From: Escherichia phage ES17
Sequence record: NC_070984.1
Length of the DNA: 64,000 bases
Strand: one strand, 5' to 3'
Shown here: in pieces, positions 1 through 64,000 of the stretch
Position numbering within the stretch: the stretch's first letter is position 1
Layout of the letters: every line of letters begins with the position of its first letter
The notes under the pieces: generated by a model
Databases searched by the model: none
Told to the model about the DNA's origin: nothing
Seen by the model: the letters and a program-made list of their open reading frames with translations, nothing else
Position numbers and translations under genes: made by a program

Positions 1-59
1 GGCCTTTCTCTCACTCTTTAAAGGGGAACTAAATAAACGGGTAGGTAATGAATAGGATG

Positions 60-105
60 GTATACACGGGGAAAGAATAACGGGGAGTAGGCACGGGGAA
101 AGGTG
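60..105. repeat. Iteron-like direct repeats: CACGGGGAAAG x2 (65..75, 92..102) plus ACGGGGAG (80..87) in purine-rich non-coding left end
   Basis: Exact 11-nt repeat copies 27 bp apart with a third partial copy between; inverted C-rich counterparts CCCTTTTTT / CCCCCTTTTT at about 142..173; no ORF. Confidence 0.5.
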
Positions 106-252
106 GAACGTTGAAAGGGAAGGTAAAGGCATTGCCAATAACCCTTTTTTAAATGAGGACTCCCCCTTTTTAGGAAACACGCGGCGAGCGGCTAGCCCCA
201 CTCGGTCAAATCAGAATTTTAAACTCTTATATATAAGGTTGAAAGAGAACTT

Positions 253-417
253 ATGTGGAAAATTAAGTTAATCATTAAGCAATTCAAATGTGATCATGAG
301 TACTATCGGATACGCAAAGCTTACGGGGATGAAAGAGTTCACACCCTTTATAAGTCCACTTGGAGATGTAGTAAATGTGGTAAGCTTAAGCACAGCACAT
401 GGATGGACAGACCTTAA
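253..417 (+). CDS. Small hypothetical protein (54 aa) with CxH...CxxC zinc-ribbon-like spacing
   Basis: ATG 253, TAA 415..417; below ORF-track size cutoff; translation MWKIKLIIKQFKCDHEYY...RCSKCGK; weak SD. Confidence 0.25.
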   Translation: MWKIKLIIKQFKCDHEYYRIRKAYGDERVHTLYKSTWRCSKCGKLKHSTWMDRP

Positions 418-506
418 CGTGACATGGCCTTTATGGGGGTGCCTTAATGTGAAGTAGTCATCAAAGATGACGTCCCCTTTATGTCTTAACTTTATCAGAG
501 GGATGT

Positions 507-647
507 ATGACTGAAGATGAATTAATGAACTTGATTAAAGTGTTCGGGTTTACATCAGAGGATACAGTGAACATGACAGAAGATGAATACGGTAGCTTCT
601 CTGAAGAAGACTACGAAAATGAATACAGGTACTCTCACGGGTGTTAA
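507..647 (+). CDS. Small hypothetical acidic protein (46 aa)
   Basis: ATG 507 preceded by conserved TTATCAGAGGG initiation-region repeat; below ORF-track cutoff. Confidence 0.25.
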   Translation: MTEDELMNLIKVFGFTSEDTVNMTEDEYGSFSEEDYENEYRYSHGC

Positions 648-714
648 TGTGATGTGGCCTTTACGGGTTGATCTTATGATGTGCCCTTTATACTTTTATT
701 CAGAGGATAAGAAT

Positions 715-825
715 ATGAGGTTTTTAAAAGAACTACACTCCTTGATTTATAAGGACATAGTGTACTCAGTATCCCGCAATGCATGGTTCTACCAAAAGGG
801 TGGCAACGGTGAATGGGTAGATTGA
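715..825 (+). CDS. Small hypothetical protein (36 aa)
   Basis: ATG 715 preceded by TTATTCAGAGGATAAGAAT repeat containing SD AGAGGA; in frame with ORF-track 583..825. Confidence 0.25.
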   Translation: MRFLKELHSLIYKDIVYSVSRNAWFYQKGGNGEWVD

Positions 826-848
826 ATCTTATTCAGAGGAGAAGAATT

Positions 849-1103
849 ATGAATTTAGTATTAGACTTTTTATCAGAGATGGTGCCTCGGTTCAGAACAG
901 AGACATACGCTTTTGTAGTCAATAGTGACTCTGAAGAAGGGATGGAAGCTACATGCTTAGGTCGACTTGTTGATTTAGATGATGAAACAGATTTCGATAT
1001 TACAATTGATGTAAGTAGTTTTGGTTGGCTCTTCTTCAGAGCATTCCGCACTTACAGAAAAGAAACATACAAAGATTACAGCAAGGGAGATACAAATGAA
1101 TAA
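849..1103 (+). CDS. Hypothetical protein (84 aa)
   Basis: ATG 849 preceded by third copy of TTATTCAGAGGAG repeat; in frame with ORF-track 813..1103; ATGAATAA overlap with next gene. Confidence 0.4.
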   Translation: MNLVLDFLSEMVPRFRTETYAFVVNSDSEEGMEATCLGRLVDLDDETDFDITIDVSSFGWLFFRAFRTYRKETYKDYSKGDTNE

Positions 1104-1728
1104 TTTAATCCAAGCGATGGACCTTAACGATTACAATTCACAGCTATGTCGCTCTGGTTGTAGCTTACAGCATTTAGAAACTATGGGAAATGTTTCAGGA
1201 TTGGCTGTACAAGATTTATATAGTGGAAGTATTCTTAAACCAACTATTACGGAGAAGAAAGATATGATGAGTTTAGTAGAACAATACCGTGGACTTCAAG
1301 TCGGTACTATTGGTGATAAATATGAGAACTACTACAAAGATCGCTCAAAAGTACTTGAAGAAGTTGCACGGGCTAAGCCTTCTACTCTGGAAGTAGTTGA
1401 ATATGAATCTACTAAACATGATCACCTCCCTGACTATGCTCGTGCAATGATTGAGATGATTGAAGAAGCTGAATATGAAATGCTCCATGATTACATTACC
1501 TCCAAAGATGAATGGCATCGTGATGTTCGAATCGAAGAGGATGGTACAGAAACAATTACGTGGATTCATAAGAGTGAGCTAGTAGACGACGCACTGCGAG
1601 ACTACGAAAAATTTTTGGTCGACGGCTCTATTCTTTTAGAGGAAGAGAAGGGTGCAGAACTTCCGTGGGAAGGTGAGACGATTGCTCTAGGTAAGATGTT
1701 TAACCTGTCCGTTGGTGATTGTAAGTAA
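1096..1728 (+). CDS. Hypothetical protein (210 aa)
   Basis: Internal ATG 1096 of ORF-track 1021..1728 with SD AAGGGAGA; followed by hairpin terminator. Confidence 0.5.
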   Translation: MNNLIQAMDLNDYNSQLCRSGCSLQHLETMGNVSGLAVQDLYSGSILKPTITEKKDMMSLVEQYRGLQVGTIGDKYENYYKDRSKVLEEVARAKPSTLEVVEYESTKHDHLPDYARAMIEMIEEAEYEMLHDYITSKDEWHRDVRIEEDGTETITWIHKSELVDDALRDYEKFLVDGSILLEEEKGAELPWEGETIALGKMFNLSVGDCK

Positions 1729-1733
1729 TGTTT

Positions 1734-1757
1734 GCCTCCGTTGGGAGGCTTTTTGTG
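1734..1757 (+). terminator. Rho-independent terminator-like hairpin
   Basis: GCCTCC-GTTG-GGAGGC stem-loop followed by TTTTTGTG, directly after stop at 1726..1728. Confidence 0.6.
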
Positions 1758-1784
1758 TTGTTGATAATGTAGAAGGAGTATAAA

Positions 1785-2258
1785 ATGTTTGGAGAAAACG
1801 GAGAACTCACGCCTGCACAGGTAGCTGAGGTTACAGGAAGATTACCCGGAGTAACGGAAGAACTCGAAAGCCGTGGTATGAACCCAAGCAATGGGAAGTT
1901 TCAAAAGGGAAATAAATTCGGACGACCCAGAGGTAGTAGAGGTAAACTGACACAATTAATGTTGGACCGTGTTGCTGCAAGTCATTTGTCTCCTGATGAA
2001 GTGTTAATTCAAATTTACGAAGATCCTAATATTCCACCTGATCTTAGATTCAAGGCTGCATCAAAAGTTGCAGATCTGGTATATCCTAAGGCGGCCTCTG
2101 TTGAAGTTAAGATTGAGGAAGAGAATGTAATCAACGAAGAATCATTGAATGCACAAATCAAGGACTTCTTGACTGGAGCACTTGGTATAGACGTTATGCC
2201 TCCAGAAGAAGACAACTCTGAGGACGCTGAAAAGGGGGAGGAAGCGGACGAGAGTTAA
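1785..2258 (+). CDS. Putative terminase small subunit / DNA-binding protein (157 aa)
   Basis: Immediately upstream of terminase large subunit; HTH-like N-terminus (LTPAQVAEVTGRLPGV), basic middle, acidic C-terminal tail; SD GAAGGAG; assignment positional. Confidence 0.3.
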   Translation: MFGENGELTPAQVAEVTGRLPGVTEELESRGMNPSNGKFQKGNKFGRPRGSRGKLTQLMLDRVAASHLSPDEVLIQIYEDPNIPPDLRFKAASKVADLVYPKAASVEVKIEEENVINEESLNAQIKDFLTGALGIDVMPPEEDNSEDAEKGEEADES

Positions 2259-2419
2259 GTAAAGGAAACAGGGAGCTGTCGAAGATCATCTGATTAACAA
2301 TCTAAGGATTGTTATAGTTTTATTGCCACGATGTTCTTTTGCAGTGTACCCTTGTAGTGGAGAGGGGAGGTTCTTTGACGAAGGGACTTTCCCTTTTCTA
2401 TTTTTAAACTGGAGGAAGC

Positions 2420-3961
2420 ATGTCATTAGATAAACAAATTTATGAAGCTCTAACTGGTAACAATCTTAGTGTAGAGGAAAAGAAAGCACTATTGAATATG
2501 TTGAAAGAGCGTGACCAATGGAGGAAGTATAATAAGATTTTGTCTTTCAAGGCGTATGACTTCCAAAAGAAATTTTATGCAGCAGGATTGAAGCATCGCT
2601 TTAGATTCTTGTGTGCAGCGAACCGTGTTGGTAAATCTTATAGCGAGGCATACGAGTTTGCTTGTCATGTCACAGGTCGCTACCCAACTTGGTGGACAGG
2701 GTATAAATTTAAAAGACCTATCTTAGCATGGGCAGTTGGTATTACAGGGGATTCCACAAGGAAAGTATTGCAAAAGGAATTGTTTGGTACACCTATCGGA
2801 AAGGATACAAATTTATTGGGGACAGGTGTCATTCCTCGTGATGCTATCGTCATTGACACGATAGAACGAGATGGTAACAAACTTCAAATCGTACAAATCA
2901 AACATCAAAATGAAAGAGGGGAGTTTGACGGTTTAAGTACATTAGAATTCCGCTCAACCCAACAGGGTGAACACACATTGATGGGTGCAACAGTTGACTA
3001 CATTTGGTTAGACGAAGAAGATCCATACGAGTCTATGGCTATATTCGCACAGTGCGTCACACGTACACTCACAACTAAAGGTCTAGTTACAATTACAGCT
3101 ACACCAGAGAACGGTTTAACTGAACTGGTAGATAAATTTATGAAAGGTGAAGGGGATGAGAACACAGGTTCTCTATATTTCCAGAATGCTTCTTGGTGGG
3201 ATGCTCATGCAGACCTAGGTGGACATATCACTGACCAAGATATAAAAGATATGACTGAAGGTATTCCAGCGTGGCAGTTAGAGATGCGTTCGAAAGGTAT
3301 GCCATTGTTAGGAAGTGGTTTGATATATGATGTATCGGATGACACAATTAAATGTGAACCATTCGAAATTCCGGATACGTGGAAACGTGTCTGTGCAATT
3401 GATATTGGTATTGATCACCCAACTGCTGCTGTTTGGACAGCTTACGATGCAAACACTGATACTATCTATGTTTACGACTCGTATAAAGAAGGTGGCTTTA
3501 CTCCAGTGTATCATGCTCCAGCTATTAATGGTCGTGGTCAGTGGATTCCTGTCATCCTACCGCATGATGCGGACAATATTGAGAAAGGTAGTGGTTCATC
3601 TGTTGCTCAATTCTATAAAAATGCAGGAGTTAACGTACAGAGTGAGACCTTCTACAACAAAATTGGAATGGATGGTAAAAAGAACTTCTTTGTAGAACCG
3701 GGAATCACAGATATCCGAGAAAGAATGATGAGTGGACGCTTTAAAATCTTTAACACAGCCGCTAACGCTAAGCTATTCGAAGAGAAAGCTAGATATCACC
3801 GTAAGGTTGGTAAGATTATTAAAGAACATGATGACTTAATGGATGCAATGCGCTATTCAGCGTGCTCTGTTACACATCGTGGTCGCTCTAAGCATGACGT
3901 TAGCTACGGAAGTGCTTCTCTGTATGAGGCAAACGTAAGCAGATGGAATCAGAGTTACTAA
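2420..3961 (+). CDS. terL: Terminase large subunit
   Basis: 513 aa; Walker A-like AANRVGKS; C-terminal RNaseH-like nuclease signature CAIDIGIDHPTAAVW; SD GGAGGAAG; followed by portal-sized ORF. Confidence 0.85.
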   Translation: MSLDKQIYEALTGNNLSVEEKKALLNMLKERDQWRKYNKILSFKAYDFQKKFYAAGLKHRFRFLCAANRVGKSYSEAYEFACHVTGRYPTWWTGYKFKRPILAWAVGITGDSTRKVLQKELFGTPIGKDTNLLGTGVIPRDAIVIDTIERDGNKLQIVQIKHQNERGEFDGLSTLEFRSTQQGEHTLMGATVDYIWLDEEDPYESMAIFAQCVTRTLTTKGLVTITATPENGLTELVDKFMKGEGDENTGSLYFQNASWWDAHADLGGHITDQDIKDMTEGIPAWQLEMRSKGMPLLGSGLIYDVSDDTIKCEPFEIPDTWKRVCAIDIGIDHPTAAVWTAYDANTDTIYVYDSYKEGGFTPVYHAPAINGRGQWIPVILPHDADNIEKGSGSSVAQFYKNAGVNVQSETFYNKIGMDGKKNFFVEPGITDIRERMMSGRFKIFNTAANAKLFEEKARYHRKVGKIIKEHDDLMDAMRYSACSVTHRGRSKHDVSYGSASLYEANVSRWNQSY

Positions 3962-3966
3962 AGTAA

Positions 3967-3996
3967 GGGGGAGGTTTGTCCTCCCTTCTTTTATTT
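3967..3996 (+). terminator. Terminator-like hairpin between terminase and portal genes
   Basis: GGGAGG-TTTGT-CCTCCC stem-loop followed by TTCTTTTATTT. Confidence 0.5.
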
Positions 3997-4022
3997 AAGC
4001 TATCAACCGAGGGAGAGAATCG

Positions 4023-6266
4023 ATGGCTAAGCAAAAATATAGTGAAGAGGTGTTGGACGAGTTACGTGTTGACCTTCAACGTCGTTTTAATTACGCTCAA
4101 GGTTACGTGGACATGGCTGTTAAGGGCTATGCTCGTGAAGCTTGGGAATATTTCTATGGTAACTTACCTGCACCAGTAACTGCTGGCAGCTCTAGTTGGG
4201 TAGATCGTACTGTTTGGGAATCTGTTAACGGTACATTGCAAGATATTATTAACGTATTCTGTTCTGGTGATGAAGCAGTTACTTTCGTAGCTGACAACCA
4301 ACAGGATTCTGATGCTGCTGATGTAGCAACTAAACTAGTTAACCAAATTCTTCTGCGTGATAATCCGGGATACAATATTATCTCTTCTGCTGCACAAGAA
4401 TGTCTAGTTACTCGTAACTCTTTTATCAAGTATTATTGGGATGAACAAACTTCTACTCAAACTGAAGAAGCTGAAGGTGTACCACCGGAAGCATTGGCTG
4501 CATATGTTCAGGGATTAGAAGCTGGTGGACTCAAGAATCTGGAAATCTTCACTGAAGAAAATGAAGATGGTACAGTGGATGTTAAAGTTACTTACGAACA
4601 AACTGTTAAACGTGTGAAAGTTGAATATGTCCCTTCAGAGCAAATCTTTGTTGACGAACATGCTACCTCTTTTGCAGATGCACAATACTTCTGTCATCGT
4701 GTTCGTCGTTCTAAAGAAGATCTGGTTGCTATGGGCTTCCCTAAAGACGAGATTGAAGCATTCAACGACTGGACAGACACGATGGATACTACTCAATCTA
4801 CAGTTGCTTGGTCTCGTACTGACTGGCGTCAGGATATTGATGCTGATATTGGTACAGATACCGAAGATATTGCTTCTATGGTTTGGGTTTACGAGCACTA
4901 CATTCGTACTGGTGTTCTAGATAAGAATAAAGAGTCTAAACTCTATCAGGTTATTCAAGCTGGTGAGCATATCCTTCACACTGAAGAAGTAACTCACATT
5001 CCGTTTGTAACCTTCTGTCCGTATCCGATTCCAGGCTCCTTCTATGGTCAATCGGTCTATGACATTACGAAAGATATTCAAGATTTACGTACCGCGTTAG
5101 TTCGTGGTTATATTGATAACGTCAACAATGCTAACTATGGTCGATACAAAGCTCTTGTTGGTGCATACGACCGTCGCTCTCTGCTTGATAACCGTCCCGG
5201 TGGAGTGGTTGAAATGGAACGTCAGGACGCTATTGACCTGTTCCCATACCATAACCTACCTCAAGGTATTGACGGCCTCCTAGGCATGTCTGAGGAGCTT
5301 AAAGAGACACGTACAGGTGTAACCAAACTAGGCATGGGTATCAACCCTGATGTGTTTAAGAATGATAACGCTTATGCAACTGTAGGCTTGATGATGAATG
5401 CTGCACAGAACCGTCTCCGTATGGTGTGTCGTAACATTGCTCACAACGGTATGGTTGAATTGATGCGTGGTATTTACAACCTTATCAGAGAAAATGGTGA
5501 AGTCCCTATCGAGGTACAAACCCCTCGCGGTATGATTCAGGTAAATCCGAAACAATTACCAGCTCGTCACAATCTCCAAGTTGTTGTAGCTATCTCTCCT
5601 AATGAGAAAGCAGAACGTGCACAGAAACTGATTAGCTTGAAACAGCTGATTGCAGCAGATGCACAGTTAGCACCTCTCTTTGGTTTGGAGCAAGACCGTT
5701 ACATGACTGCACAGATCTTTGAGTTGATGGGTATTAAAGATACACATAAATACCTTCTGCCTCTGGAACAGTATCAACCTCCAGAACCTTCTCCGATGGA
5801 AATCCTCCAGCTCGAGATGACTAAAGCACAGGTTGAGAACGTACAGGCTTCTTCTCAGAAGATGATTGCTGATGCATTCGACCAACGTGAACGTACTACA
5901 TTCGAACAGCAGAAAGCTGCGGATGAGTTAAGTCTGCGTCAGGAAGAGTTGCAGTTCAAGCAAGAAAATGCAGCAGATGCTATGACTCTGGAAAACCGTA
6001 AAGAAGATAACAATGCTACTCTGGAACAAGCTAAGCACAAGTTAGCTCTTATGCAACAGCAGGTCCGTCAGTATGAATCTGTACTGAAAGAATTGCAGAT
6101 GGTTATGTCTCATCAGGTAGACCAAGAGAAGATTGTTCAGCAAGCTCGTGTTCAGGACAAAACTTTGGAACTCCAAAAGAAAGAAGCTAATGTAACTAAG
6201 AAAGAGCAACAAGCTTCTCTCAAAGATTCACGGATTCCAGGCAAACGTCTTGGAAGTAAAAAGTAA
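4023..6266 (+). CDS. Portal protein (putative)
   Basis: 747 aa directly downstream of terL, upstream of scaffold and capsid; C-terminal Q/E/K-rich coiled coil; SD GAGGGAGAG; positional assignment. Confidence 0.6.
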   Translation: MAKQKYSEEVLDELRVDLQRRFNYAQGYVDMAVKGYAREAWEYFYGNLPAPVTAGSSSWVDRTVWESVNGTLQDIINVFCSGDEAVTFVADNQQDSDAADVATKLVNQILLRDNPGYNIISSAAQECLVTRNSFIKYYWDEQTSTQTEEAEGVPPEALAAYVQGLEAGGLKNLEIFTEENEDGTVDVKVTYEQTVKRVKVEYVPSEQIFVDEHATSFADAQYFCHRVRRSKEDLVAMGFPKDEIEAFNDWTDTMDTTQSTVAWSRTDWRQDIDADIGTDTEDIASMVWVYEHYIRTGVLDKNKESKLYQVIQAGEHILHTEEVTHIPFVTFCPYPIPGSFYGQSVYDITKDIQDLRTALVRGYIDNVNNANYGRYKALVGAYDRRSLLDNRPGGVVEMERQDAIDLFPYHNLPQGIDGLLGMSEELKETRTGVTKLGMGINPDVFKNDNAYATVGLMMNAAQNRLRMVCRNIAHNGMVELMRGIYNLIRENGEVPIEVQTPRGMIQVNPKQLPARHNLQVVVAISPNEKAERAQKLISLKQLIAADAQLAPLFGLEQDRYMTAQIFELMGIKDTHKYLLPLEQYQPPEPSPMEILQLEMTKAQVENVQASSQKMIADAFDQRERTTFEQQKAADELSLRQEELQFKQENAADAMTLENRKEDNNATLEQAKHKLALMQQQVRQYESVLKELQMVMSHQVDQEKIVQQARVQDKTLELQKKEANVTKKEQQASLKDSRIPGKRLGSKK

Positions 6267-6275
6267 GGACGTCGA

Positions 6276-6512
6276 ATGAACATTAGGCATCAATTCAATA
6301 AAGAGCACGCCGCCGCTTTGGCGGCTCTCAATCTTAACGGCAGTCTTGACGCAGCATTAGAGGCATTGAAAGAAAGACTCATGACAGAGATCGTACAAAC
6401 CGAACCTCATGAGAATAAGAAACGCGAAGATTGTTATCAAAAGTATAAAATGGTGGGTAGCTTAAAAGAGGTCATAAAAGCTGCTATCAATAGTGCAGGA
6501 GATGTTTCATAA
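6276..6512 (+). CDS. Hypothetical protein (78 aa)
   Basis: ORF between portal and scaffold genes; stop overlaps start of next gene. Confidence 0.4.
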   Translation: MNIRHQFNKEHAAALAALNLNGSLDAALEALKERLMTEIVQTEPHENKKREDCYQKYKMVGSLKEVIKAAINSAGDVS

Positions 6513-7588
6513 TGCCACAAGATAATTATATTGACCCGAACGATTTTAAATCTTTCCTCCAACTGGATGACCTGAAAGGTTCTTTCAAAGAAGAACTCGG
6601 TCGATTAGAATCTGAACAAGAACCAGAAGTGGACATTGACGATGAGTTCCCGGAAAAAGACGGTGACGATTTCGACTTTGATACCGACCTTCTCGGTGAA
6701 AGCGATGAGCTTAAGTTCGAAGATGAAGATGGTTGGGAAGATCGTGAAGAGGAAGGCGAAGTCGAAGAAGATGAAGACGAATCCTCTGAAGCAGAAGAAC
6801 AAGAGGAAGAAGATTCAAGCGATGCAGAGTATGAAGATGATTCTGCTGACGGTGAAGGTGAAGTCTTTGATGTAGACTACGAAACCGTTATCACCCTTCC
6901 TGATGGACGTGAGATGACTATTGAAGAACTTTCTAATGGCTATCTTACTGGTGCTGATATGACAGAACGAGAATCAACTCTTCAGCGTCATATGGAAGCA
7001 TTCGAGGAACGTGTAGTAGGTTTGAAGGATGTATTAGAACTAGCGTCTTTAGAAGCAGACCGAGTAATTGAAGATTATAACGGTTTTGATTGGGACAAGC
7101 TTGCAGTAGAAGATCCTCAAGCATATGTTGAAAACAAACGTTTCCTAGAGAAGTACACAGCTCGCCGTCAACAGCTTGAACAGGCTCAGGTCCGTATTAA
7201 GCAGGAAGCAGCAGCTAAAGAGCAGGAAGCTTTCCAAGCCAAGAGTATTGAATGTGTTAATATTCTGAAACGTGAGATTCCAAATTGGGATGAAAACTTA
7301 TATCAAAACTTAATGCAATACGCAATTGACTTAGGTGCTACTGAAGAAGAAGTATTGAAGGAAAACCGTCCGTCTATTTTCCTAGCTCTCCATAAAGCAT
7401 ACCAATTTGATAAAGGTAAGCAACAGGTGATGGCTAAGATTAAACGTCCCGGTGCTCCACGCAAGGTTGTGAAGTCTGATGCTGCAAAGTCTCGCACTTC
7501 CAATAAGCCCGACAACGCTAAGGTTGCCAAGGCATTCGCAGAGGGTCGCGTTAGTCACGAAGACGCATTCAAATTCCTCGTAGATTAA
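6512..7588 (+). CDS. Scaffolding protein (putative)
   Basis: 358 aa between portal and capsid; extremely acidic N-terminal half (EDEDGWEDREEEGEVEEDEDESSEAEEQEEEDSSDAEYEDD), helical/coiled-coil C-terminal half. Confidence 0.55.
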   Translation: MPQDNYIDPNDFKSFLQLDDLKGSFKEELGRLESEQEPEVDIDDEFPEKDGDDFDFDTDLLGESDELKFEDEDGWEDREEEGEVEEDEDESSEAEEQEEEDSSDAEYEDDSADGEGEVFDVDYETVITLPDGREMTIEELSNGYLTGADMTERESTLQRHMEAFEERVVGLKDVLELASLEADRVIEDYNGFDWDKLAVEDPQAYVENKRFLEKYTARRQQLEQAQVRIKQEAAAKEQEAFQAKSIECVNILKREIPNWDENLYQNLMQYAIDLGATEEEVLKENRPSIFLALHKAYQFDKGKQQVMAKIKRPGAPRKVVKSDAAKSRTSNKPDNAKVAKAFAEGRVSHEDAFKFLVD

Positions 7589-7629
7589 TCGACAAATTAA
7601 ATTATTAATAGTATAGGAGCTAACATAAC

Positions 7630-8688
7630 ATGGCTAATCCAACTTTATTTGTATCGTATGACCAGAATGGTAAAAAACTTTCTTTTGCTAACTGGATTTC
7701 TGTTCTGTCCCCTCAGGATACCCCGTTCGTATCTATGACCGGTAAAGAGTCTATTAACCAGACTATCTTTAGCTGGCAGACCGATGCACTGGCAAGCGTT
7801 GACGGTAATAACGCACACGTCGAAGGCTCTCGTGCTGAAGACGGCGAAATGAAACCGACTGTTATCAAATCTAACGTTACTCAGATTCTGCGTAAGGTTG
7901 TTCGTGTTTCTGATACTGCTAACACCACCGCTAACTACGGTCGTGGTCGTGAACTGATGTATCAGTTGGAGAAGAAAGGTAAAGAGATCAAGCGTGACCT
8001 CGAGAAAATCCTTCTGTCCGGTCAGGCTCGTACCGATGTTCTGGCTGACCAGTATCTGACTAACTCCGCAGCTGATCCTGCTGTTGCTGGTCTGAATGAC
8101 ACCCATGCAGCTCGTAAGACTGGTGCATTCCAGTTCCTGTGTGCTCACGGCGGTCTTGCTGGTGGCGTTGTTGACAAGACCAAGAATGGTCCTGCTGACC
8201 CGGATACTGGTGCAGTAACTGTTAAAGTTGCACAGAATGCTTCTAACCCGACCACTAACATTGGTTTCGACGAAGCTGATATCTTTGATATGACTCTGCA
8301 ACTGTATACCGCTGGTTCTGAAGCAGATATCATCATGATTAACCCGGCTCATGCTAAGATCTTTGCTGGTCTGCAAGAAAATACTCAGGGTTCACGTAAG
8401 CGTATCTTTGAGAACACCAAGCAGTTCATCTACGAAGTTAACAGCATCACTGACCCGCTGGGCCAGAGCTACAAAATCATCGTTAACCGTTGGATGCCTA
8501 CCGATGCAGTTTACTTCTTCCGTAGCGCTGACTGGACCCAGATGGTTCTACGTGCTCCGAAACGTACTGAACTGGCTAAAGACGGTTCTTACGAGAAGTG
8601 GATGATTGAAATGGAAGTTGGTCTGCGTCACCGCAACCCGTATGCTTCCGGCGTTCTGTTCACTGCTGCGGGAAAGGTGGCGGCGTAA
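7630..8688 (+). CDS. Major capsid protein (putative)
   Basis: 352 aa after scaffold; strong SD TAGGAGCT; codon choice typical of highly expressed genes; Ig-like ORF immediately downstream. Confidence 0.7.
   Translation: MANPTLFVSYDQNGKKLSFANWISVLSPQDTPFVSMTGKESINQTIFSWQTDALASVDGNNAHVEGSRAEDGEMKPTVIKSNVTQILRKVVRVSDTANTTANYGRGRELMYQLEKKGKEIKRDLEKILLSGQARTDVLADQYLTNSAADPAVAGLNDTHAARKTGAFQFLCAHGGLAGGVVDKTKNGPADPDTGAVTVKVAQNASNPTTNIGFDEADIFDMTLQLYTAGSEADIIMINPAHAKIFAGLQENTQGSRKRIFENTKQFIYEVNSITDPLGQSYKIIVNRWMPTDAVYFFRSADWTQMVLRAPKRTELAKDGSYEKWMIEMEVGLRHRNPYASGVLFTAAGKVAA
8670..8676 (+). other. Candidate -1 programmed ribosomal frameshift heptamer G_GGA_AAG near 3' end of capsid gene
   Basis: X_XXY_YYZ slippery pattern in capsid frame (codons GGA AAG = Gly Lys); -1 frame is open from 8610 through 9212; possible downstream hairpin ACAGT-GTG-ACTGT at 8695..8707. 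Confidence 0.45.
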
Positions 8689-8699
8689 CAGTAGACAGT

Positions 8700-9212
8700 G
8701 TGACTGTTAGCCCTGCGTCTTTAGCAAGCCTAGAGACAGGGGCTACTCGGCAGTTCACTGCAAGCGCGGAGAAAAGTGATGGTTCTACCGAAACAACTGG
8801 CTTTACTTGGTCAGTGACAGGAGGTGGTTCTATCACTCAGTCGGGTTTGTATACTGCCCCGAGTGCGTCTCAATCCACTGATGTATCCATTACTGCAACT
8901 TTAGAAGGTGTTTCTGGTACAGCAACCATTTCTGAAATTGTTGCTCCTACTCCTACTATTGTGAGTCGTGGGCCAATTACAGGTAAAGTAGGTGGTACTA
9001 CCACTAACTTCAACACCATGTTTACTGTAACTAATTCTATTGCTGATGATTACACACTTGTTGTAACTCCCGCAGAAGCTGGTACAATAAGCGCTAATAA
9101 TTCGTTAAAATTAGATGCTGCTGCAAGTGGCGAAGTTACTGTTCAAGCAAGTTTGACAGCTGACCCGTCCATCAATGCAACATGCACTTTTACTGGTGTA
9201 ACACCTGCTTAA
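8700..9212 (+). CDS. Ig-like (Big_2-type) domain ORF, probably expressed as C-terminal extension of the capsid protein
   Basis: GTG-initiated ORF without SD; -1 frame relative to capsid gene, open from 8610; Big_2-like pattern TGATRQFTASAEKSDGSTETTGFTWSVTGGGSITQSGLYTAPSASQSTDVSITATLEGVSGTATI. Confidence 0.5.
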   Translation: MTVSPASLASLETGATRQFTASAEKSDGSTETTGFTWSVTGGGSITQSGLYTAPSASQSTDVSITATLEGVSGTATISEIVAPTPTIVSRGPITGKVGGTTTNFNTMFTVTNSIADDYTLVVTPAEAGTISANNSLKLDAAASGEVTVQASLTADPSINATCTFTGVTPA

Positions 9213-9220
9213 AAACTAGA

Positions 9221-9250
9221 CCCTGCCTTCGGGCGGGGTTTTTTCGTTTT
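9221..9250 (+). terminator. Rho-independent terminator
   Basis: CCCTGCC-TTCG-GGCGGGG hairpin followed by TTTTTTCGTTTT, just after Ig-like ORF stop. Confidence 0.7.
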
Positions 9251-9270
9251 AAGACCTATACAAGCTAGTG

Positions 9271-9284
9271 TGTAATGTATATTC
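9271..9284 (+). promoter_or_regulatory. Phage promoter-like motif TGTAATGTATATTC
   Basis: TAATGTATA at 9273..9281, about 40 nt upstream of ATG 9315; same motif recurs at 24475, 34394 (+) and 34202, 45843 (- strand). Confidence 0.5.
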
Positions 9285-9314
9285 TTTGTCTACATACAAC
9301 AAGGAGGACAACCT

Positions 9315-10067
9315 ATGGCGATGCCAGATGTGGCCTATCCGATTAACACGTATGGCTGGCTTAAGAAAGCTGTTGCCTTGTGGGCCGATCGGGACGATGA
9401 CGAATTTGTTAATCAAATTCCAAACTTTATTAACTTTGCAGAGAAAGAGGTTTATCGTAACTTACGTATTCCTCCTCTGGAAAAAGAAGTGTATTTAGAT
9501 ATTAAAGATGGAGTGGCTTATATTCCTCCTGATTACTTAGAAGCTCAATGGATGATGAGAGCCAAAGATGGTACAATCTTCCAAGTAACATCTCCTGAGG
9601 AGATAAGCTATCGGAGACAGCACGGGGCTATTAACTCTTCACATTGGAATAACCAACCTGTTAATTTTGCACGGTTTGGAGCACGTTTCTTATTCTATCC
9701 TAGAATAAATGCAGATGTTCCGCATTACCCTGATGATGGTAGTCCGATTGTTCCAGCGGAGAGTTCGGTAATCTTGAGTTATTATGCAGATCCTCCAGAA
9801 TTTCACGAAGATGGTGATACAAGTGCGATTCTTACCATTGCACCAGAGCTTCTTTTATATTTTACTCTGAGGCATGCATGTTTATTTGTTCAAGATGATA
9901 ATGGGGTTCAAAAGTGGTCTGCTTTAGGTAAGGCTATTCTTGACGAGCTAGTAGAACAGAATAAGAAACAAGAGTACTCAGGTTCACCTATTGCAATTCC
10001 GAATAACATGACTCGACTTCAGAGCAGCCTGCCTGATATTTATGGTATTCGTACTTCTCGTCTATAA
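9315..10067 (+). CDS. Virion structural protein (possible head-tail adaptor)
   Basis: 250 aa; first gene after capsid terminator and promoter motif; SD AAGGAGGA; function positional only. Confidence 0.4.
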   Translation: MAMPDVAYPINTYGWLKKAVALWADRDDDEFVNQIPNFINFAEKEVYRNLRIPPLEKEVYLDIKDGVAYIPPDYLEAQWMMRAKDGTIFQVTSPEEISYRRQHGAINSSHWNNQPVNFARFGARFLFYPRINADVPHYPDDGSPIVPAESSVILSYYADPPEFHEDGDTSAILTIAPELLLYFTLRHACLFVQDDNGVQKWSALGKAILDELVEQNKKQEYSGSPIAIPNNMTRLQSSLPDIYGIRTSRL

Positions 10068-10076
10068 GGAGATAAT

Positions 10077-13000
10077 ATGATCGTTTATAACAACCAAGCA
10101 CCTAAGAATGTTAACAATGTAGGACAATTTGGAGCTACTGAGGGAACTATTGGTGCTTATAAATCAGCAGCTGAATATGCAGCAGACTCTAAATATTGGG
10201 CATTGTTGTCCCAAACTAAATACTCCTCAGTAGAGGAGATTTTGGCTGAAGTAGAACGTCTGTATGCTCAAGGTCATCTACTGGAAGAAGACATTAAACA
10301 ACTCAAGAGTGACTTTGAGTCACAAGAACAAGTGCTCTTAGGTTTGATTCAATCCACAGGAACTGCAATTGACAACACCAATGCAGCAACTGAGCTTTCA
10401 AAAGAGGCAACTCAAAACGTTCTAGCACAACTTGACATTATCTCTAACATGACAGTTCAAACAACGCTTCTTCCTCCGGGAAGCCTAGCTACGGGGTCTT
10501 ATGATAATGCAACAGGTGTCTTTGCTTTTGGTATTCCAGAAGGTAAACCGGGGCGTGATGGTACTGACGGAACAATCGGTGATATTGGAAGCGTTCCTGT
10601 TGGTACCCCTGTTGTTGATGACTATGGTTTCTATGTAGATAAAGATGATGGTGGTTTATACCGAGCTGACATGTCAGATATTGCCAACTTGATTCCATCT
10701 GTTCGATCTGTTTCAATCAATGGCGGCGCTGAACAAACAGGTTCAGTGGTTTTTGATTCTGTCTCCACATTCAATGGACGTAAGGGTGCTGTAGTTCCTG
10801 CTACTGGAGACTACACAGCTGCTCAAGTGGGAGCTTTTAGTGTAACTAATAACCTATCCGAAATAACCGACACAAGTGCAGCTATTACAAATATTGGACT
10901 CGCTGAGCATGGGATTGGTAGCCCTACCTTAACCAAAGTGAAGGCTATGGACTGGCAAACATTTAATTTTGTCAATGGAGGTAACTATTCAGTATTAATG
11001 TCGAATATTACAAATGCCCCTGCTGAGATAAATTATCCTGCCAATTATGGGTTATATCTTGAAGTCATTGGCGTAGTTACAGGAGGAGGTGAGGTACGAG
11101 TGGTGCCAGGGACAAACAATAATAACTACTACTCAGTTTTCTCTGTAAGCTGGACTGGAGGAGTTGGTTCCCGAGTATTTACAGTACGAGAAGAGCTGTC
11201 TTCCGCTCGCCCTGTGACTATCTCTCAGGGTGGCACAGGGGCAACTACTGCAAGTGCTGCACGTACTAAACTTGGTTTAGGTTTGGTTTCCACTGAATCA
11301 ATTGTACCTATTACCAAAGGTGGTACAGGAGCTACTTCATCAGAGAATGCTCGACTAGCTCTAGTTGCAGCTAAGAGTGGTGATAACTCTGATATCACCT
11401 CGATGACCAACAAGGTTACTTTCACACAATCTCCAGTAATTCCTGATGCTGTAGATGATAATGACGCGGTTGCTTTGAGACAGTTGCATACAAGTGAAGC
11501 AGATTTGCTGGCAAGGCTGAAAAGTAGTAATGCAGGTGAAGGTGCATCCCTTATTACCTTTGAAAATGGTAATTCTGTTGAGAGTCTTTCCAGTAAAGAT
11601 GGGGCTAAAAACATTGGCAGTGGTGAGAGAAGTTTGCTTGTCCGTAACAACGACATTAAGCATTCAGGAGATTTCCCTACCTTACAAGCTGCGGTAAATG
11701 CATCGTTACCAAAAAACGACTTAATTGTTTCCCCCGGTGAATACAGTGAAGCGATTACTATTGGTAGTACACAGTTAAAGGGTGTTGGTGGAGCCACGGT
11801 ACTGAAAGCTCCGTCAAACTTTACAGACACTATTCAGGTTAAGGCATCTACGCCTCATTGGCAATTCCGCCATAGTGGTGGTTTTGCTATAGATGGTTCT
11901 GGGACAACCGGGGCTGTAGGTATTAGTTTTGACCCGACCGACCAATATGCTGGTCGTCACAACTTTAGTGACGTATACATCCATAACATTAACAAGGCCA
12001 TTCAGAAACCTTCCGGGAATATAGGTAATACATGGAAAGGCATTGGCGTGCAAGGTTGTGACTGGGGTTACTGGGCACAGTCTGCTTCTGAGATGCACTT
12101 AGGCTCTGACACCCTTCAGAACATGCACTTTGATGGTATTAGCACTTACTGTGTTTACTTGAACGCTACAACAGGAGAAGCGCCTGGTACATTCGGAGGT
12201 GGTGTAGGCGGCTGGTGGATTAAAGATAGTATTATGGAAGCCTCTGGCGGTGGTGGTATTTACCTCAAGAACAAGGATGGTGACTGCCCTACTGCCCCAT
12301 GTGGTGTATCCAATGTATGGATGGAAGCTATCGCTACTACTCCAGCTATTAATGTAGATGGTGTATCTCAGAAGCCTCGTGTCCTTAAACTTATTGATAC
12401 CAGTATCTTCTTTGCAGAGTACACATACCTTAATAACGTAGAGCTTCAGAACTCCAACCTTGTTACTTATGGCTGCCGAGTAGATAATTCAGATGGCCAC
12501 ATGGATATCTCTGTAGATGCCAACAGCAGTTTTGTGGCTGATCAATTGTACCTGAATGGTAGCTCCGGCAAAGATGTAATGGTACGTTCTGTAGCGGCTC
12601 AGACAGGCAAGATTGGGCAAAGCTGGACACCTAATATGAGTATGCGTGGATACCTGCCGGAAGGATACATCTATCGTGTACCTGGTAATAAGCTGGTAGT
12701 TAAACCCTTCGATGGAGGTACTGCTGAATTTAGTGGTACGGCAAGCAGCACTGGGAGTTTGCAGCCACAAGGCCAGTTATCTCAGAGCTGCATGTACTTC
12801 GAAATCCCTGGTGCTGCTGAGTATGAGCTTACTGGTGCTGCATTTCAGATAACTTCCGGTAACTGGTATGTATGGGGCATTAGCACTGAACTGGTACAGG
12901 GAACCCCTACAAACTTCCGCATCGGTGGAGATATCAATGTAGGTGAAGTATTTACTAAGGGGGGCCAGTGGGTGAGTACCTTTGGTGTAGCTCAGGCTAG

Positions 13001-13142
13001 TGCTTCCGGTTCAGTGAACCTGCGCCTAAGTACAGCCGGTACAGGCGGAGTAGTCCTACGCCTCGCTGATTACTTCGTAGCGGAGTTCACTACTCAGGCA
13101 GAGGCTATGCGCTTCGCTAATAGTAGACGTGCCCTGCGTTAA
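10077..13142 (+). CDS. Tail fibre / tailspike protein
   Basis: 1021 aa; N-terminal coiled coil; repeated tail-fibre motif ISQGGTGATTASAARTKLGL and ITKGGTGATSSENARLAL; central/C-terminal region with beta-helix-like pattern (NDIKHSGDFPTLQAAVNASLPKNDLIVSPGEYSEAITIG). Confidence 0.65.
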   Translation: MIVYNNQAPKNVNNVGQFGATEGTIGAYKSAAEYAADSKYWALLSQTKYSSVEEILAEVERLYAQGHLLEEDIKQLKSDFESQEQVLLGLIQSTGTAIDNTNAATELSKEATQNVLAQLDIISNMTVQTTLLPPGSLATGSYDNATGVFAFGIPEGKPGRDGTDGTIGDIGSVPVGTPVVDDYGFYVDKDDGGLYRADMSDIANLIPSVRSVSINGGAEQTGSVVFDSVSTFNGRKGAVVPATGDYTAAQVGAFSVTNNLSEITDTSAAITNIGLAEHGIGSPTLTKVKAMDWQTFNFVNGGNYSVLMSNITNAPAEINYPANYGLYLEVIGVVTGGGEVRVVPGTNNNNYYSVFSVSWTGGVGSRVFTVREELSSARPVTISQGGTGATTASAARTKLGLGLVSTESIVPITKGGTGATSSENARLALVAAKSGDNSDITSMTNKVTFTQSPVIPDAVDDNDAVALRQLHTSEADLLARLKSSNAGEGASLITFENGNSVESLSSKDGAKNIGSGERSLLVRNNDIKHSGDFPTLQAAVNASLPKNDLIVSPGEYSEAITIGSTQLKGVGGATVLKAPSNFTDTIQVKASTPHWQFRHSGGFAIDGSGTTGAVGISFDPTDQYAGRHNFSDVYIHNINKAIQKPSGNIGNTWKGIGVQGCDWGYWAQSASEMHLGSDTLQNMHFDGISTYCVYLNATTGEAPGTFGGGVGGWWIKDSIMEASGGGGIYLKNKDGDCPTAPCGVSNVWMEAIATTPAINVDGVSQKPRVLKLIDTSIFFAEYTYLNNVELQNSNLVTYGCRVDNSDGHMDISVDANSSFVADQLYLNGSSGKDVMVRSVAAQTGKIGQSWTPNMSMRGYLPEGYIYRVPGNKLVVKPFDGGTAEFSGTASSTGSLQPQGQLSQSCMYFEIPGAAEYELTGAAFQITSGNWYVWGISTELVQGTPTNFRIGGDINVGEVFTKGGQWVSTFGVAQASASGSVNLRLSTAGTGGVVLRLADYFVAEFTTQAEAMRFANSRRALR

Positions 13143-13168
13143 GAGTAATGACATTACTATAAGCAAAA

Positions 13169-13184
13169 CCCCGCTTAGGCGGGG
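13169..13184. terminator. Hairpin CCCCGC-TTAG-GCGGGG after tail fibre gene (terminator-like, weak U-tract)
   Basis: Perfect 6-bp GC stem with tetraloop 27 nt after stop; T-run interrupted. Confidence 0.4.
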
Positions 13185-13368
13185 TTAGCTTCCATAGGGT
13201 AGTTGTTTTCCCTGATGTAGTGGAATTTATCGGAGACAATGAGCTGGCTGCTTTGTTGCATTCTGATAAATAGTTCATAACTCCCCTTCGAGGCCTTTAG
13301 TAGTAAGTACCTTTAGTAAGTAATGAAACTAATATATCCCAAGAGGTTAATACATAGGAGACAGATAA

Positions 13369-13587
13369 ATGAAAATGATGAAACAAGCTGCATATGGTTT
13401 AATATGCTTAGGCGCAGGTGTTGTGGTATCCACCGCAGTTCCTGTAGGCGCAGTTCATCCATTAGTTACAGCACCTTCTCCAGTAGAGAAGCTTAGCTCT
13501 CAATGTAAACAGAGAACAATTCAAAATAACCTAGTTGTTATTTGTCCTGATGCTGAATCTAACGCTCTGAGAAAGATACTACCTTAA
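13369..13587 (+). CDS. Small secreted/membrane protein (72 aa), possible lysis-associated protein
   Basis: N-terminal hydrophobic segment AAYGLICLGAGVVVSTAVPVGAV after MKMMKQ; two Cys in C-terminal part; immediately upstream of lysozyme gene; SD TAGGAGACAG. Confidence 0.4.
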   Translation: MKMMKQAAYGLICLGAGVVVSTAVPVGAVHPLVTAPSPVEKLSSQCKQRTIQNNLVVICPDAESNALRKILP

Positions 13588-13616
13588 TTTAAAGGGACCA
13601 CAAAAGGAGGTTAGAA

Positions 13617-14108
13617 ATGGATAACGCCGCATTGCCACCTGTACAATTAAACTTAAGCCCAGCTGGAATGGAATTCATTATGAAGCATGAAGGTATGAGA
13701 ACCAAGGCTTATAAAGATTCCGCAGGCATCTGGACGATATGTGTAGGGGCTACGCGCGATATGAATGGTTATCCGGTTAGACAAGGATTAACGTATTCTA
13801 TAGAGGATTGTCTAGCTCTGCTAGATAGAGACACACAAGACTCTGTTCGTGCTACTCAGAAGAACATAAAAGTTCCTTTACTAGTTCATGAGTTTGATGC
13901 ACTCACTTCTTTCAATTTTAATGTTGGAAGTGGTGCTTTGAGCACATCTAAGTTAAGGAAGGTTATCAATGGAGATGTTAAAGGGGATATTTATTCCGAA
14001 TTTCTTCGTTGGGATAAGATAACGGTCAAGGGAGTGAAGCAGAGAAGTCAGGGTCTTCATAACAGAAGGGTTGCAGAAGCTGATCTTTATACCGAAGGTA
14101 AATATTAA
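13617..14108 (+). CDS. Lysozyme (GH24 / T4-lysozyme-like muramidase)
   Basis: 163 aa; catalytic-triad context KHEGMRTKAYKDSAGIWTICVGATRD (Glu, Asp, Thr) as in T4 lysozyme; SD AAGGAGG. Confidence 0.85.
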   Translation: MDNAALPPVQLNLSPAGMEFIMKHEGMRTKAYKDSAGIWTICVGATRDMNGYPVRQGLTYSIEDCLALLDRDTQDSVRATQKNIKVPLLVHEFDALTSFNFNVGSGALSTSKLRKVINGDVKGDIYSEFLRWDKITVKGVKQRSQGLHNRRVAEADLYTEGKY

Positions 14109-14120
14109 TGGAGGTGCCTC

Positions 14121-14924
14121 TTGGCTATTGAAACTAATGCGGTAGTAGTTACCGACTTAAACCCACTCTATCCTCGTGATAGAGATTATATCTATGAAGG
14201 TGCAGCCCAGCTGCGCCTAGTTAAGCAAGTATTACAGAACACATTCCCCAACTTAACTGAGCCTATGACTGTAAACTCTGACACACTAGCTGCTATCTCT
14301 GACAAGATCTCTTTTGCTGGTGACTATATGGATGTTGGTGGTTTGATGATTAAGAATGGTACAGCAGGTACTGGTAATAACGACTTTACCACCAAAGCCC
14401 AAATGGAATCTTTTATGCTCAACTGGATGCAGAATAAGATTTACAGGGTTGGGTCTTATTACATCACTGAGGAAGATATTAACCCGGGAGATTCTACATC
14501 TTTAGGGTTTGGTATCTGGACACAAGTTACTGGTGTTATCATGGGTGCTGGGGTTGTGACCCCTGATGGGACAGTCCCTAATGCTCAGCGTGTGGAGTTT
14601 ACTGCTGGTGCTACAGGTGGTCGTGTTTACAACACAGTTAAGACAGAGAACCTGCCATTGACTACAATCTCTGGTTCAAGTTTTTCTCTTTCTAACTATA
14701 CACACTCACATACTACATCATTTGGACGTGGAGATGCAAGTGGACATAACAGCTCACCTAACTGGTATAATCCGGGGGTTAGTTATTCTGTTGCATCAAG
14801 TTCTGATACTCACACCCACACCATTACAGGTGATGCAACATTTGGCTATGATGATGTATCTCGTCAACCTATAAATACGTTACCACCCTTCCGTGCAGCA
14901 TATATCTGGAGACGTATCAGTTAA
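14121..14924 (+). CDS. Tail fibre/collar-like structural protein
   Basis: 267 aa; apparent TTG start with SD GGAGG 6 nt upstream; His/Thr-rich SHTTSFGRGDASGH...SSSDTHTHTITGD; C-terminus NTLPPFRAAYIWRRIS resembles tail-collar domain ends. Confidence 0.45.
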   Translation: MAIETNAVVVTDLNPLYPRDRDYIYEGAAQLRLVKQVLQNTFPNLTEPMTVNSDTLAAISDKISFAGDYMDVGGLMIKNGTAGTGNNDFTTKAQMESFMLNWMQNKIYRVGSYYITEEDINPGDSTSLGFGIWTQVTGVIMGAGVVTPDGTVPNAQRVEFTAGATGGRVYNTVKTENLPLTTISGSSFSLSNYTHSHTTSFGRGDASGHNSSPNWYNPGVSYSVASSSDTHTHTITGDATFGYDDVSRQPINTLPPFRAAYIWRRIS

Positions 14925-14933
14925 GGAGGAAGT

Positions 14934-17891
14934 ATGGCTCTTTACCCAATAAAATCTTTGGGTGCGGTTGGTGTTATTGCCGACCAATCTCCTACAGATC
15001 TGGCTCCTAATGCATTTACTAATGCAATTAATGCTCGGTTTGTAGAACAGCGTGTGTTTAAGACGGGGGGCTCTGCCCCTCTTTCTTACGTTGAAAGTGA
15101 TAAAGAAATAAGACCATTATCATTCACTTCAATGCCTTTTGACTACTTCAGTGCTAACAATAGTTTCTTACTGGTAGGTACAGATAAGAGTATTTTTAGA
15201 TTAAATAATGAATCTATGGTTGATGTTAGTCGAAGAGTGGCTACAGTCACCAAAAAAGCAGTATCTTATGTCAAGATAAACCCCGTACTAACAGAGATCG
15301 TCCCTAAAGAAACATCTGTTATTATGAATCTTAATGAAAGCAAGGTTCTCGAGGTATCTCTTCTTCCAGAAGGTGTTGTTACTCCATCCCTTGTGTGGGA
15401 GGTTAGTAATCCCTCCTATGGTTCAATATTAGTTGACCCTGATGATAGTAAGAAAGCTACATTGAGTGTCTTATCTAATGAGGGTAGCTTTACTGTCACT
15501 GTCTCTAATGAAGATGAATCTGTAACTACCAGTATCTCCGTAAAGGTTGTTGATTCTGATTCTGGTATCTTCCTTAACCGGGACTCTGTTCAACTTCGTA
15601 AAGGTGGAACAACCACACTTACAGCAACAACCAGCAAGACCCCACTAACGTGGACTTCTTCTAACCCGTCCATTATATCTGTGGCGCCTAATGGTGACAC
15701 TACTACAGCAATATTAACCGCTCAAGGAGTAGGTAATGCACTGATAACAGTAAGCAATGGGTCTAAAACCTCGGAATGCTCTGTTAGTGTTATCAATCAG
15801 ATTGACAGTATATCTTTAAGTCAAACAGATTTACAAATTAACCGTGGGACGTCATATGTCTTATACTCTAGTTTAATTCCATCAAATGCTGCAAATCAGA
15901 GAATAACTTGGACTTCCTCTAACCCAAATATCGCCACTGTTTCGGGAACAGGTCTTCAAGGAACTGTCTCTGGGTTAACTGCTGGGTTTACAGTTATAAC
16001 AGCAACTACGGAAGAAGGTGAAAGGACCGCCACCTGTAACGTCAGGGTTGAGTTATCAAGTAGGGCCCTTTTTTCTGCTGCATCAGCTCCTTCTGAAGAA
16101 CCTAGTTCTACGGATTCAGATATTGACACCTCATCTATGTCAGAGGGCAATGCTTTTTATGACTATTCTATGGTTGATGGTGTTGAAGCCTATTCTATAA
16201 ATGAAGTCATGTCTAGGTCAACTCAGCTTGAATCCTTAACTCTTGACATTGTGGATACTGAAATTGATGTTGGAGATGAGTTAGTAATAACTGCAACGGC
16301 ATTCCCTGAAGGGGAGTACCTTTATAATTGGGTGGTAGATCAGCCGGGGTATATATCCTCTACTTCCACTACCGACTCTTCCTTTACCTTAACTGCTATT
16401 AAGACTGGCAAAGTGAAGATAACCTGCACTGCTAGTCAAGTAGCTCGTAGAGACTATGAAGCATTTGAGAAGTATCCTTGGTATAATACGATTATCTCTA
16501 ACTGCGCAGTATTCACTACTCACTACGAAACCCCTCAAGTAAAAGAGTTTGCCTCTGAGTATTTCACAGATCTTCCGGGGTGGGGTGAGCAGACAATAGT
16601 AGATGCTAATGGGAACCCTTCTGTTGTAAAATATAACTGGAAGTGCGAAAGGATTCGTGCATTTAATAATCGTCTATTTGCTCTTAATATGCGAGAGTCT
16701 AATGCATCAGGAGTTACTACTCACTACCCTCTTCGACTTCGCTGGTCTAACTATGCTAATGAGAATAAGGCACCTACTTTATGGGATGATTTTGCTTATG
16801 ATAGATATGTGACTTCAGATTTAGCAGCAAATGTTGTAGGTCAAACTGAGGCTCTAGAAAATGGATATGCCGGATACATAGATTTAGCTGACTCAAACGG
16901 TAGCTTAGTCGAAATTCTTCCTCTTAAGGATTATCTATTTATCTATACGGAGTTTGAGACTTACATTGGATCCCCAACTAACAACACATATCAACCTCTA
17001 ATGTTCAAGAAGCTCTTCAACGACTCTGGAATCTTAGCACCTGAGTGTGTAGTTGAAGTTGAGAGCGGACATTTCGTGGTCACTCAGAATGATGTTATTC
17101 TACACAATGGTGCAACCAAGAAGTCTATTGCATCTAACAGGGTCAAGAATATGCTTATCAACGAAGTGTGTTTAGTAAACCCTTTGGCTACTAAAGTTCA
17201 TCTTCACCAAGACAAGAAGGAAGTGTGGATTCTTTATGTAGGACCCGGAGAACCTGCTGGGAGCTTTGCTTGTACGAAAGCCGCTGTATGGAACTATGAG
17301 TTTGATACGTGGTCTTTCCGTACAATCCCATTCTCTCATTGTATTGGTTTAGTCGATCCTCCTACTTTAGAGAAAGGTCCTACTTGGGTTGATTTCCAAG
17401 AGTACACTTGGGATGACCCTTCAATCAGTGAACTTGTGTGGAGAAAGGATTCTACTAACTTCCGTCAGAGAGTTACTGTAGTAGGTTCTTGGATGAAAGG
17501 TTTTTACCAAGTGGACATAGGTCCTTATGACTACTCTTATGATAGGCTGAATGATATTGTTGTCAAAAAGCCCCTAGAGATGAGACTGGAAAGAACTGGT
17601 ATAGATTTTGACAACGTAACTAATGAATGGAATCAAAAGCACATAAACCGATTCCGTCCACAAGTAACCGGGTCAGGTACGTACATATTCCAAGCTGGTG
17701 GTAGTCAGTATTCGGATCAAGAGGATAGGCATATTCATAGTGAAAAGTCTTATACAATTGGTGTGGACAGACATGTAGGTGTCCGACTGAACCATCCGTA
17801 TCTATTCTATAATGTTATAGATAATGATGTTAACAGTAATGCAGCAATCAATGGTCTAACTATTGAGTTTGCTGTTGGCGGGCGAAGATAA
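14934..17891 (+). CDS. Large tail/virion protein with three Ig-like (Big_2) domains
   Basis: 985 aa; three Big_2-like segments (e.g. ...PLTWTSSNPSIISVAPNGDTTTAILTAQGVGNALITVSNGSKTSECSVSV); SD AAGGAGGAAG. Confidence 0.55.
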   Translation: MALYPIKSLGAVGVIADQSPTDLAPNAFTNAINARFVEQRVFKTGGSAPLSYVESDKEIRPLSFTSMPFDYFSANNSFLLVGTDKSIFRLNNESMVDVSRRVATVTKKAVSYVKINPVLTEIVPKETSVIMNLNESKVLEVSLLPEGVVTPSLVWEVSNPSYGSILVDPDDSKKATLSVLSNEGSFTVTVSNEDESVTTSISVKVVDSDSGIFLNRDSVQLRKGGTTTLTATTSKTPLTWTSSNPSIISVAPNGDTTTAILTAQGVGNALITVSNGSKTSECSVSVINQIDSISLSQTDLQINRGTSYVLYSSLIPSNAANQRITWTSSNPNIATVSGTGLQGTVSGLTAGFTVITATTEEGERTATCNVRVELSSRALFSAASAPSEEPSSTDSDIDTSSMSEGNAFYDYSMVDGVEAYSINEVMSRSTQLESLTLDIVDTEIDVGDELVITATAFPEGEYLYNWVVDQPGYISSTSTTDSSFTLTAIKTGKVKITCTASQVARRDYEAFEKYPWYNTIISNCAVFTTHYETPQVKEFASEYFTDLPGWGEQTIVDANGNPSVVKYNWKCERIRAFNNRLFALNMRESNASGVTTHYPLRLRWSNYANENKAPTLWDDFAYDRYVTSDLAANVVGQTEALENGYAGYIDLADSNGSLVEILPLKDYLFIYTEFETYIGSPTNNTYQPLMFKKLFNDSGILAPECVVEVESGHFVVTQNDVILHNGATKKSIASNRVKNMLINEVCLVNPLATKVHLHQDKKEVWILYVGPGEPAGSFACTKAAVWNYEFDTWSFRTIPFSHCIGLVDPPTLEKGPTWVDFQEYTWDDPSISELVWRKDSTNFRQRVTVVGSWMKGFYQVDIGPYDYSYDRLNDIVVKKPLEMRLERTGIDFDNVTNEWNQKHINRFRPQVTGSGTYIFQAGGSQYSDQEDRHIHSEKSYTIGVDRHVGVRLNHPYLFYNVIDNDVNSNAAINGLTIEFAVGGRR

Positions 17892-17897
17892 TACTAA

Positions 17898-17925
17898 GGG
17901 AGCTTCGTGCTCCCTTTTCTTGTTT
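17898..17925 (+). terminator. Rho-independent terminator
   Basis: GGGAGC-TTCGT-GCTCCC hairpin followed by TTTTCTTGTTT directly after stop. Confidence 0.7.
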
Positions 17926-17941
17926 ATTATAAGGAGGGTCT

Positions 17942-18910
17942 ATGGGTGCTGGTGGCTTTCGTAAGAATACCGGAAGAAACAACACAACACAACCTTATAG
18001 TGTGGGCTTTCTAAACACCTCTGAGAGTGTAGAAACCAATAACGTTGCAATATATGATGAACTCCAGAACATTAGCACTGCAACCAATCAAATGTTCCAA
18101 GCTATAGATGAAATCCACGAGGAGATTGATGTTCGTATTAAAGCTCTTCATGCTATGAATTTGCAATTCGATGAATTAGAGAACCGTGTTACAACAGAGA
18201 TTGAGACTGCCATTGCAGATATCATAACACAAATGGGTAATCTATCCACTGATGATATTTGGGATAACTCTGTTCAGCCTCCTGTTAAGTTAGATTCAAC
18301 TATGTCTGGTATTAAGACTTCTATAGAAGGCAATACAGCATCTATTCAAACTGTCGAAGGCATTGTCAATGATCAAGGACAAGAGATTGCCCTTATTCAG
18401 TCTGATTTAACTAACGGGACAGGTAGTGCTTCTCAATATATGAAACTCACTGAATATGAAGCTACTTGGGGAGTAAATTCCACAGTAAATGGAAAGACAG
18501 CAGGAGTAAAACTGACAAATAATGGTTCTGTAAGCCAATTCCAAGTCACAGCTGATAAGTTTGTGGTATCTGATGGCACATCAGGAAGTACTCCCTTCAA
18601 GGTTGAGAATGGAAGGGCTGTTATGGAGTTTGCTGATATTACTAATGTCAATATTACAACAGCTCAAATAGCAACAGCTAGGATTGAATGGGCACAGATT
18701 GATAATGTTAGTATAACAAATGCACAAATCACAAGTCTCTCCGCTGATAAGATAACGGCTGGGTCTATGTCAGGGACTAATTGGCGTCTTACAGTTGGCG
18801 GTGACTTTGTTTTAGGTGGAACAGGTGGTGCACAATTATGGATGAATGGAAACAGAATAGATTTCTACGACGGAAGTGGTGCTCTAAGAATTAGAATAGG
18901 GAGTTGGTAA
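17942..18910 (+). CDS. Virion structural protein (322 aa)
   Basis: SD AAGGAGGG; coiled-coil N-terminus, beta-rich C-terminus; within structural operon. Confidence 0.45.
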   Translation: MGAGGFRKNTGRNNTTQPYSVGFLNTSESVETNNVAIYDELQNISTATNQMFQAIDEIHEEIDVRIKALHAMNLQFDELENRVTTEIETAIADIITQMGNLSTDDIWDNSVQPPVKLDSTMSGIKTSIEGNTASIQTVEGIVNDQGQEIALIQSDLTNGTGSASQYMKLTEYEATWGVNSTVNGKTAGVKLTNNGSVSQFQVTADKFVVSDGTSGSTPFKVENGRAVMEFADITNVNITTAQIATARIEWAQIDNVSITNAQITSLSADKITAGSMSGTNWRLTVGGDFVLGGTGGAQLWMNGNRIDFYDGSGALRIRIGSW

Positions 18911-18911
18911 T

Positions 18912-19943
18912 ATGGCATATGGAATATGGACACAACCAGTAGGGCCGGGGCCAGCAACCCCCGCTCCCTTGTTTATTGATAGCGGAAGTACTTTCCCTCA
19001 GTTCAAGAATAGTATAAGAGGGAGCTTTAACTTTAATGGAGCTGGGAGATCTTTCCCTATTAGTGGATGGGATGGCAGTGGTCAGATAGTTATTGTTCCT
19101 ACCGGTTCTTTATGCTGGCAATGGGAAGTCCCTCCTAACCTAGTTCCTGATGTTTATTGTGTGAATAATATCTATGTAGAAAACAACTCCTCTTTTAGAG
19201 TTACTCTGAATCAGAACCCCGGTAGTAATCCACTATTCGATTGTGGGTTCAACGTATATCAAATATGGCCTAGAGCGGATAGGAATTATGGAATTACCTT
19301 TTCTAATACAGCAGACTACTTCTCAATATCTGACAGTGGGGTCGTCGGTCAATGTATTTGGGCTTGGCAGGGGACCATAAACAATGCCCTTCAGATACCA
19401 AATATCGGTGGGTTCAATATGACCAATGCTGTTGTGTTTGCTAATTGGTCTGATGGAGGGGTAGGACTATCTTATACCTCTGATGACAGGGTTATTCGCG
19501 TCTATCAGAACAGACCCTATGTCAACGGAAACACTAATGAAGGAGGGTCTGTCTTTGCGAGGGTTGCCGTATTCTGTAACGGAGCTGGTGTTCCTGAGCA
19601 TAATGGAGGTTTGAATATTTACTCTCCGGGTACCACACAATGTGTCTTCTCTACTAACAGAACACCTTTCACTGTGGATACTTTTATAGGATCAGGAGGT
19701 GGTAACACGGGAATGTCATACCCCATGATACCTCTTACCTCTGGGATAGGTGCAATAAAAGGCCGAGGCAGTGGATGGAGATATCAGCAAATGAGATCTC
19801 ACACAATGAGTGGTTCTACGATAGGAACTGGCTATGGAAGGTATTTGTTTCAGTGGGATCAAAATTACGACCTAGGAGCTGATACTGTAGTTAATTTATC
19901 AGTCCCTGTAATAAATGCAGCTAAGGTTTTTGCTGGACTATAA
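18912..19943 (+). CDS. Virion structural protein (343 aa)
   Basis: Gly/Asn-rich beta-type sequence; translationally coupled to upstream gene. Confidence 0.45.
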   Translation: MAYGIWTQPVGPGPATPAPLFIDSGSTFPQFKNSIRGSFNFNGAGRSFPISGWDGSGQIVIVPTGSLCWQWEVPPNLVPDVYCVNNIYVENNSSFRVTLNQNPGSNPLFDCGFNVYQIWPRADRNYGITFSNTADYFSISDSGVVGQCIWAWQGTINNALQIPNIGGFNMTNAVVFANWSDGGVGLSYTSDDRVIRVYQNRPYVNGNTNEGGSVFARVAVFCNGAGVPEHNGGLNIYSPGTTQCVFSTNRTPFTVDTFIGSGGGNTGMSYPMIPLTSGIGAIKGRGSGWRYQQMRSHTMSGSTIGTGYGRYLFQWDQNYDLGADTVVNLSVPVINAAKVFAGL

Positions 19944-19955
19944 CAAGGAGATATT

Positions 19956-20738
19956 ATGGCAATTAAAATGGGTATTGAAGAACTAGACCCAATGGTTCAA
20001 CAGGCTTCAAAGAAGTATGGGATTCCTGCTGCTTTGATTCATGCTGTAATCCAAAGAGAGTCTAGTGGTCGTCCTACAGTAGCTTCTGGAACTGGTCCTG
20101 TAGGTTTAATGCAAATCAGTAAAGGGTTGGCTAAAGACTACGGATATAAATTGGAAGATAGATTGGACCCAGCAAAGAATATTGATATGGGTGCTCGGTA
20201 TATCAGAGACAACCTAAAAGCTTTTAACGGTGACGTCAAGAAAGCAATGGTTGGTTATTCAGAAGGTATCGGCGGAGCTAAGCAAATGTTCGCTGGTAAA
20301 AGAGGGTTTACTCCACAGGCTCTTGATTCAATGAACAATAAACACTTTCTTCCTTTCTATGGTGATGCAGCTTCTCAGATTGCTAACCCTATTGGAGCTT
20401 TGCAAGCTGTTCAACCAGTTAACCAGTTTAGTCCGGATACTCTTGATAGAGAGAAGGCTGCTCAAGCTCCGACTCAGGCAGAAATTGCTGCTTCTAAGAC
20501 TGGTGCTTTAGGCGGCAATCCAGTAGAGTTTTACTCTGATGAAGCACAGGAAGGAGAAGATCAGAAGCCTCAACAGAACTTTGGTAATGCAGTATTAGGA
20601 GTAGCTGCTATGCTTGCTGGTAAACCTCCTACTTCTCAAACAGTTCAGAGGGCAAGTGCACCACATGCAGCAGGTTCTCAGTACAGTCCACAAACACAAG
20701 CAGTGCTCAGACGTTTGGCTAGCATTGGTGTGAAGTAA
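19956..20738 (+). CDS. Virion-associated lytic transglycosylase (SLT domain)
   Basis: 260 aa; SLT signature AALIHAVIQRESSGRPTVASGTGPVGLMQIS with catalytic Glu in ES motif; SD AAGGAGA. Confidence 0.8.
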   Translation: MAIKMGIEELDPMVQQASKKYGIPAALIHAVIQRESSGRPTVASGTGPVGLMQISKGLAKDYGYKLEDRLDPAKNIDMGARYIRDNLKAFNGDVKKAMVGYSEGIGGAKQMFAGKRGFTPQALDSMNNKHFLPFYGDAASQIANPIGALQAVQPVNQFSPDTLDREKAAQAPTQAEIAASKTGALGGNPVEFYSDEAQEGEDQKPQQNFGNAVLGVAAMLAGKPPTSQTVQRASAPHAAGSQYSPQTQAVLRRLASIGVK

Positions 20739-20757
20739 TAATCGTTAAGGAGGACTT

Positions 20758-21810
20758 ATGTCTTTATTTGGAAAATCAGCTTCTAGCAAAACCACAGTGG
20801 CTCCTTCCTCTCAGGTTGATGCCCTGCTGAAGCAGATTGTTGCTAATGCTCAGAATATGCAGAACAACGATCAGGGTTTTATTTCCCAACAGCTGGCTGG
20901 GTTCAATGGCAACCAACAAGGTGCTCTGAATAACTTAGCAGCTTCCACAACTCAAAAACAATTGGCTAATATGTACACACCTCGTACACAGCAAGGATTG
21001 GACCAACTAAATGCTCTTGCCCAACAGTATCAGAATATTGTTAATAGTGGTGGAGTGACGGCTGAAGGGGTTAATAACTTTAGTAAAGGTTTGAATAACT
21101 CAGCTCTTGCACAAGCTACTAGCAAAGCAGCTTCTAATGTCTCTCTTGGTAATGGCTCTGACTCTGGCTCTCTCCGTAGGGCTGCGGCTCAAGGGGCTGC
21201 TTTGAATGGTGCTAACACTAACCTGTCTCGTACTATCAGTGGCAAGAATATGGGGATCAGTGCTCTTCAACAAGACCAAAACTTCCAGAGAGGCTTACTT
21301 GGTGCTCAGTCAGGGTTAGCTGGACAGAATCTCAATCTTGGTGCTCAAGGTGTTCAGGCAACTCAACAGGCTATTCAGAATCAGCTCATGGCTGGTAATT
21401 TACAACAGCAGCAAGCTCAGGCTCAAGCTGATATCAATTGGCAGAACGCTATTGGCTCTCAGCAGTATGGATGGAATCAGCTTAACAACCAGCTTAATGT
21501 ACTAAACAGTGTAAGTCCAATGGCTGGATACACAATTAAGAATGCTGCTCCGGGAGTTAATGTTGGACAGCAGCTCCTAGGTGCTGGTATCACTGGATTA
21601 GGTATTGCAGGTCGTATGGGTGCTTTCTCTCCTAATCAACAGACTCAGAATGCTTGGAGTTCCTATAACAACTCAGGTGGGCAATCTGGAATGGCTGGTC
21701 CTATGATTGGGGGTTCTAATCTTTCTCAACAGAGAGGTCAGTCTAACTGGTTATCCACAGCAGGTAGTAATATCTTAGGTGGTGTCTTAGGGGCATTTGG
21801 AGCAAACTAA
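20758..21810 (+). CDS. Internal virion protein, Gln/Asn/Gly-rich (paralog A)
   Basis: 350 aa; N-terminus MSLFGKSASSKTT... paralogous to next gene; SD AAGGAGGA. Confidence 0.5.
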   Translation: MSLFGKSASSKTTVAPSSQVDALLKQIVANAQNMQNNDQGFISQQLAGFNGNQQGALNNLAASTTQKQLANMYTPRTQQGLDQLNALAQQYQNIVNSGGVTAEGVNNFSKGLNNSALAQATSKAASNVSLGNGSDSGSLRRAAAQGAALNGANTNLSRTISGKNMGISALQQDQNFQRGLLGAQSGLAGQNLNLGAQGVQATQQAIQNQLMAGNLQQQQAQAQADINWQNAIGSQQYGWNQLNNQLNVLNSVSPMAGYTIKNAAPGVNVGQQLLGAGITGLGIAGRMGAFSPNQQTQNAWSSYNNSGGQSGMAGPMIGGSNLSQQRGQSNWLSTAGSNILGGVLGAFGAN

Positions 21811-21822
21811 AGGAGAATATCT

Positions 21823-22791
21823 ATGTCACTTTTTGGTGGAGGCGGAAGTAAAACTACTTCCCAAATGATTCGTCCTGAATACATTCAACAGTATATTGAC
21901 CAGCTTAATAAGCAGATTGGTAATACCAGTTCAGGGGATTATGTTTATCGAGATAATGTAGGGTTTAATAATAACCAGACAGAGGCACTTAACAACTTAG
22001 CACAATCTGGTGCTCTAGGAACTCTCTCACAGCAGTATATGGATGCAGCAGGTCAAGGGTTAGGGTATCTAGATAATGCCTATAAAGGCTATCAGAGCCT
22101 CTCTGGACAAGGTGGGATTACTGGAGAACAGATTGGTGCTCTCGCTGGTCAATTATATGATGATGACGCTGTGCAAGCAGCCATTACAGCTAATAATGAA
22201 CAAGTTCAACAGAATCTAGCACGTAATGCTCTTCCTCAGTTAGCTCAGCAGTATGCTGGTCAGCAAGGTTCAGGTGCTCGTATGGCTAAATCTTTTGCCC
22301 AAGGTGATGCTCTGAATCAGATGCAAGGGCAAGCAACAGATATTACCAACAGTGCCTATAACTCGGCTATTAGTCAAGCTGAAAGCATTCTCTCTGGTAA
22401 TAGACAGAATCAGGCAGCTGCTCTCTCTGGTCTTTCTACTATTGGTTCTAACCTTTCTAACCTAGGTCAGCAGGGTGCTAATTTGTCTCAACAGCAAATG
22501 ATGAATCAATGGAATGCAGGATTGCAGCAACAACAGCAACAACAGAATGAATATGATAATGCCTACCAGAATGCTCAGAACGCAGCTAATTGGGGATGGC
22601 AAGATATCAACAACCAACTCGGTGCAGCAGGTGTACTTAACGGTGCTCTCGGACAAACTACAACCACTAAAACCTCTGGTGGCAAAGGTGGTTTCCTTGG
22701 TGGAGCTATGAGTGGTTCAGCAGCAGGCTCTTCCTTTGGGCCTTGGGGTGCATTAGCTGGGGGTCTAATCGGTGGGTTGGCTAGTACTTAA
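21823..22791 (+). CDS. Internal virion protein, Gln-rich with poly-Q tract (paralog B)
   Basis: 322 aa; N-terminus MSLFGGGGSKTTS...; shares N-terminal pattern with 20758..21810; SD AAAGGAGA. Confidence 0.5.
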   Translation: MSLFGGGGSKTTSQMIRPEYIQQYIDQLNKQIGNTSSGDYVYRDNVGFNNNQTEALNNLAQSGALGTLSQQYMDAAGQGLGYLDNAYKGYQSLSGQGGITGEQIGALAGQLYDDDAVQAAITANNEQVQQNLARNALPQLAQQYAGQQGSGARMAKSFAQGDALNQMQGQATDITNSAYNSAISQAESILSGNRQNQAAALSGLSTIGSNLSNLGQQGANLSQQQMMNQWNAGLQQQQQQQNEYDNAYQNAQNAANWGWQDINNQLGAAGVLNGALGQTTTTKTSGGKGGFLGGAMSGSAAGSSFGPWGALAGGLIGGLAST

Positions 22792-22804
22792 TTAGGAGAT
22801 AAAT

Positions 22805-24454
22805 ATGCAACAGACAACTTACGCTCAGGTCAGAAGTCGTGACCCGAGAAATACTTTCTATGGTGTTAATCCGGGAGCGGCTTCGGCCTCTCCTTATATG
22901 GCTAGACCCGTTCAGACAGCAGATATTTCTATGTATCAACGACCTGCTGTACCTGCTGGGTTATCTGCTCTTGTAGGTCAAACTTCAGTTGATTATCAGA
23001 ATATGTTGAATCCTGTTCAGAGTAATGGTCTTCCTTCTGACATTCCGAATGATGTACAACCTCAATCACAACAGGCTGTAACTCTTCCTGAGTTTGAGAA
23101 CCAAGAAACCATGCAAGCTGCTGGACTTTCTCCTTCTGCTATTCCTCAAGAATCAGAACCTCTTCCGGTAACACCTCCTACTAAACCGCTAGAAGCTGGT
23201 CCTATGGAGTTTACTCCTTCTCAGGTAGAACAGGCACAAGGTGTGATTAACACTCTTGCTCAAGGACAAGACACTGGTGATGGAATGGCTGCTGCTACTC
23301 GTGCTAAAGATCAAGAGCGTGTTAACAACGATATCTTGCAAGTTGCGAAAGCTAAAGACCCTTCAGAAGCTTGGAACAAACTACAGAAAGAACCATTCTA
23401 TCAGAACTCTAGTTTCTATACAGGTTTGATGGGTGTAGGTCTTTCCATTATGTCAGGTAAGTCTCCTATTGAAGCTTTCCAGATTGGTCAGGGAATGGCT
23501 AATCAGGATGAGACTAAGAAGCAACTGGAAGCTAACCGTGATGCCTTGATTGAACAAGGCTTCTCTCAAGACTCGATCGCAGCTGCTATTGCTAACGGAG
23601 ACCCGTCTCTACTGAAGATGAGAGCTGTAGACCCTGCTCAGAAAGAAGCGCTGTATGCTGCTCGTGAAGAACGACAAAATGCTGAATGGGATAGACGTCA
23701 ACAGATTCAAGAGCAAACTATGCGTGAGCGTGCTGATGAAACTCGTCGTGCCGCTGAAGAAAGAGCTAACATGAACTTTGAACGTCAGAAAGAGTTGATT
23801 GGTTATCGTGATAAGGTTAAGGCTGAACGTGCTGAACAAGCTGCTCAGAGTTTTAACTTTAACCCGAAAGAAGTTCGTCTTGCTCAGAATACAGCTGAAG
23901 GTACGGTTGCTAAGCAGTGGGCAGAGAAAGGTGGCCTGTTTAACCAGTCTAACAAAGACTTGGATTTGGCTGATAAAGCTGTTAAGGATAAAGACTATCA
24001 GACAGCTCGTTCTGCTTACATGCAGGCTATCATGAACTCTGCAAGAGCTGAAATCGGTGCTACTCGTTCTCTTACCGAAGAAGACTTAGGGCACTTTGCA
24101 GAAGACCCATCAATCTTCGTTCGTGTTGGCAACAAGTTTGCACTGAAATCTGGATGGCGTCCTACTGATTCTGCTCTTGCTTATGCTCGTAAGCAAGCTA
24201 ACGTTGGTCACACCTCTGCAATGAAAGGTGTTGCTGATGCTAAGAGAGCTACGATTGAAGCTTACATCGGTTCTGGTATGGATAAGAAGAGAGCTACTGC
24301 ATTGGTTAACCGTGCAATCCCTTCTGGTGGTTTCTATGACCCTCTAGGTGTTTTCTCTGAACAAGCAGAAGAAGCAGTTGGTGGTGCAGTAACCAATCCT
24401 AAGCTTAATGGTGCTTTATCAGCTGTCGAAGACACTAGCTGGTTCACTCAATAA
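22805..24454 (+). CDS. Internal virion protein (549 aa)
   Basis: SD TAGGAGA; Pro/Gln-rich N-terminus, helical C-terminus; within virion gene block. Confidence 0.45.
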   Translation: MQQTTYAQVRSRDPRNTFYGVNPGAASASPYMARPVQTADISMYQRPAVPAGLSALVGQTSVDYQNMLNPVQSNGLPSDIPNDVQPQSQQAVTLPEFENQETMQAAGLSPSAIPQESEPLPVTPPTKPLEAGPMEFTPSQVEQAQGVINTLAQGQDTGDGMAAATRAKDQERVNNDILQVAKAKDPSEAWNKLQKEPFYQNSSFYTGLMGVGLSIMSGKSPIEAFQIGQGMANQDETKKQLEANRDALIEQGFSQDSIAAAIANGDPSLLKMRAVDPAQKEALYAAREERQNAEWDRRQQIQEQTMRERADETRRAAEERANMNFERQKELIGYRDKVKAERAEQAAQSFNFNPKEVRLAQNTAEGTVAKQWAEKGGLFNQSNKDLDLADKAVKDKDYQTARSAYMQAIMNSARAEIGATRSLTEEDLGHFAEDPSIFVRVGNKFALKSGWRPTDSALAYARKQANVGHTSAMKGVADAKRATIEAYIGSGMDKKRATALVNRAIPSGGFYDPLGVFSEQAEEAVGGAVTNPKLNGALSAVEDTSWFTQ

Positions 24455-24470
24455 GACCTAAGTCCTGCCT

Positions 24471-24486
24471 TCTATAATGTATATAG
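24471..24486 (+). promoter_or_regulatory. Phage promoter-like motif TCTATAATGTATATAG
   Basis: TAATGTATA at 24475..24483, about 40 nt upstream of ATG 24522 (SD AAAGGAGA). Confidence 0.5.
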
Positions 24487-24521
24487 GGGGTAGGACATTT
24501 TTATTTATAAAAGGAGACGTT

Positions 24522-27500
24522 ATGGCTAACATTAAACCGTGGGAAGAAGCTTCCAAAGCTCCTGCGTATCTGAATGCCTCTCCGGAGCAACAAGCTCAAA
24601 TGAGAGAACAATATAAGGCAGCAGGTGGCTCTATTCCTGAGGAACAACCAGTAGCACAACCACAACAAGAAGAACGTGGTGCTATAGGTGAGTTTGCTCA
24701 AGGTGTGTCAAATGCTCTTCAATCTGGTGGTGCAAATATTGCAGCTAGTGCTGCTAAAGGTATTGGTGGTTTAGTTGAGATTGGTGAGAATCTAGCTGGA
24801 GCACAAACTAGTTATGGTAAGCGTATCCAAGAGAACTCTCAGAATCTTCTGAAAGAACGTATGGATAAGATTGAGGATGGGATTGGTAAAACTGTCGGTC
24901 AGTATGCTGGCGTTGCTGGTGATATCGGTTTGACAGTTGCTAACCCATTGGCTGCTGCTGCTATCATCGCAGGTCGTGAGACAGGTCGTGCATATGCAGA
25001 CCAAACCCCTGAAGAGGGAGAAGATAAGTCTATTCTAGATGCAGCCTTAGTTGGTGGTGCTAACTATGCGGCTCAGAGAATCCTTCCGGGTGCTGTCGGT
25101 ACAGCTGAGTCCACACTTGGACGTATTGGTCAGAACGTTGCTAGTAACGCAGTGGCTGGTGCTAAAGGTGGCGCTCTTGTGGGTGCTGCTGAAGCTCAGA
25201 ACAAGCATGGAGATGATACAACCTTTGCTAATGTATTAGAGGGTGCTATCGAAGAAGGTGCTATGGGTGCTGCATTCGGTGGTGCAGTTGGTGGAGTTCA
25301 TGGTTTGATTAGCCGTCCAGATTCTGCTGTCTTCAAGAATACTCCAGAGTATGCGAAGACTGATATTGCTGCTGATGATGAACTAATTCGTAGTGCTAAG
25401 AATATTGATGAACTGAAAGAAGCTTACTCTAAAGCTGAAACTGCTAACGCTGCTTCTGCTCTGAATCTTCTGGATGAGAATGGATTCCGTATTACAGATG
25501 CTGTTGCTGTGGATTCTCCTGCTGCTCAGCGTATTCTTAATACTGACCAAGCTCGTGCTGAGAAAGCTGCTTCTGTTCAGAAAGAACATTCCAACATTCC
25601 GGGCCTTAATCCTTTAGCTTCTCCTGCTAAGACTCGTGGTAAAGCATTTGCTGATAATGAGCACAACCAGAAGCAGGCTGTTGCTATGAAGGATGCAATG
25701 GCTGACTACACCAAAGACAACACGAAAGCTCTTACAGATGTTCTAGATAACCTAGACCGTGAATTAACTTCTCTCCGAGCTTCTGGTGATTTTACTGGTA
25801 GTCCGATTGATATTAAGAATCGTACACAAGCTGACCGTGATTTCATTGATGCTTACAAGACTTTCTACAATGAAGCAAATCGATTCAAAGCTCGTGAAGG
25901 TGAAGATTTTAATAACTTTGTAGAGAAAGCTACTGAACTACAGAAGATGGCTGATAATGTTTCTCCAGAGATGAAGAAAGCTATCGGTGGGTTGAAGAAA
26001 CTGAAAGGTATGCCTGAAGGTTTTAATCCTATTCAAGATGCTTATACTCTGAACAATACAGCTAAATTCATGAGCAACCAAGATCGTGGTTGGACTTCCT
26101 TGACTGATGATGGATTCCGTGAAGCTTCTTCACCTAGTCTGGTAATGAACACTCTTGGTGCTGCTAAGTATGCTCTGAATCGCTTCTCTTCTCAGCGTGC
26201 TCGTTCTCAACGTGTTAAGCAACAAGAATCTAACAGTGAAGCTATCCGCTCTCTTGCTCGTGGTGATTTGGAAGTTGCTCGTGCTAAATCTACTGCTGAT
26301 GAAGCTCGTGCTAAGATGGAAGAAGAACCAGTTGTTGATGACATTAAATTTAAGACGCAAAATGACGTAGAAACCGAACCGGTTCGGGAGCCTTCTTCTA
26401 GTACTGTGACGGAAGAAAATCTTCCTTCTTCTACTCCTCAAGAGACTCCTCTTACAGCTCGTGATTTAGTTGCGCAAAGACGCGCTATCCGTCAGGCTGA
26501 ACAGCGTCGCGCTGAAGAAGAGGCATTGGCTGCTCAAGAAGCTCCGGTCGAACAGGCTCCACAGGCTGAACCTCTCCCTGCTCGTAACCCTCTAGAGGAG
26601 CGTCGTGCAATGGAACAGCAACGTGCTCAAGAAGAGGCCGCACAGGCTCCAGAACCTACCGTAGAGGAACCAACAGTCAAAGCTGAGCCATTACCTGCCC
26701 GTGCTCCTAAAGCTCCTAAGGAAGCTGTACAGGACGTTAAACCGGCAAGTGGTGTAGAACGTTTAGCTGCTATGTCTAGTGCTGCTCGTCAGGCTACTAA
26801 AGATCGTGCAGAACGCTTTGCTCGTTCTCTGTACTCTAAGGCTGCTAAAGCTAAAGCTACTGCTGAAAACTTCTTGGCTTATAAAGGTGATCCTAAGGAA
26901 CTGATGCGTCGTATTCGTCAGGAAGATAATGCTATCAACACTGAACGTCATGAAGAAATGGCTCGTAACCAGTTGGCTTCTCAGCAAGGTATTGCTACTG
27001 CTAAGAACAACACTGTACGAACTAATTTTGCTGAATGGGTTAAGGAACGTGGTCTGCCAGAAGACATTGCTACTAAGGCATTACGTGCTGAAGAGAAAGG
27101 TTTAGGTGGGAACGTAACTAACTTGGATAGTCTGAAACGTCGTGCTGAAAGGTTGTATCAGAAGCAGCGTGAAGATGAGTTTGATAGACTGTACCAACAA
27201 GCTCTAGAAGAGAATAAAGCTTTCGATAACAAGAATGCTCCTAAGCTGGTTGACCAGAAGAAAGAGCTTCAGTCTGAGATTGATACTTTGATTGATGCAG
27301 AACCTTTACGTCCTGCTCAGAAAGACGCTATGCGTAAATTGATGAATGACTTTGTAGATGGAAAGTTTAAATCTTCAGAGAAGGCTGGTAGGGAAGAGGC
27401 TTTGGAAGTTGGTCAGATGAAGGATATTTGGGATGGGTTTATTAACACCTATAACAGAGAAGTGAATGCCTTCAACAAAGCTAACAAGAACTCTCAGTAC

Positions 27501-28943
27501 GAAGCTGCTGCTAAGCATTTACAGGCTCGTGAAGAACGTCTTGCTACACTCAGGAAAAAGGCTCAGGCTCGTTCGGATGCTAAAGCTGCTGTTGAGAATG
27601 AACGTAAAACTCTAGAGGCTATTGCAGCTCAGAAGAGTGAGATTGAGAAGATGATGGAAGGTTTACCTAAACCTGTTCGTGAGGCTCAGGAATCTCGTAC
27701 ACTGAAACAGTTGGCTGCTCACCACGATAAGAACTCTCCAGTTCCTCCAGAGAAGTTCCGTAGTTATATTGAACGTATTCACAACGCCGAGTCAGATTAC
27801 CTTGATCGTCAGCGCCGTTTGACTGATGCAGAGGAAGATGCTCGTCAGGCTAAGTGGAACAAGATGTATGAACAAGCGGAAGAGATGAACCGTAAGTTTG
27901 ATGTGGACAAGAGAGTTAAGCGCAGTGAAGAGCTTAAAGCGGCCCAAGAGCGTGAGAATGACCTTATGGCAGTACAACGTCAACGTGATGACATTCATCG
28001 CCGCCTGATGCGTACTATGGAAGATAAGGGCATATCTAGAGAGGATGCTGAAGCATTTGCTGGTTCCTATATGGATAACCGTTATGCACTTCTTGAGAAG
28101 CCTATGACTCCTACTGAACATCAGAATGCTCGTTCTCGTATCGAAGCTGATGTTGAGAAGTTTGCTAAGAAGTACGAATCAATGACTCCTATCGAGAAAG
28201 AGATTGTTAAGGTTACTGGAGATACTGAAGGTAAGCTTGATAACTTGGATGCGGATACTAGGAAGGCTATTGAGGAGGCTCAGAAGGTTGACTCTGATAT
28301 TAAGAAACTGCAAGAGGAAGAGTTGGAGATGGAGAAGATTCGTTCTGCTCTGCCTGATGATGAAAGATCTCAAGCAAATTCTGATATCTTGGAAAGCATT
28401 AAACAACAGGAAGAGGTCTTTGCTGATAAAGTAGAGAAAGCTTTCTTGAGTGGGAAGAGCTTGGATGAGTTGGCTAGTGTGGCTGAAGTTTTAGACAGGG
28501 TTCATGGTGCAGATAAGGCTGGTAACAACCGTCGCTTTGTACGTGCATTGCAGACTGCTGCTGAAAACAAGAAGAAGTATGGTGATAATCCAGTAGCTTG
28601 GTTTAGTGCTGATGATTACTCTGCCATTGCTAAACTTGGTGCTTCTTCCGCAGGTGGTAACAAATCCAGAGCACTGGAGAAGATCTTTGGTTCTACAGCT
28701 GAACAGGCTAAGAGTAAGTTGCTTGGTAGGGATGATGTAGCGAAGATGAGACGTGTGATTGAAGATAACCCTGATATTAAGATTCCTTCTTACAAGACAA
28801 CGAATCGTACTGAGTACTTGCAGTTCTTGGAGAAGTTTAATGACGAAGGGAAGCCTAAGATTAAACGTGGCTCATTGTCAGAGAAGCTTGAACGCAGTAA
28901 GCGTCAATCGAGACTCCGTGTAAGAGTTCGACCTAAGGAGTGA
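24522..28943 (+). CDS. Giant internal virion / ejection protein (1473 aa)
   Basis: Start moved to ATG 24522 with SD AAAGGAGACG; Ala/Glu/Lys/Arg-rich mostly helical sequence with internal short repeats (AEPLPARNP / AEPLPARAP); last gene of rightward structural operon. Confidence 0.55.
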   Translation: MANIKPWEEASKAPAYLNASPEQQAQMREQYKAAGGSIPEEQPVAQPQQEERGAIGEFAQGVSNALQSGGANIAASAAKGIGGLVEIGENLAGAQTSYGKRIQENSQNLLKERMDKIEDGIGKTVGQYAGVAGDIGLTVANPLAAAAIIAGRETGRAYADQTPEEGEDKSILDAALVGGANYAAQRILPGAVGTAESTLGRIGQNVASNAVAGAKGGALVGAAEAQNKHGDDTTFANVLEGAIEEGAMGAAFGGAVGGVHGLISRPDSAVFKNTPEYAKTDIAADDELIRSAKNIDELKEAYSKAETANAASALNLLDENGFRITDAVAVDSPAAQRILNTDQARAEKAASVQKEHSNIPGLNPLASPAKTRGKAFADNEHNQKQAVAMKDAMADYTKDNTKALTDVLDNLDRELTSLRASGDFTGSPIDIKNRTQADRDFIDAYKTFYNEANRFKAREGEDFNNFVEKATELQKMADNVSPEMKKAIGGLKKLKGMPEGFNPIQDAYTLNNTAKFMSNQDRGWTSLTDDGFREASSPSLVMNTLGAAKYALNRFSSQRARSQRVKQQESNSEAIRSLARGDLEVARAKSTADEARAKMEEEPVVDDIKFKTQNDVETEPVREPSSSTVTEENLPSSTPQETPLTARDLVAQRRAIRQAEQRRAEEEALAAQEAPVEQAPQAEPLPARNPLEERRAMEQQRAQEEAAQAPEPTVEEPTVKAEPLPARAPKAPKEAVQDVKPASGVERLAAMSSAARQATKDRAERFARSLYSKAAKAKATAENFLAYKGDPKELMRRIRQEDNAINTERHEEMARNQLASQQGIATAKNNTVRTNFAEWVKERGLPEDIATKALRAEEKGLGGNVTNLDSLKRRAERLYQKQREDEFDRLYQQALEENKAFDNKNAPKLVDQKKELQSEIDTLIDAEPLRPAQKDAMRKLMNDFVDGKFKSSEKAGREEALEVGQMKDIWDGFINTYNREVNAFNKANKNSQYEAAAKHLQAREERLATLRKKAQARSDAKAAVENERKTLEAIAAQKSEIEKMMEGLPKPVREAQESRTLKQLAAHHDKNSPVPPEKFRSYIERIHNAESDYLDRQRRLTDAEEDARQAKWNKMYEQAEEMNRKFDVDKRVKRSEELKAAQERENDLMAVQRQRDDIHRRLMRTMEDKGISREDAEAFAGSYMDNRYALLEKPMTPTEHQNARSRIEADVEKFAKKYESMTPIEKEIVKVTGDTEGKLDNLDADTRKAIEEAQKVDSDIKKLQEEELEMEKIRSALPDDERSQANSDILESIKQQEEVFADKVEKAFLSGKSLDELASVAEVLDRVHGADKAGNNRRFVRALQTAAENKKKYGDNPVAWFSADDYSAIAKLGASSAGGNKSRALEKIFGSTAEQAKSKLLGRDDVAKMRRVIEDNPDIKIPSYKTTNRTEYLQFLEKFNDEGKPKIKRGSLSEKLERSKRQSRLRVRVRPKE

Positions 28944-28952
28944 TAAAAGAAA

Positions 28953-28990
28953 AGCCCCAACCGAAAGGAAGGGGCTTTATTTGTTTCTAA
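28953..28990 (+). terminator. Terminator at convergence point of the two transcription arms
   Basis: AGCCCC-(12-nt loop with CCGAAAGG)-GGGGCT hairpin followed by TTATTTGTTTCT. Confidence 0.65.
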
Positions 28991-29132
28991 GTTTTAAAAA
29001 CCATCAAATTCGTCATACATCCCAATTCTCTTCAGAAGTCTGGATGTTCATCTTCAAAGCATCCTGAGATGCCTCCGTAGAACCAATCTGATTTATTGCC
29101 AAGAATGACAACTTCTTCATTCATATACCCTC

Positions 29133-29294
29133 CTAGATTGTGTTTATAAAATTAGTAAGTTTCTCTTCACTTTCATCAAAAGCTTTTCCAGCTGCTTCCA
29201 TCTCCCAAGTATCGGCATTGTCAATAAAGCTCTGAGCTTCTAATAGGTCGTGGATTAAGTCGAAGAGTTTATTTTTATCTGCTTGTGTGATCAT
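29133..29294 (-). CDS. Small hypothetical acidic protein (53 aa)
   Basis: ATG at 29294 (reverse strand), stop 29133..29135; below ORF-track cutoff. Confidence 0.25.
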   Translation of the reverse strand: MITQADKNKLFDLIHDLLEAQSFIDNADTWEMEAAGKAFDESEEKLTNFINTI

Positions 29295-29302
29295 GTCAGT
29301 TC

Positions 29303-29530
29303 CTAGATTAAATCGTAATACTGAATAATGTCAGAGAGTTTGAACTCTCGAATCTCATCTTTCTCTACATCTATCGCTGTCATAATCCAACAAGGTTTGC
29401 CACCGTTATGAAAACGGGAGCTAGCAACGGAGGTTCGGAGTGGAATAACGGACCGGTCAGCAACCTCGCCTCTCCAATTGCGATAGCGAAAGCGAAGCAC
29501 TTGTTGCGTAGATTTTTGACCATCACTCAT
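29303..29530 (-). CDS. Hypothetical protein (75 aa)
   Basis: Internal start (MSDGQ...) of ORF-track 29303..29671 with SD AAGGAA; upstream extension would overlap the HNH gene. Confidence 0.4.
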   Translation of the reverse strand: MSDGQKSTQQVLRFRYRNWRGEVADRSVIPLRTSVASSRFHNGGKPCWIMTAIDVEKDEIREFKLSDIIQYYDLI

Positions 29531-29924
29531 TTCCTTTTTTGAATTGTTTTCTTGCATCATTCTCTTCTTTTGTTTTAATCTTATGACAAGGGTCTTTACA
29601 CAGAACCTGAAAACCTTCTTTCTCACACAGAGCACGAGAGATGATCTCATCCCAAGTGGCTTCATGGTCAAGAGGAACTATAGGCTCTATGTGGTCAATA
29701 GCCATATCCTTTACAGGGTGGTCAGAACCACACATGGCACACTTAAAGTGCATTGCCAGTCTACCTGTCTTTGGATTAATCTTCTGCTCTGTCTTGGCGT
29801 CTGCTAGTGCATCGAACATGGGCTTCCACTTTCTAGTCAGAGAACGAATCCCTGACTTGATAAAAGAATTGTAACGAGCTTCAGTCCACATTCCAGAGCA
29901 TCTAGTCTTCTCAGCCTTCGCCAT
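29523..29924 (-). CDS. HNH endonuclease
   Basis: HFKCAMCGSDHPVKDMAIDHIEPIVP...CKDPCHKIK: HNH His-Me finger with Cys pairs. Confidence 0.75.
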   Translation of the reverse strand: MAKAEKTRCSGMWTEARYNSFIKSGIRSLTRKWKPMFDALADAKTEQKINPKTGRLAMHFKCAMCGSDHPVKDMAIDHIEPIVPLDHEATWDEIISRALCEKEGFQVLCKDPCHKIKTKEENDARKQFKKGNE

Positions 29925-30102
29925 AACCTACACTCATATCATCTTCTTCCCATACACGTTTATCTACTCGGTGTGATACTTTTTCACGTTTTTCTTTAAT
30001 ATAGCGGTTGCCTAATTCGTGGCTATATTTAATACGCTGCTCTTTACGAGATTCACGGTTGGAGGAGTTTTCATCATATGAACGATAATCAAATTTACCC
30101 AT
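29911..30102 (-). CDS. Small basic hypothetical protein (63 aa)
   Basis: Lys/Arg/Glu-rich ORF in tight operon context. Confidence 0.35.
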   Translation of the reverse strand: MGKFDYRSYDENSSNRESRKEQRIKYSHELGNRYIKEKREKVSHRVDKRVWEEDDMSVGYGEG

Positions 30103-30115
30103 TATAATATCCTTA

Positions 30116-30934
30116 TTACCAAGATTTATCTAACCATGTCCAGTCGAACAGGTCTTCCGGAGTCTGACCAACAAAGAGCAGCCGAGCATTCTCAAGCATC
30201 TTCTCTTCATCTTCAGTATCGAACTTCTTATAATATTCCATTCGTACTATATGATACATGGTCCATCTATCTGTAACACCAGCCAACAGACTAGCTGCTG
30301 CTTTCTTCCCTATTCCTTGACGTCGAAGCTGAAGCTTACCACCCCACATAACCTCTTTACGTTCCCCACATCCGGGGATGTTATCCGTACCATCTCCAAT
30401 CAACATTTGATAGAAGAAGTTTTGCCATGAAACTAAATCAGATACGTAATGAGGAGGGACTTCTTTCTGTCTTTCTCCACAAGCCCAGCGATAATGCCAT
30501 CCGGGAGTTATCAACAAATCCTTGTCTCTAGTACAGATGATAGTATTCTTATCCCTACGTTGCCTTTCAGCTAGTGCATCATCAGCCTCTCTCCCAAAGA
30601 CCTCAATGTATTCGTACTTGGCTTTAATGTAATCACCAACGTTTTGCCAGTGAAAAGGTCTTTCTCCGGGAGGTCTGTTTGCCTTGTAGTCTTGTTGCTT
30701 AGCAACATCGAAACGGAAGTTACCGCCTTCGCTGAAGTAGAATACAACCTTACTACAACCCGAGCGAGCTATAATTGTATCAATCTTGTACTGAAGTCGT
30801 TCAATCATGAAATTGTAATCAACTGGAACACGTCCTGTGTCAAGGAAGGGATGCTCCTGAGTAAGAGCACCCACTTCATACCGAAGAACGTCAGCGTCCA
30901 CTATAGCAACTTCAGGGAGCTTAACTTCTTCCAT
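30116..30934 (-). CDS. 5'-3' exonuclease / flap endonuclease (FEN, T5 D15-like)
   Basis: Motifs VFGREADDALA, TRDKDL and MLIGDGTDNIPGCG typical of the PIN-like 5' nuclease family; start placed at ATG 30934 with SD AGGA. Confidence 0.8.
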   Translation of the reverse strand: MEEVKLPEVAIVDADVLRYEVGALTQEHPFLDTGRVPVDYNFMIERLQYKIDTIIARSGCSKVVFYFSEGGNFRFDVAKQQDYKANRPPGERPFHWQNVGDYIKAKYEYIEVFGREADDALAERQRRDKNTIICTRDKDLLITPGWHYRWACGERQKEVPPHYVSDLVSWQNFFYQMLIGDGTDNIPGCGERKEVMWGGKLQLRRQGIGKKAAASLLAGVTDRWTMYHIVRMEYYKKFDTEDEEKMLENARLLFVGQTPEDLFDWTWLDKSW

Positions 30935-31810
30935 AAATATCATCCTGAGCTTGAGCAATAATCCAATCTAGGTCTGATACTGCTGATTCAATAGTTGAGT
31001 CATTAAACAGTAGATATGTTTTTCTCTGTTCGCCTTCAATATACGAGCGAGAATCTCTATCAAAAGAACAACCATCTCTAAGAACTTGGACAACTTGGAC
31101 ATTGAAATTCTTTTCTAGTTCTCGTACCTCTGCATCAAAGCCTCCGTCAGTGAAAACAATAATGTCGTCCTGACCCAGCCCTTCTTGTTTGATGCTCTCT
31201 ACAGCAAGATTCCCCATATGGTTGTTGCCAAACATAGGTTTTAAGAAGTCTTCACTTGTAGAAATCATCAAATCTCTTACAGACTTCCCTCCCCATTCTG
31301 GTCTAGGCTTTTCTTTCCATTCACGATCTTCATAGAGTGCTAGAAAGTTTTCTAGAGGCATACCCAATGCAGCAGCAGCTACATTATACATCGGCTCCTT
31401 GAAAGACTTGGTTGAATATCCATGATGGTATGAGTGTGCATTTACCCAAGCACTAGCTATCGTATCTTTACCACAACCCGGAGGCCCATTAAGAATTACC
31501 ACTAAAGGTTTATATTGGGAGCATTCCACCATATTAGTCAGTGCTGGATTGCCTTGAGATTCCATTTCTAATTGCTCCGTGTGGTCATGTGAGTAGTCTA
31601 CTGGAGAAGTTTTGTTACCAGTAACTTTAGGTAAAATCGCTCTAGTTGTTTCTACGTATTTACCGCCATCAATATTGATTTGAAACTCTACAAGCTCATT
31701 CTGTAACTCATATCCTGATAAGTTGGATAGCTCCTCCAACTCATCTCTGACGAAATTTAAATGTTTGATTTTAATTGCAAGAGCTTTCTTTAAAACTTTT
31801 ACCTCTTCAT

Positions 31811-31814
<4 letters not shown>
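30921..31814 (-). CDS. P-loop nucleotide kinase (dNMP kinase-like) with N-terminal coiled-coil extension
   Basis: Walker A VVILNGPPGCGKDT (GKDT as in T4 gp1 dNMP kinase), Walker B-like DIIVFTDGG; ATGA overlap with upstream gene. Confidence 0.55.
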
Positions 31815-33104
<1,290 letters not shown>

Positions 33105-33349
33105 AATGCATCTCTTTATAAATAGTTTCCGTGTTCTTCTTCCAGTTAGATAAACCGGTAAGAACCCTCTGAGCAACTTCATCAGCTGCCCTACTTCTTT
33201 CAATCTCTAACTCTTGCTGGTGCTTCTCTTTGTCCAGATTACTGCTGTCTGTTTGGTACTCGTTAAACTTCATACCACCAAAGAATACAAGAGCTGAGAA
33301 AATGATAAACCCTATATTATCACTTAATGTACTTTGCATACTGTCTCCA

Positions 33350-33373
33350 ACGAAAAAGCCACCCGAAGGTGGC
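33350..33373 (-). terminator. Rho-independent terminator (reverse strand)
   Basis: On - strand GCCACC-TTCG-GGTGGC followed by TTTTTCG; located after SSB-like gene. Confidence 0.65.
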
Positions 33374-33395
33374 TAAGCTATAACAAGGAGAGTTA

Positions 33396-34142
33396 TCAGA
33401 AAGGCGAATCGTTATCATCTTCATAAGTAGAAGCAGGCTCTTTATCAATCGTAGGAATTGAAGGAGTAGCTTCTTTCTGTTCTGTTTCAGAAGCACGAGT
33501 AATTTCACGACCAGCCAGAGGCATGTTCTTAGCGTCATTAGCTTGAGTAAGCAGATTGCGCTGGAACGGGAACATCAGTTGATAAGATGCTACGTTCTCG
33601 TCGGTTTCAGCATACGGTTCGAAGAATACCAGAGGACTACGAGCTTCACCAACTGCTGCACGATATTTAGTTGGGATTGGAGAAATGGTCTTGATGGAGT
33701 TTTTAACTTCACCAGCTTTGTTAGTGTAAGAGTTAACCAGAATGTTAACAGGCTGACCTAACAGAACATCCTTGAACCAAGACAGATCACCTTTCAGTGC
33801 TTGAATACTTGGGTCAACCATCTTGCAAAGATCAAGAATACCAGAGTTCTTAGCTCGTGGGTTTACATCATAGCTCTTGAACTGGCAAGCCGGACGTGGT
33901 TCTAATGCCTTACCATCGGAATCTTTACCAGTAGCATCAACACCAATCAGCTCGAAAGCTAAATCCATACGGAAAGCCGGATTCTTAGGAGTTACTGCTT
34001 TGGTCTTCGGGTCAATCCAAGGGTCACGATTGTGAACACCCAAACCTACTACACGAACGATACGTGCTTCGTATTCACCATCAGGGATTACATCGTAGTT
34101 GGATTTACGGGAAGAAGTTGCGATAGTTGGAATCATAGACAT
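33396..34142 (-). CDS. Single-stranded DNA-binding protein (T7 gp2.5-like, putative)
   Basis: 248 aa ending in acidic tail ...TYEDDNDSPF (SSB-type C-terminus with terminal Phe); strong SD AAGGAAA; TAATGTATA promoter motif directly upstream. Confidence 0.5.
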   Translation of the reverse strand: MSMIPTIATSSRKSNYDVIPDGEYEARIVRVVGLGVHNRDPWIDPKTKAVTPKNPAFRMDLAFELIGVDATGKDSDGKALEPRPACQFKSYDVNPRAKNSGILDLCKMVDPSIQALKGDLSWFKDVLLGQPVNILVNSYTNKAGEVKNSIKTISPIPTKYRAAVGEARSPLVFFEPYAETDENVASYQLMFPFQRNLLTQANDAKNMPLAGREITRASETEQKEATPSIPTIDKEPASTYEDDNDSPF

Positions 34143-34195
34143 AGTGTAATTTCCTTATTTAATTTGAAAGATTGTTGCTCTCTTTGAGCGGTTAT

Positions 34196-34214
34196 GTATA
34201 ATATACATTACATA
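34196..34214 (-). promoter_or_regulatory. Phage promoter-like motif (reverse strand) upstream of SSB-like gene
   Basis: Reverse complement of 34202..34210 is TAATGTATA; about 60 nt upstream of start codon at 34142. Confidence 0.5.
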
Positions 34215-34389
34215 TATAGTGTAGGAACTACCGGAAGGTAGTAGGTTTTGTCCAAACAAAAGTCTCTTTAGAATTATTTGTTGGAGATTGTCTCTTATAA
34301 ACCCGAGACTGCCTAGCAGTTACATAAGCTCTAGCTTTTTCTGTAGCTGCATACTTATGGTTAAATTTCATGGTAGTATATCTCTAAGT

Positions 34390-34405
34390 GCTATAATGTA
34401 TATAA
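34390..34405 (+). promoter_or_regulatory. Orphan promoter-like motif CTATAATGTATATAAG on + strand inside a - strand intergenic region
   Basis: TAATGTATA at 34394..34402; no + strand ORF downstream; possible non-coding/antisense transcript. Confidence 0.35.
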
Positions 34406-34704
34406 GTTATAGCTGATAAAGTTATTGCACGGGACTGACGACGATAAGGCGCAGACGACAATCTCTCATAAGTTTGTAAGAAATTGAGAGACTACCGGAA
34501 GGGCAGGAGCCACCTGCGAGATAAAAATAGAGAATTAAGGAATCCTTGATTTAGGTTGTAGGGACTCCTAGGGACTTTGATTCTCTATTTAAAAGAATAT
34601 TAATTACTTATTACCTAAATAATTAACTAACTTACTTAAACCAAATTCAATAAGAATAGATAAAAAGATTATTCCTAAGAAAGCTAAAAAGTAAAGGATA
34701 TAAG

Positions 34705-34869
34705 TTACCATTCAAGTAAACCTTTAAAGTTAGATTTTTCTACTATCCTCTGATAACGAAGATTAGAATCAGCTTGTTTCTTTAACATCTCATTATATTG
34801 ATCTCTGATAGAGTCTTTATGTACTACAGGTTCTTTAAATAACGAGATCTTGTTCTTTTCTTCTTTCAT
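34705..34869 (-). CDS. Hypothetical protein (54 aa)
   Basis: Internal start (MKEEKNK...) with SD AGGAAGG; ORF-track longer form overlaps upstream gene. Confidence 0.3.
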   Translation of the reverse strand: MKEEKNKISLFKEPVVHKDSIRDQYNEMLKKQADSNLRYQRIVEKSNFKGLLEW

Positions 34870-35338
34870 CAAAGACCTTCCTAATCTCTTGCAGAGAAAC
34901 AGCTTTATAGTTAATTTGCTCCATTGATGTACAGAAATATCTCCAATCATCAATTACGTGGTTATGAGTATGAGCATAAATATTAAACTTCCCTCTCATC
35001 TCATCAGTGTGAATAGGAATATGAGTTACCCAAAACTCTTTATATTTATAATCACCAGAGATTCTACGGAAGACTTTCATCATATCAGGGAGAAGTTCTA
35101 ACCTGTCATGGTTCCCTAAGACTAGATGCTTCTCTCCTCTTACTTCAGCGATGATATCAAGGGCATACTTTTCAAACACCCAATCACCGGTAAAGAAGAT
35201 TTTATCACGTTTAGTTACATGATCAAATGCAGCTAGGATTGCTTTGTCATGTTCTTCGATGGTTTTAAATTGCTTACGAAAACTACAGATGTTGCGATGG
35301 CCTAAGTGACCATCCCCTGCAAAATAAACTTCAGCCAT
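34835..35338 (-). CDS. Calcineurin-like metallophosphoesterase (Ser/Thr protein phosphatase family)
   Basis: Motifs GDGHLGH, FFTGDWV, LVLGNHD, HTH: classic GDxHG...GDxxD...GNH[DE] metallophosphatase signature. Confidence 0.8.
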   Translation of the reverse strand: MAEVYFAGDGHLGHRNICSFRKQFKTIEEHDKAILAAFDHVTKRDKIFFTGDWVFEKYALDIIAEVRGEKHLVLGNHDRLELLPDMMKVFRRISGDYKYKEFWVTHIPIHTDEMRGKFNIYAHTHNHVIDDWRYFCTSMEQINYKAVSLQEIRKVFDERRKEQDLVI

Positions 35339-35347
35339 AAAGACCTC

Positions 35348-35563
35348 TTAGATAGTACACCCATCACAAGTTAAGTCACCTAGCAGGGACAGGGAAAGTA
35401 ATCTGGATTGCTCATCGCTGTATAGTTGATCAATCTCTTCTTTAAGTTTTGCCAACTCCATAAAGTTAATGAGCTGACCATGTTCGAGGCAGTATGTTTT
35501 TAGTACGAACAAAACTTCAGCGTTGGTTGAGTCTTCACTTGAGTATTTATCAATGTATTCCAT
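35348..35563 (-). CDS. Hypothetical protein (71 aa)
   Basis: ORF in operon context. Confidence 0.4.
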   Translation of the reverse strand: MEYIDKYSSEDSTNAEVLFVLKTYCLEHGQLINFMELAKLKEEIDQLYSDEQSRLLSLSLLGDLTCDGCTI

Positions 35564-35565
35564 TT

Positions 35566-35787
35566 TTATGCCACATCTCCTTGTTTGTTGTTAATAATAT
35601 CCAGTGCTGTATAAGCTTTACCTGTTCCTAAGTATTCCAAAACTGGAGGACTCTTCTTTTCTTCAGCGACTACATAAGGTGTGATCTTCCCTTTCAGTAC
35701 AGCCTGAGATGCTTTAGCACTGTCTTCAGAGGTATGAATAGTAGTAAGCCCTTTCTTTCCAATTCTATAAGTGTGAACCCAAATCAT
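35566..35787 (-). CDS. Hypothetical protein (73 aa)
   Basis: ORF in operon context; start overlaps stop of upstream small ORF (ATGA). Confidence 0.4.
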   Translation of the reverse strand: MIWVHTYRIGKKGLTTIHTSEDSAKASQAVLKGKITPYVVAEEKKSPPVLEYLGTGKAYTALDIINNKQGDVA

Positions 35788-35951
35788 TCTTCTTCCTCAT
35801 ATTCCCAATTTCTTTCATAATATCCAGAGTTATAGTTTAGGGCGCACTTCTCGGCCTCTTCTATGTCGTCGGTGTTTAGGATATTCACCCACCCTCCAGC
35901 TTCATCAAAACCTTCTTCTTCCTCGTTAATCCATACACTATATTTCTTCAT
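35784..35951 (-). CDS. Small acidic hypothetical protein (55 aa)
   Basis: ATG at 35951 overlapping stop of upstream gene (ATGA) and stop overlapping next start: translational coupling; below ORF-track cutoff. Confidence 0.35.
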   Translation of the reverse strand: MKKYSVWINEEEEGFDEAGGWVNILNTDDIEEAEKCALNYNSGYYERNWEYEEEE

Positions 35952-36340
35952 CGAATCACCAAAGGCTCTTCAGAGTACACAGGAGCGGCTATTTCTACAG
36001 GAGGTGCTGCCCTAAGGTCATTAAGTCTTACGCCCTTCAGCATACCGTCTAGGTGGTCCTTTTTGGGGATTCCAACAGGGAAGTCATCAATCCAGATATC
36101 GACGAAGAAGCCTAACTGTCGACACACCTCATCCTTCTGCACACCATTACAAAAGATGACAGGGATTTGCAGGGTCTCTGCATCATAGAGGATATCCACG
36201 TTATCATAACCATTAGGCTCTGAGAAACGGAAAGTCACGAATCTTACATCATGTCCATACCCTTTCATCAATCCTATCACATCTCTCCACAGTCGTCTGT
36301 CTGCTGTGTAAGTGTCATCATAATCTAAACCAATATTCAT
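35948..36340 (-). CDS. HAD-like phosphatase/nucleotidase (putative)
   Basis: First ATG at 36340 (ORF-track TTG start lies inside terminator hairpin); N-terminal MNIGLDYDDT fits HAD motif I DxDxT; weak call. Confidence 0.3.
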   Translation of the reverse strand: MNIGLDYDDTYTADRRLWRDVIGLMKGYGHDVRFVTFRFSEPNGYDNVDILYDAETLQIPVIFCNGVQKDEVCRQLGFFVDIWIDDFPVGIPKKDHLDGMLKGVRLNDLRAAPPVEIAAPVYSEEPLVIR

Positions 36341-36356
36341 GTCAAACCCTTTAGAC

Positions 36357-36381
36357 AAGAAAAGCCGCCCGAAGGCAGCTT
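36357..36381 (-). terminator. Terminator-like hairpin (reverse strand)
   Basis: On - strand GCTGCC-TTCG-GGCGGC (one G-U pair) followed by TTTTCTTG. Confidence 0.5.
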
Positions 36382-36386
36382 CTTAT

Positions 36387-36563
36387 TTAACTGTTCACTT
36401 TAGCTTCAAGTGTTTCGTTTTCAATACTCAAGTCAATCACTACACCAGTAAGCTCAACGACTGCTTGGCGAAGGGCATCTTTACCCATAGAGTGTACTTG
36501 AGATAAGAAGAAAGCTTTACCTTCTTCAGTGGATAGGGTTTCTTTTAATTCAGAAGCAGTCAT
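36387..36563 (-). CDS. Small hypothetical protein (58 aa)
   Basis: ATG 36563; stop followed immediately by terminator hairpin; below ORF-track cutoff. Confidence 0.3.
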   Translation of the reverse strand: MTASELKETLSTEEGKAFFLSQVHSMGKDALRQAVVELTGVVIDLSIENETLEAKVNS

Positions 36564-36572
36564 TGATATTCC

Positions 36573-36767
36573 TTATGTTATGTTATAAATTCGCATGATT
36601 GTACCACCGGTTAGTTCAATTTCGGCAATCTTCTCATCTCGTTCTAAATCTGTATACACTAGCACATTCTCAAATACACCTGTTGCGTCAGTATAAAGGA
36701 TGTTATACTTCGGAGGTGGCTTACGGTAGATACCTTCCATCACTCTTTCTCCTCTCGTTCTTTCCAC
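36573..36767 (-). CDS. Hypothetical protein (64 aa)
   Basis: ORF in operon context. Confidence 0.35.
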   Translation of the reverse strand: MERTRGERVMEGIYRKPPPKYNILYTDATGVFENVLVYTDLERDEKIAEIELTGGTIMRIYNIT

Positions 36768-36923
36768 AGTTCAGCAAGTTCTAAATAAAACTCAGCTTCA
36801 TCAGGACGTCCTTGTTCATTACAGATGGCGCTCTGACGATAACACCAATCCGATGGCATCTCTTCCACTTCAATCTCCTTGTTACGAACCAATCAATAAG
36901 AATAGTTCATTCATCTTATTTAT

Positions 36924-37115
36924 TCACTCTACCAATGCAGGTACTTCTATCCTTTTAACTGTGAATGACTTGTTTGGAAACTTTCGAACTAGCTCTGCTG
37001 CTTTGGTTATTGCTAAGTTCTCTGTCTCAAAGATACACAGTTGACCATTTAATGCTACGAGAGTGGAGCCACCACTGTAGATGGCCCAAGATTGATAATA
37101 ACCACGAACACTCAT
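36924..37115 (-). CDS. Hypothetical protein (63 aa)
   Basis: ORF directly downstream of DNA polymerase gene. Confidence 0.35.
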   Translation of the reverse strand: MSVRGYYQSWAIYSGGSTLVALNGQLCIFETENLAITKAAELVRKFPNKSFTVKRIEVPALVE

Positions 37116-37123
37116 AACTCACC

Positions 37124-38968
37124 TTAGTGCGTATGCATCCAGTTAAGTCCAATCTGACAATCAGAGGCCAGAGGACATTCCATATTCAAATACTCACCAG
37201 CCTTCTTAACACAAAGCTCGGTGTGCTCTTTGAGTTTCTGTACATCGTTACGATTAACTGAGAACTGGCCCTCGTCGTGCATATCAATTACCTTAGCACA
37301 ACGAACTCCATCCTTCTCAATCCACTTGTTAAGGAACATCATAGCGTATTTCATAACAACAGCACCAGCACATTGCAGGAGAGTGTTAAGTGCTTTATGA
37401 ACCATAACTTTACCAGTGGCATCTCGTCTCATTGTAATCTTACGACCATCAACACCAATCAAGTATCCTTGAGCAGCTTTCTCTGTCATACGATCAATGA
37501 GGATTGCAATACATGGGTTCTCTGCCAAGAAACGTGCTCGCATCACTGAACCTTCGTCAGCCCCACCACCTACAATTGAGCCAAGCTTAGCGTCGCCAGC
37601 ACCGTAGTTGAATGCATAGATAAACGTTTTAGCATTGTCACGAGTAGGAAGACCAGCAAGTTTCTGGTTGTGGGAGTGGATATCACCTTCAAGGAGAATA
37701 TCACGATACATAATAGCAGAAGCTAAACCACGTTCTGCCAGAGCTTTCTTAGCTGGGTTGTTCTCTTCAATTGCCTCAGCAAGCATATCCCTACACTCTT
37801 TAATGAGGTAGTGAGCGAGCATACGAAGTTCAAGTCCAGAACCATCATACCCTAAGAATACTTCTTTACCAGCGGGTATGTAATATTTGTAAGCACCTAT
37901 AGGTTTATCTTTCTTCCCCGGCTTACCTTTCTCGTAAATTACGTTAGTACCTTTTCGTATATAACAACCATCAGGAACAACGTTAGTAATAACGAAAGGA
38001 CGAGAGTGATCACTGTCTGAGTTATAGTCAGACTCAAACAAACTGCGACACTCGTGACCAAACAGACCACGGGAGGGAATATTAACCACGATACGATGTT
38101 TGAATCGAAAAGTCGGCGTAGCGCAGCTGTTAGCTTCTGCCGAAAGTTTACCATCTTCGCGTTCCTTTGCTATGAGTCCACTGATAAGACCTAGCCTGTG
38201 AGCCGCTACAACGCGTCTCTTAAGCAAACTTCCGACACTCCCTAGCTCACCCCCTAACCCTTCTTCAAGAGTCTCCTCGAGGTTTGTAGGAGCTGTAGGC
38301 CACTTGTTTGATGTGGCTAGTGCTTTCTTAATCTCATCAAACGTTACAGGATTACGGCGATTAGGGTTCAACCCCAAACCAAATACGTAAGCCTTCATGT
38401 AATTCTTAGTCTTAAACCTGAAATGCTTTTCTAAGAACTTCTTAATATCAGCGTCAACCATCTCGGCTGTCTGCTTCTGCTTAGCATTGCCTCGCATCCA
38501 AGCAGTATACCATGCTTGGTACGTTCCATACTTTCTCATATCTTTCTTGATTTCGAAAGTATTCCAAGGCTTCTTAGATACGTTAAACTCTGGAGGAAGA
38601 AAGCCTTCATCCATAAGAGCTTCTTTAACTCGTGCATCTTTCGATGGGTCAAAGTCTACGTATTCGACACAGGTGAAAGCTCCACCAATATCTTCTCTCT
38701 TCAGCCCAACCCTATCACAATAGGCTTGAGGCCACTTCTGCAAAGCTCCAGACTTCTTAAACGGCTTCATATAAGTAGAGCCATCTAATCTCATCTTAGG
38801 TAAGAGAGGAATCAACTCTCTGTCAATATTAACAATAATCTCTTTAAGGAGGTGAACATACCACCGAGCATTTCTTCGGTTGAAACTCACTCCGTGCTTT
38901 GCTTGCTTAGAGATTATATCAGCGACAGTCATCTCTGTCAAAAATGGAAGAGCGTCCGGGTTGCTCAC
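37124..38968 (-). CDS. DNA polymerase, family A, polymerase domain only
   Basis: Motif A YDGSGLELRMLAHY, motif B KTFIYAFNYGAGDAKLG, motif C VIDMHDEGQF; no DxE exonuclease motifs in the N-terminal region; GTG start with SD AAGGAG. Confidence 0.85.
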   Translation of the reverse strand: MSNPDALPFLTEMTVADIISKQAKHGVSFNRRNARWYVHLLKEIIVNIDRELIPLLPKMRLDGSTYMKPFKKSGALQKWPQAYCDRVGLKREDIGGAFTCVEYVDFDPSKDARVKEALMDEGFLPPEFNVSKKPWNTFEIKKDMRKYGTYQAWYTAWMRGNAKQKQTAEMVDADIKKFLEKHFRFKTKNYMKAYVFGLGLNPNRRNPVTFDEIKKALATSNKWPTAPTNLEETLEEGLGGELGSVGSLLKRRVVAAHRLGLISGLIAKEREDGKLSAEANSCATPTFRFKHRIVVNIPSRGLFGHECRSLFESDYNSDSDHSRPFVITNVVPDGCYIRKGTNVIYEKGKPGKKDKPIGAYKYYIPAGKEVFLGYDGSGLELRMLAHYLIKECRDMLAEAIEENNPAKKALAERGLASAIMYRDILLEGDIHSHNQKLAGLPTRDNAKTFIYAFNYGAGDAKLGSIVGGGADEGSVMRARFLAENPCIAILIDRMTEKAAQGYLIGVDGRKITMRRDATGKVMVHKALNTLLQCAGAVVMKYAMMFLNKWIEKDGVRCAKVIDMHDEGQFSVNRNDVQKLKEHTELCVKKAGEYLNMECPLASDCQIGLNWMHTH

Positions 38969-38984
38969 TTTATACTCCTTTAAA

Positions 38985-39398
38985 TTATTGGTAAAGTAAA
39001 TCTGTAAATGCTTGGTTATCTTCTACTACATCCAAGGATGTGGAATCAACAGCATATGTTCTCATTGCTGCATTTGTTTGTGCCCAAGTAGATTGAGAAT
39101 AAGAAGACCTAACTTCACGAGGCTGTTCTCGTACCAGATGAGCCACAACCCTCTGATTAGCAACTTCTTCTCTTTCTCTAATAGCTCTCTGAATGTAGGC
39201 CAGCTTCATACCCCAAGCTTCTTCAAACTCTTGAGGGTGTTTATCGCTGATAACCACATACTGACGTTCAGGAATACCAGAGCGAATCTCTGATAATAAT
39301 TCATGGAACAAATCTAGTTCATGTTCAGTGAGATTCATTTCGATATCATCCCACTTGAGAACTAAGAAACGGTTTTGGTGTCTAGCTGGTAATGGCAT
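38985..39398 (-). CDS. Hypothetical protein (137 aa)
   Basis: ORF in operon context. Confidence 0.4.
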   Translation of the reverse strand: MPLPARHQNRFLVLKWDDIEMNLTEHELDLFHELLSEIRSGIPERQYVVISDKHPQEFEEAWGMKLAYIQRAIREREEVANQRVVAHLVREQPREVRSSYSQSTWAQTNAAMRTYAVDSTSLDVVEDNQAFTDLLYQ

Positions 39399-39399
39399 C

Positions 39400-39558
39400 C
39401 TACTCCACCTCTACTTCAATGTAAGTTCTCTCACCGACGTCATCTTTTAAGACCCATGACTTGGCATCTTCTTCAGACTTAAAAGCTTTCACAACGCTGT
39501 AACCACCTTCCCATTCATCACCGAACCAGCGCTGTCCTACGTAAATGTATTCTTTCAT
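39400..39558 (-). CDS. Small hypothetical protein (52 aa)
   Basis: ATG 39558; fills gap between flanking genes; below ORF-track cutoff. Confidence 0.3.
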   Translation of the reverse strand: MKEYIYVGQRWFGDEWEGGYSVVKAFKSEEDAKSWVLKDDVGERTYIEVEVE

Positions 39559-39561
39559 TAC

Positions 39562-39846
39562 TCAACCTTTTGGGAGTGGCATCAAAAATTCCATAGCAGA
39601 TTTAATCTCATTATTGATTCGTGAATCACGATAAGAGATAAACTTACCTTTGCTATCACGTAACATCACATGGGTTCTGGCTGTTTTGTGAGGGAGCAAT
39701 GTGATACTAGTTGGAATAGCATCAATCCCTACAGCGTATTTGTCAATAGTCTTACTTTCAGCCAACAGATAAGACCAAGTACGCGGTTTCTGCTCCGGGC
39801 GGTTAGGGTATGTGTCCCGAATTTGAACCATAGCTAACTTATTCAT
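39562..39846 (-). CDS. Hypothetical protein, tandem paralog 1
   Basis: Shares TARTxVxLRxxxGKFISY...E-L-P-PKG pattern with adjacent gene 39848..40102. Confidence 0.45.
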   Translation of the reverse strand: MNKLAMVQIRDTYPNRPEQKPRTWSYLLAESKTIDKYAVGIDAIPTSITLLPHKTARTHVMLRDSKGKFISYRDSRINNEIKSAMEFLMPLPKG

Positions 39847-39847
39847 A

Positions 39848-40102
39848 TTAAACTCCTTTAGGGAATGGGATGAGATTTTCTACTGCAACACGGAAAGATT
39901 TTTCTACGTTCTTATTCTTATAAGAGATAAATTTTCCATCAGCTCCTCGAAGGAGTACGTTAGTGCGAGCTGTATTTGGGTTTTGTTGAATCATAGAACG
40001 AATGATGTTCTCTGAACCTCTATGCTTATTGGTGAATTTCCAACTGATAGTTTTACCGGTACGAGTTACATCAATGATATTTACGATTTTTACAATAGAC
40101 AT
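39848..40102 (-). CDS. Hypothetical protein, tandem paralog 2
   Basis: NTARTNVLLRGADGKFISY...ENLIPFPKG, paralogous to 39562..39846. Confidence 0.45.
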   Translation of the reverse strand: MSIVKIVNIIDVTRTGKTISWKFTNKHRGSENIIRSMIQQNPNTARTNVLLRGADGKFISYKNKNVEKSFRVAVENLIPFPKGV

Positions 40103-40171
40103 ATTTATTACCTAAGAAGTTTAATTTGGTTTATATAAAAGAAAAGGCCACCTGATTAGGCAGCCTTTGTT

Positions 40172-40465
40172 CTAGAGACGAAGCCAAGTTTGATAGTCAG
40201 CTTCAGTGTAATGGTTGTTTCGAGAGTTGTTTTTCATTTCCTTGAGAGTAGCTCTCAGGTCAATGTTATGCTCTCTCCTTGTTCTATTCGGGTCTGTATC
40301 TTCTAATAGATGGGAGTGATCACTACAAGAGTAGTGCTTATAGTGGTCCCTGTATCCTCTACTTGGAGAATACTTGGTCATTAAAGTTGCAACTCTTTTT
40401 ACACCCTCTGCTTTACAGAATTTACAATAAGTGTGAATTGTACATCTTTTTGTTTCTGCTGACAC
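40172..40465 (-). CDS. Cys/His-rich hypothetical protein (putative zinc-binding)
   Basis: CTIHTYCKFCKAEG...HYSCSDHSH pattern. Confidence 0.4.
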   Translation of the reverse strand: MSAETKRCTIHTYCKFCKAEGVKRVATLMTKYSPSRGYRDHYKHYSCSDHSHLLEDTDPNRTRREHNIDLRATLKEMKNNSRNNHYTEADYQTWLRL

Positions 40466-40475
40466 TATAACCTCT

Positions 40476-40790
40476 TTATGAGCTTAAAGCTCCTTTGCGT
40501 GCTCCAGCTGCTTTTCCAGCTCGATCACCACTTTTGCCGCCGTTTGAACGGTTTGAGCTGACTGATTCAACACGTAAGTTGCTTGACGCATTAGAGCCTC
40601 CAGACTTGACAGCTCGTTTGTGTCCAACGTCTTTACCTCTGACAGCAGCTTTTCCATCGCGCTTTTCAACGATGCGACGTGCACGGTGGCGCTGAGCATC
40701 TCCGCTCTTGCTCCCAATTCCCGTTTCACCGCGCTTGATCGCAGTCCTTCTTTCTTGTGCATAGTCTCTTTTTCCTACATGATCTGCCAT
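40476..40790 (-). CDS. Highly basic low-complexity protein (104 aa)
   Basis: Lys/Arg/Gly/Ser-rich; SD AGGAG 8 nt upstream of ATG; an alternative same-strand frame (40484..40762) is also open. Confidence 0.4.
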   Translation of the reverse strand: MADHVGKRDYAQERRTAIKRGETGIGSKSGDAQRHRARRIVEKRDGKAAVRGKDVGHKRAVKSGGSNASSNLRVESVSSNRSNGGKSGDRAGKAAGARKGALSS

Positions 40791-41119
40791 TAGATTTCTC
40801 CTGATTCTCTTTGATTAAAGGTGTGGATGGCGTGGCAATTAGCACACAATATCCTGCACTTCCTCATCTCTTCTTTTACTTGAGATAAAGATCTGGTGTG
40901 CCCTTTGGAGAGTTCGAATGACTTAGTTAATGGATTTAAATGATCAAACTGAAGAGCAGATGCGTGGCCCTTAAAGCCACACTCAGAGCATCCATAGAAT
41001 GTTTTAACTCTACGGATAAAAGCTAGTTGCCTAACTCTTCTTTTCTCGTTATCTGCCTTTCTCTTATCTCTATTTCCTGGGTCGGCCCATCTACACGAGT
41101 CATTGCAAAACCTCTGCAT
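40790..41119 (-). CDS. HNH endonuclease
   Basis: CSECGFKGHASALQFDHLNP...CANCH. Confidence 0.75.
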   Translation of the reverse strand: MQRFCNDSCRWADPGNRDKRKADNEKRRVRQLAFIRRVKTFYGCSECGFKGHASALQFDHLNPLTKSFELSKGHTRSLSQVKEEMRKCRILCANCHAIHTFNQRESGEI

Positions 41120-41207
41120 TATATACTTCGTTACAAATGGTACCTTACAGGTTTCACATTCCTTGTGGTATGTTGCTATTTGGACCCCCTTGTGTGAACT
41201 ATAAGAA

Positions 41208-41657
41208 TCAACTCTCTTCTAGTATAATCCTGTACATTGCTTCCTGAGCATCTTTCATATCTACATATGGACCAAGCACCTCACTATCTTTTCTGATGAA
41301 CCAATCACCTTCTTTGAATATCAGAGATACGTGAACATCTTTATTATTTGCTTTGACTGCTCGCCCCCATGCTGGGTTATGTCGGGATAAATTATCAATA
41401 TGACAATTATCAGTGCGCCCATCCAGATGGTGTAAATAAGATTGAGGCCACTGGCCTGTCTCTTTATACCATACGGCTTTCTTCAATTCAACAATGCCAC
41501 ATGGTAGTCCTATGTATAGGATATTAGGCTGTAAGCTAAAATTATACCACTTAGATGTGAAAGGGATTAGAGGTTCCCTTTTGGTGAAAAACATCGGCCC
41601 CTCTCGAATGTATTCTAGACTATCTATACACTTCAAAATCTTTTCACTATAAAGCAT
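41208..41657 (-). CDS. HNH-family endonuclease (HNH_3-like)
   Basis: LHHLDGRTDNCHIDNLSRHNPAWG motif. Confidence 0.6.
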   Translation of the reverse strand: MLYSEKILKCIDSLEYIREGPMFFTKREPLIPFTSKWYNFSLQPNILYIGLPCGIVELKKAVWYKETGQWPQSYLHHLDGRTDNCHIDNLSRHNPAWGRAVKANNKDVHVSLIFKEGDWFIRKDSEVLGPYVDMKDAQEAMYRIILEES

Positions 41658-42397
41658 TAACTGTTTACCTTTTCCATAGCTTTAACAATAGCTTTACAGA
41701 AACCAGAACGAACAATGTCATCCGATTCGCCGTCTACAATCTCAGCGAACTCATACAGATCATGTTCATCAATAAAGTTAGTAGCCCAAGTAAGACCGCT
41801 CTCACGACCACGCATATCATGCTGGTTAGTATCACCCATGCAGAACAGCTGAGAGGTTTCTCCCAATCGAGTCATGATTGAGAAGGCTTCATCTTTAGTG
41901 GTGTTCTGGAACTCATCAACAATAACAATAGCATCATTGAAAGAACGACCACGGAGATATTCCAGAGGTACGAACTCGATGTTACTGTTACCGAGCTGGC
42001 ATTCATAGAACCCCTTACCATATCGCTGAGTAATAACATCAATGATAGGCATCAGGTAAGGTTCAAACTTCTCACGCATTCCTCCCGGAAGTAACCCAAG
42101 AGAGTTGCCCATGCCGACAGAAGGGCGACTCAGAATGATCTTCTGAATCTTACCGCTCTTCAGTGCATCAATAACTGTGGAAGTGATTACAAAGGTCTTA
42201 CCACAGCCCGCAGGAGCGTCTGTGAACACAACTTGTTTAGTCTTAATAGCATTGAGTAGCTCAGACTGAAACTGGTTCTGAGGGACTACAGGCTTTGCTA
42301 AAACCACCTCTTCATACTCTCGCTTACCTTTACGAGTAACAAGTGCTTCCCGACGAAGGTCTTTCCGTGATTCTTTCCGTGATTGACGACGACTCAT
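41657..42397 (-). CDS. phoH: PhoH-like ATPase
   Basis: Walker A TDAPAGCGKTF, Walker B VIVDEFQN, PhoH-like spacing and length (246 aa). Confidence 0.85.
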   Translation of the reverse strand: MSRRQSRKESRKDLRREALVTRKGKREYEEVVLAKPVVPQNQFQSELLNAIKTKQVVFTDAPAGCGKTFVITSTVIDALKSGKIQKIILSRPSVGMGNSLGLLPGGMREKFEPYLMPIIDVITQRYGKGFYECQLGNSNIEFVPLEYLRGRSFNDAIVIVDEFQNTTKDEAFSIMTRLGETSQLFCMGDTNQHDMRGRESGLTWATNFIDEHDLYEFAEIVDGESDDIVRSGFCKAIVKAMEKVNS

Positions 42398-42579
42398 TTA
42401 CGCTCTCCAATTTCTTCGTAATGACACTCAGTAGTTAAGCAGTCTTTACAGATTGCTGTATAAACCCTGACGTTAGTAAATCGTTTGTTCTCCCCTTTGG
42501 TTGGAGAGCCTTTGGCAAGCTCTCTGATAACCTTGTTACTTAAATGAAGGTTTGTTCCTTCACATTTAGAGCACTTCAT
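42394..42579 (-). CDS. Small zinc-ribbon protein (61 aa)
   Basis: CSKCEG...CKDCLTTECH Cys pairs. Confidence 0.4.
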   Translation of the reverse strand: MKCSKCEGTNLHLSNKVIRELAKGSPTKGENKRFTNVRVYTAICKDCLTTECHYEEIGERK

Positions 42580-42895
42580 GGTTCATATCTTTATGAATCC
42601 TGTAAACAGCTGTCGCCATACAAGCAACAGCCTCGTTGTGTGGGAGGTGCATCCCTGTAGAACCATCCCAATCTTTGAACTCATTGTCAAAGACTCCGGT
42701 AGGCTCTGGATATAGAGCTTGCAGCTCCACTAGATCATTAGCAACTTGTTGCCATTTATCATCAGACCAGATAGGGTCATCCAACCAGTAATACAAATAG
42801 GAATGGATGATCAATTGCTTTCTATGCCGATTGATTACTTCAGCGGGACTTATCTCACTTCCATTTGAAGTCCTAAATGTATTACTGTCAATCAT
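42566..42895 (-). CDS. Hypothetical protein (109 aa)
   Basis: ORF in operon context. Confidence 0.4.
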   Translation of the reverse strand: MIDSNTFRTSNGSEISPAEVINRHRKQLIIHSYLYYWLDDPIWSDDKWQQVANDLVELQALYPEPTGVFDNEFKDWDGSTGMHLPHNEAVACMATAVYRIHKDMNHEVL

Positions 42896-43077
42896 TTCAC
42901 AACCTTAAATTTGAATGTTGTTGGGTGATAATAATGCAACCTATTGATAGTGTGCTTTGTTTCGAGATATATCCTGCAAGAGTGGCACATGACATGGGTC
43001 AGACCAGTTACAGGGTTAGGTTTGAAGTTGGCGACAGGCTTCTCTTTCTTACAGAAGCTACAGACTTTCTTTTCCAT
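42892..43077 (-). CDS. Small zinc-finger protein (61 aa)
   Basis: Start at internal ATG (MEKKVCSFCKK...CHSC) with SD GGAGAA. Confidence 0.4.
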   Translation of the reverse strand: MEKKVCSFCKKEKPVANFKPNPVTGLTHVMCHSCRIYLETKHTINRLHYYHPTTFKFKVVK

Positions 43078-43291
43078 CTTTTCTCCAGTGGTCAACGAAT
43101 TGCTGAAACACCTTATGGTCGAATGTGAAACCACGAGCAATCCCACACTCTACGAAAGTAGAAGGCATATAGTCTACATCATCTTTAGATGTATGACCAT
43201 AAACTTGAATAAGCTTTTTAATCTTATCCTTCTCTCTTCGAGGAAGCATCCTAAATGCCTCCTGAATATCTGTAATATGTTTGATTTTCAT
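43058..43291 (-). CDS. Hypothetical protein (77 aa)
   Basis: ORF in operon context. Confidence 0.4.
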   Translation of the reverse strand: MKIKHITDIQEAFRMLPRREKDKIKKLIQVYGHTSKDDVDYMPSTFVECGIARGFTFDHKVFQQFVDHWRKDGKESL

Positions 43292-43307
43292 CAGAAAGCC
43301 TCTGATA

Positions 43308-43964
43308 TTAACTCTCCAAAGTTTTCTTCAGAGCTGCCCATGAGATTGGGTAGAGCTTAGCCATCTCTTCATCTACGGATTTAGCAAACACTCGAACTTC
43401 ATATTGAGCGTGAGATGAGAGTCGCTGACGACACAACTCAAACCAGCCATACAAAGAACCAGTCCACACCCACTCAGTGATCATCCCCTGAGGAAGAACA
43501 AATCGAGCTTGCTCTGGTGCAATAAATTCAATCAACTTGTCATATGTTGCTAGAGAAGCTTCATATGCATCGTTAATTAACATTAATGCTTCAGCTCGCT
43601 CTCCGTCGATGAGTTGAATCCCTGAACCTGCATGGAGGTCCGAAGGTCTCGCAAAAATCTCTTTAGGGATGAAGACTTCAACTGCTCCATCTTTATACCG
43701 CCGGGACATTTCGTTCCACGAGAATCCAACCTGATGCTTGCCCAACTGTCTCGCAATTGCGATAGGTGCTTTGCATCGGAAACTGACTTGCGGGTGTCGG
43801 AATGGAGTACAGTGTTTTTCCCGTGCAAGGAAGTTGATAAGTTTTGTGTCTCTCTCATTTAAGTCACCTTCTCGAACAACACCGAAAGATACTCTAGCTG
43901 CATTGACTACAGATTTGTCACTACCCATTGCTTCAATCAGTGTTGCTTGTAGTTGTTCGTTCAA
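43308..43964 (-). CDS. thyX: Flavin-dependent thymidylate synthase family protein (ThyX-like)
   Basis: ThyX-type pattern ARVSFG...HCTPFRH...SRRY...ARFVLPQGMITEWVWTGSLYGWFELCRQRLSSHAQYEVR; the canonical RHR motif position appears as KHQ (by-eye alignment); TTG start with SD AAGGAA. Confidence 0.7.
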   Translation of the reverse strand: MNEQLQATLIEAMGSDKSVVNAARVSFGVVREGDLNERDTKLINFLAREKHCTPFRHPQVSFRCKAPIAIARQLGKHQVGFSWNEMSRRYKDGAVEVFIPKEIFARPSDLHAGSGIQLIDGERAEALMLINDAYEASLATYDKLIEFIAPEQARFVLPQGMITEWVWTGSLYGWFELCRQRLSSHAQYEVRVFAKSVDEEMAKLYPISWAALKKTLES

Positions 43965-44403
43965 TTAAAAGTTCCTTTTTTCGATTCATGTAAACTTGAT
44001 GAGCTTCTTCGGCAGTTCCATACATACCTAGATGTATATCTACTTTATCAATACAAATAACAGCCCTATATCTAATAGTCCCTGATTTATATTTGACAAC
44101 CTTAACACCTTGAAGCCCTGTTTCCTTGTTTGATACCCTAGCCCCGAACTGGTTGTGGCAGTTTGTCGAGGTGTCCACCAATCTCAAGTTCTGTATTGAG
44201 TTGTTCTTCTTATTTCTATCGATATGGTCTATCTGAGAAGAAGGCCACTCTCCATAGTAAAAGAACCATGCCACTTTATGAGCTTTGTGTACTTTCCCTT
44301 TAAACCGCAGGGTTATGTACTTACTTCGAGTTCCTCCTAATTTCTTACCTTTTCGAAAGAACTCTCCAGTCTCAGGGATATACTCTAAATCATCGATTAA
44401 CAT
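43933..44403 (-). CDS. HNH homing endonuclease with AP2-like DNA-binding domain
   Basis: EWPSSQIDHIDRNKKNNSIQNLRLVDTSTNCHNQ (HNH) followed by AP2-like GVKVVKYKSGTIRYRAVI. Confidence 0.75.
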   Translation of the reverse strand: MLIDDLEYIPETGEFFRKGKKLGGTRSKYITLRFKGKVHKAHKVAWFFYYGEWPSSQIDHIDRNKKNNSIQNLRLVDTSTNCHNQFGARVSNKETGLQGVKVVKYKSGTIRYRAVICIDKVDIHLGMYGTAEEAHQVYMNRKKELLIERTTTSNTD

Positions 44404-44668
44404 TCAGAGCTGTATCTAAAAATGCTTTCAGGTTTGCTTCAGTCTGCATACCAGAGAGGCTGTAGTGTGCACCACTGTTACGGTCAGGCACAACGAAAGC
44501 AGGGATACTTCGTACACCATACTTAACAGCTTGTTCACGACCATCACCTTCAAGGATGTTAATCTCTTCCACTTCTACATCAAACTCCTTAACAACCTTC
44601 TCAAAGGTAGGAGCCATTGCTTTACATGGAGCACACTGATCACTATAAAACTTAATTACTTTAGGCAT
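44390..44668 (-). CDS. Thioredoxin/glutaredoxin-like protein
   Basis: 92 aa with active-site CAPC (CxxC) in thioredoxin-fold context YSDQCAPCKAMAPTFEKV. Confidence 0.7.
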   Translation of the reverse strand: MPKVIKFYSDQCAPCKAMAPTFEKVVKEFDVEVEEINILEGDGREQAVKYGVRSIPAFVVPDRNSGAHYSLSGMQTEANLKAFLDTALNVNR

Positions 44669-44676
44669 GTAAATCC

Positions 44677-44856
44677 TTATGCAGTCAGGAGGTGAAGCAG
44701 GAATGGGATAACAACAGCTACGATAACCATGATAGTTGATGCTGTTTGAATCTCACCTTTCTTATCAGGAGTTTCTTCAATAAGCTTACCAGAAGCCCAA
44801 TAAATACCACCACCAATAAAGATAGCCCAAATACCCCATACGATTGCTGATAACAT
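44677..44856 (-). CDS. Small membrane protein with two predicted TM helices (59 aa); holin candidate
   Basis: MLSAIVWGIWAIFIGGGIYWASG...TIMVIVAVVIPFLLHLL; below ORF-track cutoff. Confidence 0.3.
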   Translation of the reverse strand: MLSAIVWGIWAIFIGGGIYWASGKLIEETPDKKGEIQTASTIMVIVAVVIPFLLHLLTA

Positions 44857-44917
44857 ATATCTATATCCTTATAAATAAGTTCGCCCCACCTCGGGTTAGG
44901 AGACAGGGCGGAGGTTT

Positions 44918-45481
44918 TTAGTAAGACACGTCACCACTTGAATGGGACATGTTGCTCTTGACGAAGTAGCAATACTTGCCAAGACCTTCATTAATTTCTT
45001 GAAGCATACTCTGATCGACAGGGTAGGTGGCTAAATCACCATCAAACTCATCCATCTTCTCAATAATACACATCAAGGTCATGCACATATCAGAGAGCAT
45101 ACCGTCCATGTCTAGATCAGCGTTACCCTCTGAGAACCAAGCATGAGAGAGGTAGTTAGCTGCTGTAGCATCCACTTTAACACAGTGGTAACGCATACGT
45201 TCAGCAATACGATCTCCTACCTGTCGTGCGTAATCTTCCAGCTCATCAAACATACCATGAACACCCTGAAATCCTGCACCAGAGACGTTCCAGTGGTAGT
45301 TTTTAGCTTTGATATGCAAGAGTTCCATGTTAGCTTGTAAGCAGCTCAGGATGTGTTCTAGGCTGTTTGCACTAATCATGCCTTGCATTGTTTCAAGGCG
45401 AGAGATTGAAAGCTCAGACCGGTCTAACATACTATAACTGTCACGACCAATCTCAGGTAAATCAAAGACATTCTTATGCAT
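44918..45481 (-). CDS. dps: Dps-like ferritin (DNA protection during starvation family)
   Basis: Dps signature KAKNYHWNVSGAGFQGVHGMFDELEDY...DRIAERM and C-terminal YFVKSNM; start at ATG 45481 with SD GGAGAAAA. Confidence 0.7.
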   Translation of the reverse strand: MHKNVFDLPEIGRDSYSMLDRSELSISRLETMQGMISANSLEHILSCLQANMELLHIKAKNYHWNVSGAGFQGVHGMFDELEDYARQVGDRIAERMRYHCVKVDATAANYLSHAWFSEGNADLDMDGMLSDMCMTLMCIIEKMDEFDGDLATYPVDQSMLQEINEGLGKYCYFVKSNMSHSSGDVSY

Positions 45482-45803
45482 TTGGGTTTTCTCCATCAAG
45501 TTCAACTGAATTAGCAACATTACGTGCAATATTATCCATTACCTGCTGGGTAATTACGATGCAGTTCTGTGGATCTACTGACTTAGAACGCCCCATTTCA
45601 GGGTCATACACCTTAACTCGCTTAGCAGTTGAACCTGTAACCTGAAGAACCTTCAACAGATATCCCTGATTACCGATAGACCAAGCAACAACATCACGAT
45701 TCTTGATAAAGCGACCAAGCATATCACGATGATAAAACTGTTGCATCACCTTGGATTTTGTAATCTCTTCAGTGGGCGGGGCCACTTTACTCAAATCTAA
45801 CAT
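45474..45803 (-). CDS. Hypothetical protein (109 aa)
   Basis: Promoter-like motif about 40 nt upstream. Confidence 0.4.
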   Translation of the reverse strand: MLDLSKVAPPTEEITKSKVMQQFYHRDMLGRFIKNRDVVAWSIGNQGYLLKVLQVTGSTAKRVKVYDPEMGRSKSVDPQNCIVITQQVMDNIARNVANSVELDGENPNA

Positions 45804-45839
45804 AACTCTCTCCTGTAAAATACAAATTCTTATTGTACT

Positions 45840-45855
45840 CTATATACATTTGAGA
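45840..45855 (-). promoter_or_regulatory. Phage promoter-like motif (reverse strand), AAATGTATATAG variant
   Basis: Reverse complement of 45841..45852 reads CAAATGTATATA, one mismatch to TAATGTATA; upstream of gene starting at 45803. Confidence 0.4.
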
Positions 45856-45875
45856 GTTACCATATCTACTACCAA

Positions 45876-46085
45876 TCAGTAGTAAATTACTTTAGACATA
45901 AAAGAACCAGTGTTAGGGTCTTCATGCCAGCGATGTATGTCAGCGCTTTTTACTATTGTGCCCAGAGTCTTCAACTGTTTCTTAGCAATACGAGCCTCTT
46001 TGCGAGTGTCAAACAATTTGATGCTATCTTTTCTCATGTGTTGCTCAAGATCCCAAACAACATGAATAGCCCACATCTTTTTCAT
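45876..46085 (-). CDS. Hypothetical protein, paralog of adjacent gene
   Basis: 69 aa; resembles 46085..46294 (basic middle, C-terminal aromatic ...VIYY vs ...KVHY). Confidence 0.4.
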   Translation of the reverse strand: MKKMWAIHVVWDLEQHMRKDSIKLFDTRKEARIAKKQLKTLGTIVKSADIHRWHEDPNTGSFMSKVIYY

Positions 46086-46294
46086 TAGTAATGCACCTTT
46101 CCGCTGATATAAACACGACCAGAAGAATACTCCTTGGCCTTATGAATACTGATGCTCTTAGTTAAGTCTACATTGAACATAGACTTTTTAAAATCTCGAG
46201 CTTGTTGGCGAGTGGGTAGTGCAGTCATAGTCATGCCACCTGATGCCCACTTAATCTTTGCTAACCAAAATTGTCTCATAGTGATTGGTCTCAT
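46085..46294 (-). CDS. Hypothetical protein, paralog of adjacent gene
   Basis: 69 aa; ATGA-type overlap with downstream gene. Confidence 0.4.
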   Translation of the reverse strand: MRPITMRQFWLAKIKWASGGMTMTALPTRQQARDFKKSMFNVDLTKSISIHKAKEYSSGRVYISGKVHY

Positions 46295-46335
46295 TTTACT
46301 AAACTCTTTAAATATTATTACTATGGATTATAACA

Positions 46336-46557
46336 TTAGGTCTCGATAAGGCGACTAGTATCATAACCGACATACGGAGATATTAGATTATTCTCAGGAG
46401 CAGTCCCTCGACAAGCAATAACAATATCATATTTCCCAGAGCCGTGAACTTCGTGGAAGATTTCAACTGCCTTATCTTTTTCAGTGGAGAATTGTATCGG
46501 ATACACTTCACCTCTTTTGTAGGGGACTATAACATAAAGATCTACTGTTTTATGCAT
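46336..46557 (-). CDS. Hypothetical protein (73 aa)
   Basis: ORF in operon context. Confidence 0.4.
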   Translation of the reverse strand: MHKTVDLYVIVPYKRGEVYPIQFSTEKDKAVEIFHEVHGSGKYDIVIACRGTAPENNLISPYVGYDTSRLIET

Positions 46558-46761
46558 ACCTCACTGCTCCATTTCACTATCGTTTGACCAAACTAGGCTG
46601 TGATGTTTGAATTCACCTTTCAGCTCCTTAGTATGATTACTGTCAAGTTGGGTTTGTTTAACAATCAACCCCACATCAAATTCTGATACAGACTTCTCTC
46701 CTTCTTCTAAGTTGTTGTTATAAACACTTCACAGAAGCTCGGTCATTTTTTCATTAGTCAT

Positions 46762-47271
46762 CTATCTTTCATCCACATTAAAGGATAGGTGAAGCCTACT
46801 TCTCATAGACTTCGCTAGGAGTTTTGCCTCTTCAAGAGTTTTCACTCCATATACAGACTCACGTTTACCATCTTTTTGAATAGATACACAGAATGTCCCG
46901 CCCTTCTCTTGGTAGACATTCTTAACTCCTAGTTTGTTATCAACCCTTGTCTTAGCATTCTGACTGTTCTCAGAGTGATAGCACTTTCTCAGGTTAGTTT
47001 CTTCTAGGTTTTCTCTGTTACCATCGGCATGATCTATTTGATATTCATCCGATAAATCCTCACCAGTATAAAGAACAAAAAGAATCCTATGATTGTGGAC
47101 ATGAACTCCTCCTAAGGGAATTTGATAATATCCATCTTTTGTGAGCTTGCCAGCAGGTTTACCTACTATATCATTAGCAAACTTACTAGGCTTCCTTTTC
47201 CAAGAAAGCCCTGAAGGTGATGACATGTCTATGTTAAAGAGATCAACTACTTCATCATAGCATATCAGCAT
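46762..47271 (-). CDS. HNH homing endonuclease with AP2-like domain
   Basis: HNHRILFVLYTGEDLSDEYQIDHADGNRENLEETNLRKCYHSENSQN plus AP2-like GVKNVYQEKGGTFCVSIQ; start at internal ATG 47271 with SD GGTGG; paralog of 43933..44403. Confidence 0.7.
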   Translation of the reverse strand: MLICYDEVVDLFNIDMSSPSGLSWKRKPSKFANDIVGKPAGKLTKDGYYQIPLGGVHVHNHRILFVLYTGEDLSDEYQIDHADGNRENLEETNLRKCYHSENSQNAKTRVDNKLGVKNVYQEKGGTFCVSIQKDGKRESVYGVKTLEEAKLLAKSMRSRLHLSFNVDER

Positions 47272-47809
47272 GATTTGTTCCACCAAAAGCTTTTGTTGGC
47301 CCTTGTTGGTTATTATATGAACCTTTCGTTGCGTAGCTGTCCTCTTCGGATGAAGAGTGTTTAAAGAATTCCATTTGACCAATACGCATTCCCGGTTTGA
47401 TCAGCAGAGAGTGATGCTGTAGAACATTCTTGAATTCCATAGTTAACTGGCTACCATGCCAACCGCCGTCAGCATGACCAGCGTGCATGTGCTCTAAGAA
47501 ACAACGACCAACAGTGGACCGTAGCATGAAATCGCAGCTAATATTATCTGGCAGATTGAATGTCTCCATTGTATGAGCCAAGAAACACTCACCCGGTTTG
47601 ATCACTAACCCTTCCTCTGGAATCATAACCTCATTGAAGTTAGGAGATTCTTTAGCAGAGATATCAACAACCCCGTTAGCTGCACCTTCCATTAGAACGC
47701 GATCTCCAATACGAACATCAATGCTGGAGGAATTAACAGCTGAGTGTGGTGCATCAATAACACCATCATCAATTAATTTATGTAACTCTGGACTTCCTAG
47801 TAAACTCAT
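47255..47809 (-). CDS. dcd: dCTP deaminase / dUTPase-fold enzyme
   Basis: 184 aa; N-terminal pattern ...LIDDGVID...SSIDVRIGDRV typical of dCTP deaminase. Confidence 0.75.
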   Translation of the reverse strand: MSLLGSPELHKLIDDGVIDAPHSAVNSSSIDVRIGDRVLMEGAANGVVDISAKESPNFNEVMIPEEGLVIKPGECFLAHTMETFNLPDNISCDFMLRSTVGRCFLEHMHAGHADGGWHGSQLTMEFKNVLQHHSLLIKPGMRIGQMEFFKHSSSEEDSYATKGSYNNQQGPTKAFGGTNHADML

Positions 47810-47818
47810 TCTTATTCC

Positions 47819-49132
47819 TTAGTTATTTGTTTCCATGTCAAAAGAGATTCCACGACCCGCTTCATCGGCAAACCGAACTGTACGGGTTTGAGGTTCTAAT
47901 ACTTCAGGGTTGTTAGCAATAAAGCGATCAGCGAGACTATCTCCCAAATCTTGTTCCATACCTTCATCAGTCCAGATAACACGAGAAGGGGCGTTGATAT
48001 CACCAACAGCGAAACCCTGACCAGAGAACTGACGTGCGCTAACAGTTAAGCCGTTTGGTCGACCACGAGAGGGTCTAGCCATCCATCGCTCCATAGAATC
48101 ACTTGTAATACCAAGAGCTTCTTCAAAAGATGTTCTACGAGTAGGGCTTTCTCTTCGTGACTCTTGTGCTCGACGCATTGCAGGGGCTACAAACACCCCT
48201 TCAATTGCATTGTGTCGGTTAGGTTCCTCTTCTCGACCAAGCAGATCACCACCCGTGTTAGTCGTTAAATTTGTCAACCCCTCAGACCAATACGCATGAA
48301 TCTGACCAGAACCGTGAAGACTAGACATAATCTGAATCTCTTCATAAGGGATTCCAAAGAATCGACTCATGTCTCGGTTAACACAATATAGAGCACTTGT
48401 TGTATCTTCAATAAGAGAAACCTGACCTAATCCATTGACTAGATGACTAACTGGCTGAGGTGTGGGAAGATATCGAGTTTGGGCCATGTATTGATGCGCA
48501 ACTGCTGGAGAGGAAAATCTCAACACTTGTGAGTTAGGCCACTTCTTGTGAACATACCTGATTTCACGACTAGAGACAACCACTGGACAAGGGGAAGTCA
48601 TAGCCAAATATCCGTGAGAAGTCATGAATAAGTTGTCAAGAGTCATCGCACCACGGCACATCATAGGAAAATTATCCAATACCTCTTCAATAGAAGTAGG
48701 ATAATTAAACATGAATTGGATACGAACCCCATTCCACTGAAACTCAATAATATCAGTGAATGTTAATTGAGAACCCCCAGCATAGGATTCGTTTGTAGCT
48801 TCAGCAAGAAGTGATGCATATTCAATATCTTGTGACTCTAGCCATTCCTTCACATTACTTTCAATCTCCCGTCCAAGCTCTTGCCAACGATCAGTTGGGA
48901 TGAAAGTGTTTTGAGTTCTTGGTGTTTGTCCTCTGACAATAAAGATATCAATGTCATGTGGAGCTATGTTATTAAGGACAGCATCACGAACAGCCCCACC
49001 AGTAATGATGGGACAGATACCATCTGGAATCAAGTTGTTGTTAATCAACTGTTCAATGAAGTGACGACCAACAGTGATATCAGGTTGTTGAGCAACCTTA
49101 TCTTCAATTTGGTTAATCGGGATAACAATCAT
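47819..49132 (-). CDS. Pol-beta-superfamily nucleotidyltransferase with CCA-adding-enzyme/poly(A)-polymerase-like head motif
   Basis: ITGGAVRDAVLNNIAPHDIDIFIV matches GGxVRD...DxD head-domain signature; about 300 aa C-terminal region of unknown function; start at ATG 49132. Confidence 0.5.
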   Translation of the reverse strand: MIVIPINQIEDKVAQQPDITVGRHFIEQLINNNLIPDGICPIITGGAVRDAVLNNIAPHDIDIFIVRGQTPRTQNTFIPTDRWQELGREIESNVKEWLESQDIEYASLLAEATNESYAGGSQLTFTDIIEFQWNGVRIQFMFNYPTSIEEVLDNFPMMCRGAMTLDNLFMTSHGYLAMTSPCPVVVSSREIRYVHKKWPNSQVLRFSSPAVAHQYMAQTRYLPTPQPVSHLVNGLGQVSLIEDTTSALYCVNRDMSRFFGIPYEEIQIMSSLHGSGQIHAYWSEGLTNLTTNTGGDLLGREEEPNRHNAIEGVFVAPAMRRAQESRRESPTRRTSFEEALGITSDSMERWMARPSRGRPNGLTVSARQFSGQGFAVGDINAPSRVIWTDEGMEQDLGDSLADRFIANNPEVLEPQTRTVRFADEAGRGISFDMETNN

Positions 49133-49133
49133 T

Positions 49134-49691
49134 TTACATTTTCCAATATAATGAAGGTGGGTCGTAAGGGTCAAATCCCGTGAGTTCACACAAGAAAAGA
49201 TAAACCTTAACAGTTAAGTTAACGTCCTGTTCACAATAAGTAAACATATCTTCAGTGAAAGCATCCCATGCTTCCTCTTGCTCACCATAATCGCCCTTAA
49301 GTTCTCCTAAGAACTCACCCCACTGCTTCAAACCATGACCCCTTGGGCCACGTCTAGGGTCGCCTTTCGGATACTCAGGACTGTCACCAATACGGTCAGG
49401 TTTAAGATATCGACTAAGACATAAAGTGTCGAAGACGTTAAAACGATAGTTAATCAGATTGGGATACATCTTCTTCAGAGCACAAAGGTCGAAGTCAATA
49501 ATATTGTGACCCACCAGTACATCTGCTTCTGTAAGTTTACGAATCCCATCTTCAATTTGGTGAGGCCGATAGCCCCACCTTTCACCAGTTTCAACATCGA
49601 AGATATAAATACACCATACTTTAGTTATGTCATCGTACAGTGCATTACTCTCGATATCGAATGCAAACACTTTCTTCTTTTTCTTTACCAC
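49134..49691 (-). CDS. DnaQ-like 3'-5' exonuclease, stand-alone proofreading domain
   Basis: Exo I FAFDIES, Exo [11 protein letters not shown], Exo III YCEQDV; encoded about 10 kb upstream of the polymerase domain gene. Confidence 0.8.
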
Positions 49692-51475
49692 GGTGAAGCT
49701 CCATCTGCTTGGTTGACGAGAGAAGCTGCATCCTCTCCGTTAGTTAAAACGAATGGATTATCTTCATCAACTTCAAAGTCTTCCCTTTCTACAAGTCTCC
49801 CGGTTTCACTGATATACTTAGTATAGCAGACACCTGTCTGACCGTAGTTACGTTCTTTCAGTAATCGAATGACTGAGAGGTTCTTAGCTAAGCCATCAGC
49901 TTGCTTGTCACGCTCAAAGCCAATGATACACTGACACCAACGCATAAGAGAACGAGAGCCAGTGAACTGCACTTCACGTACCTGTCCACCTTCTTCATGA
50001 GGAGCACCACCTGCCGGAGCATTAAGGTGAGATAGCACGAAAGCGGTAAAGTCTAATTCTTTGCACATACCAGCAAGCTCGGAAGCAATCTTACTGATTT
50101 CAGTGTTAATCTCTGAAGGTGTTAAATGGGACACCAGAGCGGTAATGTTATCAAGGATGATGAACTTACACTGGTTTTCAACTACCCAGAAACGGATACA
50201 CTGTTTAATGTCTTCCCATTCATTCTGTCCGAAGTTGTCATACAAGAAGAATTTGTCTGCATAACGAAGTGCTTCATTACGCAAATCCTCCTCATCATAT
50301 TCAACATCAGGTCGGTGGAAAGGAATTGATGCCGACTTACCAGCAATGTTCTTAACAGACATGCCTACCTTCTCTTCCAAGAAGAAGCCACCTCCATTAA
50401 AACCATGTTCTAAGCACAGATGAGCAACCAGCTCATGAGCAATGAGTGTTTTACCACTCCCTACTCCACCACCAATTGCTACCACCTCTCCCCATCGAAT
50501 ACCGAAGGTCATCTCATTCAGAGTCTTCCACGGATATGGGATACCCCACTCCGCTTTCTTCAGAGCATCATCAAGGCAATCAAAGATTGTTACAGCACCA
50601 GCAGGAGATTCCCGCTTTGCTGAGTACTTGAGAATGTTGAATAACTCTTGACCACGACCAGACAGAAGCATGTCATTCGCATCCTTAATCTCTTTCTCCA
50701 CACCGTTGTATGGGAAAGTTCCTTTAGGAATACGAGCAAACTTAACATGAGGGAATAAAGAACGACCTTTTGTTAAAGCTATCTCACCTGCATCATCGTT
50801 GTCCATGCAGAGCACAACCTCCTCAAAACCATTTACGAAGTCTCGATTACGAGACAACACAGAAGAGATTGAACCTGCACCGAACGGTAAAGAAACACAT
50901 GCTGGTTTGATGTTTGTTGCATTTGTAAAAGCTGTAAGGACATGGAAACCTGACATACAGGATAGCGGGTCTTCAAAAATGAACAGCTTCTTGTTGTACA
51001 CATCTCCACGTTGAGCTTGTGCCATACCAAACAAATCTGCTTCTTTCACACTGCCGACGTAATAGAACTTCTTACTATCTAGCAGCTTAACCTCATAACC
51101 AACGATGTTTCCATCACGTTCACGAGGAAAGAAGTAGCTGTCTGGTGTCTGACCATCAGTTTGACTGAGACCAATACGACACTCAAACCGCTCTGATACA
51201 GCTTTAGGGATTAAACGGCGAGTGAGTTCACCCTGAGGAAGCTCTAAGCAATCATCTAAGACTTCTCTCAACTCTTCAGGGGATAACTCTTTCTTCTCGT
51301 TTGGAGTAGGTGTAGTGCCCTTTTCGAACACTTCGTAATTCCCACAACGGTTACAACTTCCCCACTCCTCACCAGTCTCTTCGTTACGGAAGAGAATCAT
51401 GTGGTTGTGGGTTTTATCACGACCATGAGAGATACATTCCTTACAACCTGTGTCTCCCAAAATGATCTTTGACAT
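49685..51475 (-). CDS. DNA primase-helicase (T7 gp4-like)
   Basis: N-terminal Cys4 zinc ribbon CKECISHG...CNRCGNY; TOPRIM DxD ([12 protein letters not shown]); DnaB-family Walker [10 protein letters not shown]. Confidence 0.85.
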
Positions 51476-51501
51476 GCTCTTCCTCCTTGGAATCCTTGAG
51501 C

Positions 51502-51705
51502 TTAGTAGAACGAACGAATTTCATCCCACACTTGTTCCTGTTCTTTCCTATAAAAAGAAAGTTGGGTCTTGAACATCTCCACTGATGATTCAAAGTTTTT
51601 GGTTTGTGCAGCTTCAACGAAACGTTCATGTCGGTTGATTTTGCACCGTAGCATTAAATACTTGGCTTCAAGTCTCCGAAGAGCCTGCCTTTTCTCAAGA
51701 TTCAC
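51502..51705 (-). CDS. Hypothetical protein (67 aa)
   Basis: Basic helical ORF between GGACT-like gene and primase-helicase. Confidence 0.35.
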   Translation of the reverse strand: MNLEKRQALRRLEAKYLMLRCKINRHERFVEAAQTKNFESSVEMFKTQLSFYRKEQEQVWDEIRSFY

Positions 51706-52114
51706 TTTTCAGATACTCTGACCAGTCGCCAGATTCAACCAGAATATCTTGTTCTTCGTCGATATGATAAATCCAAGCGATAACAGTTTCACCTGAGTCC
51801 ATCTTAACAGCAATCTGAGTACGCTGATAGAAGCTGTCTTCAGGGCTACGTTTGTTGTAACCTTCCAGACGGTCATACGGACCTTCCAGACCTGCTTTGT
51901 CAGTAGCAAACACTTCTACACGAACAGGCTTATTGTTATTGCTGTGTGCGAGAGAGATGCTCGGGAAGTAGGAACCACCGTAACGGAACAGATCGAAGTT
52001 GTCTTCAGTCCAACCTTCACCAATTGACTTAGCACCAGCTCGGTCATTAACTAAATAGTTAGCTTGACCACGACGAAGAGAACCATAAGTTGCTACGTAA
52101 ATTACTTCTGACAT
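51695..52114 (-). CDS. Gamma-glutamyl cyclotransferase-like protein (AIG2/GGACT fold)
   Basis: YVATYGSLRRGQANY (YGSL motif), LDRLEGY, VIAWIYHI characteristic of AIG2/GGACT family. Confidence 0.65.
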   Translation of the reverse strand: MSEVIYVATYGSLRRGQANYLVNDRAGAKSIGEGWTEDNFDLFRYGGSYFPSISLAHSNNNKPVRVEVFATDKAGLEGPYDRLEGYNKRSPEDSFYQRTQIAVKMDSGETVIAWIYHIDEEQDILVESGDWSEYLKSES

Positions 52115-52183
52115 TATCTATACCTTTGTTGGTTTGTTTAGTTTATCCGAACTAGCCTCATCTTTCGAAGAGGCTAAAGCAGA

Positions 52184-52369
52184 TTACTCTGTAATAAAGA
52201 TTTTGATTACACCGCAGATTGCTGCACTTTCAAACACTGCAACAGCTTCACTTCCTTGAAAGAAGGCCACTTTGCCATCAGAGAAGTTAAACATGTCAGC
52301 ATCGAGGTCCATTGCTCGCATCTCACCAGCTGCATTGGTATCTTTAAACAGAACTTTATACTTATTCAC
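52184..52369 (-). CDS. Hypothetical protein (61 aa)
   Basis: ORF within amide-ligase operon. Confidence 0.35.
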   Translation of the reverse strand: MNKYKVLFKDTNAAGEMRAMDLDADMFNFSDGKVAFFQGSEAVAVFESAAICGVIKIFITE

Positions 52370-52614
52370 AGATATGTTACTCCCTTGTCTTGTTGTGCTT
52401 CAGTGATGATACGCTCTACACATTCCATAGAGTACTTATCACCACGTTTTAGGAAAGTTACAATTGCAGAGAATTGATTACCAATCATTCGCTGATTAGT
52501 AATACCCAACTCCTCACACAATTTACGCAACTCTTTACGAGAGCCTACAATAAGAGGCTCTTTTTGTTCCATCATTCCATTTTGTACTAGATCTTCCAAT
52601 GAAAACATATCCAT
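52366..52614 (-). CDS. Hypothetical protein (82 aa)
   Basis: ORF within amide-ligase operon; overlaps neighbours by 4 nt. Confidence 0.4.
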   Translation of the reverse strand: MDMFSLEDLVQNGMMEQKEPLIVGSRKELRKLCEELGITNQRMIGNQFSAIVTFLKRGDKYSMECVERIITEAQQDKGVTYL

Positions 52615-52620
52615 ATATCC

Positions 52621-53823
52621 TTAGTAGTTTACAACAGTGCCATCATTCAGGGTAAGGTTATTAATCTGCAACACACGACCAAGCTGACGATCACTAATTG
52701 GTGCGTTCCATCCAGAGCGGTAGAAGTTACGACCACAGAAGAACAAGATCACATTACTTGCTACAGTTGAACCATTTTCAGGATGCTTGATGTTAGCGAT
52801 ATAATAACCACGACGCAGATTACGACGGGTTACAGGGTTGATCTCTAACCCTTGCTCTTCAACCTGCATTATTTCAGGGACAGGCTCCGAAGACTCTTCA
52901 ACAACTGGCTCGGAGCTTTCCGCTGATAGTGCGTAATCCTCATCACCTGCTGGTGAAAATGTTTCTTCCACTTCTTCCACGGGAAGTTCGTATGCAACAC
53001 GGTAGTCAGGCTCAACACCAGAGAAGCTCTTAACAAACTCAACGATGTTGTGAGTGTAGGTTTCCAGAGTTGTGCCAGTCAGGCCCGGAGCTGTATTAAC
53101 TTCCAGAACCCAAGCGTTAGTACCTTTGCTAATCAGGTCAACAGCACCGAAGTTCAAACCCAGAGCAGATACAGCTTTGTGAGCTTGAATCAGAACTTGA
53201 TCAGGAGGCGCTTCAGTGAAGGAGTTAGAATAAACCCAACCAGTATGATGGTTACGAATATCTTCACGATAGCTTTCCAGTTCACGATAACCATTACGAC
53301 GAATCTTCTTCTGAACGTAAGTGATAACACCTTCGAACACATGAACACGCCATTCACGACGTGGGCCTTGGATGCCTTTGGTGTACAGAGGAGCATCCGC
53401 AACACCTTCTCGCGGAAGACGAACAGTGATCCCCTCACCAGAGTGACCAGTCAAGGTTGCACGTTCATAAACAATTTCATTCCGGTTCCAGTTCTGAGCT
53501 ACTTCACGATCTACGGTGTATTCAACAGTTTTGACTTCAGCTAAACGCAGTGCGTTAAATGCTGCAACTTTGTTAGCGGCTCGGTTCAAGGCAACCACAG
53601 AGTTCAATACAGTTGCACCGCCAAAGAAAGAATCATTATATCGACGGTTTCCGTAGTTGACAACAATATCACCAACTCGAGAACGATAACGAGAACCCTC
53701 TGATACCAGAGACATTACGTTAGCATTTAGTCGAAGTTCCTGAATCTTAGTGTTAATTGCAGAAGTAAGTTCACGAACTGAATCAGAAGGGCCATAAGGA
53801 AGAACACGGATACGAGTAGTCAT
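52621..53823 (-). CDS. ATP-grasp ligase (RimK/glutathione-synthetase-like) with C-terminal extension
   Basis: 400 aa; ATP-grasp patterns EWRVHVFEGVITYVQKK, GLNFGAVDLISKGTNAWVLEVNTAPGL; C-terminal about 110 aa unknown. Confidence 0.65.
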   Translation of the reverse strand: MTTRIRVLPYGPSDSVRELTSAINTKIQELRLNANVMSLVSEGSRYRSRVGDIVVNYGNRRYNDSFFGGATVLNSVVALNRAANKVAAFNALRLAEVKTVEYTVDREVAQNWNRNEIVYERATLTGHSGEGITVRLPREGVADAPLYTKGIQGPRREWRVHVFEGVITYVQKKIRRNGYRELESYREDIRNHHTGWVYSNSFTEAPPDQVLIQAHKAVSALGLNFGAVDLISKGTNAWVLEVNTAPGLTGTTLETYTHNIVEFVKSFSGVEPDYRVAYELPVEEVEETFSPAGDEDYALSAESSEPVVEESSEPVPEIMQVEEQGLEINPVTRRNLRRGYYIANIKHPENGSTVASNVILFFCGRNFYRSGWNAPISDRQLGRVLQINNLTLNDGTVVNY

Positions 53824-53825
53824 TG

Positions 53826-54050
53826 TTAGATACCTTTAAGTTTAAGAATTTCGTTACGAGTTTTTTGAATCTGAGCTTCAATTTCGAAGTAGTCATTGAA
53901 CGCATCGTTCTCTACTTCATCGGATGGTGCATCAATCAGACCGAAAGCGAACGGATACAGCTTTCGCTGCTCCGTTACCAATTCGATATGAACTCCTATG
54001 TAATACTGTAGGAGAGTAATCTTCGGTTTCTTAGGAACCAGATTTGACAT
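53826..54050 (-). CDS. Hypothetical protein (74 aa)
   Basis: ORF within amide-ligase operon. Confidence 0.35.
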   Translation of the reverse strand: MSNLVPKKPKITLLQYYIGVHIELVTEQRKLYPFAFGLIDAPSDEVENDAFNDYFEIEAQIQKTRNEILKLKGI

Positions 54051-54264
54051 GAGGTTCTACCTTAATGCCTTTGATTTTTACATAATCAGCAAGCACGTTG
54101 TTGATCACCGTTGGGAAAGGAACCTCAACCTGTGTTTCAAGTACTTGACCAATACCAGCTTGCATCCACTTCTGGATTGCACGAAGGTTATCACATCCTG
54201 TGCTCGTCATCGGGATACGTCGAGTAGTTACAACGTTATCCAGCATCATCTTACGAATTTCCAT
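54031..54264 (-). CDS. Hypothetical protein (77 aa)
   Basis: ORF within amide-ligase operon. Confidence 0.35.
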   Translation of the reverse strand: MEIRKMMLDNVVTTRRIPMTSTGCDNLRAIQKWMQAGIGQVLETQVEVPFPTVINNVLADYVKIKGIKVEPHVKSGS

Positions 54265-54266
54265 AC

Positions 54267-56297
54267 TTAACCTCTATTCAATGAACATTTAGGAGAATTA
54301 CAATAAACTTGATTCATAGAACCAAGCGTACAACTTTCAGCATCGCGCCACGGAATCTGCTTAAAACACTCTGAGCAGTATCCGAGGGTTGACCACATTG
54401 CTTTGGTGAAGTCAGTGCTTCGGTTTCCGTCGAAGCTGACGACAGTTTTGCGGAGAGCTGTTCGTGATTCAGGAAACACACCTGCTTTCTCAGCAGGTTC
54501 CTCCTTTTTTGGCTTAGTTGAGATTGCAAAAATACTGTTGCTACGTTTCTCAACATAAGCATCAACAACATCCTCCAGAGTGATGCCTGTCTGTTTCGCT
54601 GAGGAAGGTAATACAGTCATACGACCGATCATATCTTCAGTTACACGTAAAGCGAATTCAGGACGACGGGCGTTTGTTGTATCTGTTGCTTTAATCCAGA
54701 CATAACCATCTTTGATCGTAGCATTAGACACTTTCTTCTTTACTTCTACAGCGCAGACTTTACAGATATCTTCACCACGAAGACGACTAAGTTCATCATC
54801 GAACTCATTCTCTGTTTTAACTTCACCGCAGATTTCACAAACACCAATAGGAGTTTCCTCCTCTTCTTCCTCTTTAGGTTTAGTCAAACCTTCCAGACAT
54901 TCAGGATGCCAATAGCACTGATATGCGAAGACTGCTTTAGGTGCATCCTTCCAATCAATGTGCTTATCACAACCACCACAATCACCATGAGAGTGCGCTT
55001 CCCAGAATTTACGAGTGATAGTAACACCATTCTTGTTGACGAAACTATCATTCATATCAAAAGGGATATCATCATCGAAGTCAGCAGTAGTTGACTCAGG
55101 CTCCTTTTTCTCCAGAGATGGGTCAACAAAACGACCTGCTGTGATCACTAAACGGACCATAGCATTGACTTCGGAGATGCAGGATACTGTCCCACGGTAA
55201 ACAATTTTAGGGTCTTTCAGGGCATCCTGATAAGCCTTAATGTCTACGTTATGAACATCACCTTCGATATACTCTTGAGATTTCTCATCGTAGATATAAC
55301 CAATCATCTTACCACGAGAAGGAACAGCACCGGCAGTTGCATAAGGAACAAACTCATGCGGAGTGATTTCCACAGTCATATCGCGGCGAATATCAATGTT
55401 TCGATCGCTTGCGATTTTGTTTTGACTTACCACTGCGTTTCTTCGACGAACGTCTGCCGCTGTCACACCCGGCTTCGTGTCGTAAGGATTGCTTGTACTG
55501 CTTTTTGAGGAACTTTGATAGTTGCTTTGGCTGTAATTGTTCGAGTAGTAATTGCCCCAACGATTGACTACCGTAAAAACCGGAAGCTCGTGGGCGACCT
55601 CTTCAACCAGTGTCATGCTGTTATTAGACATGTCAAAGATATACTCTGTACCAACTTTACACTCAAAATGCTCATCAATACGGTTCTTGTGAGACTTCGA
55701 ACGCTTCAGAATCCACATCAGCATATCTTCTTCAGAAGCGCCAAACCAATCTCTGTTACAACGTGCGAGATGGAAAGGACGCTCTTCGTTACGAATGATA
55801 TGAAGGCGGTTATCAGAAGCATCATGCCAGATTAAGGTGAAAGCACCATCCAGCTTTTGAATAGTCTCTGCTGCACCAATAGTGTTAATAGAGTGGCAGA
55901 TGTTCTCACTATCTACCTCGAAGTTTTTACTGTCAGGTAACAGGTCTTGGTCCATCAAGGTTCCATTATGAACCAGAGTGATGTTACCATGTTGGAAAGG
56001 ATGGGCGTTCTTGGCGTTAACTGCACCTTTCGTTGCATGACGGCTGTGACCAACAATCCATGAAGGTGCTACAGTGTAAGCTGTTTCACCAGTGGTGTGC
56101 TTCTTGTACTCATCTTGTAGGATGAATGCGAAAGAAGGAAGAGCTTCTTTATAAGTGAAGACTTCCTTAGTACTTTTACGCTGACCAAAGATACCGGAGG
56201 AATGTTGTCCTCGGAATACTCCAGCATAAAAGAGTTGGTTAAATACGTCTAAATCAGTGCTTGACAGATTACCGCCAGCTAATACGATGCCACAAAT
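54267..56297 (-). CDS. Class-II (Ntn) glutamine amidotransferase domain protein with Cys-rich zinc-ribbon C-terminal region; probable ATT start codon
   Basis: Reading frame is open from stop at 56301..56303; N-terminus (ATT)CGIVLAGG...FRGQHSSGIFGQRK matches Ntn GATase N-terminal Cys nucleophile; SD AGGTGG 7 nt upstream of ATT at 56295..56297; no ATG/GTG/TTG in frame before 55958; three CxxC clusters in C-terminal half. Confidence 0.6.
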   Translation of the reverse strand: MCGIVLAGGNLSSTDLDVFNQLFYAGVFRGQHSSGIFGQRKSTKEVFTYKEALPSFAFILQDEYKKHTTGETAYTVAPSWIVGHSRHATKGAVNAKNAHPFQHGNITLVHNGTLMDQDLLPDSKNFEVDSENICHSINTIGAAETIQKLDGAFTLIWHDASDNRLHIIRNEERPFHLARCNRDWFGASEEDMLMWILKRSKSHKNRIDEHFECKVGTEYIFDMSNNSMTLVEEVAHELPVFTVVNRWGNYYSNNYSQSNYQSSSKSSTSNPYDTKPGVTAADVRRRNAVVSQNKIASDRNIDIRRDMTVEITPHEFVPYATAGAVPSRGKMIGYIYDEKSQEYIEGDVHNVDIKAYQDALKDPKIVYRGTVSCISEVNAMVRLVITAGRFVDPSLEKKEPESTTADFDDDIPFDMNDSFVNKNGVTITRKFWEAHSHGDCGGCDKHIDWKDAPKAVFAYQCYWHPECLEGLTKPKEEEEEETPIGVCEICGEVKTENEFDDELSRLRGEDICKVCAVEVKKKVSNATIKDGYVWIKATDTTNARRPEFALRVTEDMIGRMTVLPSSAKQTGITLEDVVDAYVEKRSNSIFAISTKPKKEEPAEKAGVFPESRTALRKTVVSFDGNRSTDFTKAMWSTLGYCSECFKQIPWRDAESCTLGSMNQVYCNSPKCSLNRG

Positions 56298-56376
56298 TTT
56301 CTAATCCACCTGAAGGGTAAACCCTTTCATCTAATTAACCTTTAAATTGTGCCCCTTTATCAGAGGCACCCATTGA

Positions 56377-57480
56377 TTACAGCGCTTGCTCTAACTGATT
56401 TTCCAGATGGTCTGGAATGTACCCTGTGATATTGCTATCACTGTGACCTGACTCACGTAGTAAGTCAAAAATAGCACGGATACGCTGTTCTGGAGCGTGT
56501 CTTACTTGAGATAGGTCTGCTGTACGAAGCATAACCAAAATCTCTTGGTACAAGTTGTTAGCGTTCCCTCGGACATACCCAAGGAAGCCATAGAAGTCTG
56601 ACATAAGACGTAAGTCAACAAGAGCCTCTCCGTTGGAGTTGGTTCGACGTAAACGAATACGACCAGACTGTTCTACTTCATGAGAACGGCAATACAAAAC
56701 ATCACGGGCCATACAATATCCTGAATGCAAATCAGATTCATCCAGATTGTAATCCAGAGGAAGGTAAGGAAGCATTGGGGCAAATCGTACAGTATTTAAG
56801 TGCTCAATAAACTGATCATTGCTCATATCTGCGTTATCTAAAGCCAGCTTCTTCAACATCAAGAAGCGGTTAACCAGATTGAGAAGTTGACCACGTTTCC
56901 ACTTAGGCTCACTGATACGGAACTCAATTGAACCGTATTGGGCAAGTGGCAGAAGGTTCAGAGATGTATATTTATCCCATGAACGAACCAGACGGTTGAA
57001 GAATTCTTCACCATCGTAGTTAAATGCGTCAGAGGCATTCATTACCTGTGCTTGTACCACTGCAAACGCAGGGCAGAAATTGCTACGGTAACGATGGTAG
57101 CCTGAACACTTGAACAGCATCTTTTCATAGAAGGTCCAAGCAAGGATGGTCTTCTTGAGGATATTACTATCAGCATCCCTCATATCCATATGAACGTGAG
57201 TAGAGCAACGCCAAGTCCCCTCGGCGTGCGATTCAGCTACTGCTTCACTCAGGTTGTTGATAGCGTCTAACAACTCCTGTCCGTTGTAAGGTCGTGAACA
57301 TACCATTTCACAACCGTTACGCAGGGAACCATCCTCTGTGCAATCCCACATATCTGCTTCGATATGTTCAGAACCTTCGAGTTCAAGTTCAATACCGACA
57401 CCGCACTGAAGTGCAATTGAACTATGCGCCTCAGTTAAACGACCTTCTCGATATCCAAAAGTTTGCGCTACAGTTGTCAT
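56377..57480 (-). CDS. Glutamine-synthetase-fold amidoligase (COOH-NH2 ligase family)
   Basis: 367 aa; LQCGVGIELELEG (ExE metal-binding strand), DGSLRNGCEMV, STHVHMD (HxH). Confidence 0.6.
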   Translation of the reverse strand: MTTVAQTFGYREGRLTEAHSSIALQCGVGIELELEGSEHIEADMWDCTEDGSLRNGCEMVCSRPYNGQELLDAINNLSEAVAESHAEGTWRCSTHVHMDMRDADSNILKKTILAWTFYEKMLFKCSGYHRYRSNFCPAFAVVQAQVMNASDAFNYDGEEFFNRLVRSWDKYTSLNLLPLAQYGSIEFRISEPKWKRGQLLNLVNRFLMLKKLALDNADMSNDQFIEHLNTVRFAPMLPYLPLDYNLDESDLHSGYCMARDVLYCRSHEVEQSGRIRLRRTNSNGEALVDLRLMSDFYGFLGYVRGNANNLYQEILVMLRTADLSQVRHAPEQRIRAIFDLLRESGHSDSNITGYIPDHLENQLEQAL

Positions 57481-58094
57481 AACGAATCCACCAACGTAAT
57501 ATTATAATTGCTAAGGTTTTCAGAGATGTGATGAAAATGCTCCAGAAGTCGCATCGGTTGTTGACCATAAGAGTCACGAGGTGCTTCCAGATCTACCTGA
57601 CCTACCAGTGCACCTTTATAATGCACTTTACCATCTGTAGGATTGATGTAAATATAACGAGTAACCAATCCATCAAATTCAGGATTGAACAGACTGTAAA
57701 CCATTTCACCAGAGATCGAACGACCAATTCCAGGAGCGTTTCGAATCTTGTTACCCATCAAACCCTTCGCTCTCTGACGAACAGGGTTGATATGAGTCCA
57801 GCTTACAGTGTTACCGTTATGGAACAGATAACCAACATCAGGTGATTCAAGAATCAAGGTTGGGTCGAACACTGGAATATTCATCGTAGTGTTTCGGAGA
57901 TTCCCATGCTCGTTCTTGTACCACTGCTCTACAACAAAATACAGAGCCTGTTCTGCTTCATGCGAGAAGTCATCGCTGCGGAAGTTACCGCTCTGCTCAA
58001 CACCAATCACAAAACACGGAAGGTTGATATTGCCTGCTCGTTTAGCAATCCATGTACCATTATAGTAATGAGAAAAATCAGCTACTAAGCTCAC
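57477..58094 (-). CDS. Hypothetical protein (205 aa) within amide-ligase operon
   Basis: ATGA overlap with upstream amidoligase gene. Confidence 0.45.
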   Translation of the reverse strand: MSLVADFSHYYNGTWIAKRAGNINLPCFVIGVEQSGNFRSDDFSHEAEQALYFVVEQWYKNEHGNLRNTTMNIPVFDPTLILESPDVGYLFHNGNTVSWTHINPVRQRAKGLMGNKIRNAPGIGRSISGEMVYSLFNPEFDGLVTRYIYINPTDGKVHYKGALVGQVDLEAPRDSYGQQPMRLLEHFHHISENLSNYNITLVDSL

Positions 58095-58103
58095 GATAAC
58101 CTC

Positions 58104-58910
58104 TTATGCTACCTGAAGGAGTTTGATCTGCTGGTCAGCTTCTTTAACGTTGTTCCCGTTAATGATTTCATGAAGCTTCTCAATCGGAAGGCGAGAGTGC
58201 AATGCCATCAGGGTGGACATATCACACTGCTGAACAACCTTGTCAACCTGATCGTAAACAAACTTACGGTTTTCACGATCACTAATCCAGAAGTTAGACA
58301 GAGAACGGTATTCAATACCATAGTCTTTATAACGGATTGCAGATGCTTTACCGTAGAGTTCTTTACGGCGAGTATCTTTGTCCATAATTACTGCTGGGAG
58401 AGACAGGAAGTAGTCACACAACACACCCAGCATCATCTGAGTTTGCAGAGTGATATCCAAAGCACCAACTACGCCAAGATGTACGTGACCACCGGCAGTA
58501 CGAAGTCCCTTATTCTGAGAAGTCGGGGATGGGTTTTTCTGACCAGTGAAGGCGTTGAAATCAGGAGTGCACCCGAAGATGAACGCTGATTCATTAAAGG
58601 TCTTCATTTCTTCTTCGGTGAAGATGTGAGAGCTAACACCCGGAGCTGTTTCCATGTCCAGTTTGTTCAGGACATTATTGGTAAGATCGATACCACGTTG
58701 CATGTTATCGTTAAACGCTTCAAAACCGCTCTGTGGGTCGATATCAAACTCAGCCAGTACGTTGTCCTCTTGAAGACGAACATCTTTAGCCAGAGTGATC
58801 TTATCGTCCTTAGAACAGCCTAATAGACCAGCTACAGAGGTGATGATACCATTACTGGTACGAACGAACATTTCAGGGTCAGAGCCGATAAGGAATTTGC
58901 GCTTAGTCAT
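58104..58910 (-). CDS. Second amidoligase-like protein (GS-fold, putative)
   Basis: 268 aa; FLIGSDPEMFV and GGHVHLGV resemble strand-Glu and HxH motifs of the amidoligase family; weaker than 56377..57480. Confidence 0.4.
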   Translation of the reverse strand: MTKRKFLIGSDPEMFVRTSNGIITSVAGLLGCSKDDKITLAKDVRLQEDNVLAEFDIDPQSGFEAFNDNMQRGIDLTNNVLNKLDMETAPGVSSHIFTEEEMKTFNESAFIFGCTPDFNAFTGQKNPSPTSQNKGLRTAGGHVHLGVVGALDITLQTQMMLGVLCDYFLSLPAVIMDKDTRRKELYGKASAIRYKDYGIEYRSLSNFWISDRENRKFVYDQVDKVVQQCDMSTLMALHSRLPIEKLHEIINGNNVKEADQQIKLLQVA

Positions 58911-59874
58911 TGTAATACTCCACTAGTTCAGAAAAGAGAGATGAGATTGTGTTACCAACTTCTTCAGGAGTAAGACCGGAATCTTCTCCAGTTCTTTGAA
59001 TCAGTCGGGCTATAAAGTTTTGTACTGTAATGTTTCCCAACTTGTCGTCTATGGTTTCACGTTTATGACCATGACAAGTGGACCAGAGTCTTAGCCACTC
59101 TGACATTGTTGCATATTCAGCTGGGTCTTGATCTTTAGCAAGAGCAAATCTTCGTAAGGTCTCTGGGTTATGGTTACGAACATAGCCGTTCTCATTGTAA
59201 CCAACACCAAAAGGGTTTTGAACCCATACTTGATTCGTGTATTCATCAGAGTCTACAACCAAAGGAAGGAATGCTGATGCTGGCATATTGTAGTTAATAA
59301 CAATAGATGTGCTCTCACTGCTCCCATTGGATCTTCCTTGTTGAGTCCACCCTCCAAAGAAGTCACGACCCAACCCAGCTAACACTAGAGCGATGCCGAT
59401 GCGTTTACGCTTCAGCCACTCTTCCCTGTCTTCAATTCCTTCTGCTAGGAAATCCATTCCACGATACTGCCCTTCCAGAATGCTACGGAAGAGCATAAGT
59501 CCTGTGAAGATCTGATCTGCTGGATGCTCACGAAGGTTGACAGCAACACTATTCGCTGAAGTGATCGTAAATACGTCACGATAGCAAGACATGGAGTTCA
59601 TAATGTCTGCTGTTTCAACTAAGTTCTTTTCGATATCAGATGTAACATGACCGTGAAAAGAGTGAGTCCAGTAATTCAACATCTCCAGTTGCAAGTTGAT
59701 ATCACGGTTGAAGCTACGATAGCGCCCTTCTTCCGTGATAACTTCACCATTAATGTCATTTACCCACTGGCCTTGCATGTGGTTGTGGATACCGAAGCAC
59801 CCACGACCTAAGAACTTCTGTTCCCCTAAATCCTGTTGAAGATTCAGAGGTACGATCGTTGTGGAGATTGACAT
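58903..59874 (-). CDS. Hypothetical protein (323 aa) within amide-ligase operon
   Basis: Overlaps downstream gene by 8 nt. Confidence 0.45.
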   Translation of the reverse strand: MSISTTIVPLNLQQDLGEQKFLGRGCFGIHNHMQGQWVNDINGEVITEEGRYRSFNRDINLQLEMLNYWTHSFHGHVTSDIEKNLVETADIMNSMSCYRDVFTITSANSVAVNLREHPADQIFTGLMLFRSILEGQYRGMDFLAEGIEDREEWLKRKRIGIALVLAGLGRDFFGGWTQQGRSNGSSESTSIVINYNMPASAFLPLVVDSDEYTNQVWVQNPFGVGYNENGYVRNHNPETLRRFALAKDQDPAEYATMSEWLRLWSTCHGHKRETIDDKLGNITVQNFIARLIQRTGEDSGLTPEEVGNTISSLFSELVEYYND

Positions 59875-59884
59875 AACTAACCTT

Positions 59885-61084
59885 TTATTTTCCTAAAAAT
59901 AATCCGCTCATAACACCATCCCACTCAGAGGATGGAATCACTGAATACTCCGAACTTTGGTCCAGAGTCCCACTACTAAATCGCTGAATAATGTTGTAGA
60001 TGTTGAACAGGTCTTTAGCCTCGGCACGAATGCCGTAGATTAACCTGTTAGCTGTTCTCTCATTTTTAGACACGCGACGGGTAAAGTTAATCAGAAGGTT
60101 GTCACATTTCAGGATTTCCGATTCACTCTCTACTAAGTCGGGGTGCATCACCGGCAAGAACATCGAGTTATTAACTCGTAATTCTGCTGTTTCATCATTC
60201 TCATAATGAATCCACTTAAAATCTTCATCACGGAAATGACCGCATCCATCCCTATACGACTGTTGACGCCAAGGCACTTGAAATGCTTCAGCATATTTAT
60301 CAGCCATACCAACTGTAAACAGTGACGCTGGGAAGATACAAGCATCCCAATCATTACCGACCAGAGTTGCTTTCGTTTCGCCCAAGAGGTTGGTGTAGGT
60401 GCTAACCATTCGTGAGTAAACGTAAGCCTGAAGGATTGTCCAGCCTTCAACCAACCATTTATGAAGGAAGGTTTCCACTTGGCTCTCTTCATCTTCACAA
60501 TAGAAGGTTCGGTCTAACATCAAATAGAACAGACAACGATCAGCAGGGATATTCTCAGTTGCTACCCCCATAAAACCTTTATCGTGCCAGCGTAAACAGG
60601 AGGGACGATCTTTGTCCACAAATGCTTCCATAGCTTCCAGTACAGCACGAGGTGTGGTTCGATGCTCAGGGTTTTTGTCGTTCCAACGTTCGATGTTGTT
60701 CTTAGGTGGCGTGTCTTCATCTTCATACGAACACCAACTTAAAGCTTCAGCTACATGCTTTTCATCACGCCAACGTCTAAAACCTAACATCTTCATATGA
60801 GTTCCAGAGTTCCAGATATGCTTGATTTTACACATATCCATCTCTCGGCTTAACAGGAACTCTTCCCCATCAGCACTACGAACGTTAGCTTCTTCATGCC
60901 ACACTCGAACGTGCATATTCCATCCATGAGTTGCCTCATACATGTTAGGGTCGAAGTAGTCATCGTACTCTTCATCGTCTTCATCAACGCCACCGTTATA
61001 GTTGCGAAGCTGAAGGAACCCATAACAAGGAGGGTTGACTGTTAAAACATTACCTTCAGTATCTTCTAATGTTACTGGAAACAT
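59885..61084 (-). CDS. Hypothetical protein (399 aa) within amide-ligase operon
   Basis: Large ORF, acidic N-terminus; no recognisable motif. Confidence 0.45.
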   Translation of the reverse strand: MFPVTLEDTEGNVLTVNPPCYGFLQLRNYNGGVDEDDEEYDDYFDPNMYEATHGWNMHVRVWHEEANVRSADGEEFLLSREMDMCKIKHIWNSGTHMKMLGFRRWRDEKHVAEALSWCSYEDEDTPPKNNIERWNDKNPEHRTTPRAVLEAMEAFVDKDRPSCLRWHDKGFMGVATENIPADRCLFYLMLDRTFYCEDEESQVETFLHKWLVEGWTILQAYVYSRMVSTYTNLLGETKATLVGNDWDACIFPASLFTVGMADKYAEAFQVPWRQQSYRDGCGHFRDEDFKWIHYENDETAELRVNNSMFLPVMHPDLVESESEILKCDNLLINFTRRVSKNERTANRLIYGIRAEAKDLFNIYNIIQRFSSGTLDQSSEYSVIPSSEWDGVMSGLFLGK

Positions 61085-61095
61085 TATACCAACCT

Positions 61096-61458
61096 CTATT
61101 GGTTTTTAATCAACTCAATCGACTTACGAATATAAAGAATATCTCGGAAGTTTCGATAGTTGTTCATAAATTGATGCTTCTGGAACTCAGCTTCTTCCAG
61201 AGCTTTCTTTGCTTCTGCGTAGTTTTTACGGGCAAGATGTACAACCCGCTCCGGTAACACGTTTGCACGATGGATTAGATACTTATGAGCTTTCATGTTA
61301 CTTTGCTCACGAGCAATCTTACCTTTAGCAACCTTGATACCATTTGCAATCCAAGCAAGTTCTTGCTCAAGCTCTTCGTTGGACATACCACCGAGGTTTG
61401 ATGCAACCTTGTTCAGAGTTTCAATATTAACGTTGCCCTTGATGGGACGTGTATTCAT
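61096..61458 (-). CDS. Hypothetical protein (120 aa)
   Basis: Helical, Lys/Glu-rich ORF. Confidence 0.4.
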   Translation of the reverse strand: MNTRPIKGNVNIETLNKVASNLGGMSNEELEQELAWIANGIKVAKGKIAREQSNMKAHKYLIHRANVLPERVVHLARKNYAEAKKALEEAEFQKHQFMNNYRNFRDILYIRKSIELIKNQ

Positions 61459-61460
61459 AC

Positions 61461-61613
61461 TTACTCCTGTTGTTTACACTCGTCAATAACCCACTGATAA
61501 GTGGATTGCCCAGAAAAGAAACACTGAATAAATCCAGATGTTCTCTGCGTTACCAGTGCTAGTGCACAAATCACTACCGCTGCTGCTAGCAGTTTTAAAT
61601 CTAATTTAGACAT
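61461..61613 (-). CDS. Small membrane-anchored protein (50 aa)
   Basis: ATG 61613 with SD GAGAGGA; N-terminal hydrophobic segment LKLLAAAVVICALALV; below ORF-track cutoff. Confidence 0.3.
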   Translation of the reverse strand: MSKLDLKLLAAAVVICALALVTQRTSGFIQCFFSGQSTYQWVIDECKQQE

Positions 61614-61630
61614 ATTTCCTCTCGTTGAAT

Positions 61631-61657
61631 TTAAAAAAGGACTCTCCGAAAAGAGTC
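61631..61657 (-). terminator. Terminator-like hairpin (reverse strand)
   Basis: On - strand GACTCT-TTTCGG-AGAGTC followed by CTTTTTT. Confidence 0.5.
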
Positions 61658-61848
61658 AAGCTTTAAATACAAAAAGATATTACCCAATATCTGTGGATAA
61701 CCTGCTCTTAAAATATCTATCCGACGGATGTTCGAGGAATGTTCCTCTCCCTAGCATCGGCCCCATACGGGAAATATATTAAGATTAGGTTAGTTGAGTC
61801 AGAATAACTCACATAGCCCTCCGAAGAAGGCTATAGGCGTTACTACAA

Positions 61849-62064
61849 CTAAAAATCACTTGATTTTACAAAATCATCACTAAGGATTTCGTCAATTTCT
61901 TTGTTAGTCAAGTCTTTCCTGAACCAACAACAAGGTACATCCACCCATTGACCAGAGTTGTTTTCTACAGAGCATCTATTGCCTGTCTTACTCTTGCACT
62001 TATAGGTCTTACCTTTGTCTAGACGGTAGTGTATTCTGTAAACGATCGACACAAGTGTTATCAT
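61849..62064 (-). CDS. Cys-rich small protein (71 aa)
   Basis: CKSKTGNRCS...VPCCWF. Confidence 0.35.
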   Translation of the reverse strand: MITLVSIVYRIHYRLDKGKTYKCKSKTGNRCSVENNSGQWVDVPCCWFRKDLTNKEIDEILSDDFVKSSDF

Positions 62065-62297
62065 TACTCGCCTTTCTTAGCACGATCTTTGGCAGTTTTG
62101 CCAGTGCGGATGCGATGAGAAACGTTAACCAGAGTGCCACCATCAACTACGGTAACGCTCTTGTTTTTAGCCAGATCGAACACAGTTTTCTCTGTGCCAC
62201 CCAAGCGAATTTGCTTAGGTTCGCTGAAGGTTTGGGTTGATTTGGATTGGAACTGGAACGGTTGACGGATTGCATCAATTGCACTTACTTTAGACAT
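62064..62297 (-). CDS. Hypothetical early protein (77 aa), possible member of small paralog family
   Basis: ...TVFDLAKNKSVTVVDGGTL... resembles downstream small paralogs. Confidence 0.35.
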   Translation of the reverse strand: MSKVSAIDAIRQPFQFQSKSTQTFSEPKQIRLGGTEKTVFDLAKNKSVTVVDGGTLVNVSHRIRTGKTAKDRAKKGE

Positions 62298-62325
62298 AGG
62301 GGAAATTCCTTAAAAAGTCATGGCT

Positions 62326-62347
62326 GCGTAGAGGGAATTCCCTACGC
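62326..62347. promoter_or_regulatory. Inverted repeat TGCGTAGAGGGAATTCCCTACGCA (core palindrome AGGGAATTCCCT)
   Basis: 12-bp perfect palindrome with flanking TGCGT/ACGCA arms in intergenic region; related GGGGAAATTCC at 62300..62310. Confidence 0.4.
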
Positions 62348-62530
62348 AAATTGGGCCGCCCACAGAGAGGCGTCATAGTACTAAAAGGAGGAGAGAAGAG
62401 GGCTTATTTAGCTACCTTTTTCTGTCCGTTTACAAACCAGATAATTGAACCGTCAGGCTGGCGTTGACCGAAGCCTTTCTGGTTGATCATATCATCATAA
62501 GAATATGCTTTTGTTTTCACTTACTTACCC

Positions 62531-62782
62531 TTACATCGGAGTTAAGATGATCTCTGCTTTGGCAAACTTCTCGCCAACTTCAAGAGTGTCAGAAACAGGA
62601 CGAGGTTCGCCTGTACCTAAATTAACTGCTCTGCGATATCCACCAGATAGAGGCATCATCAAATAAATGACCTGACTGTCATCATCTTTTAAAGTAAAGA
62701 TGTCAGCGGTTGACAGATCTTTAACAAAGAGTTTCTTTTTTTCTTTGTTGTGAACCTTAATATGTATCGTGCTCATTCTCAC
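62531..62782 (-). CDS. Small early protein, tandem paralog family member
   Basis: 83 aa; LFVKDLSTADIFTLKDDD... pattern shared with 62779..63504 genes. Confidence 0.4.
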   Translation of the reverse strand: MRMSTIHIKVHNKEKKKLFVKDLSTADIFTLKDDDSQVIYLMMPLSGGYRRAVNLGTGEPRPVSDTLEVGEKFAKAEIILTPM

Positions 62783-63024
62783 TCCTGAACCACAGACATA
62801 CGAATCATTTCTACCTGATCATCAAGACCTTTAACAGATAGTACACCTGTGGATAGATTCACTACAGGAACCCAGCCACTGGCTATACGGATGTTACCAG
62901 AAGCATTTTCAACCCTCATATAATACTGAGGAGAGGCACTTCCGTGCTGAACCATGAAGGGGTTTCCGGGAATGATTGTTTCCAATCGAACCGTATTATC
63001 CTTTTTCTTTGGGATGATTTTCAT
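62779..63024 (-). CDS. Small early protein, tandem paralog family member
   Basis: 81 aa; MKIIPKKKDNTVRLETIIPGNPF...; 4-nt overlap with neighbours. Confidence 0.4.
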   Translation of the reverse strand: MKIIPKKKDNTVRLETIIPGNPFMVQHGSASPQYYMRVENASGNIRIASGWVPVVNLSTGVLSVKGLDDQVEMIRMSVVQE

Positions 63025-63272
63025 TATGTATTATCCACCAAAAGTTCTGCCGACACAGGAATAACTCGACAATAAATAGAAGGTGCTGTTACATTGCCAT
63101 CAGACAGACGAAGAGTGATTGATCTGTCAGAGTTGATAGTAACGTTTGGACTTGCAGACACAGACCCTTTGACATACAGGGTTGCATTGTCAGGAAACTT
63201 AAACACAGCTCCGCTGGGAAGTGAGTTGAGGTCAACTGTAGTCACTTCTTCTTTCTTGTGAGTAATCTTCAT
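63024..63272 (-). CDS. Small early protein, tandem paralog family member
   Basis: Start at internal ATG (MKITHKKEEVTTVDLNSLPSGAVFKF...); ORF-track N-terminal extension overlaps upstream gene. Confidence 0.4.
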   Translation of the reverse strand: MKITHKKEEVTTVDLNSLPSGAVFKFPDNATLYVKGSVSASPNVTINSDRSITLRLSDGNVTAPSIYCRVIPVSAELLVDNT

Positions 63273-63273
63273 A

Positions 63274-63504
63274 TTATTTACCCTGAATAATAAGTTTAGA
63301 TTCGAACAGATCAACAGTATTGGACAAAGGGACAGGAAAGAAAATATCTTTAGGGTTCCGAACACACATTGCAGAATGCTCCCCTGTTTTTATCCAGAAT
63401 TTAGGGACTACATCGTCACCAGTAAAACGAAAAACATCTCCATTCTCCAAGTCAGAGAAAGTCTTGGAGGGTGTTTTGCTTTTTGGTACTAGCTCAAAAT
63501 TCAT
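63274..63504 (-). CDS. Small early protein, tandem paralog family member
   Basis: 76 aa; ...KTFSDLENGDVFRFTGDD... Confidence 0.4.
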   Translation of the reverse strand: MNFELVPKSKTPSKTFSDLENGDVFRFTGDDVVPKFWIKTGEHSAMCVRNPKDIFFPVPLSNTVDLFESKLIIQGK

Positions 63505-63512
63505 CTTGATTC

Positions 63513-63824
63513 CTATTTAAGTTTGAGGCTAATGTTAAGGTGCATACATGCTCTGTTCTGTACAGCAGCATAACTTCTACCGAGCATGTCAGCCATTCTC
63601 TGAATAGACATGAACCCAGCATTACGGATAAGGAACTGGTCCTCTTCTTCAGACCATTTAACTCGGATTGAAGCTCTTGATATGCCGAATTTAGTGCAAG
63701 CTGTGTTAACAGCATTCTCCGTTACATTCATAATCTGAGCTACTTCTTGAACCGAGTACTCTTTGATTAGTCTCCGAAGATTTTCAATCTGCATCGGAGT
63801 CCATATAGTTCTTCGTGCTTTCAT
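63513..63824 (-). CDS. DNA-binding protein with two HTH-like repeats (putative early transcription regulator)
   Basis: Repeated sigma-region-4-like/HTH segments SVQEVAQIMNVTENAVNTACTKFGI and SIQRMADMLGRSYAAVQNRACMHL; strong SD GGAGGA; first gene at right end. Confidence 0.45.
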   Translation of the reverse strand: MKARRTIWTPMQIENLRRLIKEYSVQEVAQIMNVTENAVNTACTKFGISRASIRVKWSEEEDQFLIRNAGFMSIQRMADMLGRSYAAVQNRACMHLNISLKLK

Positions 63825-64000
63825 ACATCCTCCAATTAATTGTTAAAACTATCAGGGGAGAACACTAGCTCTGGGCCACGCTGTAGATATCGGCCTACCT
63901 TCCACAGCTAATCAGCTAATATACTCCCCTAATAGTTTATGAATAGGGGGAGGGGACGAATCCTCCCTTATCCTATTAGTTAATATTGCATGTAAGATCT

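Follow-up and report, generated by a model that had tools for sequence, protein, structure and literature searches.

The locus at the 3' end of the major capsid gene raises the question of how a long open reading frame encoding Ig-like domains is translated when it overlaps the capsid gene in another frame. The stretch of DNA analysed here (the window, 64 kb in length) comes from a phiEco32-like (Kuravirus) phage of E. coli, and a preliminary description of it proposed that a programmed −1 frameshift fuses the capsid protein to these domains. We find that the locus is the Kuravirus (phiEco32-type) capsid gp11–gp12 recoding unit and that its frameshift signal, which would add two Ig-like domains to a minority of capsid copies, is real and already described. 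Taken as a discovery it is a rediscovery, the same event being on record for phiEco32-like phages (RefSeq entry for phage Paul; PMC4281155, PMC7881722, PMC9965538). What is new here are side points only: no candidate for a canonical stimulator was convincing, a hairpin that lies 23 nt beyond the slip site is conserved, and related genera have other routes to the fusion.

Table 1. Features of the capsid/extension locus, with positions in the window
Feature	Coordinates	Strand	Basis or remark
Shine-Dalgarno (SD) sequence AGGAG of the major capsid gene	7615..7619	+	Anti-SD duplex −6.5 kcal/mol
Major capsid protein gene, 0 frame, 352 aa, 38.6 kDa	7630..8688	+	Stop TAA 8686–8688
Slippery heptamer GGGAAAG, register G_GGA_AAG (X_XXY_YYZ)	8670..8676	+	Invariance in relatives; named shift site in RefSeq Paul and three papers (PMC4281155, PMC7881722, PMC9965538)
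−1 extension, 178 aa (GGGVTVDSV...TGVTPA)	8676..9212	+	Stop TAA 9210–9212
Weak hairpin with bulges, immediately 3' of the heptamer	8677..8716	+	Folding; possible stimulator
Ig-like domain 1, Big_2-like, extension residues about 4–88	8685..8939	+	AlphaFold2 model, Foldseek, sub-threshold Big_2
GTG used by gene callers as start of a separate 170-aa ORF	8700..8702	+	Considered unlikely to be the principal start
Conserved long hairpin in the Ig-coding RNA, 23 bp	8700..8758	+	RNAalifold consensus; begins 23 nt beyond the heptamer
Ig-like domain 2, extension residues about 90–178	8943..9209	+	PHROG 33551, structure model, tandem-Ig matches
Intrinsic terminator closing the capsid/extension transcription unit	9218..9251	+	Folding; annotation in SU10, Paul and 4E8

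The capsid ORF matches Pfam SU10_MCP (1e-76) and aligns with the SU10 major head protein (PDB 7z45) over residues 1–352 with an E value of 7.5e-237. Its AGGAG sequence is the sole ribosome entry site for both capsid isoforms. At the slip site the 0-frame codons read GCG GGA AAG GTG GCG GCG TAA, so that three sense codons lie between the heptamer and the capsid stop and AAG is the fourth codon before it. The ORF at 8700..9212 is read in the −1 frame with respect to the capsid gene; this frame is preceded by a stop codon at 8607–8609, is open from 8610 to 9212 and overlaps the last 26 capsid codons. Each of these elements lies where the preliminary description had placed it, and the predicted junction of the slip product, ...FTAAGK-GGGVTVDSVTVSPASLASLETGATRQF, is identical to the one it had given. 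This product would consist of capsid residues 1–349 followed by 178 further residues (527 aa, 55.8 kDa) and would contain the peptide GGGVTVDSVTVSPASLASLETGATR, which is derivable only from −1 reading upstream of GTG 8700. The hairpin terminator expected after the −1 ORF was also found: a GC-rich 10-bp stem at 9218–9241 has a T run behind it (−22 kcal/mol, z = −4.5, 0/200 shuffles as stable).

The heptamer GGGAAAG as such is not rare, with six occurrences on the + strand and four on the − strand of the 64 kb. As a test of chance we considered every X_XXY_YYZ heptamer that lies in register within an ORF of 100 aa or more, on either strand of the window (n = 51). The −1 run after the heptamer extends for 178 codons at 8670–8676 as compared with a median of 5, and it ends 174 codons beyond the 0-frame stop, whereas the runner-up reaches only 16. 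The capsid site is thus the sole in-register heptamer of the 51 with a long −1 frame after it.

We then compared the locus with 24 Kuravirus/Suseptimavirus-type loci, metagenome contigs included, and with that of Proteus phage P59 (Privateervirus). Region 7600–9300 of the window is 96–99% identical in nucleotide sequence to phiEco32, SU10, DE5 and others, and the gene order is that of the relatives: scaffold, capsid, Ig extension, terminator and adaptor, with Pfam SU10_adaptor also matched. GGGAAAG is present in register, 1–13 nt before the capsid stop, in all 24 Kuravirus-type loci and in P59, and the −1 frame after it runs for 178–545 codons in every one of the 24 except SU10. The SU10 frame ends after 11 codons because of a 1-nt insertion, which the window does not have; the linker indel of the NJ01/Paul type is 3 nt long and therefore preserves both frames. 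The 0-frame capsid tail varies freely (VAA, AAA, AGA, VEA, VVA, AVA, ATS, AVAA, VAAA), and in the intact loci the extension has accumulated numerous synonymous substitutions and has gained or lost domains. In a comparison of 20 loci the four capsid codons that immediately precede the shift do not vary, but near the heptamer we found no significant excess of synonymous constraint (invariant codons 5/10 versus 38/83 further upstream). In the hairpin region downstream, invariant codons number 7/25 versus 3/54, a hint of constraint that is confounded by protein conservation.

These comparisons bear on two alternatives in which no ribosome shifts frame. The −1 ORF might be an unexpressed relic of an ancestral in-frame capsid–Ig fusion broken by mutation, beside which the heptamer would be a coincidence. 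Such fusions exist in related genera (SeKF_80, A24), and SU10 has lost the extension and retained viability, but we consider a relic highly improbable given that the ORF has stayed open over 178–545 codons in 23/24 loci despite the synonymous changes and domain turnover, that the heptamer is invariant even in Privateervirus, where the capsid is just 57% identical, and that the long form has been detected in Privateer virions (PMC7881722). A sequencing or assembly error that split one continuous capsid–Ig gene is scarcely credible. Single-base errors near G/A runs are common on some platforms, but nothing specific points to one here; the same layout recurs in more than 20 independently sequenced genomes and metagenome contigs, and the 352-aa capsid matches the solved SU10 chain from residue 1 to residue 352.

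The alternative that demands the closest attention is translation of the Ig ORF alone from GTG 8700, possibly by re-initiation after the capsid TAA, the product then being a free decoration protein of 16.8 kDa attached to the capsid by non-covalent binding. The GTG is indeed there, 12 nt past a very heavily used capsid stop, a separate 170-aa CDS is annotated in most deposited genomes, gp10 is considered in the SU10 structure paper as perhaps a minor capsid protein in its own right, and a weak PHROG match leads to Hoc-like decoration proteins. Nevertheless, the features of the GTG itself argue against its use. Its best anti-SD duplex is −1.7 kcal/mol, compared with −6.2 to −12.7 kcal/mol in 16/17 other late-gene starts, and it is the only start codon in the −1 frame until an ATG at extension codon 114; the preliminary description was correct in seeing an ORF with a GTG start only and no SD. 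Moreover, of the 23 relatives whose −1 frame is intact, 15 have GTA or ATA in place of this GTG. Where it is missing, the earliest possible start is extension codon 15, 32, 33, 46 or 58, within the first Ig domain, and would cut away the first beta-strands. By contrast, the −1 peptide upstream of the GTG position is kept in relatives as G[GS]G(G)VTV[DE][ST][VI]TVSP[AS]S, and alignment to bacterial homologues puts the beginning of the first Big_2-like strand upstream of the GTG. The codon is also paired in the basal helix of the predicted conserved hairpin 8700–8758, and no density for a free Ig protein is seen in SU10 heads. In the homologues, gene callers start at many differing internal codons, giving truncated products of 110–254 aa. 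With no SD, an unconserved codon and a conserved peptide ahead of it, a start at GTG 8700 was rejected as the main route, and independent translation, the possibility that the preliminary description had set against its own proposal, has evidence against it and is in our view improbable.

The extension that a frameshift would add is confidently modelled as two tandem Ig-like beta-sandwich domains. The AlphaFold2 model is all-beta with two domains and a mean pLDDT of 96.3; its top Foldseek match is a tandem Ig-like segment of Leptospira LigA (8gyr, E 2.5e-11, TM 0.54), and further matches comprise many Ig tandems, including RB49 Hoc and the phi29 prohead (6qvk). The extension matches PHROG 13745 ('Ig domain containing protein') at 4e-75, and residues 115–178 match PHROG 33551, of the same annotation, at 1.4e-44. 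Hoc-like decoration proteins give a weak PHROG match. For Pfam Big_2 (PF02368) the extension scores 16.8 bits (E 0.0067), below the gathering threshold of 22.8 bits, which the Paul orthologue barely clears with 23.4 bits. The Ig-like call of the preliminary description therefore stands on the 4e-75 PHROG match and the structure model, not on Pfam Big_2, and the domain is best named Big_2-like.

Stimulators of −1 frameshifting, in the form of a structure 5–9 nt downstream or of an SD-like sequence upstream, are common but not obligatory. Inspection of the upstream sequence revealed no SD-like motif ahead of the heptamer. Folding of the RNA 3' of the heptamer, as the preliminary description had recommended, does predict a hairpin at 8677–8716, the upper 10 bp of which start after a 5-nt spacer, but at −15.5 kcal/mol it is not significant against shuffled sequences (z = −1.3, 22/200 shuffles as stable). 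It was set aside as the canonical stimulator and is a possible one at most; no convincing stimulatory RNA was found at the canonical 5–9 nt spacing. The stem arms of this hairpin, TAACAGT/ACTGTTA, are invariant across loci, which makes covariation uninformative. For SU10 a stem-loop with the heptamer in its loop has been proposed (CTGCTGC-GGGAAAG-GYGGCGG; PMC4281155). This structure folds at −14.6 kcal/mol (z = −1.35), and since a ribosome decoding the heptamer has already melted it, it was ruled out as a downstream stimulator.

The second hairpin, at 8700–8758, lies within a stretch (8677–8760) that has a minimum free energy of −32.9 kcal/mol and a z score of −2.2. Across the alignment 93–96% of its cells are paired, and two-sided changes occur in three pairs. 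However, the covariation score of 0.156 is barely above the 0.150 of a control in which the partners were slid by one column, so the structure is suggestive only. The hairpin could act on frameshift efficiency from an unusually large distance, or it could block internal initiation or re-initiation; in the latter case the Ig domains would be made only as capsid fusions. The SU10_MCP clade seems to have reached capsid–Ig fusion by several routes, namely GGGAAAG slippage, a G_GUA_AAG site and a second in-frame capsid paralogue. In Aeromonas LAh-type phages the non-canonical G_GUA_AAG is followed by a GC hairpin 6 nt downstream. That the hairpin at 8700–8758 is an element of the recoding unit, together with the idea that the clade arrived at the fusion by three routes, is a tentative proposal that we hold to be rather doubtful; neither part of it was found in the published accounts of SU10, Privateer and YF01.

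This analysis itself shows how the locus is laid out, that the extension lacks a start signal of its own, that the arrangement is conserved and that the extension is modelled with an Ig fold; the existence of the long form and its presence in virions come from the literature on close relatives. In the RefSeq record of phage Paul (NC_070992) a joined CDS is annotated as 'Frameshift at GGGAAAG; Frameshift in PhiEco32 major capsid protein product as well (PMID 18294652)', and the same capsid frameshift has been described for SU10 (PMC4281155), Privateer (PMC7881722) and YF01 together with the whole group (PMC9965538). The long form of phiEco32 itself is reported second-hand, in passages of PMC7881722 and PMC4281155 and in the RefSeq entry for Paul. 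Privateer yields two capsid bands in SDS-PAGE, and its minor form was found by MS in virions (PMC7881722). For SU10, SDS-PAGE gave no long capsid band, according to the YF01 paper (PMC9965538), and the cryo-EM head, built of 715 capsid subunits, has no extra density (SU10 structure paper). Both results are explained by the 1-nt insertion in its −1 frame. A '9+10' fusion has been claimed from SU10 proteomics, with coverage of 78.1% and 50.29% (PMC4281155). By our recomputation these figures correspond to about 275 of 352 aa and about 265 of about 527 aa, respectively. This coverage requires no peptide from the Ig part, which agrees with the interruption of the −1 frame in SU10, and we do not accept it as proof of the fusion.

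Comparative data and the literature on Kuravirus relatives together support the proposed fusion, and the capsid–Ig arrangement is very probably a programmed −1 ribosomal frameshift of the Kuravirus major capsid gene. Ribosomes would initiate at the capsid ATG 7630, and the majority would stop at TAA 8686 to give the 352-aa capsid protein. A minority would slip by −1 with GGA in the P site and AAG in the A site of the heptamer, the P-site tRNA-Gly re-pairing from GGA to GGG and the A-site tRNA-Lys from AAG to AAA. The slipped ribosomes would go on to read a Gly-rich linker (GGG) and the two tandem Ig-like domains before stopping at TAA 9210, and the 527-aa product would co-assemble into the prolate head via its normal capsid part, so that a small number of Ig-like domains would be displayed on the head. 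By analogy with lambda G/GT the slip efficiency may be a few percent, which in a head of 715 subunits, as in SU10, would give tens of Ig tandems per virion. The domains presumably face outward and may serve in weak adhesion to surface or mucus glycans, as is generally proposed for phage Ig-like domains.

On this reading, frameshifting would keep Ig-bearing subunits at a fixed and low proportion to plain capsid subunits. In annotation, 7630..8676 should be joined to 8676..9212 to give a frameshifted second isoform of the capsid protein, following the RefSeq treatment of Paul, in place of the free-standing GTG-started 'Ig domain containing protein' found in most deposited Kuravirus genomes. Display of Ig domains may matter for surface or mucus adhesion of these therapeutic-candidate phages, and the capsid C terminus is an obvious display site; specialists already know all of this.

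Among known systems the closest are phiEco32 gp11/gp12, Paul, YF01, NJ01, SU7 and EK010, whose orthologous capsids are 94–100% identical in amino acid sequence across the group (98% between the window and Paul). Kuravirus-type members have the heptamer at the identical position and share the Gly/Ser linker, the first Ig-like domain and the gene order of the window. The extension varies in length (178 aa in the window and phiEco32, 271 in TH42, 370 in EK010 and 545 in Paul), and nothing essential differs. Privateer and P59 have the same capsid family, the GGGAAAG heptamer and a minor long form, and their −1 extension carries I-set and Big_2 Ig-like domains; P59 is unlike the window in that its capsid is 57% identical, its heptamer directly abuts the stop, and its Ig types and their order differ.

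The preliminary description had likened the locus to gene 10A/10B of T7. The functional likeness holds, since in T7 and T3 a −1 shift near the 3' end of the capsid gene yields a minor, C-terminally extended and co-assembling species, but the analogy goes no further: the T7 shift site is G_GUU_UUC, its extension is short (about 50 aa as compared with 178 aa), and Pfam reports no T7-type capsid family for the window capsid. Lambda G/GT uses the identical slippery heptamer, G_GGA_AAG, but belongs to a tail assembly chaperone, and its product is neither an Ig-like display domain nor part of the virion. The reported frameshift efficiencies are about 10% for T7/T3 gene 10 and about 3.5% for lambda G/GT (PMC9965538). 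Finally, phi29 gp8, with its C-terminal Big_2 domain, and the capsid–Big_2 paralogues of Salmonella SeKF_80 and Cronobacter A24 likewise carry an Ig-like domain covalently at the C terminus of an HK97-fold capsid. Unlike the window, all three do so by in-frame fusion, which places the domain on every copy of that product, and how much of it is present depends on a second gene and not on recoding.

The stretch 7600-9300 shares 96-99% nucleotide identity with over 70 podophages of E. coli that resemble phiEco32 and belong to the genus Kuravirus and its neighbours (DE5 and FS2B 98.8%, SU10 96.7%, phiEco32 96.4%). The capsid ORF lies downstream of portal and scaffold genes and upstream of an SU10-type adaptor gene, and its plain product is a protein of 352 aa and 38.6 kDa. 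All coordinates in the preliminary description of this region were borne out on recheck: GGGAAAG occupies 8670-8676 in the canonical X_XXY_YYZ register (0-frame codons GCG GGA AAG), the ORF at 8700..9212 is in the -1 frame relative to the capsid gene with its frame open from 8610, and an intrinsic terminator follows. A -1 slip at G_GGA_AAG would join the capsid protein to an Ig-like extension of 178 aa (8676..9212), yielding the anticipated product ...FTAAGK-GGGVTVDSVTVSPASL... within a predicted fusion of 527 aa and 55.8 kDa.

Features of the capsid gene and its 3' region (z, fold energy relative to shuffles)
Feature	Coordinates	Strand	Basis
Major capsid protein	7630..8688	+	Pfam SU10_MCP 1e-76; full-length match to SU10 major head protein 7z45 (solved)
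Capsid stop TAA	8686-8688	+	sequence
Hairpin directly 3' of slip site	8677-8716	+	-15.5 kcal/mol, z = -1.3; arms invariant, so covariation uninformative
Conserved 23-bp hairpin in Ig-coding RNA	8700-8758	+	RNAalifold consensus structure with 11 and with 22 sequences
Terminator	stem 9218-9241 + T run	+	-22 kcal/mol, z = -4.5

The motif GGGAAAG alone is fairly common, occurring ten times in the window when both strands are counted. As a test of chance we collected X_XXY_YYZ heptamers in register in all ORFs of 100 aa or longer, on either strand (n = 51). The median length of the -1 frame that follows them is 5 codons as against 178 at the capsid site, where it stops 174 codons beyond the 0-frame stop; the runner-up reaches 16 codons beyond its own stop.

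Independent translation from GTG 8700 would be the alternative, and in the -1 frame this is the sole start codon ahead of an ATG at extension codon 114 (numbered from the slip). As had been proposed, it lacks a Shine-Dalgarno sequence: the 20 nt upstream pair with the anti-Shine-Dalgarno at just -1.7 kcal/mol, whereas 16 of the 17 other starts of late genes give -6.2 to -12.7 kcal/mol, and the codon is sequestered by the predicted hairpin 8700-8758. We compared 24 Kuravirus/Suseptimavirus-type junctions, taken from phage genomes in GenBank, from IMG/VR and from Logan/ENA assemblies. GGGAAAG is in register in every one, 9-12 nt before the capsid stop, and in 23 the -1 frame runs on for 178-545 codons. 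Among these 23 intact relatives a start codon occupies the GTG 8700 position in eight; the other 15 have GTA or ATA, and their earliest possible start is extension codon 15, 32, 33, 46 or 58, well within the first Ig domain. The -1 frame peptide ahead of the earliest possible start is nevertheless conserved as G[GS]G(G)VTV[DE][ST][VI]TVSP[AS]S; the overlapping 0-frame capsid tail varies freely (VAA, AAA, AGA, VEA, VVA, AVA, ATS, AVAA, VAAA). The sole linker indel in the aligned junctions has a length of 3 nt and thus leaves the two frames in the same relation. Database gene calls for the homologues start at many differing internal codons (products 110-254 aa), as expected if no real start exists. 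Proteus phage P59 (Privateervirus), whose capsid protein is 57% identical, has the same GGGAAAG adjoining its capsid stop, followed in the -1 frame by an I-set plus Big_2 extension.

The programmed -1 frameshift is thus supported by the register of the heptamer, the open frame, the lack of a start signal for the extension and the conservation, each observed at the capsid site, and it is very probably the route to the predicted Ig-bearing capsid form. We infer that its efficiency is a few percent. The annotation of the window should accordingly be corrected to a joined CDS (7630..8676 with 8676..9212).

The Ig-like (Big_2) assignment of the preliminary description stood as Ig-like but not as Big_2 proper, since Pfam Big_2 scores below threshold on the extension (16.8 bits vs 22.8). 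PHROGs returns 'Ig domain containing protein' (4e-75), and AlphaFold2, given 24 homologues, produced a model (mean pLDDT 96.3) that shows two beta domains, residues about 4-88 and 90-178. Its best solved Foldseek match is the Leptospira LigA tandem Ig-like segment (E 2.5e-11), with many further Ig tandems including RB49 Hoc and the phi29 prohead Big_2-bearing capsid. Given these matches and the model, the extension is accurately called two predicted tandem Ig-like, Big_2-like domains, which would presumably be displayed outward.

A search for stimulatory elements around the slip site gave none that was convincing. The RNA directly downstream of the heptamer does fold into a hairpin at 8677-8716, but it is indistinct from shuffles. 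The stem-loop proposed for SU10 (PMC4281155), with the heptamer in its loop, is equally unremarkable (z = -1.35), and the decoding ribosome would have melted such a stem beforehand. The hairpin 8700-8758 begins 23 nt beyond the slip site, and GTG 8700 is paired at its base. For the stretch 8677-8760, which includes this hairpin, the folding energy is -32.9 kcal/mol (z = -2.2). Its cells are 93-96% paired (93% in 22 related sequences), with two-sided changes at three pairs, one of which shows three pair types and is never broken; the covariation score is barely above a control with partners slid by one column. This conserved feature may be a new, if minor, observation.

The capsid-Ig frameshift itself is already known for Kuravirus and is not new. 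In phage Paul (NC_070992) the two parts are annotated as one joined CDS, and the record states 'Frameshift at GGGAAAG; Frameshift in PhiEco32 major capsid protein product as well (PMID: 18294652)'; in Privateer two capsid bands were seen and the minor form was detected by MS in virions (PMC7881722); and a Kuravirus survey (PMC9965538) describes how YF01 'and other group phages' make their capsid protein in two forms through slippage at GGGAAAG, the long forms typically about 500-550 aa, with SU10 named as an exception. Mirzaei et al. (2014, PMC4281155) had described the same site for SU10, 'as in phage phiEco32', and minor capsid density is absent from the SU10 cryo-EM study. By alignment, SU10 (L003 2590-2612, KM044272) has one extra nucleotide 20 nt beyond the heptamer, GACAGTGTGACTG to GACACTGTCTACTG. 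This insertion closes the -1 frame after 11 codons and moves the Ig ORF to the capsid 0 frame, where two stops precede it; the window is without it. Converted to residues, the published SU10 MS coverage amounts to 275 aa of gp9 and 265 aa of '9+10' (50.29%), so that no Ig peptide is needed and capsid peptides alone suffice numerically.

Beyond the terminator, TAATGTATA lies at 9273-9281, ahead of the adaptor gene, with further copies at 24475-24483 and 34394-34402 (+) and 34202-34210 (-), four observed against 0.6 expected (0/100 shuffles reach four). The copy at 9273-9281 would fit a phage promoter element restarting late transcription, presumably like those of phiEco32. ATG 24477 of a 1488-aa ORF lies inside the second copy and is without a Shine-Dalgarno sequence (-0.8 kcal/mol). 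The window opens with G-rich non-coding sequence, in which a direct repeat, CACGGGGAAAG, stands at 66-76 and 93-103 (27 nt apart); it has no relation to the capsid frameshift. In some Kuravirus-type genomes the Ig extension and the adaptor gene are separated by an additional gene (loci L027 2283-3131, L021 4183-4695, L034 1886-2137): a collagen-repeat protein in L027, an 83-aa ORF in L034 and, in one ENA contig, an HNH_3 gene of 170 aa, equal in size to the extra ORF of PAS59 (L021). These differing genes mark the spot as a variable insertion point.

More distant relatives have other arrangements. Capsid homologues 57-66% identical, in loci L009-L012 (about 4412-4440) and Aeromonas phage LAh_9 (L020, about 3912-3940), are without GGGAAAG; G_GTA_AAG stands two codons ahead of their stop, followed by -1 frames of 88-169 codons with Big_2 or I-set Ig-like domains; L009-L011 add a 6-bp GC hairpin 6 nt downstream, and part of the LAh_9 -1 ORF is annotated 'tail protein'. 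This G_GUA_AAG arrangement of Aeromonas LAh-type relatives looks like a non-canonical form of the same frameshift and, with its hairpin, may be a minor new observation. An IMG/VR relative (L014, 55% identical) has a dnaX-type A_AAA_AAG in register at about 4421-4427, two codons before the capsid stop, with a -1 extension of just 42 aa that is Pro/Val/Lys-rich and not Ig-like. Salmonella phage SeKF_80 (L018 3001-4770) and Cronobacter phage A24 (L019 4011-5096) each have a pair of capsid paralogues. In the second of the pair (589 and 361 aa, respectively) SU10_MCP is fused in frame to Big_2, with no frameshift. A minority capsid subunit that bears Ig domains is thereby reached by another genetic route, and such paralogues in Moazamivirus and Crifsvirus may likewise be new, though minor.

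A_AAG is very slippery because E. coli has a single tRNA-Lys. The capsid-gene heptamer of the window, G_GGA_AAG, is the same as the slip site of lambda G/GT.

Follow-up and report, generated by a model that had tools for sequence, protein, structure and literature searches.

The junction between genes 40 and 41 of the phage genome analysed here carries, on the strand opposite to its genes, a conserved motif that is best explained, going by its sequence anatomy, as a seventh promoter for gp36, the sigma factor of the phage; it would belong to the middle class, as P68 does, and lies back to back with the known promoter P40. On balance, we believe that this is a functional promoter which makes a discrete non-coding RNA. 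The RNA is best read as a middle-phase transcript of ~180 nt whose sequence would be antisense to that part of the leftward operon which holds its terminator and read-through region. The window, by which is meant the whole 64-kb stretch of DNA that was analysed, matches 97 phage records, nearly all of them Escherichia phages of the Gordonclarkvirinae (Kuravirus and relatives). Its closest records are myPSH2311 and myPSH1131 (99.8–99.9% identity), and the window is that of a Kuravirus, i.e., a phiEco32-like phage. Comparison with annotated relatives identifies the 558-bp gap at 34143–34700 as the gene 40–41 junction. A first, sequence-only reading had described this gap as AT-rich and non-coding. 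The low GC content is real (0.33 vs 0.424 for the whole window) and comes from two parts, gene 41 at 0.19 and the leader of P40 at 0.27, with an average value (0.42) in the candidate RNA; the term non-coding has to be given up, as a 47-aa gene and gene 41 lie inside. What the gap contains is the published P40, two small real genes, and a conserved, unannotated candidate promoter on the opposite strand, all of which are listed with their surroundings in Table 1. No tRNA or tmRNA was found in searches for both.

Table 1 Features of the gene 40–41 junction and its surroundings, in window coordinates
Feature	Position	Strand	Details
Intrinsic terminator after gene 40 (canonical)	33374..33357	−	Terminator scan
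Gene 40 homologue, 248 aa, OB-fold SSB-like	33396..34142	−	99% identical to phi32_40
P40, known middle promoter	34195..34232	−	GGTA at 34232..34229 (-37..-34); TAATGTATA at 34210..34202
Hairpin ACTACC-GGAA-GGTAGT	34227..34242		Copy 1 of the 12-mer
Accessory gene, 47 aa, basic protein	34228..34371	−	In window-type genomes; missing from phiEco32 and SU10
Unannotated candidate gp36-type promoter (P68 class)	34372..34402	+	GGTAGT at 34372–34377 (-37..-32); TAATGTATA at 34394–34402 (-15..-7)
H1, AUAGCU-GAUAA-AGUUAU	34409..34425	+	Begins exactly at the predicted +1
Variable module, type B here	34430..34490	+	Replaced by types A and C in other genomes
Ultra-conserved 3′ domain, ~100 nt	34491..34590	+	ACCGGAAGG; H3 at 34503–34517; H4 at 34525–34590
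Probable intrinsic terminator of the leftward operon	34518..34590	−	H4 on the − strand, then UUUUUAU
Gene 41 homologue (phi32_41), 35-aa hydrophobic membrane protein	34604..34711	−	phrog_24970, E=6e-26

The promoters used by the phiEco32 sigma factor gp36 have a single consensus element, TAATGTATA (consensus tAATGTAtA, PMC8948821), and six of them have been published: the late promoters P6, P13, and P26 and the middle promoters P40, P58, and P68 (PMC8948821, PMC4331800). The 64-kb window holds four exact copies of TAATGTATA, where 0.62 would be expected (none of 100 shuffles reaches four), at 9273 (+), 24475 (+), 34202–34210 (−), and 34394–34402 (+). The third site, which had been read from sequence as the promoter of the SSB-like gene, is indeed the phiEco32 P40 of the published promoter lists (PMC8948821 Table S3; PMC4331800; SU10 Table S2). 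Its +1 is predicted at ~34195, and the leader that follows is 53 nt long and has the Shine–Dalgarno sequence AAGGAA. For this gap, SU10 Table S2 gives the same − strand sequence only, with nothing on the opposite strand. The fourth site is the orphan motif on the + strand and, just as had been observed, it is not followed by a gene: no + strand ORF of at least 30 aa starts downstream of 34394. The combined pattern GGTA-N19-AATGTA is found three times in the window (0.36 expected), and the three occurrences are the + strand site and two verified promoters, P40 and P68.

The structure of the transcription complex gives meaning to these two boxes. In the 2025 cryo-EM study of RNAP–gp36–gp79 on P68, base contacts are made at -12T and -11G, the C-terminal domain of gp36 contacts -37G and -34A in the open complex, and mutations at -37, -34, -12, and -11 abolish transcription (PMC12276001). 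The + strand site carries the bases contacted by gp36, with GGTA at -37 to -34, AATGTA at -14 to -9, and the same 19-nt gap as in P68. Spacing within the window is also equal, P68 reading GGTAGTAGATAT-N10-AAATGTATA and the + strand site GGTAGTATATCT-N10-TAATGTATA. In SU10-type genomes, the 12-mer GGTAGTAGATAT found upstream of the + strand box is that of P68, again at equal spacing. The late promoters P13 and P26 have AAGACCTA at the -35 position instead of a GGTA-type box, which places the + strand site in the middle class. Conservation follows the same anatomy. Among close relatives, GGTAGT and TAATGTATA are invariant in 38 of 38 loci, drawn from phage records, IMG/VR, and metagenomes and covering Kuravirus, Suseptimavirus, and Nieuwekanaalvirus, and the 14-nt spacer between them exists in 17 versions. 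In a lineage whose gp40 is ~70% identical, the site becomes GGTAGT-N16-TAATGAATA, with AATGAA as the -10 box and a spacing that is one base shorter. No + strand feature is annotated in the gap in any relative's record that was inspected, and the full-text papers on phiEco32 and Kuravirus that were searched say nothing of a seventh promoter or of an RNA at this place (the 2012 primary paper lay outside this search).

Counting from AATGTA at -14 to -9, the predicted +1 is A34409, and it is at this nucleotide that the hairpin H1 begins. H1 exists in nine distinct versions in which 98.1% of cells are paired, compared with 31 to 52% in slid controls. Its stem has been re-coded at least five times with pairing kept, the stems found being AUAGCU/AGUUAU, AUAGCU/AGCUAU, AUAGUU/AACUAU, and AGAGUU/AACUCU as well as AUAGA/UCUAU, ACAUC/GAUGU, and AUCUCU/AGAGGU. 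Four of the six pairs have changed on both sides, and the observed covariation score is reached by none of 500 shuffles. The commonest versions contain G.U/U.G pairs, which are A.C mismatches if read on the − strand, and RNAalifold keeps H1 on the + strand only (energies of -39.0 and -49.0 on +, -30.0 and -40.5 on −). The verified P68 transcript likewise opens with a hairpin. Covariance analysis had been recommended as a check on a structured RNA in this gap; it yields compensatory changes in H1, one compensatory pair in H3, and a core of H4 that is invariant. The proposal of a candidate non-coding RNA from the orphan promoter is supported, and sharpened, by promoter anatomy, conservation, and H1 covariation.

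Between H1 and the variable module lies a conserved UUGCA. The type B module of this phage contains the hairpin UCUCUCA..UGAGAGA. Module types A, B, and C are unrelated to one another and are exchanged independently of their flanks; for instance, the module segment is 30% identical to type-A genomes whose flanks are 95 to 100% identical. The 3′ domain that follows reads, across relatives, ACCG(G)AAGG, then H3 as GCAGG-AGNCA-CCUGC, and then the long H4, whose inverted arms are AAATAGAGAAT/ATTCTCTATTT. This domain is 90 to 96% identical to relatives in which gene 40 DNA is 79 to 81% identical and the right flank is replaced, and it is nearly unchanged, with a conservation of ~95%, even in the lineage with a 70% identical gp40. 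H3 had already been picked out as a GCAGG...CCTGC hairpin (GCAGG-AGCCA-CCTGC here), and one compensatory A-U to U-A change is found in it, in L051. Seven core pairs of H4 never vary, and its outer A-U pairs erode. Since the 3′ domain is too invariant for covariation, its structure rests on thermodynamics and conservation, and this conservation could serve a − strand terminator or a DNA-level site. In no relative does a + strand U-tract follow H4 (the sequence there is UUUAAAAG or UUAAAAUC).

Rfam gives no match at gathering scores over the whole window and only chance-level matches (E of at least 0.5) when E up to 10 is allowed over 34100–34750. A BLAST search of 34372–34600 against 5,426 E. 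coli genomes, made for host homology, returns only a 21-nt chance match (E=9), and complementarity to possible trans targets in the window does not exceed 11 to 12 nt, which is chance level. The element is absent from the more distant relatives 7-11, ECO319P1, L019, L044, L045, L047, and L048, in which the gap is 103 to 145 nt long. Two other ideas were discarded: a small + strand peptide, as its TTG-started frames are not the same from one module type to another and a 1-nt indel interrupts them, and a CsrA sponge, for which the 4 to 6 GGA motifs in 160 to 190 nt (counted by eye) are too weak.

The same sequence may also have a role in leftward transcription. On the − strand, H4 is probably the terminator of the sigma-70-driven leftward operon that ends with gene 41, judging from an 11-bp inverted repeat followed by TTTTTAT at 13 nt after the gene 41 stop. 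The T-run (an A-run at 34523–34527 on the + strand) is invariant in all aligned relatives, and consensus sigma-70 promoters are found upstream at 36345 (−) and 38941 (−). Of its 11 basal pairs, only two are G-C. H4 escapes a simple terminator scan on account of its long loop and AU-rich stem. Folding thermodynamics do not single out a strand, the z-score being -2.57 on + and -3.54 on −. Only on the − strand does the module-B hairpin reach 13 pairs, one substitution in Bas88 better fits a − strand helix, and 34402..34375 is a weak sigma-70-like site. Transcription and structure are probable for both strands.

A mechanism that brings these elements together can be proposed. From middle infection onward, the gp36 promoter would start + strand transcription at ~A34409, giving an RNA of ~180 nt with H1 as a stabilising 5′ hairpin, the exchangeable module, and the near-invariant 3′ domain with H3 and the long H4. 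As H4 on the − strand would be the terminator of the operon, the RNA would be exactly antisense to the terminator and to the read-through segment connecting gene 40 and the 47-aa gene with the early operon; by position, it would be fully complementary to the leftward read-through segment. Action in cis is favoured, in which leftward transcripts that read through would either be paired with the RNA or suffer interference from convergent transcription. After takeover by gp36 and gp79, the SSB-like gene would then be expressed via P40 alone, with early transcripts cut off. Promoter anatomy and conservation, H1 covariation, absent coding capacity, and an island of conservation are shown by the analysis; the making of the RNA, its end point, and its target are inferred. 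The specific cis-antisense mechanism is offered tentatively, as a possibility that we would not call probable.

The neighbouring genes bear on how this region is to be read. As modelled, gp40 is an OB-fold SSB-like protein, which agrees with what had been said of the gene downstream of P40. An AF2 model built with an MSA (pLDDT 82) has OB-fold ssDNA binders as its top PDB fold matches, namely PrgE, bacterial SSBs, RPA, and PriB, and the C-terminus is an acidic tail with the last residues ...YEDDNDSPF; the AF2 model from the single sequence (pLDDT 36) was useless. A reading of gp40 as a replication initiator was dropped in favour of this fold. The NCBIfam "replication initiation" match behind it reaches 24 bits where the cut-off is 75, and the name of that family is based on weak BLAST similarity. 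In the case of the 47-aa ORF, the sequence-only reading was too cautious in calling it weakly supported. From its pattern of substitution, it is a real accessory gene under clear purifying selection, because its 8 to 9 substitutions relative to other genomes are all synonymous (one contig has one extra non-synonymous change) and because the length is kept in a variant that is 87% identical. It is an annotated CDS in EcM-vB1, and its protein has no Pfam, PHROG, NCBIfam, or PADLOC match. Gene 41 is annotated in phiEco32, SU10, and MN05, and its ORF is unbroken in 11 variants, with conservative changes.

Less weight can be placed on the direct repeats. The 12-mer ACTACCGGAAGG does occur twice, at 34227–34238 and 34491–34502, so that two copies had been counted correctly at coordinates that were off by 1 to 2 nt. 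The CTACC-GGAA-GGTAG hairpin described for the first copy is likewise found, at 34228–34241. Copy 1 and the stop codon of the 47-aa gene overlap, and on the − strand this copy provides the GGTA -35 box of P40; copy 2 is the junction of module B with the 3′ domain. An exact repeat of at least 12 nt arises in 96 of 5000 mononucleotide shuffles (~2%). In L039, the stem of the first hairpin is kept with a different loop, and the identity of the 12-mer to copy 2 is lost. The repeat is missing from phiEco32 and SU10, and type-A genomes have one related copy only. A functional pair or a target-site duplication was rejected on account of this lack of conservation (L039, type-A genomes) and the ~2% chance, and the repeat is treated as a by-product, not a feature. 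As an element it had been overrated, being real but not conserved in relatives.

A replication origin had been named as the alternative for this gap, and in its most developed form the origin would be activated or primed by transcription, the RNA from the orphan promoter opening or priming the AT-rich DNA to its right. In its favour, the promoter is phage-specific with no downstream ORF, DNA of 19% GC follows at 34591–34700, and an SSB-like gene adjoins. The extreme conservation of the 3′ domain at the nucleotide level is what a protein site or a site acting as DNA would lead one to expect, and two copies of TAGGGACT lie one helical turn apart in H4, both of which have lost one G in one lineage. 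A single-stranded DNA hairpin would also tolerate the G.T pairs of H1, and no origin is known for this phage group. However, the AT-rich DNA begins 183 nt past the start site, at 34591, and encodes gene 41; Suseptimavirus and Paul-type genomes have unrelated sequence in its place. Over the first ~180 nt, the sequence is structured and of average GC (0.42), unlike a T4 unwinding element. Only two short repeats are present, with a spacing that shifts from 10 to 9 nt, and there are no conserved iterons; gp40 is, by its modelled fold, an OB-fold SSB and not an initiator. The GC-skew profile has no step here beyond a local loss of coding bias, and in 7-11 and other related genera, the gene 40 homologue does not have the element upstream of it. 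With no conserved iterons, AT-rich DNA that is coding and replaced, and an SSB as neighbour, the origin proposal found no specific support, and we consider it unlikely.

It is equally unlikely, in our view, that the promoter serves a long antisense transcript for the shut-off of early genes. Here H4 would not stop the + strand polymerase, and a multi-kilobase transcript against genes 41–47 would silence them through collision and through double-stranded RNA; the conserved 5′ part would do no more than stabilise the transcript. The missing + strand U-tract after H4 in every relative suits such a transcript, as does the lack of a + strand terminator-like site before 38281. The genes to the right are driven by the two sigma-70 consensus promoters mentioned above, and sigma-70 transcription is not fully silenced by gp79. 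Against this, conservation ends sharply at the end of H4, and the sequence past it is freely exchanged between genomes. An ultra-conserved 100-nt domain and a swappable module would be left unexplained, and the transcript would oppose the phage's own middle transcription from P58 and P68.

It would be surprising if the conserved block worked on the − strand only, as the terminator and 3′ UTR of the leftward operon (together with the leader of the 47-aa gene in this phage), with the + strand box inactive and conserved for another reason. The invariant T-run after H4, the better z-score of the − strand fold, and the 13 pairs of the module-B hairpin all speak for that strand, and the 47-aa gene needs leftward transcription through the block or a promoter inside it, such as the weak sigma-70-like site; yet two invariant boxes at the exact gp36 spacing with 17 spacers form a promoter footprint and not a UTR, H1 covaries in spite of A.C mismatches on the − strand in its commonest variants, and the box is kept in most genomes, which are those without the 47-aa gene. 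There is likewise only a slim chance that the RNA is a trans effector, in which an invariant scaffold (H1, H3, and H4) would present cassette types A, B, and C. The cassette would then set specificity for a host or defence target, making this a modular regulatory or decoy RNA under a phage sigma factor, and the mosaicism of the module between otherwise near-identical genomes would reflect an arms race.

The preferred reading, a gp36 promoter making a discrete non-coding RNA, would have consequences for a well-known system. phiEco32 is a model for phage-encoded sigma factors, with gp36, gp79, and the P68 open-complex structure, and its promoter map is taken as six promoters, all in front of genes. 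If true, a seventh promoter would add a non-coding RNA layer to the phiEco32 transcription programme and would be a candidate, open to direct testing, for the means by which the early transcription units are uncoupled from the middle ones. Kuraviruses are also much used as therapeutic candidates, and their molecular study is poor. In annotation, the 47-aa gene and gene 41 should be entered as real genes, and P40 can be noted as borrowing its -35 box, in this phage, from the end of the 47-aa gene. In engineering, care must be taken that the gap is not treated as free space for inserts.

Several known systems can be set beside this element. The closest is phiEco32 P68 itself (also P40 and P58), with which the candidate promoter shares the -10-like box (T/A)AATGTATA, GGTAGT at -37 to -32 with equal spacing, the upstream GGTAGTAGATAT in SU10-type genomes, and a transcript that would open with a hairpin. 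Unlike P68, it faces away from all genes of its arm, has no downstream ORF, and lies outside the published six.

Like bidirectional intrinsic terminators, H4 lies between convergent transcription units and is flanked by an A-run and, at its opposite end, a T-run, but its stem is AU-rich, its apical part is structured over 44 nt, and its U-tract is good on the − strand only. The primary origin of T7 consists of phage promoters and an AT-rich stretch, and oriF and oriG of T4 combine a middle promoter with an unwinding element; the T7 and T4 origins alike depend on transcription. As in these origins, a phage-specific promoter with no coding role lies near AT-rich DNA and replication genes; here, however, 180 nt of structured, highly conserved sequence of average GC stand between the promoter and the AT-rich DNA, which is itself coding and not conserved.

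The lambda OOP RNA and similar cis-antisense RNAs of phages are short, structured, and non-coding, are made from their own promoter, and converge on the distal end of an earlier-expressed operon, to which they are complementary. The candidate RNA would be like them in being short, structured, and non-coding, with its own promoter, and in converging on the distal end of an earlier operon and being complementary to it; no sequence or Rfam relationship to OOP was found. It differs in that, if it ends at H4, it would overlap the terminator and read-through segment and not a coding 3′ end, and in being predicted to depend on a phage sigma factor, with no clear terminator of its own and with an exchangeable internal module. 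This swappable module and the very strong conservation of the 3′ domain are unusual traits among phage antisense and non-coding RNAs.

The surroundings of gene 40, which encodes the SSB-like protein gp40, differ among relatives. Several of these carry an inserted HNH homing endonuclease gene immediately beside gene 40, on its downstream side, where the window has no such gene. Taken with this insertion, the 47-aa gene and the exchanged modules mark the region around gene 40 as a hotspot of mosaic exchange. Gp40 itself matches NCBIfam NF046043 over nearly its full length, but below threshold, and its predicted fold is that of an OB-fold SSB. The family is called ‘phage replication initiation protein, NGO0469 family’, a name that derives from a 2007 paper, where BLAST similarity was weak, and may therefore be wrong.

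Features of the window and of related loci (L-numbers), with coordinates
Feature	Position	Strand	Detail
gp40	33396-34142	-	
P40 palindrome	34191-34211		GTTATGTATA-A-TATACATTAC
Terminator-like hairpin	34227-34252	+	ACTACC-GGAA-GGTAGT then AGGTTTTGTC; inside 3' end of 47-aa gene
H4 repeats	34557-34576		TAGGGACT twice, direct, 10 nt apart
Sigma-70 promoter	36317-36345	-	11/12 consensus match
Sigma-70 promoter	38913-38941	-	Perfect consensus, TTGACA-17-TATAAT, TG upstream
P13 (late)	9248-9281	+	AAGACCTA at -37..-30
P26 (late)	24450-24483	+	AAGACCTA at -37..-30
Orphan promoter	34372-34400	+	GGTAGT at -37..-32, common to P68
P68 (middle)	45845-45873	-	GGTAGT at -37..-32, as in orphan promoter
HNH gene, L001 (SU10)	1599-2012		Beside gene 40
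HNH gene, L002 (WFI101126)	1592-2005		Beside gene 40
HNH gene, L047 and L049			Beside gene 40 homologue

P40, the promoter of gene 40, lies within a near-perfect palindrome, so the + strand directly opposite it bears TTATGTATA, a copy of the promoter box with one mismatch. A scan scored the hairpin and T-run in the 47-aa gene as a + strand terminator-like site, and one related locus (L039) retains both stem and T-run; we know of no + strand transcript that reaches it. The long hairpin H4 contains two copies of a direct repeat. In the lineage formed by Suseptimavirus and Paul-type genomes, both copies are shorter by a single G, so that two AGGACT lie 9 nt apart; the change is concerted, and none of the secondary structures tested accounts for it. 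Upstream of the genes ending at H4 are two sigma-70 promoters, both within the ‘middle’ gene arm.

Exact TAATGTATA occurs only four times in the whole window, and none of these copies is a counterpart of P58, a published middle promoter. In SU10, acttaTAATGTATActcc is found between CDS56 and CDS57. P58 may be absent or changed in the window's shorter, myPSH2311-type genome. The middle and late promoters of the phage sigma factor gp36 seem to differ in their upstream part, and this could be the basis of the difference in timing between middle and late genes.

Follow-up and report, generated by a model that had tools for sequence, protein, structure and literature searches.

Two genes in the 64-kb stretch of Escherichia phage ES17 DNA analysed here (the window) are best explained, with a probability of roughly 0.8, as encoding a two-subunit replicative DNA polymerase of family A that resembles T7 gp5. 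One product is a 3'-5' exonuclease and the other a polymerase. Both are homologous to gp5, lie collinear with it when joined and have intact catalytic residues, and the split between them is conserved across phage groups. To this extent the original prediction is sustained: a T7-type family A polymerase is divided over two genes, both located at the positions given earlier and 10.2 kb apart, one for the exonuclease alone and one for the polymerase alone. The novelty that it implied is not sustained, since the split is already present in GenBank annotation and has been described in two publications (PMC9965538, PMC3517423). Table 1 presents an overview of the features involved.

Table 1. Position and basis of assignment of the genes and features discussed in the text.
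Feature	Position	Strand	Basis or remark
5'-3' exonuclease (FEN-like) gene	30116..30934	-	98% identical to SU10 gp29
Putative polymerase subunit gene	37124..38968	-	614 aa; homologous to T7 gp5 residues ~204-704
Interval between the halves	38969..49133	-	10.2 kb, 25 ORFs (ORF list, Pfam, SU10 comparison)
HNH gene pair	40790..41119 and 41208..41657	-	Pfam HNH and HNH_3, just under cut-offs
HNH gene between ThyX and thioredoxin	43933..44403	-	HNH_3, E 1.6e-13; absent in SU10
HNH gene overlapping the dCTP deaminase 3' end	46762..47382	-	HNH_3, E 5e-8
Terminator-like hairpins between the halves	44910..44882 and 40168..40143		
Putative exonuclease subunit gene	49134..49691	-	185 aa; homologous to T7 gp5 residues ~1-203
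T7 gp4-like primase-helicase gene	49685..51475	-	Pfam DnaB_C and a weak Toprim_2 match

Domain content and collinearity of the two products

The 185-aa product is a DEDDy 3'-5' exonuclease without any other domain. It matches Pfam DNA_pol_A_exo1 (PF01612; E 3e-8, 34.1 bits against a curated cut-off of 23.6), residues 3-178 of T7 gp5 by phmmer, and the PHROG 'DNA polymerase exonuclease subunit'. All three motifs are present, namely the D-x-E of Exo I, the D of Exo II and the Y-x3-D of Exo III. Among 54 stand-alone homologues, the catalytic residues D12 and E14 (FDIES), D68 (HNIIDFD) and D156 (YCEQD) show no variation, and Y152 is present in at least 90%. Pfam, phmmer and the invariant DEDD residues thus agree with the earlier description of this protein as a DnaQ-like exonuclease and nothing else. 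When its AlphaFold2 model (pLDDT 93.6) was compared with the PDB, fold matches 1 to 27 were all T7 DNA polymerase chains. No second copy of the exonuclease is present in the 64-kb window.

The 614-aa product matches T7 gp5 by phmmer and Pfam DNA_pol_A (PF00476) over residues 361-611 only (E 3.6e-23). Its motif A (D375), motif B (R443/K447/Y451) and motif C (H564/D565/E566) align with T7 D475, R518/K522/Y526 and D654/E655. Across 83 homologues D375, R443, K447, Y451 and H564 are invariant, while D565 and E566 occur in at least 90%. Y451, in the context AKTFIYAFNYG, occupies the 'B3' position of motif B, equivalent to T7 Y526, and a tyrosine at this position is typical of the T7-like cluster (PMC10201439). 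The AlphaFold2 model (pLDDT 92.2) has the overall gp5-like fold of thumb, palm and fingers, and the top 27 PDB chains retrieved by Foldseek are those of T7 gp5 (best E 2.9e-26). Lineage-specific insertions are found at about residues 136-225, 315-365 and 390-418. For residues 1-360, a threshold as loose as E<=10 yields no exonuclease family match, and the modelled N-terminus has no separate exonuclease-like domain. Instead, the model starts with helices that correspond in the alignment to T7 residues ~210-236; a region of mixed strands and helices comes next, and then a long helical insertion. In T7 numbering the chain sets in at about residue 204, and the N-terminal 3'-5' exonuclease domain is missing from this polypeptide. 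The protein is accordingly what had been proposed, a polymerase with motifs A, B and C but no exonuclease motifs, and the HMM domain mapping suggested earlier as a check places the two domains on separate proteins by Pfam.

Joined end to end, the two proteins run collinear to T7 gp5 and to the fused relatives P0174, P0177 and P0169, and together they cover one polymerase with neither overlap nor loss. On the phrog_17 profile, the exonuclease covers positions 667-826 and the polymerase 836-1233, the two adjoining without overlap. It is the linker between the domains that is broken, near T7 residue 203/204, and traces of this linker are found on both sides of the break as FDxxNPP in the exonuclease tail and WxxxFxxE at the polymerase N-terminus. 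As originally described, each half has its own Shine-Dalgarno sequence and start codon. For the polymerase these are AAGGAG, a strong Shine-Dalgarno, followed by 6 nt and GTG, and for the exonuclease GGAG followed by 7 nt and GTG. Since the stop codon of the primase-helicase gene overlaps the exonuclease start, it is possible, judging from the sequence, that translation of the exonuclease is coupled to that of the primase-helicase.

Distribution of the split and content of the interval

All 59 exonuclease homologues are short (101-247 aa, some on short contigs) and none has a polymerase part, and 113 of the best 120 polymerase homologues are without an exonuclease domain. The numbers of kuravirus-like records containing each gene are nearly equal, at about 96 and 97. 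The split is accompanied by the order helicase-then-exonuclease in SU10, LUZ24 and Vp_R1, and in 7-11 it occurs with one endonuclease VII gene between helicase and exonuclease. In a crude neighbor-joining tree, internal branches measure 0.008-0.03 against about 0.2 for terminal ones. The seven fused relatives form one clade, which lies beside the LUZ24-like group without resolution; because the tree lacks resolution, we draw no claim from it on the number of fissions or on re-fusion. The closest fused relative, P0174, lies on a contig of ~45 kb in which a ligase gene stands between the helicase and the fused polymerase, and this context has no bearing on evolutionary direction.

In the window, the exonuclease and polymerase genes are 10,165 bp apart, and 25 ORFs intervene rather than the approximately 15 genes counted earlier. 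They are not the adjacent or overlapping genes that a frameshift produced in S-SBP1-like phages. Four of the ORFs encode HNH endonucleases, 14 are small and unassigned, and the remaining seven match the nucleotidyltransferase, dCTP deaminase, ferritin/Dps-like, thioredoxin, ThyX and PhoH families or, in one case, encode an Nlig-Ia domain standing alone. For the nucleotidyltransferase, the probable start is the ATG at 49132 and not 49189, the position given earlier.

Compared with SU10, each of the four HNH genes is an insertion. The segment 40792-41668 corresponds to just 64 bp in SU10, which identifies the HNH pair as an insertion, and in the DNA flanking the HNH gene at the dCTP deaminase 3' end, identity to SU10 falls to 76%, this region differing from that of SU10. 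The proposal that homing endonucleases drove the separation does not survive this comparison, as the SU10 halves are also split, by 8.6 kb, without an annotated HNH gene between them. Comparison with related genomes, likewise suggested earlier as a check, revealed the same split in SU10, 7-11, Vp_R1 and LUZ24, and for this reason it is far older than the HNH insertions. A literature search on homing endonucleases and the Kuravirus DNA polymerase found no paper.

A promoter and terminator scan of the 36.5-52.5 kb region returned 22 and 8 sites, respectively, compared with 33 and 9.6 in shuffled sequence. With fewer sites than expected from shuffled sequence, the scan does not define transcription units, one perfect promoter excepted. 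Given the two terminator-like hairpins between the genes, equal amounts of the exonuclease and polymerase products are not guaranteed.

Proposed assembly in trans and its alternatives

The arrangement may be explained by fission of an ancestral gene-5-like gene in the linker between its exonuclease and polymerase domains. The exonuclease half would have stayed at the ancestral place, directly after the primase-helicase gene, while the cargo between the halves would have accrued afterwards, comprising nucleotide metabolism genes, small ORFs and, lately, HNH endonucleases. The 185-aa exonuclease is most likely docked non-covalently on the polymerase subunit in the manner of the gp5 exonuclease domain, from where it would proofread the primer 3' end. 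We infer physical assembly, proofreading in trans and this order of evolutionary events, and consider assembly of the two products in trans to be the most reasonable reading. Against two subunits stand the 10-kb distance and the unlike translational contexts of the genes, one starting at the helicase stop codon and the other having its own Shine-Dalgarno. In the literature searched, no biochemistry was found for the exonuclease/polymerase pair or for any such two-subunit family A enzyme.

The distance of 10.2 kb and 25 genes, together with the terminator-like hairpins, would also fit a scheme in which the polymerase works exonuclease-free and the 185-aa protein, instead of being a replicase subunit, acts independently as a 3'-5' DNase, perhaps in the degradation of host DNA, in end processing or in recombination. 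Weaker fold matches of the exonuclease model to RNase T, ExoI and TREX1, all stand-alone DEDD nucleases with other roles, point the same way. We regard this scheme as unlikely, however, since both sequence and fold are matched best by the exonuclease domain of T7 gp5 and not by a free-standing nuclease. The gene also takes the place that gene 5 has in T7, behind the helicase, and co-occurs with the exonuclease-less polymerases of the clade in every related genome examined. Moreover, linker remnants have been kept on both sides of the break, and family A polymerases require the exonuclease domain for stability according to work cited in PMC10201439.

Less probable again is recruitment of the exonuclease mainly via the primase-helicase, which would make it a helicase-bound editing factor at the fork with no fixed polymerase partner. 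The overlap of its start with the helicase stop codon is consistent with such a role, as is the adjacency of the helicase and exonuclease genes in SU10 and LUZ24. Nevertheless, an endonuclease VII gene intervenes in 7-11 and an 81-nt gap in Vp_R1, gene 4 followed by gene 5, the ancestral order seen in T7, is a simple explanation of the adjacency, and no helicase-binding element was identified.

That the halves are rejoined into one polypeptide by trans-splicing, a split intein or a programmed frameshift is very improbable: although related polymerase genes carry homing-endonuclease or intron insertions (LUZ24 parts II and III; PE006), no Rfam family, intron RNA included, reaches its gathering score anywhere in the window, the gp5 alignment leaves no unaligned residues at the exonuclease C-terminus or polymerase N-terminus for intein halves, and 25 genes intervene between halves that have their own translation signals. 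On the strength of the alignment and the Rfam result, an intein and trans-splicing were rejected, in keeping with the earlier view that this is no simple intron or intein interruption.

If the two genes do encode subunits of one polymerase, the clade would offer enzymology a natural, evolutionarily stable two-chain T7-type enzyme. It might provide insight into how the exonuclease domain stabilises the polymerase domain and edits for it, and could yield separable polymerase and proofreading modules. A more speculative idea, which we hold to be unlikely, is that the long-standing separation is functional instead of a neutral relic, belonging to a family A replicase of two subunits that is both ancient and widespread. 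If true, exonuclease supply would be uncoupled from polymerase supply, and the phage could tune replication fidelity or exonuclease load in the course of infection. The exonuclease would then possibly be translationally coupled to the helicase, with the polymerase at the far end of a nucleotide-metabolism/thioredoxin module.

Relation to known systems

The window belongs to a Kuravirus (phiEco32-like) genome whose polymerase gene is 98.8% identical to that of phage myPSH2311, and nucleotide identity to Kuravirus/phiEco32-like relatives is 97-99%. The same genes in the same order are annotated in SU10 as gp075 'DNA polymerase exonuclease subunit' and gp051 'DNA polymerase', and in YF01 as gp70 and gp49. 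With four extra HNH genes and a few indels, the interval is 10.2 kb in the window compared with 8.6 kb in SU10. Separation of the exonuclease and polymerase has been reported as common to all members of the phiEco32-like group (PMC9965538, 2023).

Further afield, the Grimontviridae phages 7-11 (Salmonella) and Vp_R1 (Vibrio) have a nucleotide-metabolism module between the exonuclease subunit and the polymerase, which in 7-11 includes dcd, PhoH, thioredoxin, ThyX and a Dps-like protein. The gap measures 6.7 kb in 7-11 and about 19.5 kb in Vp_R1, on the assumption that the latter continues from one end of the record to the other; its gene order differs among 7-11, Vp_R1 and the window. A split was also noted in 2012 for the LUZ24/PaP3/tf group (Bruynoghevirus; PMC3517423). 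There, part I (exonuclease) directly follows the primase-helicase gene and an exonuclease-less part II (polymerase) lies downstream, its product being ~39% identical to the window polymerase over the full length. The LUZ24 gap of 2.3 kb holds eight ORFs, all but one hypothetical by annotation. Unlike in the window, the LUZ24 polymerase gene is further broken by an endonuclease gene into parts II and III, an interruption termed an intron (PMC3517423).

In S-SBP1-like cyanopodovirus, a T7-like family A polymerase is likewise cut at the exonuclease/polymerase domain boundary, and AlphaFold2 predicts an intact fold for the pair (Czernecki et al. 2023, PMC10201439). Those genes are adjacent and overlapping as the result of a recent +1 frameshift, whereas the window genes are 10 kb apart and their type of split is common to several phage groups including different families. 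The 2023 report called its split the first in family A polymerases (PMC10201439). Because it covered adjacent cyanophage genes only, the older non-adjacent split appears under-recognised in the polymerase literature, though it had been noted in phage genome papers.

Among solved structures, T7 gp5 (PDB 1T7P, 6N7W and others) is the best homologue for each of the two halves but is a single polypeptide. Relative to gp5, the window polymerase has three additional insertions, while the thioredoxin-binding loop of T7 is ~22 residues longer in the alignment. In T7 as in the window, the helicase gene is followed by that for the polymerase and then by that for the 5'-3' exonuclease. The last of these, the third Pol I-type activity, is encoded separately in phiEco32-like phages (PMC9965538); in the window its FEN-like product matches Pfam 5_3_exonuc_N with an E of 5.5e-7, under the cut-off, and T7 likewise has a separate 5'-3' exonuclease gene, gene 6.

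The two genes and the junction between them

In phage ES17 a family A DNA polymerase is encoded as two minus-strand genes, exo for a 3'-5' exonuclease subunit and pol for the polymerase subunit, which lie 10,165 bp apart, close to the 10 kb originally noted. Each half is homologous to the matching part of the single-chain T7 gene 5 polymerase (gp5), the two are collinear with it, and their catalytic residues are intact. Domain mapping places the exonuclease family in exo only and DNA_pol_A in pol only.

Table. Features of the exo-pol region (window coordinates)
Feature	Position	Strand	Remarks
exo	49134..49691	-	185 aa; Pfam DNA_pol_A_exo1
pol	37124..38968	-	614 aa; Pfam DNA_pol_A limited to residues 361-611
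Nucleotidyltransferase, mechanical ORF	GTG 49189	-	56-nt overlap with exo
HNH gene	46762..47382	-	overlaps 3' end of dCTP deaminase ORF
Thioredoxin gene	44390..44668	-	
Nlig-Ia domain protein	42566..42895	-	109 aa; Pfam PF22745, E 3.9e-35
52-aa ORF	39400..39558	-	in ~143-bp segment that phage SU10 is without
Promoter consensus	38913..38941	-	within pol codons 10-19

The exo ORF is exactly the stand-alone exonuclease with Exo motifs first described; its Pfam match (E 3e-8) exceeds the curated threshold and no other match is of substance. Exo I residues D12 and E14, Exo II residues H62/N63/D68 and Exo III residue D156 never vary in an alignment of exo and 53 database homologues, and Y152 is retained in at least 90%. 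The closest solved homologue is T7 gp5 (residues 3-178), and T7 DNA polymerase chains make up all 27 top PDB fold matches of a confident AlphaFold2 model (pLDDT 93.6). A six-frame search of the window found no second exo copy.

Turning to pol, motifs A (D375), B (R443, K447, Y451) and C (H564, D565, E566) are conserved across 83 homologues, and exonuclease families do not match residues 1-360 even at E<=10, which bears out the claim of a polymerase with all three motifs and no exonuclease. The pol model (pLDDT 92.2) also has T7 gp5 as its top fold match. Relative to T7 and fused relatives, pol carries three insertions at about 136-225 (helical), 315-365 (beta-rich, immediately preceding motif A) and 390-418 (helical). 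The equivalent of the T7 thioredoxin-binding loop is present (pol residues ~56-135) and about 22 residues shorter. A phage thioredoxin gene is situated between the polymerase halves; for the related phage Privateer, the phage thioredoxin has been hypothesized to be a polymerase processivity factor (PMC7881722).

Concatenated, exo and pol are collinear with T7 gp5 as well as three fused metagenomic relatives (P0174, P0177, P0169), and linker remnants are kept on both sides of the break. Since the 13-residue C-terminal tail of exo aligns with T7 residues 188-203 and the pol N-terminus from about residue 204, the break sits in the inter-domain linker, with no sequence missing or duplicated. As independent evidence, the two proteins cover neighboring parts of a single PHROG polymerase profile without overlap (667-826 and 836-1233 in phrog_17); further PHROG matches of exo are named 'DNA polymerase exonuclease subunit'. 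Rfam gave no match over the whole window at gathering thresholds and the alignment has no spare residues at the junction; as the original reading held, the split involves no intron or intein. Each half also has a Shine-Dalgarno sequence and start of its own, as first noted (GGAG, 7 nt, GTG for exo; AAGGAG, 6 nt, GTG for pol). A post-transcriptional or post-translational rejoining of the halves is not favored.

Every gene from about 30 kb onward lies on the minus strand, and the sign of GC skew flips where this block begins. Within pol is a perfect extended sigma-70 consensus (TTGACA-N17-TATAAT, TG upstream of -10), and no other site in the 64-kb window scores 12/12 (expected 0.06; at least one in 6 of 100 shuffles). 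Transcription from this predicted promoter would begin downstream of the pol start codon. The sequence is identical in Escherichia phage vB_EcoP_SU10; Suseptimavirus 101114UKE3 has lost the -35, and the site is absent from GAP52 and 7-11.

The interval and its homing endonucleases

The interval holds 25 minus-strand ORFs. Family matches identify a nucleotidyltransferase (from a weak PolyA_pol head match), dCTP deaminase, ferritin/Dps-like protein, thioredoxin, ThyX, stand-alone Nlig-Ia and PhoH, together with four HNH endonucleases, two above Pfam cut-offs and two just below. A further 14 small ORFs are without matches. The kinds of gene originally listed were correct, but the count of small ORFs was too low. 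The nucleotidyltransferase probably starts at ATG 49132, one base past the exo stop; SU10 is arranged alike. The Nlig-Ia protein, annotated 'DNA ligase' in SU10, comprises only domain Ia, the NAD+-binding N-terminal portion of an NAD-dependent DNA ligase, without the catalytic core.

Homing endonucleases had been proposed to have driven the separation. By direct comparison, however, all four HNH genes lie in segments missing from SU10 (40792-41668, 43964-44403 and 46305-47540) and are recent additions to this lineage, and SU10 is split with no HNH gene annotated between the halves. This cause was therefore rejected. Around 46305..47940, identity to SU10 falls from ~97% to 76% across the 5' part of dcd and the 3' end of the nucleotidyltransferase gene, and the region resembles a tract of replacement or co-conversion beside a homing endonuclease.

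In relatives, homing elements do target the pol gene itself. Interrupted pol genes occur in other kuraviruses; in PE006 (2023..2596 of locus L006), motif C is the site of a homing endonuclease together with a weak match to a group I intron (28.7 bits, under the gathering score of 50). Many metagenomic pol ORFs of ~450 aa, such as P0073, end within motif B (...AKTFIYAFN). The ES17 pol gene is intact and uninterrupted.

A probable two-subunit replicase and its relatives

The best-supported reading, to which we assign a probability of roughly 0.8, is that exo and pol form a gp5-like replicase of two subunits, in which the exo subunit would dock non-covalently at the position of the exonuclease domain in gp5 and edit the primer terminus. 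Historically, the ancestral gene may have split at the linker, with cargo then building up between the halves; gap widths across phages are 2.3, 6.7, 8.6, 10.2 and ~19.5 kb. The original interpretation of a split with probable assembly in trans stands, minus the role given to HNH genes.

Co-occurrence and synteny of the two genes are conserved across phage groups of different families, and the originally suggested comparison with related phages recovered the same split in SU10, 7-11, Vp_R1 and LUZ24. The pol region is 98.8% identical in nucleotides to that of Escherichia phage myPSH2311 and 97-98% to many phiEco32-like podoviruses, e.g. SU10 (Kuravirus, Gordonclarkvirinae), where gp075 ('DNA polymerase exonuclease subunit') and gp051 ('DNA polymerase') are the same two genes, 8.6 kb apart. 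Salmonella phage 7-11 (Grimontviridae) shares the order helicase, exo, cargo, pol, with a 6.7-kb gap and a similar nucleotide-metabolism set. Vibrio phage Vp_R1 (~19.5 kb if counted across record ends) and Pseudomonas phage LUZ24 (2.3 kb; eight ORFs, seven annotated hypothetical) share it too. In LUZ24, exo is 'DNA polymerase part I' and pol comprises parts II and III with an endonuclease gene between them, an interruption termed an intron (PMC3517423).

Two further readings assign exo elsewhere. Editing by an exo tethered to the helicase would suit its GTG start, which overlaps the stop codon of the T7 gp4-like primase-helicase; this is not favored, and phage 7-11 has an endonuclease VII gene between helicase and exo. 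An independent nuclease is also not favored. In a large protein collection, the 59 exo homologues (some from short contigs) are all short (101-247 aa), without a polymerase part and down to ~33% identical. Among the best 120 pol homologues, 113 lack the exo domain, and the seven fused ones occupy the bottom ranks. Several exo and pol homologues have equally sized longest contigs (81,643; 86,560; 100,903; 86,289; 28,562), implying shared contigs, and kuravirus-like phage records carrying each gene number ~96 and ~97. A crude neighbor-joining tree is compatible with single or repeated fission.

The split itself is already known and annotated; the literature searched and read contained no biochemical study of such a two-subunit enzyme. 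Kuravirus-like phages encode polymerase, 5'-3' exonuclease and 3'-5' exonuclease separately (PMC9965538, 2023). Polymerase and proofreading exonuclease are separate genes in all LUZ24-group phages (PMC3517423, 2012), a paper that cites Savalia 2008 for the same in phiEco32. In S-SBP1-like cyanophages, exo/pol fission arose from a +1 frameshift and left the genes adjacent; an AlphaFold2 complex of the two products is reported to be indistinguishable from the intact polymerase, and the exonuclease domain is described as needed for stability of family A polymerases (PMC10201439, 2023).

Follow-up and report, generated by a model that had tools for sequence, protein, structure and literature searches.

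KHQ in place of the RHR signature in a phage-type ThyX, a probable dTMP synthase, of Escherichia phage ES17

The window analyzed here, a stretch of 64,000 nucleotides from Escherichia phage ES17 (NC_070984.1), covers most of a Kuravirus genome (phiEco32-like, Gordonclarkvirinae). On its minus strand lies thyX, encoding a putative flavin-dependent thymidylate synthase that we designate non-RHR ('class B', phage-type) (Table 1). The gene sits in the replication and nucleotide-metabolism arm, together with genes for a dCTP deaminase, a P-loop dNMP-kinase-like protein, a thioredoxin, PhoH, a family-A DNA polymerase, and a primase-helicase. The P-loop protein carries the sequence GPPGCGKDT at about residue 110, behind an N-terminal extension of about 100 aa, and is presumed to phosphorylate dTMP; comparison of this protein and of the nucleotidyltransferase with PDB sequences returned nothing informative. 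The first-pass annotation, made from the sequence alone, had named the deaminase, the P-loop protein, and a SLOG-domain protein as companions of thyX. Profile searches supported the first two calls (Table 1), whereas the SLOG call was marginal, with a detectable similarity that scored 26.4 bits and stayed below the cutoff of 28.2. The nearby 'amide-ligase operon' corresponds to a cluster that already has a name, the phiEco32-type COOH-NH2 ligase/amidoligase cluster, in which one uncharacterized ORF weakly resembles a Pup ligase/deamidase and not a DNA transferase. Elsewhere in a related genome, there are only structural genes and small early genes.

According to the Bas90 annotation, the thioredoxin-like gene is directly upstream of thyX in the relatives. 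In ES17, an HNH homing-endonuclease gene is inserted between the two and overlaps the start of thyX; Bas90 has no HNH gene at that position, and we place this endonuclease outside the enzyme system. The ES17 gene starts with TTG, whereas Bas90 has ATG at the homologous codon, and this difference coincides with the HNH gene insertion.

Table 1. Features of the thyX locus and associated genes in the ES17 window
Feature	Position	Strand	Basis
thyX, putative non-RHR ('class B', phage-type) flavin-dependent thymidylate synthase	43308..43964	(-)	218 aa; Pfam, TIGR02170, AF2, Foldseek
TTG start codon of thyX, with AAGGA Shine-Dalgarno	43962..43964; 43973..43977	(-)	sequence
Variant ThyX motif K76-H77-Q78-V-G-F-S-W-N-E-M-S87-R88-R89-Y90	43695..43739	(-)	translation, alignments, column statistics
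Segment from R154 (T. maritima R147, dUMP phosphate) to R181 (T. maritima R174)	43422..43505	(-)	translation
HNH homing-endonuclease gene	43933..44403	(-)	Pfam HNH_3 1.6e-13
Thioredoxin-like protein	44390..44668	(-)	TIGR01068 4e-13, under curated cutoff
dCTP deaminase	47255..47809	(-)	Pfam DCD 4.5e-32; TIGR02274 101 bits vs cutoff 92.8
P-loop dNMP-kinase-like protein	30921..31820	(-)	PHROG 139 'deoxynucleoside monophosphate kinase' 5e-55

The thyX product belongs to the ThyX family, as had been proposed from the letters. It matched Pfam Thy1 with E=4.3e-43 (147.8 bits, cutoff 24.8), the NCBIfam equivalog TIGR02170 thyX with 129.3 bits (cutoff 87.9), and the PHROG 'thymidylate synthase' with 2.6e-62. 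The products of thyX in phiEco32, SU10, Bas90, and Bas91 were 95–99% identical to it, and the 8 kb of DNA around the gene was up to 97–99% identical to many Kuravirus phages. Across about 100 Kuravirus-like genomes thyX is intact, and it is the only thymidylate-synthase-like gene in the annotation of the relatives. The dN/dS ratio between ES17 and Bas90 was 0.08 (dN 0.035, dS 0.43), and the gene is under purifying selection. An AlphaFold2 monomer model built on the subfamily alignment reached a mean pLDDT of 95.4 and a pTM of 0.89. When this model was compared with the PDB by Foldseek, all 50 listed matches were T. maritima ThyX with TM scores of 0.77–0.82, the highest over about 210 aligned columns, so the predicted structure has the ThyX fold. 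In dozens of database records, the gene already carries the annotation thyX.

To place the signature, the protein was aligned with ThyX enzymes of solved structure, T. maritima TM0449 (PDB 1kq4/1o26) and T. thermophilus ThyX (PDB 6j61), to which it is 33–34% identical. The codons of the motif translate as KHQVGFSWNEMSRRY. In the phmmer alignments, the ES17 segment ARQLGKHQVGFSWNEMSRRY stood opposite ARQWFRHRIA-SYNELSGRY of T. maritima and ARQWFRHRTA-SVNEISGRY of T. thermophilus, and when 12 named phage ThyX proteins were aligned with it by MAFFT, the register was identical. Thus, R78, H79, and R80 of T. maritima correspond to K76, H77, and Q78 of ES17, followed by one inserted residue, after which S88, G89, R90, and Y91 correspond to S87, R88, R89, and Y90. 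The R-H-R-x7/8-S signature is therefore read as K-H-Q-x8-S in ES17, with the His and Ser retained and both Arg replaced. This agrees with the KHQ(x8)S reading that the first-pass annotation had made by eye, with the warning that its register might be off; the computed alignment puts KHQ on RHR, and all the strings quoted in that reading are present in the translation of thyX. In mycobacteriophage Fludd and Streptomyces phage R4, the MAFFT alignment showed RHR, then eight residues, and then Ser. The eight-residue spacing is consequently not unusual, because RHR proteins share it, and the true deviation of ES17 ThyX is the loss of both arginines and not the spacing.

The RHR residues bind the phosphates and the ribityl of FAD, with the first Arg contacting the isoalloxazine ring (PMC6514825), and in T. 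maritima ThyX dUMP is hydrogen-bonded by R78, R80, S88, and R90 (PMC3498832). Both arginines that are missing from ES17 ThyX are described as conserved ligand contacts (PMC6514825, PMC3498832). The residue at position 89 of PBCV-1 ThyX is able to place its side chain in the dUMP phosphate pocket (PMC3498832). Outside the triad, the ES17 protein keeps H53, H59, R74, Q75, N85, E86, S88, R90, Y91, E144, R147, R174, H178, and Q180 (T. maritima numbering), among which H53, E86, S88, R90, Y91, R147, and R174 are extended-motif or catalytic residues; R174, the counterpart of ES17 R181, contacts uracil O4/N3 and takes part in substrate activation. Compared with the canonical enzymes, ES17 ThyX differs by RHR to KHQ, one extra residue before the Ser, G89 to R, W76 to L, and E58 to R.

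The variant motif is not a peculiarity of ES17. Of the 120 closest clusters formed at 90% identity, which reach down to 54% identity, all carried KHQ-x8-S[RM]RY, with KSQ as the one exception. An exhaustive phmmer search over 1.84 billion representatives collected 6,836 relatives, of which 344 reached E<=1e-30, and among the 150 best of the 6,836 the triads were KHQ (73), KHK (15), RHT (10), RHQ (6), KHT (5), RST (4), and RHR (1). Hundreds of distant viral and metagenomic homologues have in common the signature K-H-x-[VI]-G-x2-W-N-E-x-S-R-R-Y, and the consensus of the subfamily reads ..APIFVARQLxKHQVGxxWNExSRRY..KQGS..APEQARxVLPQ..WTGSL..R..HAQxE. Four elements are found in the subfamily and not in canonical ThyX, namely V-G after the triad, QGS in the loop, VLPQ, and WTGSL, the last two of which lie in ES17 within the segment between R154 and R181. 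A variant triad is present in Salmonella phage 7-11 (Moazamivirus), Chaseviridae phage TH25, T5-like Vibrio phage Ceto, and Pectobacterium phage CB7 (Certrevirus); the Rheinheimera Barba phages (Barbavirus) and the N4-like phage Nepra have KHK, Bacillus phage Eoghan has KYV, and Streptomyces phage Bordeaux has KYA. Mycobacteriophages Fludd and Tiger, Streptomyces phage R4, and cyanophage S-PRM1 retain RHR. Their enzymes, like that of ES17, are phage-encoded and lie in nucleotide-metabolism regions; however, they are only 25–31% identical to ES17 ThyX and have Gly or Gln, not Arg, after the motif Ser.

When the subfamily profile was run against the PDB, it matched 21 ThyX sequences, all of them canonical enzymes. 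T. thermophilus ThyX scored 203 bits and T. maritima ThyX 180 bits, but the M. tuberculosis enzyme only 51 bits, indicating that the subfamily branches beside the canonical short ThyX and does not lie far outside the family. A profile search of 5.8 billion proteins gave, among the matches listed, contigs that were all <=79 kb. A genome-contig scan with the single protein, which reaches close relatives only, found one 526-bp contig in a Herbiconiux assembly, which is probably contamination. In our samples the subfamily thus occurs on phage genomes and viral-size contigs only, and consequently no organism is known to rely on it for thymidylate.

For column statistics, 473 collected members were aligned to the subfamily profile. 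R154 and R181 were invariant (473/473). Nearly as constant were E151 and Q187 (472 each), S87 (471), E85, R89, and Y90 (470 each), followed by Q73 (455), H51, which is H53 in T. maritima (453), and R72 (443), so that conservation is about 94–100% for the catalytic residues and for those that bind dUMP at its uracil, sugar, or phosphate; for the seven extended-motif or catalytic residues named above, the range is 96–100%. The triad behaved differently at its three positions. The first stays basic, with K in 433 members and R in 31, and 447 members retain the His, whereas position 78 drifts among Q (366), T (40), K (29), H (7), V (6), and R (5). The Arg at position 88, just after the motif Ser, was found in 458 of the 473 members (97%). 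All nine listed members with Met88 have an Arg two residues upstream, giving NERSMRY where ES17 has NEMSRRY; a tenth Met88 sequence (P0122) is only partly aligned. Intermediate forms were also found, namely RHR with SRRY, KHR with SGRY, and RHV with SARY, as would be expected under drift with compensation.

Taken together, these patterns make it likely that ES17 thyX encodes an active enzyme that converts dUMP to dTMP, and that in the phage-type ThyX subfamily to which it belongs the motif for phosphate binding has been rewired. The change of Arg to Lys at the first triad position keeps the charge. One phosphate-binding arginine would have moved from the triad to the serine loop, leaving the vacated third position free to vary, and the Arg beside the motif Ser, in S-R-R-Y or R-S-M-R-Y, probably takes over a phosphate contact of dUMP or FAD. 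Our literature search found no published assay of any non-RHR ThyX member, so that the enzymatic activity, the dTMP product, and the compensatory role of R88 are inferred. In the proposed pathway, the dCTP deaminase would supply dUTP, from which a dUTPase would give dUMP; ThyX would then methylate dUMP to dTMP with CH2-THF, reduced flavin, and NAD(P)H, and the dNMP kinase would act after ThyX, the three enzymes of the phage forming a dTTP-supply module. The extra dTTP could serve a phage that, with 42% GC, is richer in AT than its E. coli host, whose GC content is about 51%.

The neighborhoods of the subfamily were surveyed in 80 IMG/VR loci retrieved with the subfamily profile. In the 64 ThyX proteins that matched the motif pattern, the triad was always a variant one (KHQ 58, KHT 4, KHK 2), and Arg followed the Ser throughout. 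The subfamily is thereby placed in modules for replication and nucleotide metabolism: among the 80 loci, the most frequent neighbors were a family-A DNA polymerase (39), a T7-type primase-helicase (38), a class II RNR (25), MazG (18), a metallophosphoesterase (16), T7 endonuclease I and a T7-type RNA polymerase (14 each), a dUTPase (8), and PhoH (7). One metagenomic homologue is a fusion of ThyX with a dNMP kinase (DNMK) domain, suggesting that the ThyX product is a dNMP passed on to the kinase. An apparent second ThyX paralogue in 19 viral loci was rejected, as the extra proteins were FEN-like 5'-3' exonucleases joined by single linkage.

It is possible, though we consider it a tentative reading, that the reaction is the same and the rebuilt motif changes the physics of flavin or nucleotide binding, which would be compatible with dTMP synthesis. 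The enzyme may bind the FAD pyrophosphate more weakly or differently, use FMN, bind dUMP more tightly, or turn over faster, and a notoriously slow enzyme might in this way be adapted to the short replication window of a phage. Consistent with this, the coordinated conserved sites (K76, L74 in place of Trp, V79-G80, W83, R88, the QGS loop, and VLPQ) line the FAD and dUMP phosphate pockets, the RHR motif is the part of the enzyme that binds the FAD phosphates and ribityl (PMC6514825), and the subfamily was seen on phage genomes and viral-size contigs only. However, drift with compensation accounts for the pattern without adaptive change.

The first-pass annotation had also suggested that the substituted triad could belong to a non-canonical pyrimidine pathway. 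In the form considered here, a neofunctionalized ThyX would move the CH2-THF methylene to dUMP and release 5-hydroxymethyl-dUMP or another C5-substituted dUMP instead of dTMP. The product would feed a thymidine modification that shields Gordonclarkvirinae DNA from restriction, possibly after elaboration by the amidoligase operon. Several observations invite this idea. Both signature arginines are gone, and again the subfamily was found on phage genomes and viral-size contigs only. A hydroxymethylating ThyX variant is chemically conceivable, since 5-hmdUMP is an acid-trapped derivative of the ThyX reaction intermediate (PMC3498832). Amidoligase and amidotransferase genes occur beside thymidine-hypermodification genes in metaviromes (Lee et al., PMC8989533), and ES17 has such an operon. 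Gordonclarkvirinae are strikingly resistant to restriction-modification systems and have no known DNA modification pathway (BASEL paper, PMC11990801). This resistance is not explained by site avoidance for EcoRV, EcoRI, and EcoKI, as the window contains 38, 8, and 8 of their sites, respectively.

The distribution and conservation of the motif point the other way. KHQ is the norm of a large subfamily spread over many unrelated phage groups, for the most part in T7-like replication modules of viral metagenome contigs; small T7-like podophage contigs often carry a subfamily member, as do many phage families that are unrelated to each other and have no such operon. The third triad position drifts and is not fixed to a new residue, which fits relaxed constraint with compensation and not a newly selected function, and the uracil-reading and catalytic residues are conserved. 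The known route to C5-modified thymidine runs through the ThyA-type dUMP hydroxymethylases of SPO1 and M6 (gp58), which also use dUMP and CH2-THF, together with a 5-hmdU DNA kinase (5-HMUDK) and ADDT (aGPT-Pplase) (PMC8989533); the fold of these hydroxymethylases is unrelated to that of ES17 ThyX. The Pfam models for the kinase (HMUDK_HMUD1 and HMUDK_hel) and for ADDT matched the phage M6 controls (kinase controls gp54 at 7.7e-18 and gp55 at 8e-56; the remaining control at 1.4e-46), but gave no match in the scan of roughly 35 ORFs of the window, among them the P-loop protein and the three uncharacterized ORFs of the amidoligase operon; for the P-loop protein, HMUDK_HMUD1 did not match even at E<=1. 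Likewise, when the M6 proteins, the ThyA-type hydroxymethylase among them, were run by phmmer against the six-frame translation of the window, nothing was detected; the best match of gp58 was a 52-codon ORF on the wrong strand with E=0.03. No dTTPase or dTMPase that would exclude thymidine was recognized.

The DNA itself also bears on the question. After Markov correction, CTGCAG was observed 0 times against 17 expected, GAGCTC 0 against 16, CCWGG 8 against 80, and GATC 131 against 284, and this strong avoidance of palindromes suggests past exposure to restriction. Restriction profiling has been used to map the termini of phiEco32 (PMC9965538), which means that at least some enzymes are able to cut the DNA. 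We therefore regard a neofunctionalized ThyX in ES17 as improbable. Equally doubtful is the general form of the idea, that the non-RHR subfamily is a flavin-dependent dUMP C5-transferase whose product or altered mechanism underlies an undetected DNA modification; if true, it would account for the resistance of Gordonclarkvirinae to restriction-modification systems, and a ThyX-fold enzyme would for the first time provide the way into DNA base modification. A functional thymidylate synthase, as the likelier reading has it, would argue against the dU-DNA that has been suggested for Gordonclarkvirinae, and their restriction resistance would then need another explanation.

A different substrate is very unlikely. 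A ThyX-fold methylase might act on dCMP, UMP, or dUTP/dUDP instead of dUMP, considering that the phosphate-contacting arginines are changed, an extra Arg appears, and the phage dCTP deaminase makes dUTP. ThyX homologues with other substrates are known, such as the polyoxin enzyme PolB, which acts on UMP. However, the uracil-reading R181 and the residues E85, S87, R89, and Y90 are essentially invariant, the fusion to a dNMP kinase argues for a monophosphate product, and the TIGR02170 equivalog cutoff is passed with a margin. That the gene is a decayed remnant, retained by chance or for a non-catalytic role, is hardly credible, for although the protein has lost two residues that are considered essential for contact with the ligands, the low dN/dS, the intact gene in the Kuravirus-like genomes, the conservation of the catalytic residues over the 473 homologues, and the high-confidence predicted fold all speak against it.

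RHR-x7-S serves as the signature by which ThyX is defined, and a very large branch of the family, carried by phages, does without both of its arginines, with an Arg elsewhere probably compensating. A large phage-borne ThyX branch lacking both is absent from the literature we searched, and its recognition is new. For annotation, motif-based filters miss non-RHR thyX genes. In at least one evolutionary study the signature was used as a filter, and sequences more than two dissimilar residues off RHRX7S were dropped (Stern et al. 2010), so that sequences like that of ES17 were discarded. For enzymology and inhibitor design, the non-RHR branch offers a natural experiment on which contacts are dispensable, and for phage biology it bears on whether non-RHR ThyX is kinetically tuned for phage replication.

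Several homologues carry inteins inserted within the ThyX motif, and inteins tend to favor functionally essential sites. A deviation of ThyX motifs from the consensus has been reported before, by Liu and Yang (J Bacteriol 186:6316, 2004), for Trichodesmium erythraeum, whose ThyX is reported to have 'distinctive ThyX motifs' and, like these metagenomic homologues of ES17 ThyX, an intein, together with a group II intron.

In the subfamily alignment, position 176 of the window's ThyX corresponds to N169 of T. maritima ThyX, the Asn that contacts FAD. Arg occupied this position in 58% of the subfamily members; the window's ThyX carried Glu there, with Arg instead at position 179. The 176/179 Arg is another mobile basic residue close to the flavin pocket.

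Several metagenomic members of the subfamily, including P0258, P0122 and P0135, had the ThyX motif itself split by inteins, which were inserted after KHxVG and before [S/C]WNE. P0181 is a naturally fused protein in which a non-RHR ThyX, with the motif RHT...SRRY, is joined to a dNMP kinase domain; its P-loop, GEMGAGKDT, was similar to GPPGCGKDT of the window's P-loop protein.

Several HNH homing-endonuclease ORFs were dispersed over the replication arm of the window. The one upstream of thyX overlapped the thyX start by 32 nt, and its presence coincided with a change of the thyX start codon from ATG in the related phage Bas90, which lacks an HNH insert between trx and thyX, to TTG in the window.

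The BASEL authors tied the putative nucleotidyltransferase to possible DNA modification (PMC11990801). Its sole domain match was a sub-threshold one to the PolyA_pol head domain (E 0.0023), and sequence comparison revealed no PDB relative. Among the smaller ORFs, the one with a ferritin-like domain was annotated in relatives as a "DNA-binding protein", and the marginal SLOG match, to the YspA/cpYpsA-related family, scored 26.4 bits, slightly under the Pfam cutoff of 28.2; PHROGs labels this ORF "GTP-binding domain".

Features of the window and of the metagenomic locus L015
Feature	Coordinates	Strand	Remark
HNH homing-endonuclease ORF	43933..44403	-	between trx and thyX
Other HNH homing-endonuclease ORFs	46762..47382, 41208..41657 and 29523..29924	-	replication arm
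Putative nucleotidyltransferase	47819..49189	-	456 aa; adjoins dCTP deaminase
ORF with ferritin-like (Dps-like) domain	44918..45529	-	Pfam Ferritin 2.9e-07
Small ORF	31811..32203	-	between sigma factor and P-loop kinase; SLOG match marginal
ThyX–dNMP kinase fusion P0181	L015 141..1571		476 aa; Pfam DNMK

Palindrome avoidance over the whole window was selective. With Markov correction, CTGCAG, GAGCTC, CCATGG and CACGTG were all absent, against 17.4, 16.2, 7.4 and 7.0 expected occurrences, respectively, and CCWGG (8 versus 80 expected) and GATC (131 versus 284) were reduced; no avoidance was seen for AT-rich 6-mers. When the expectation was derived from base composition alone, EcoRV sites numbered 38 versus 19.8 expected, and CAGCAG occurred 93 times versus 21 expected.
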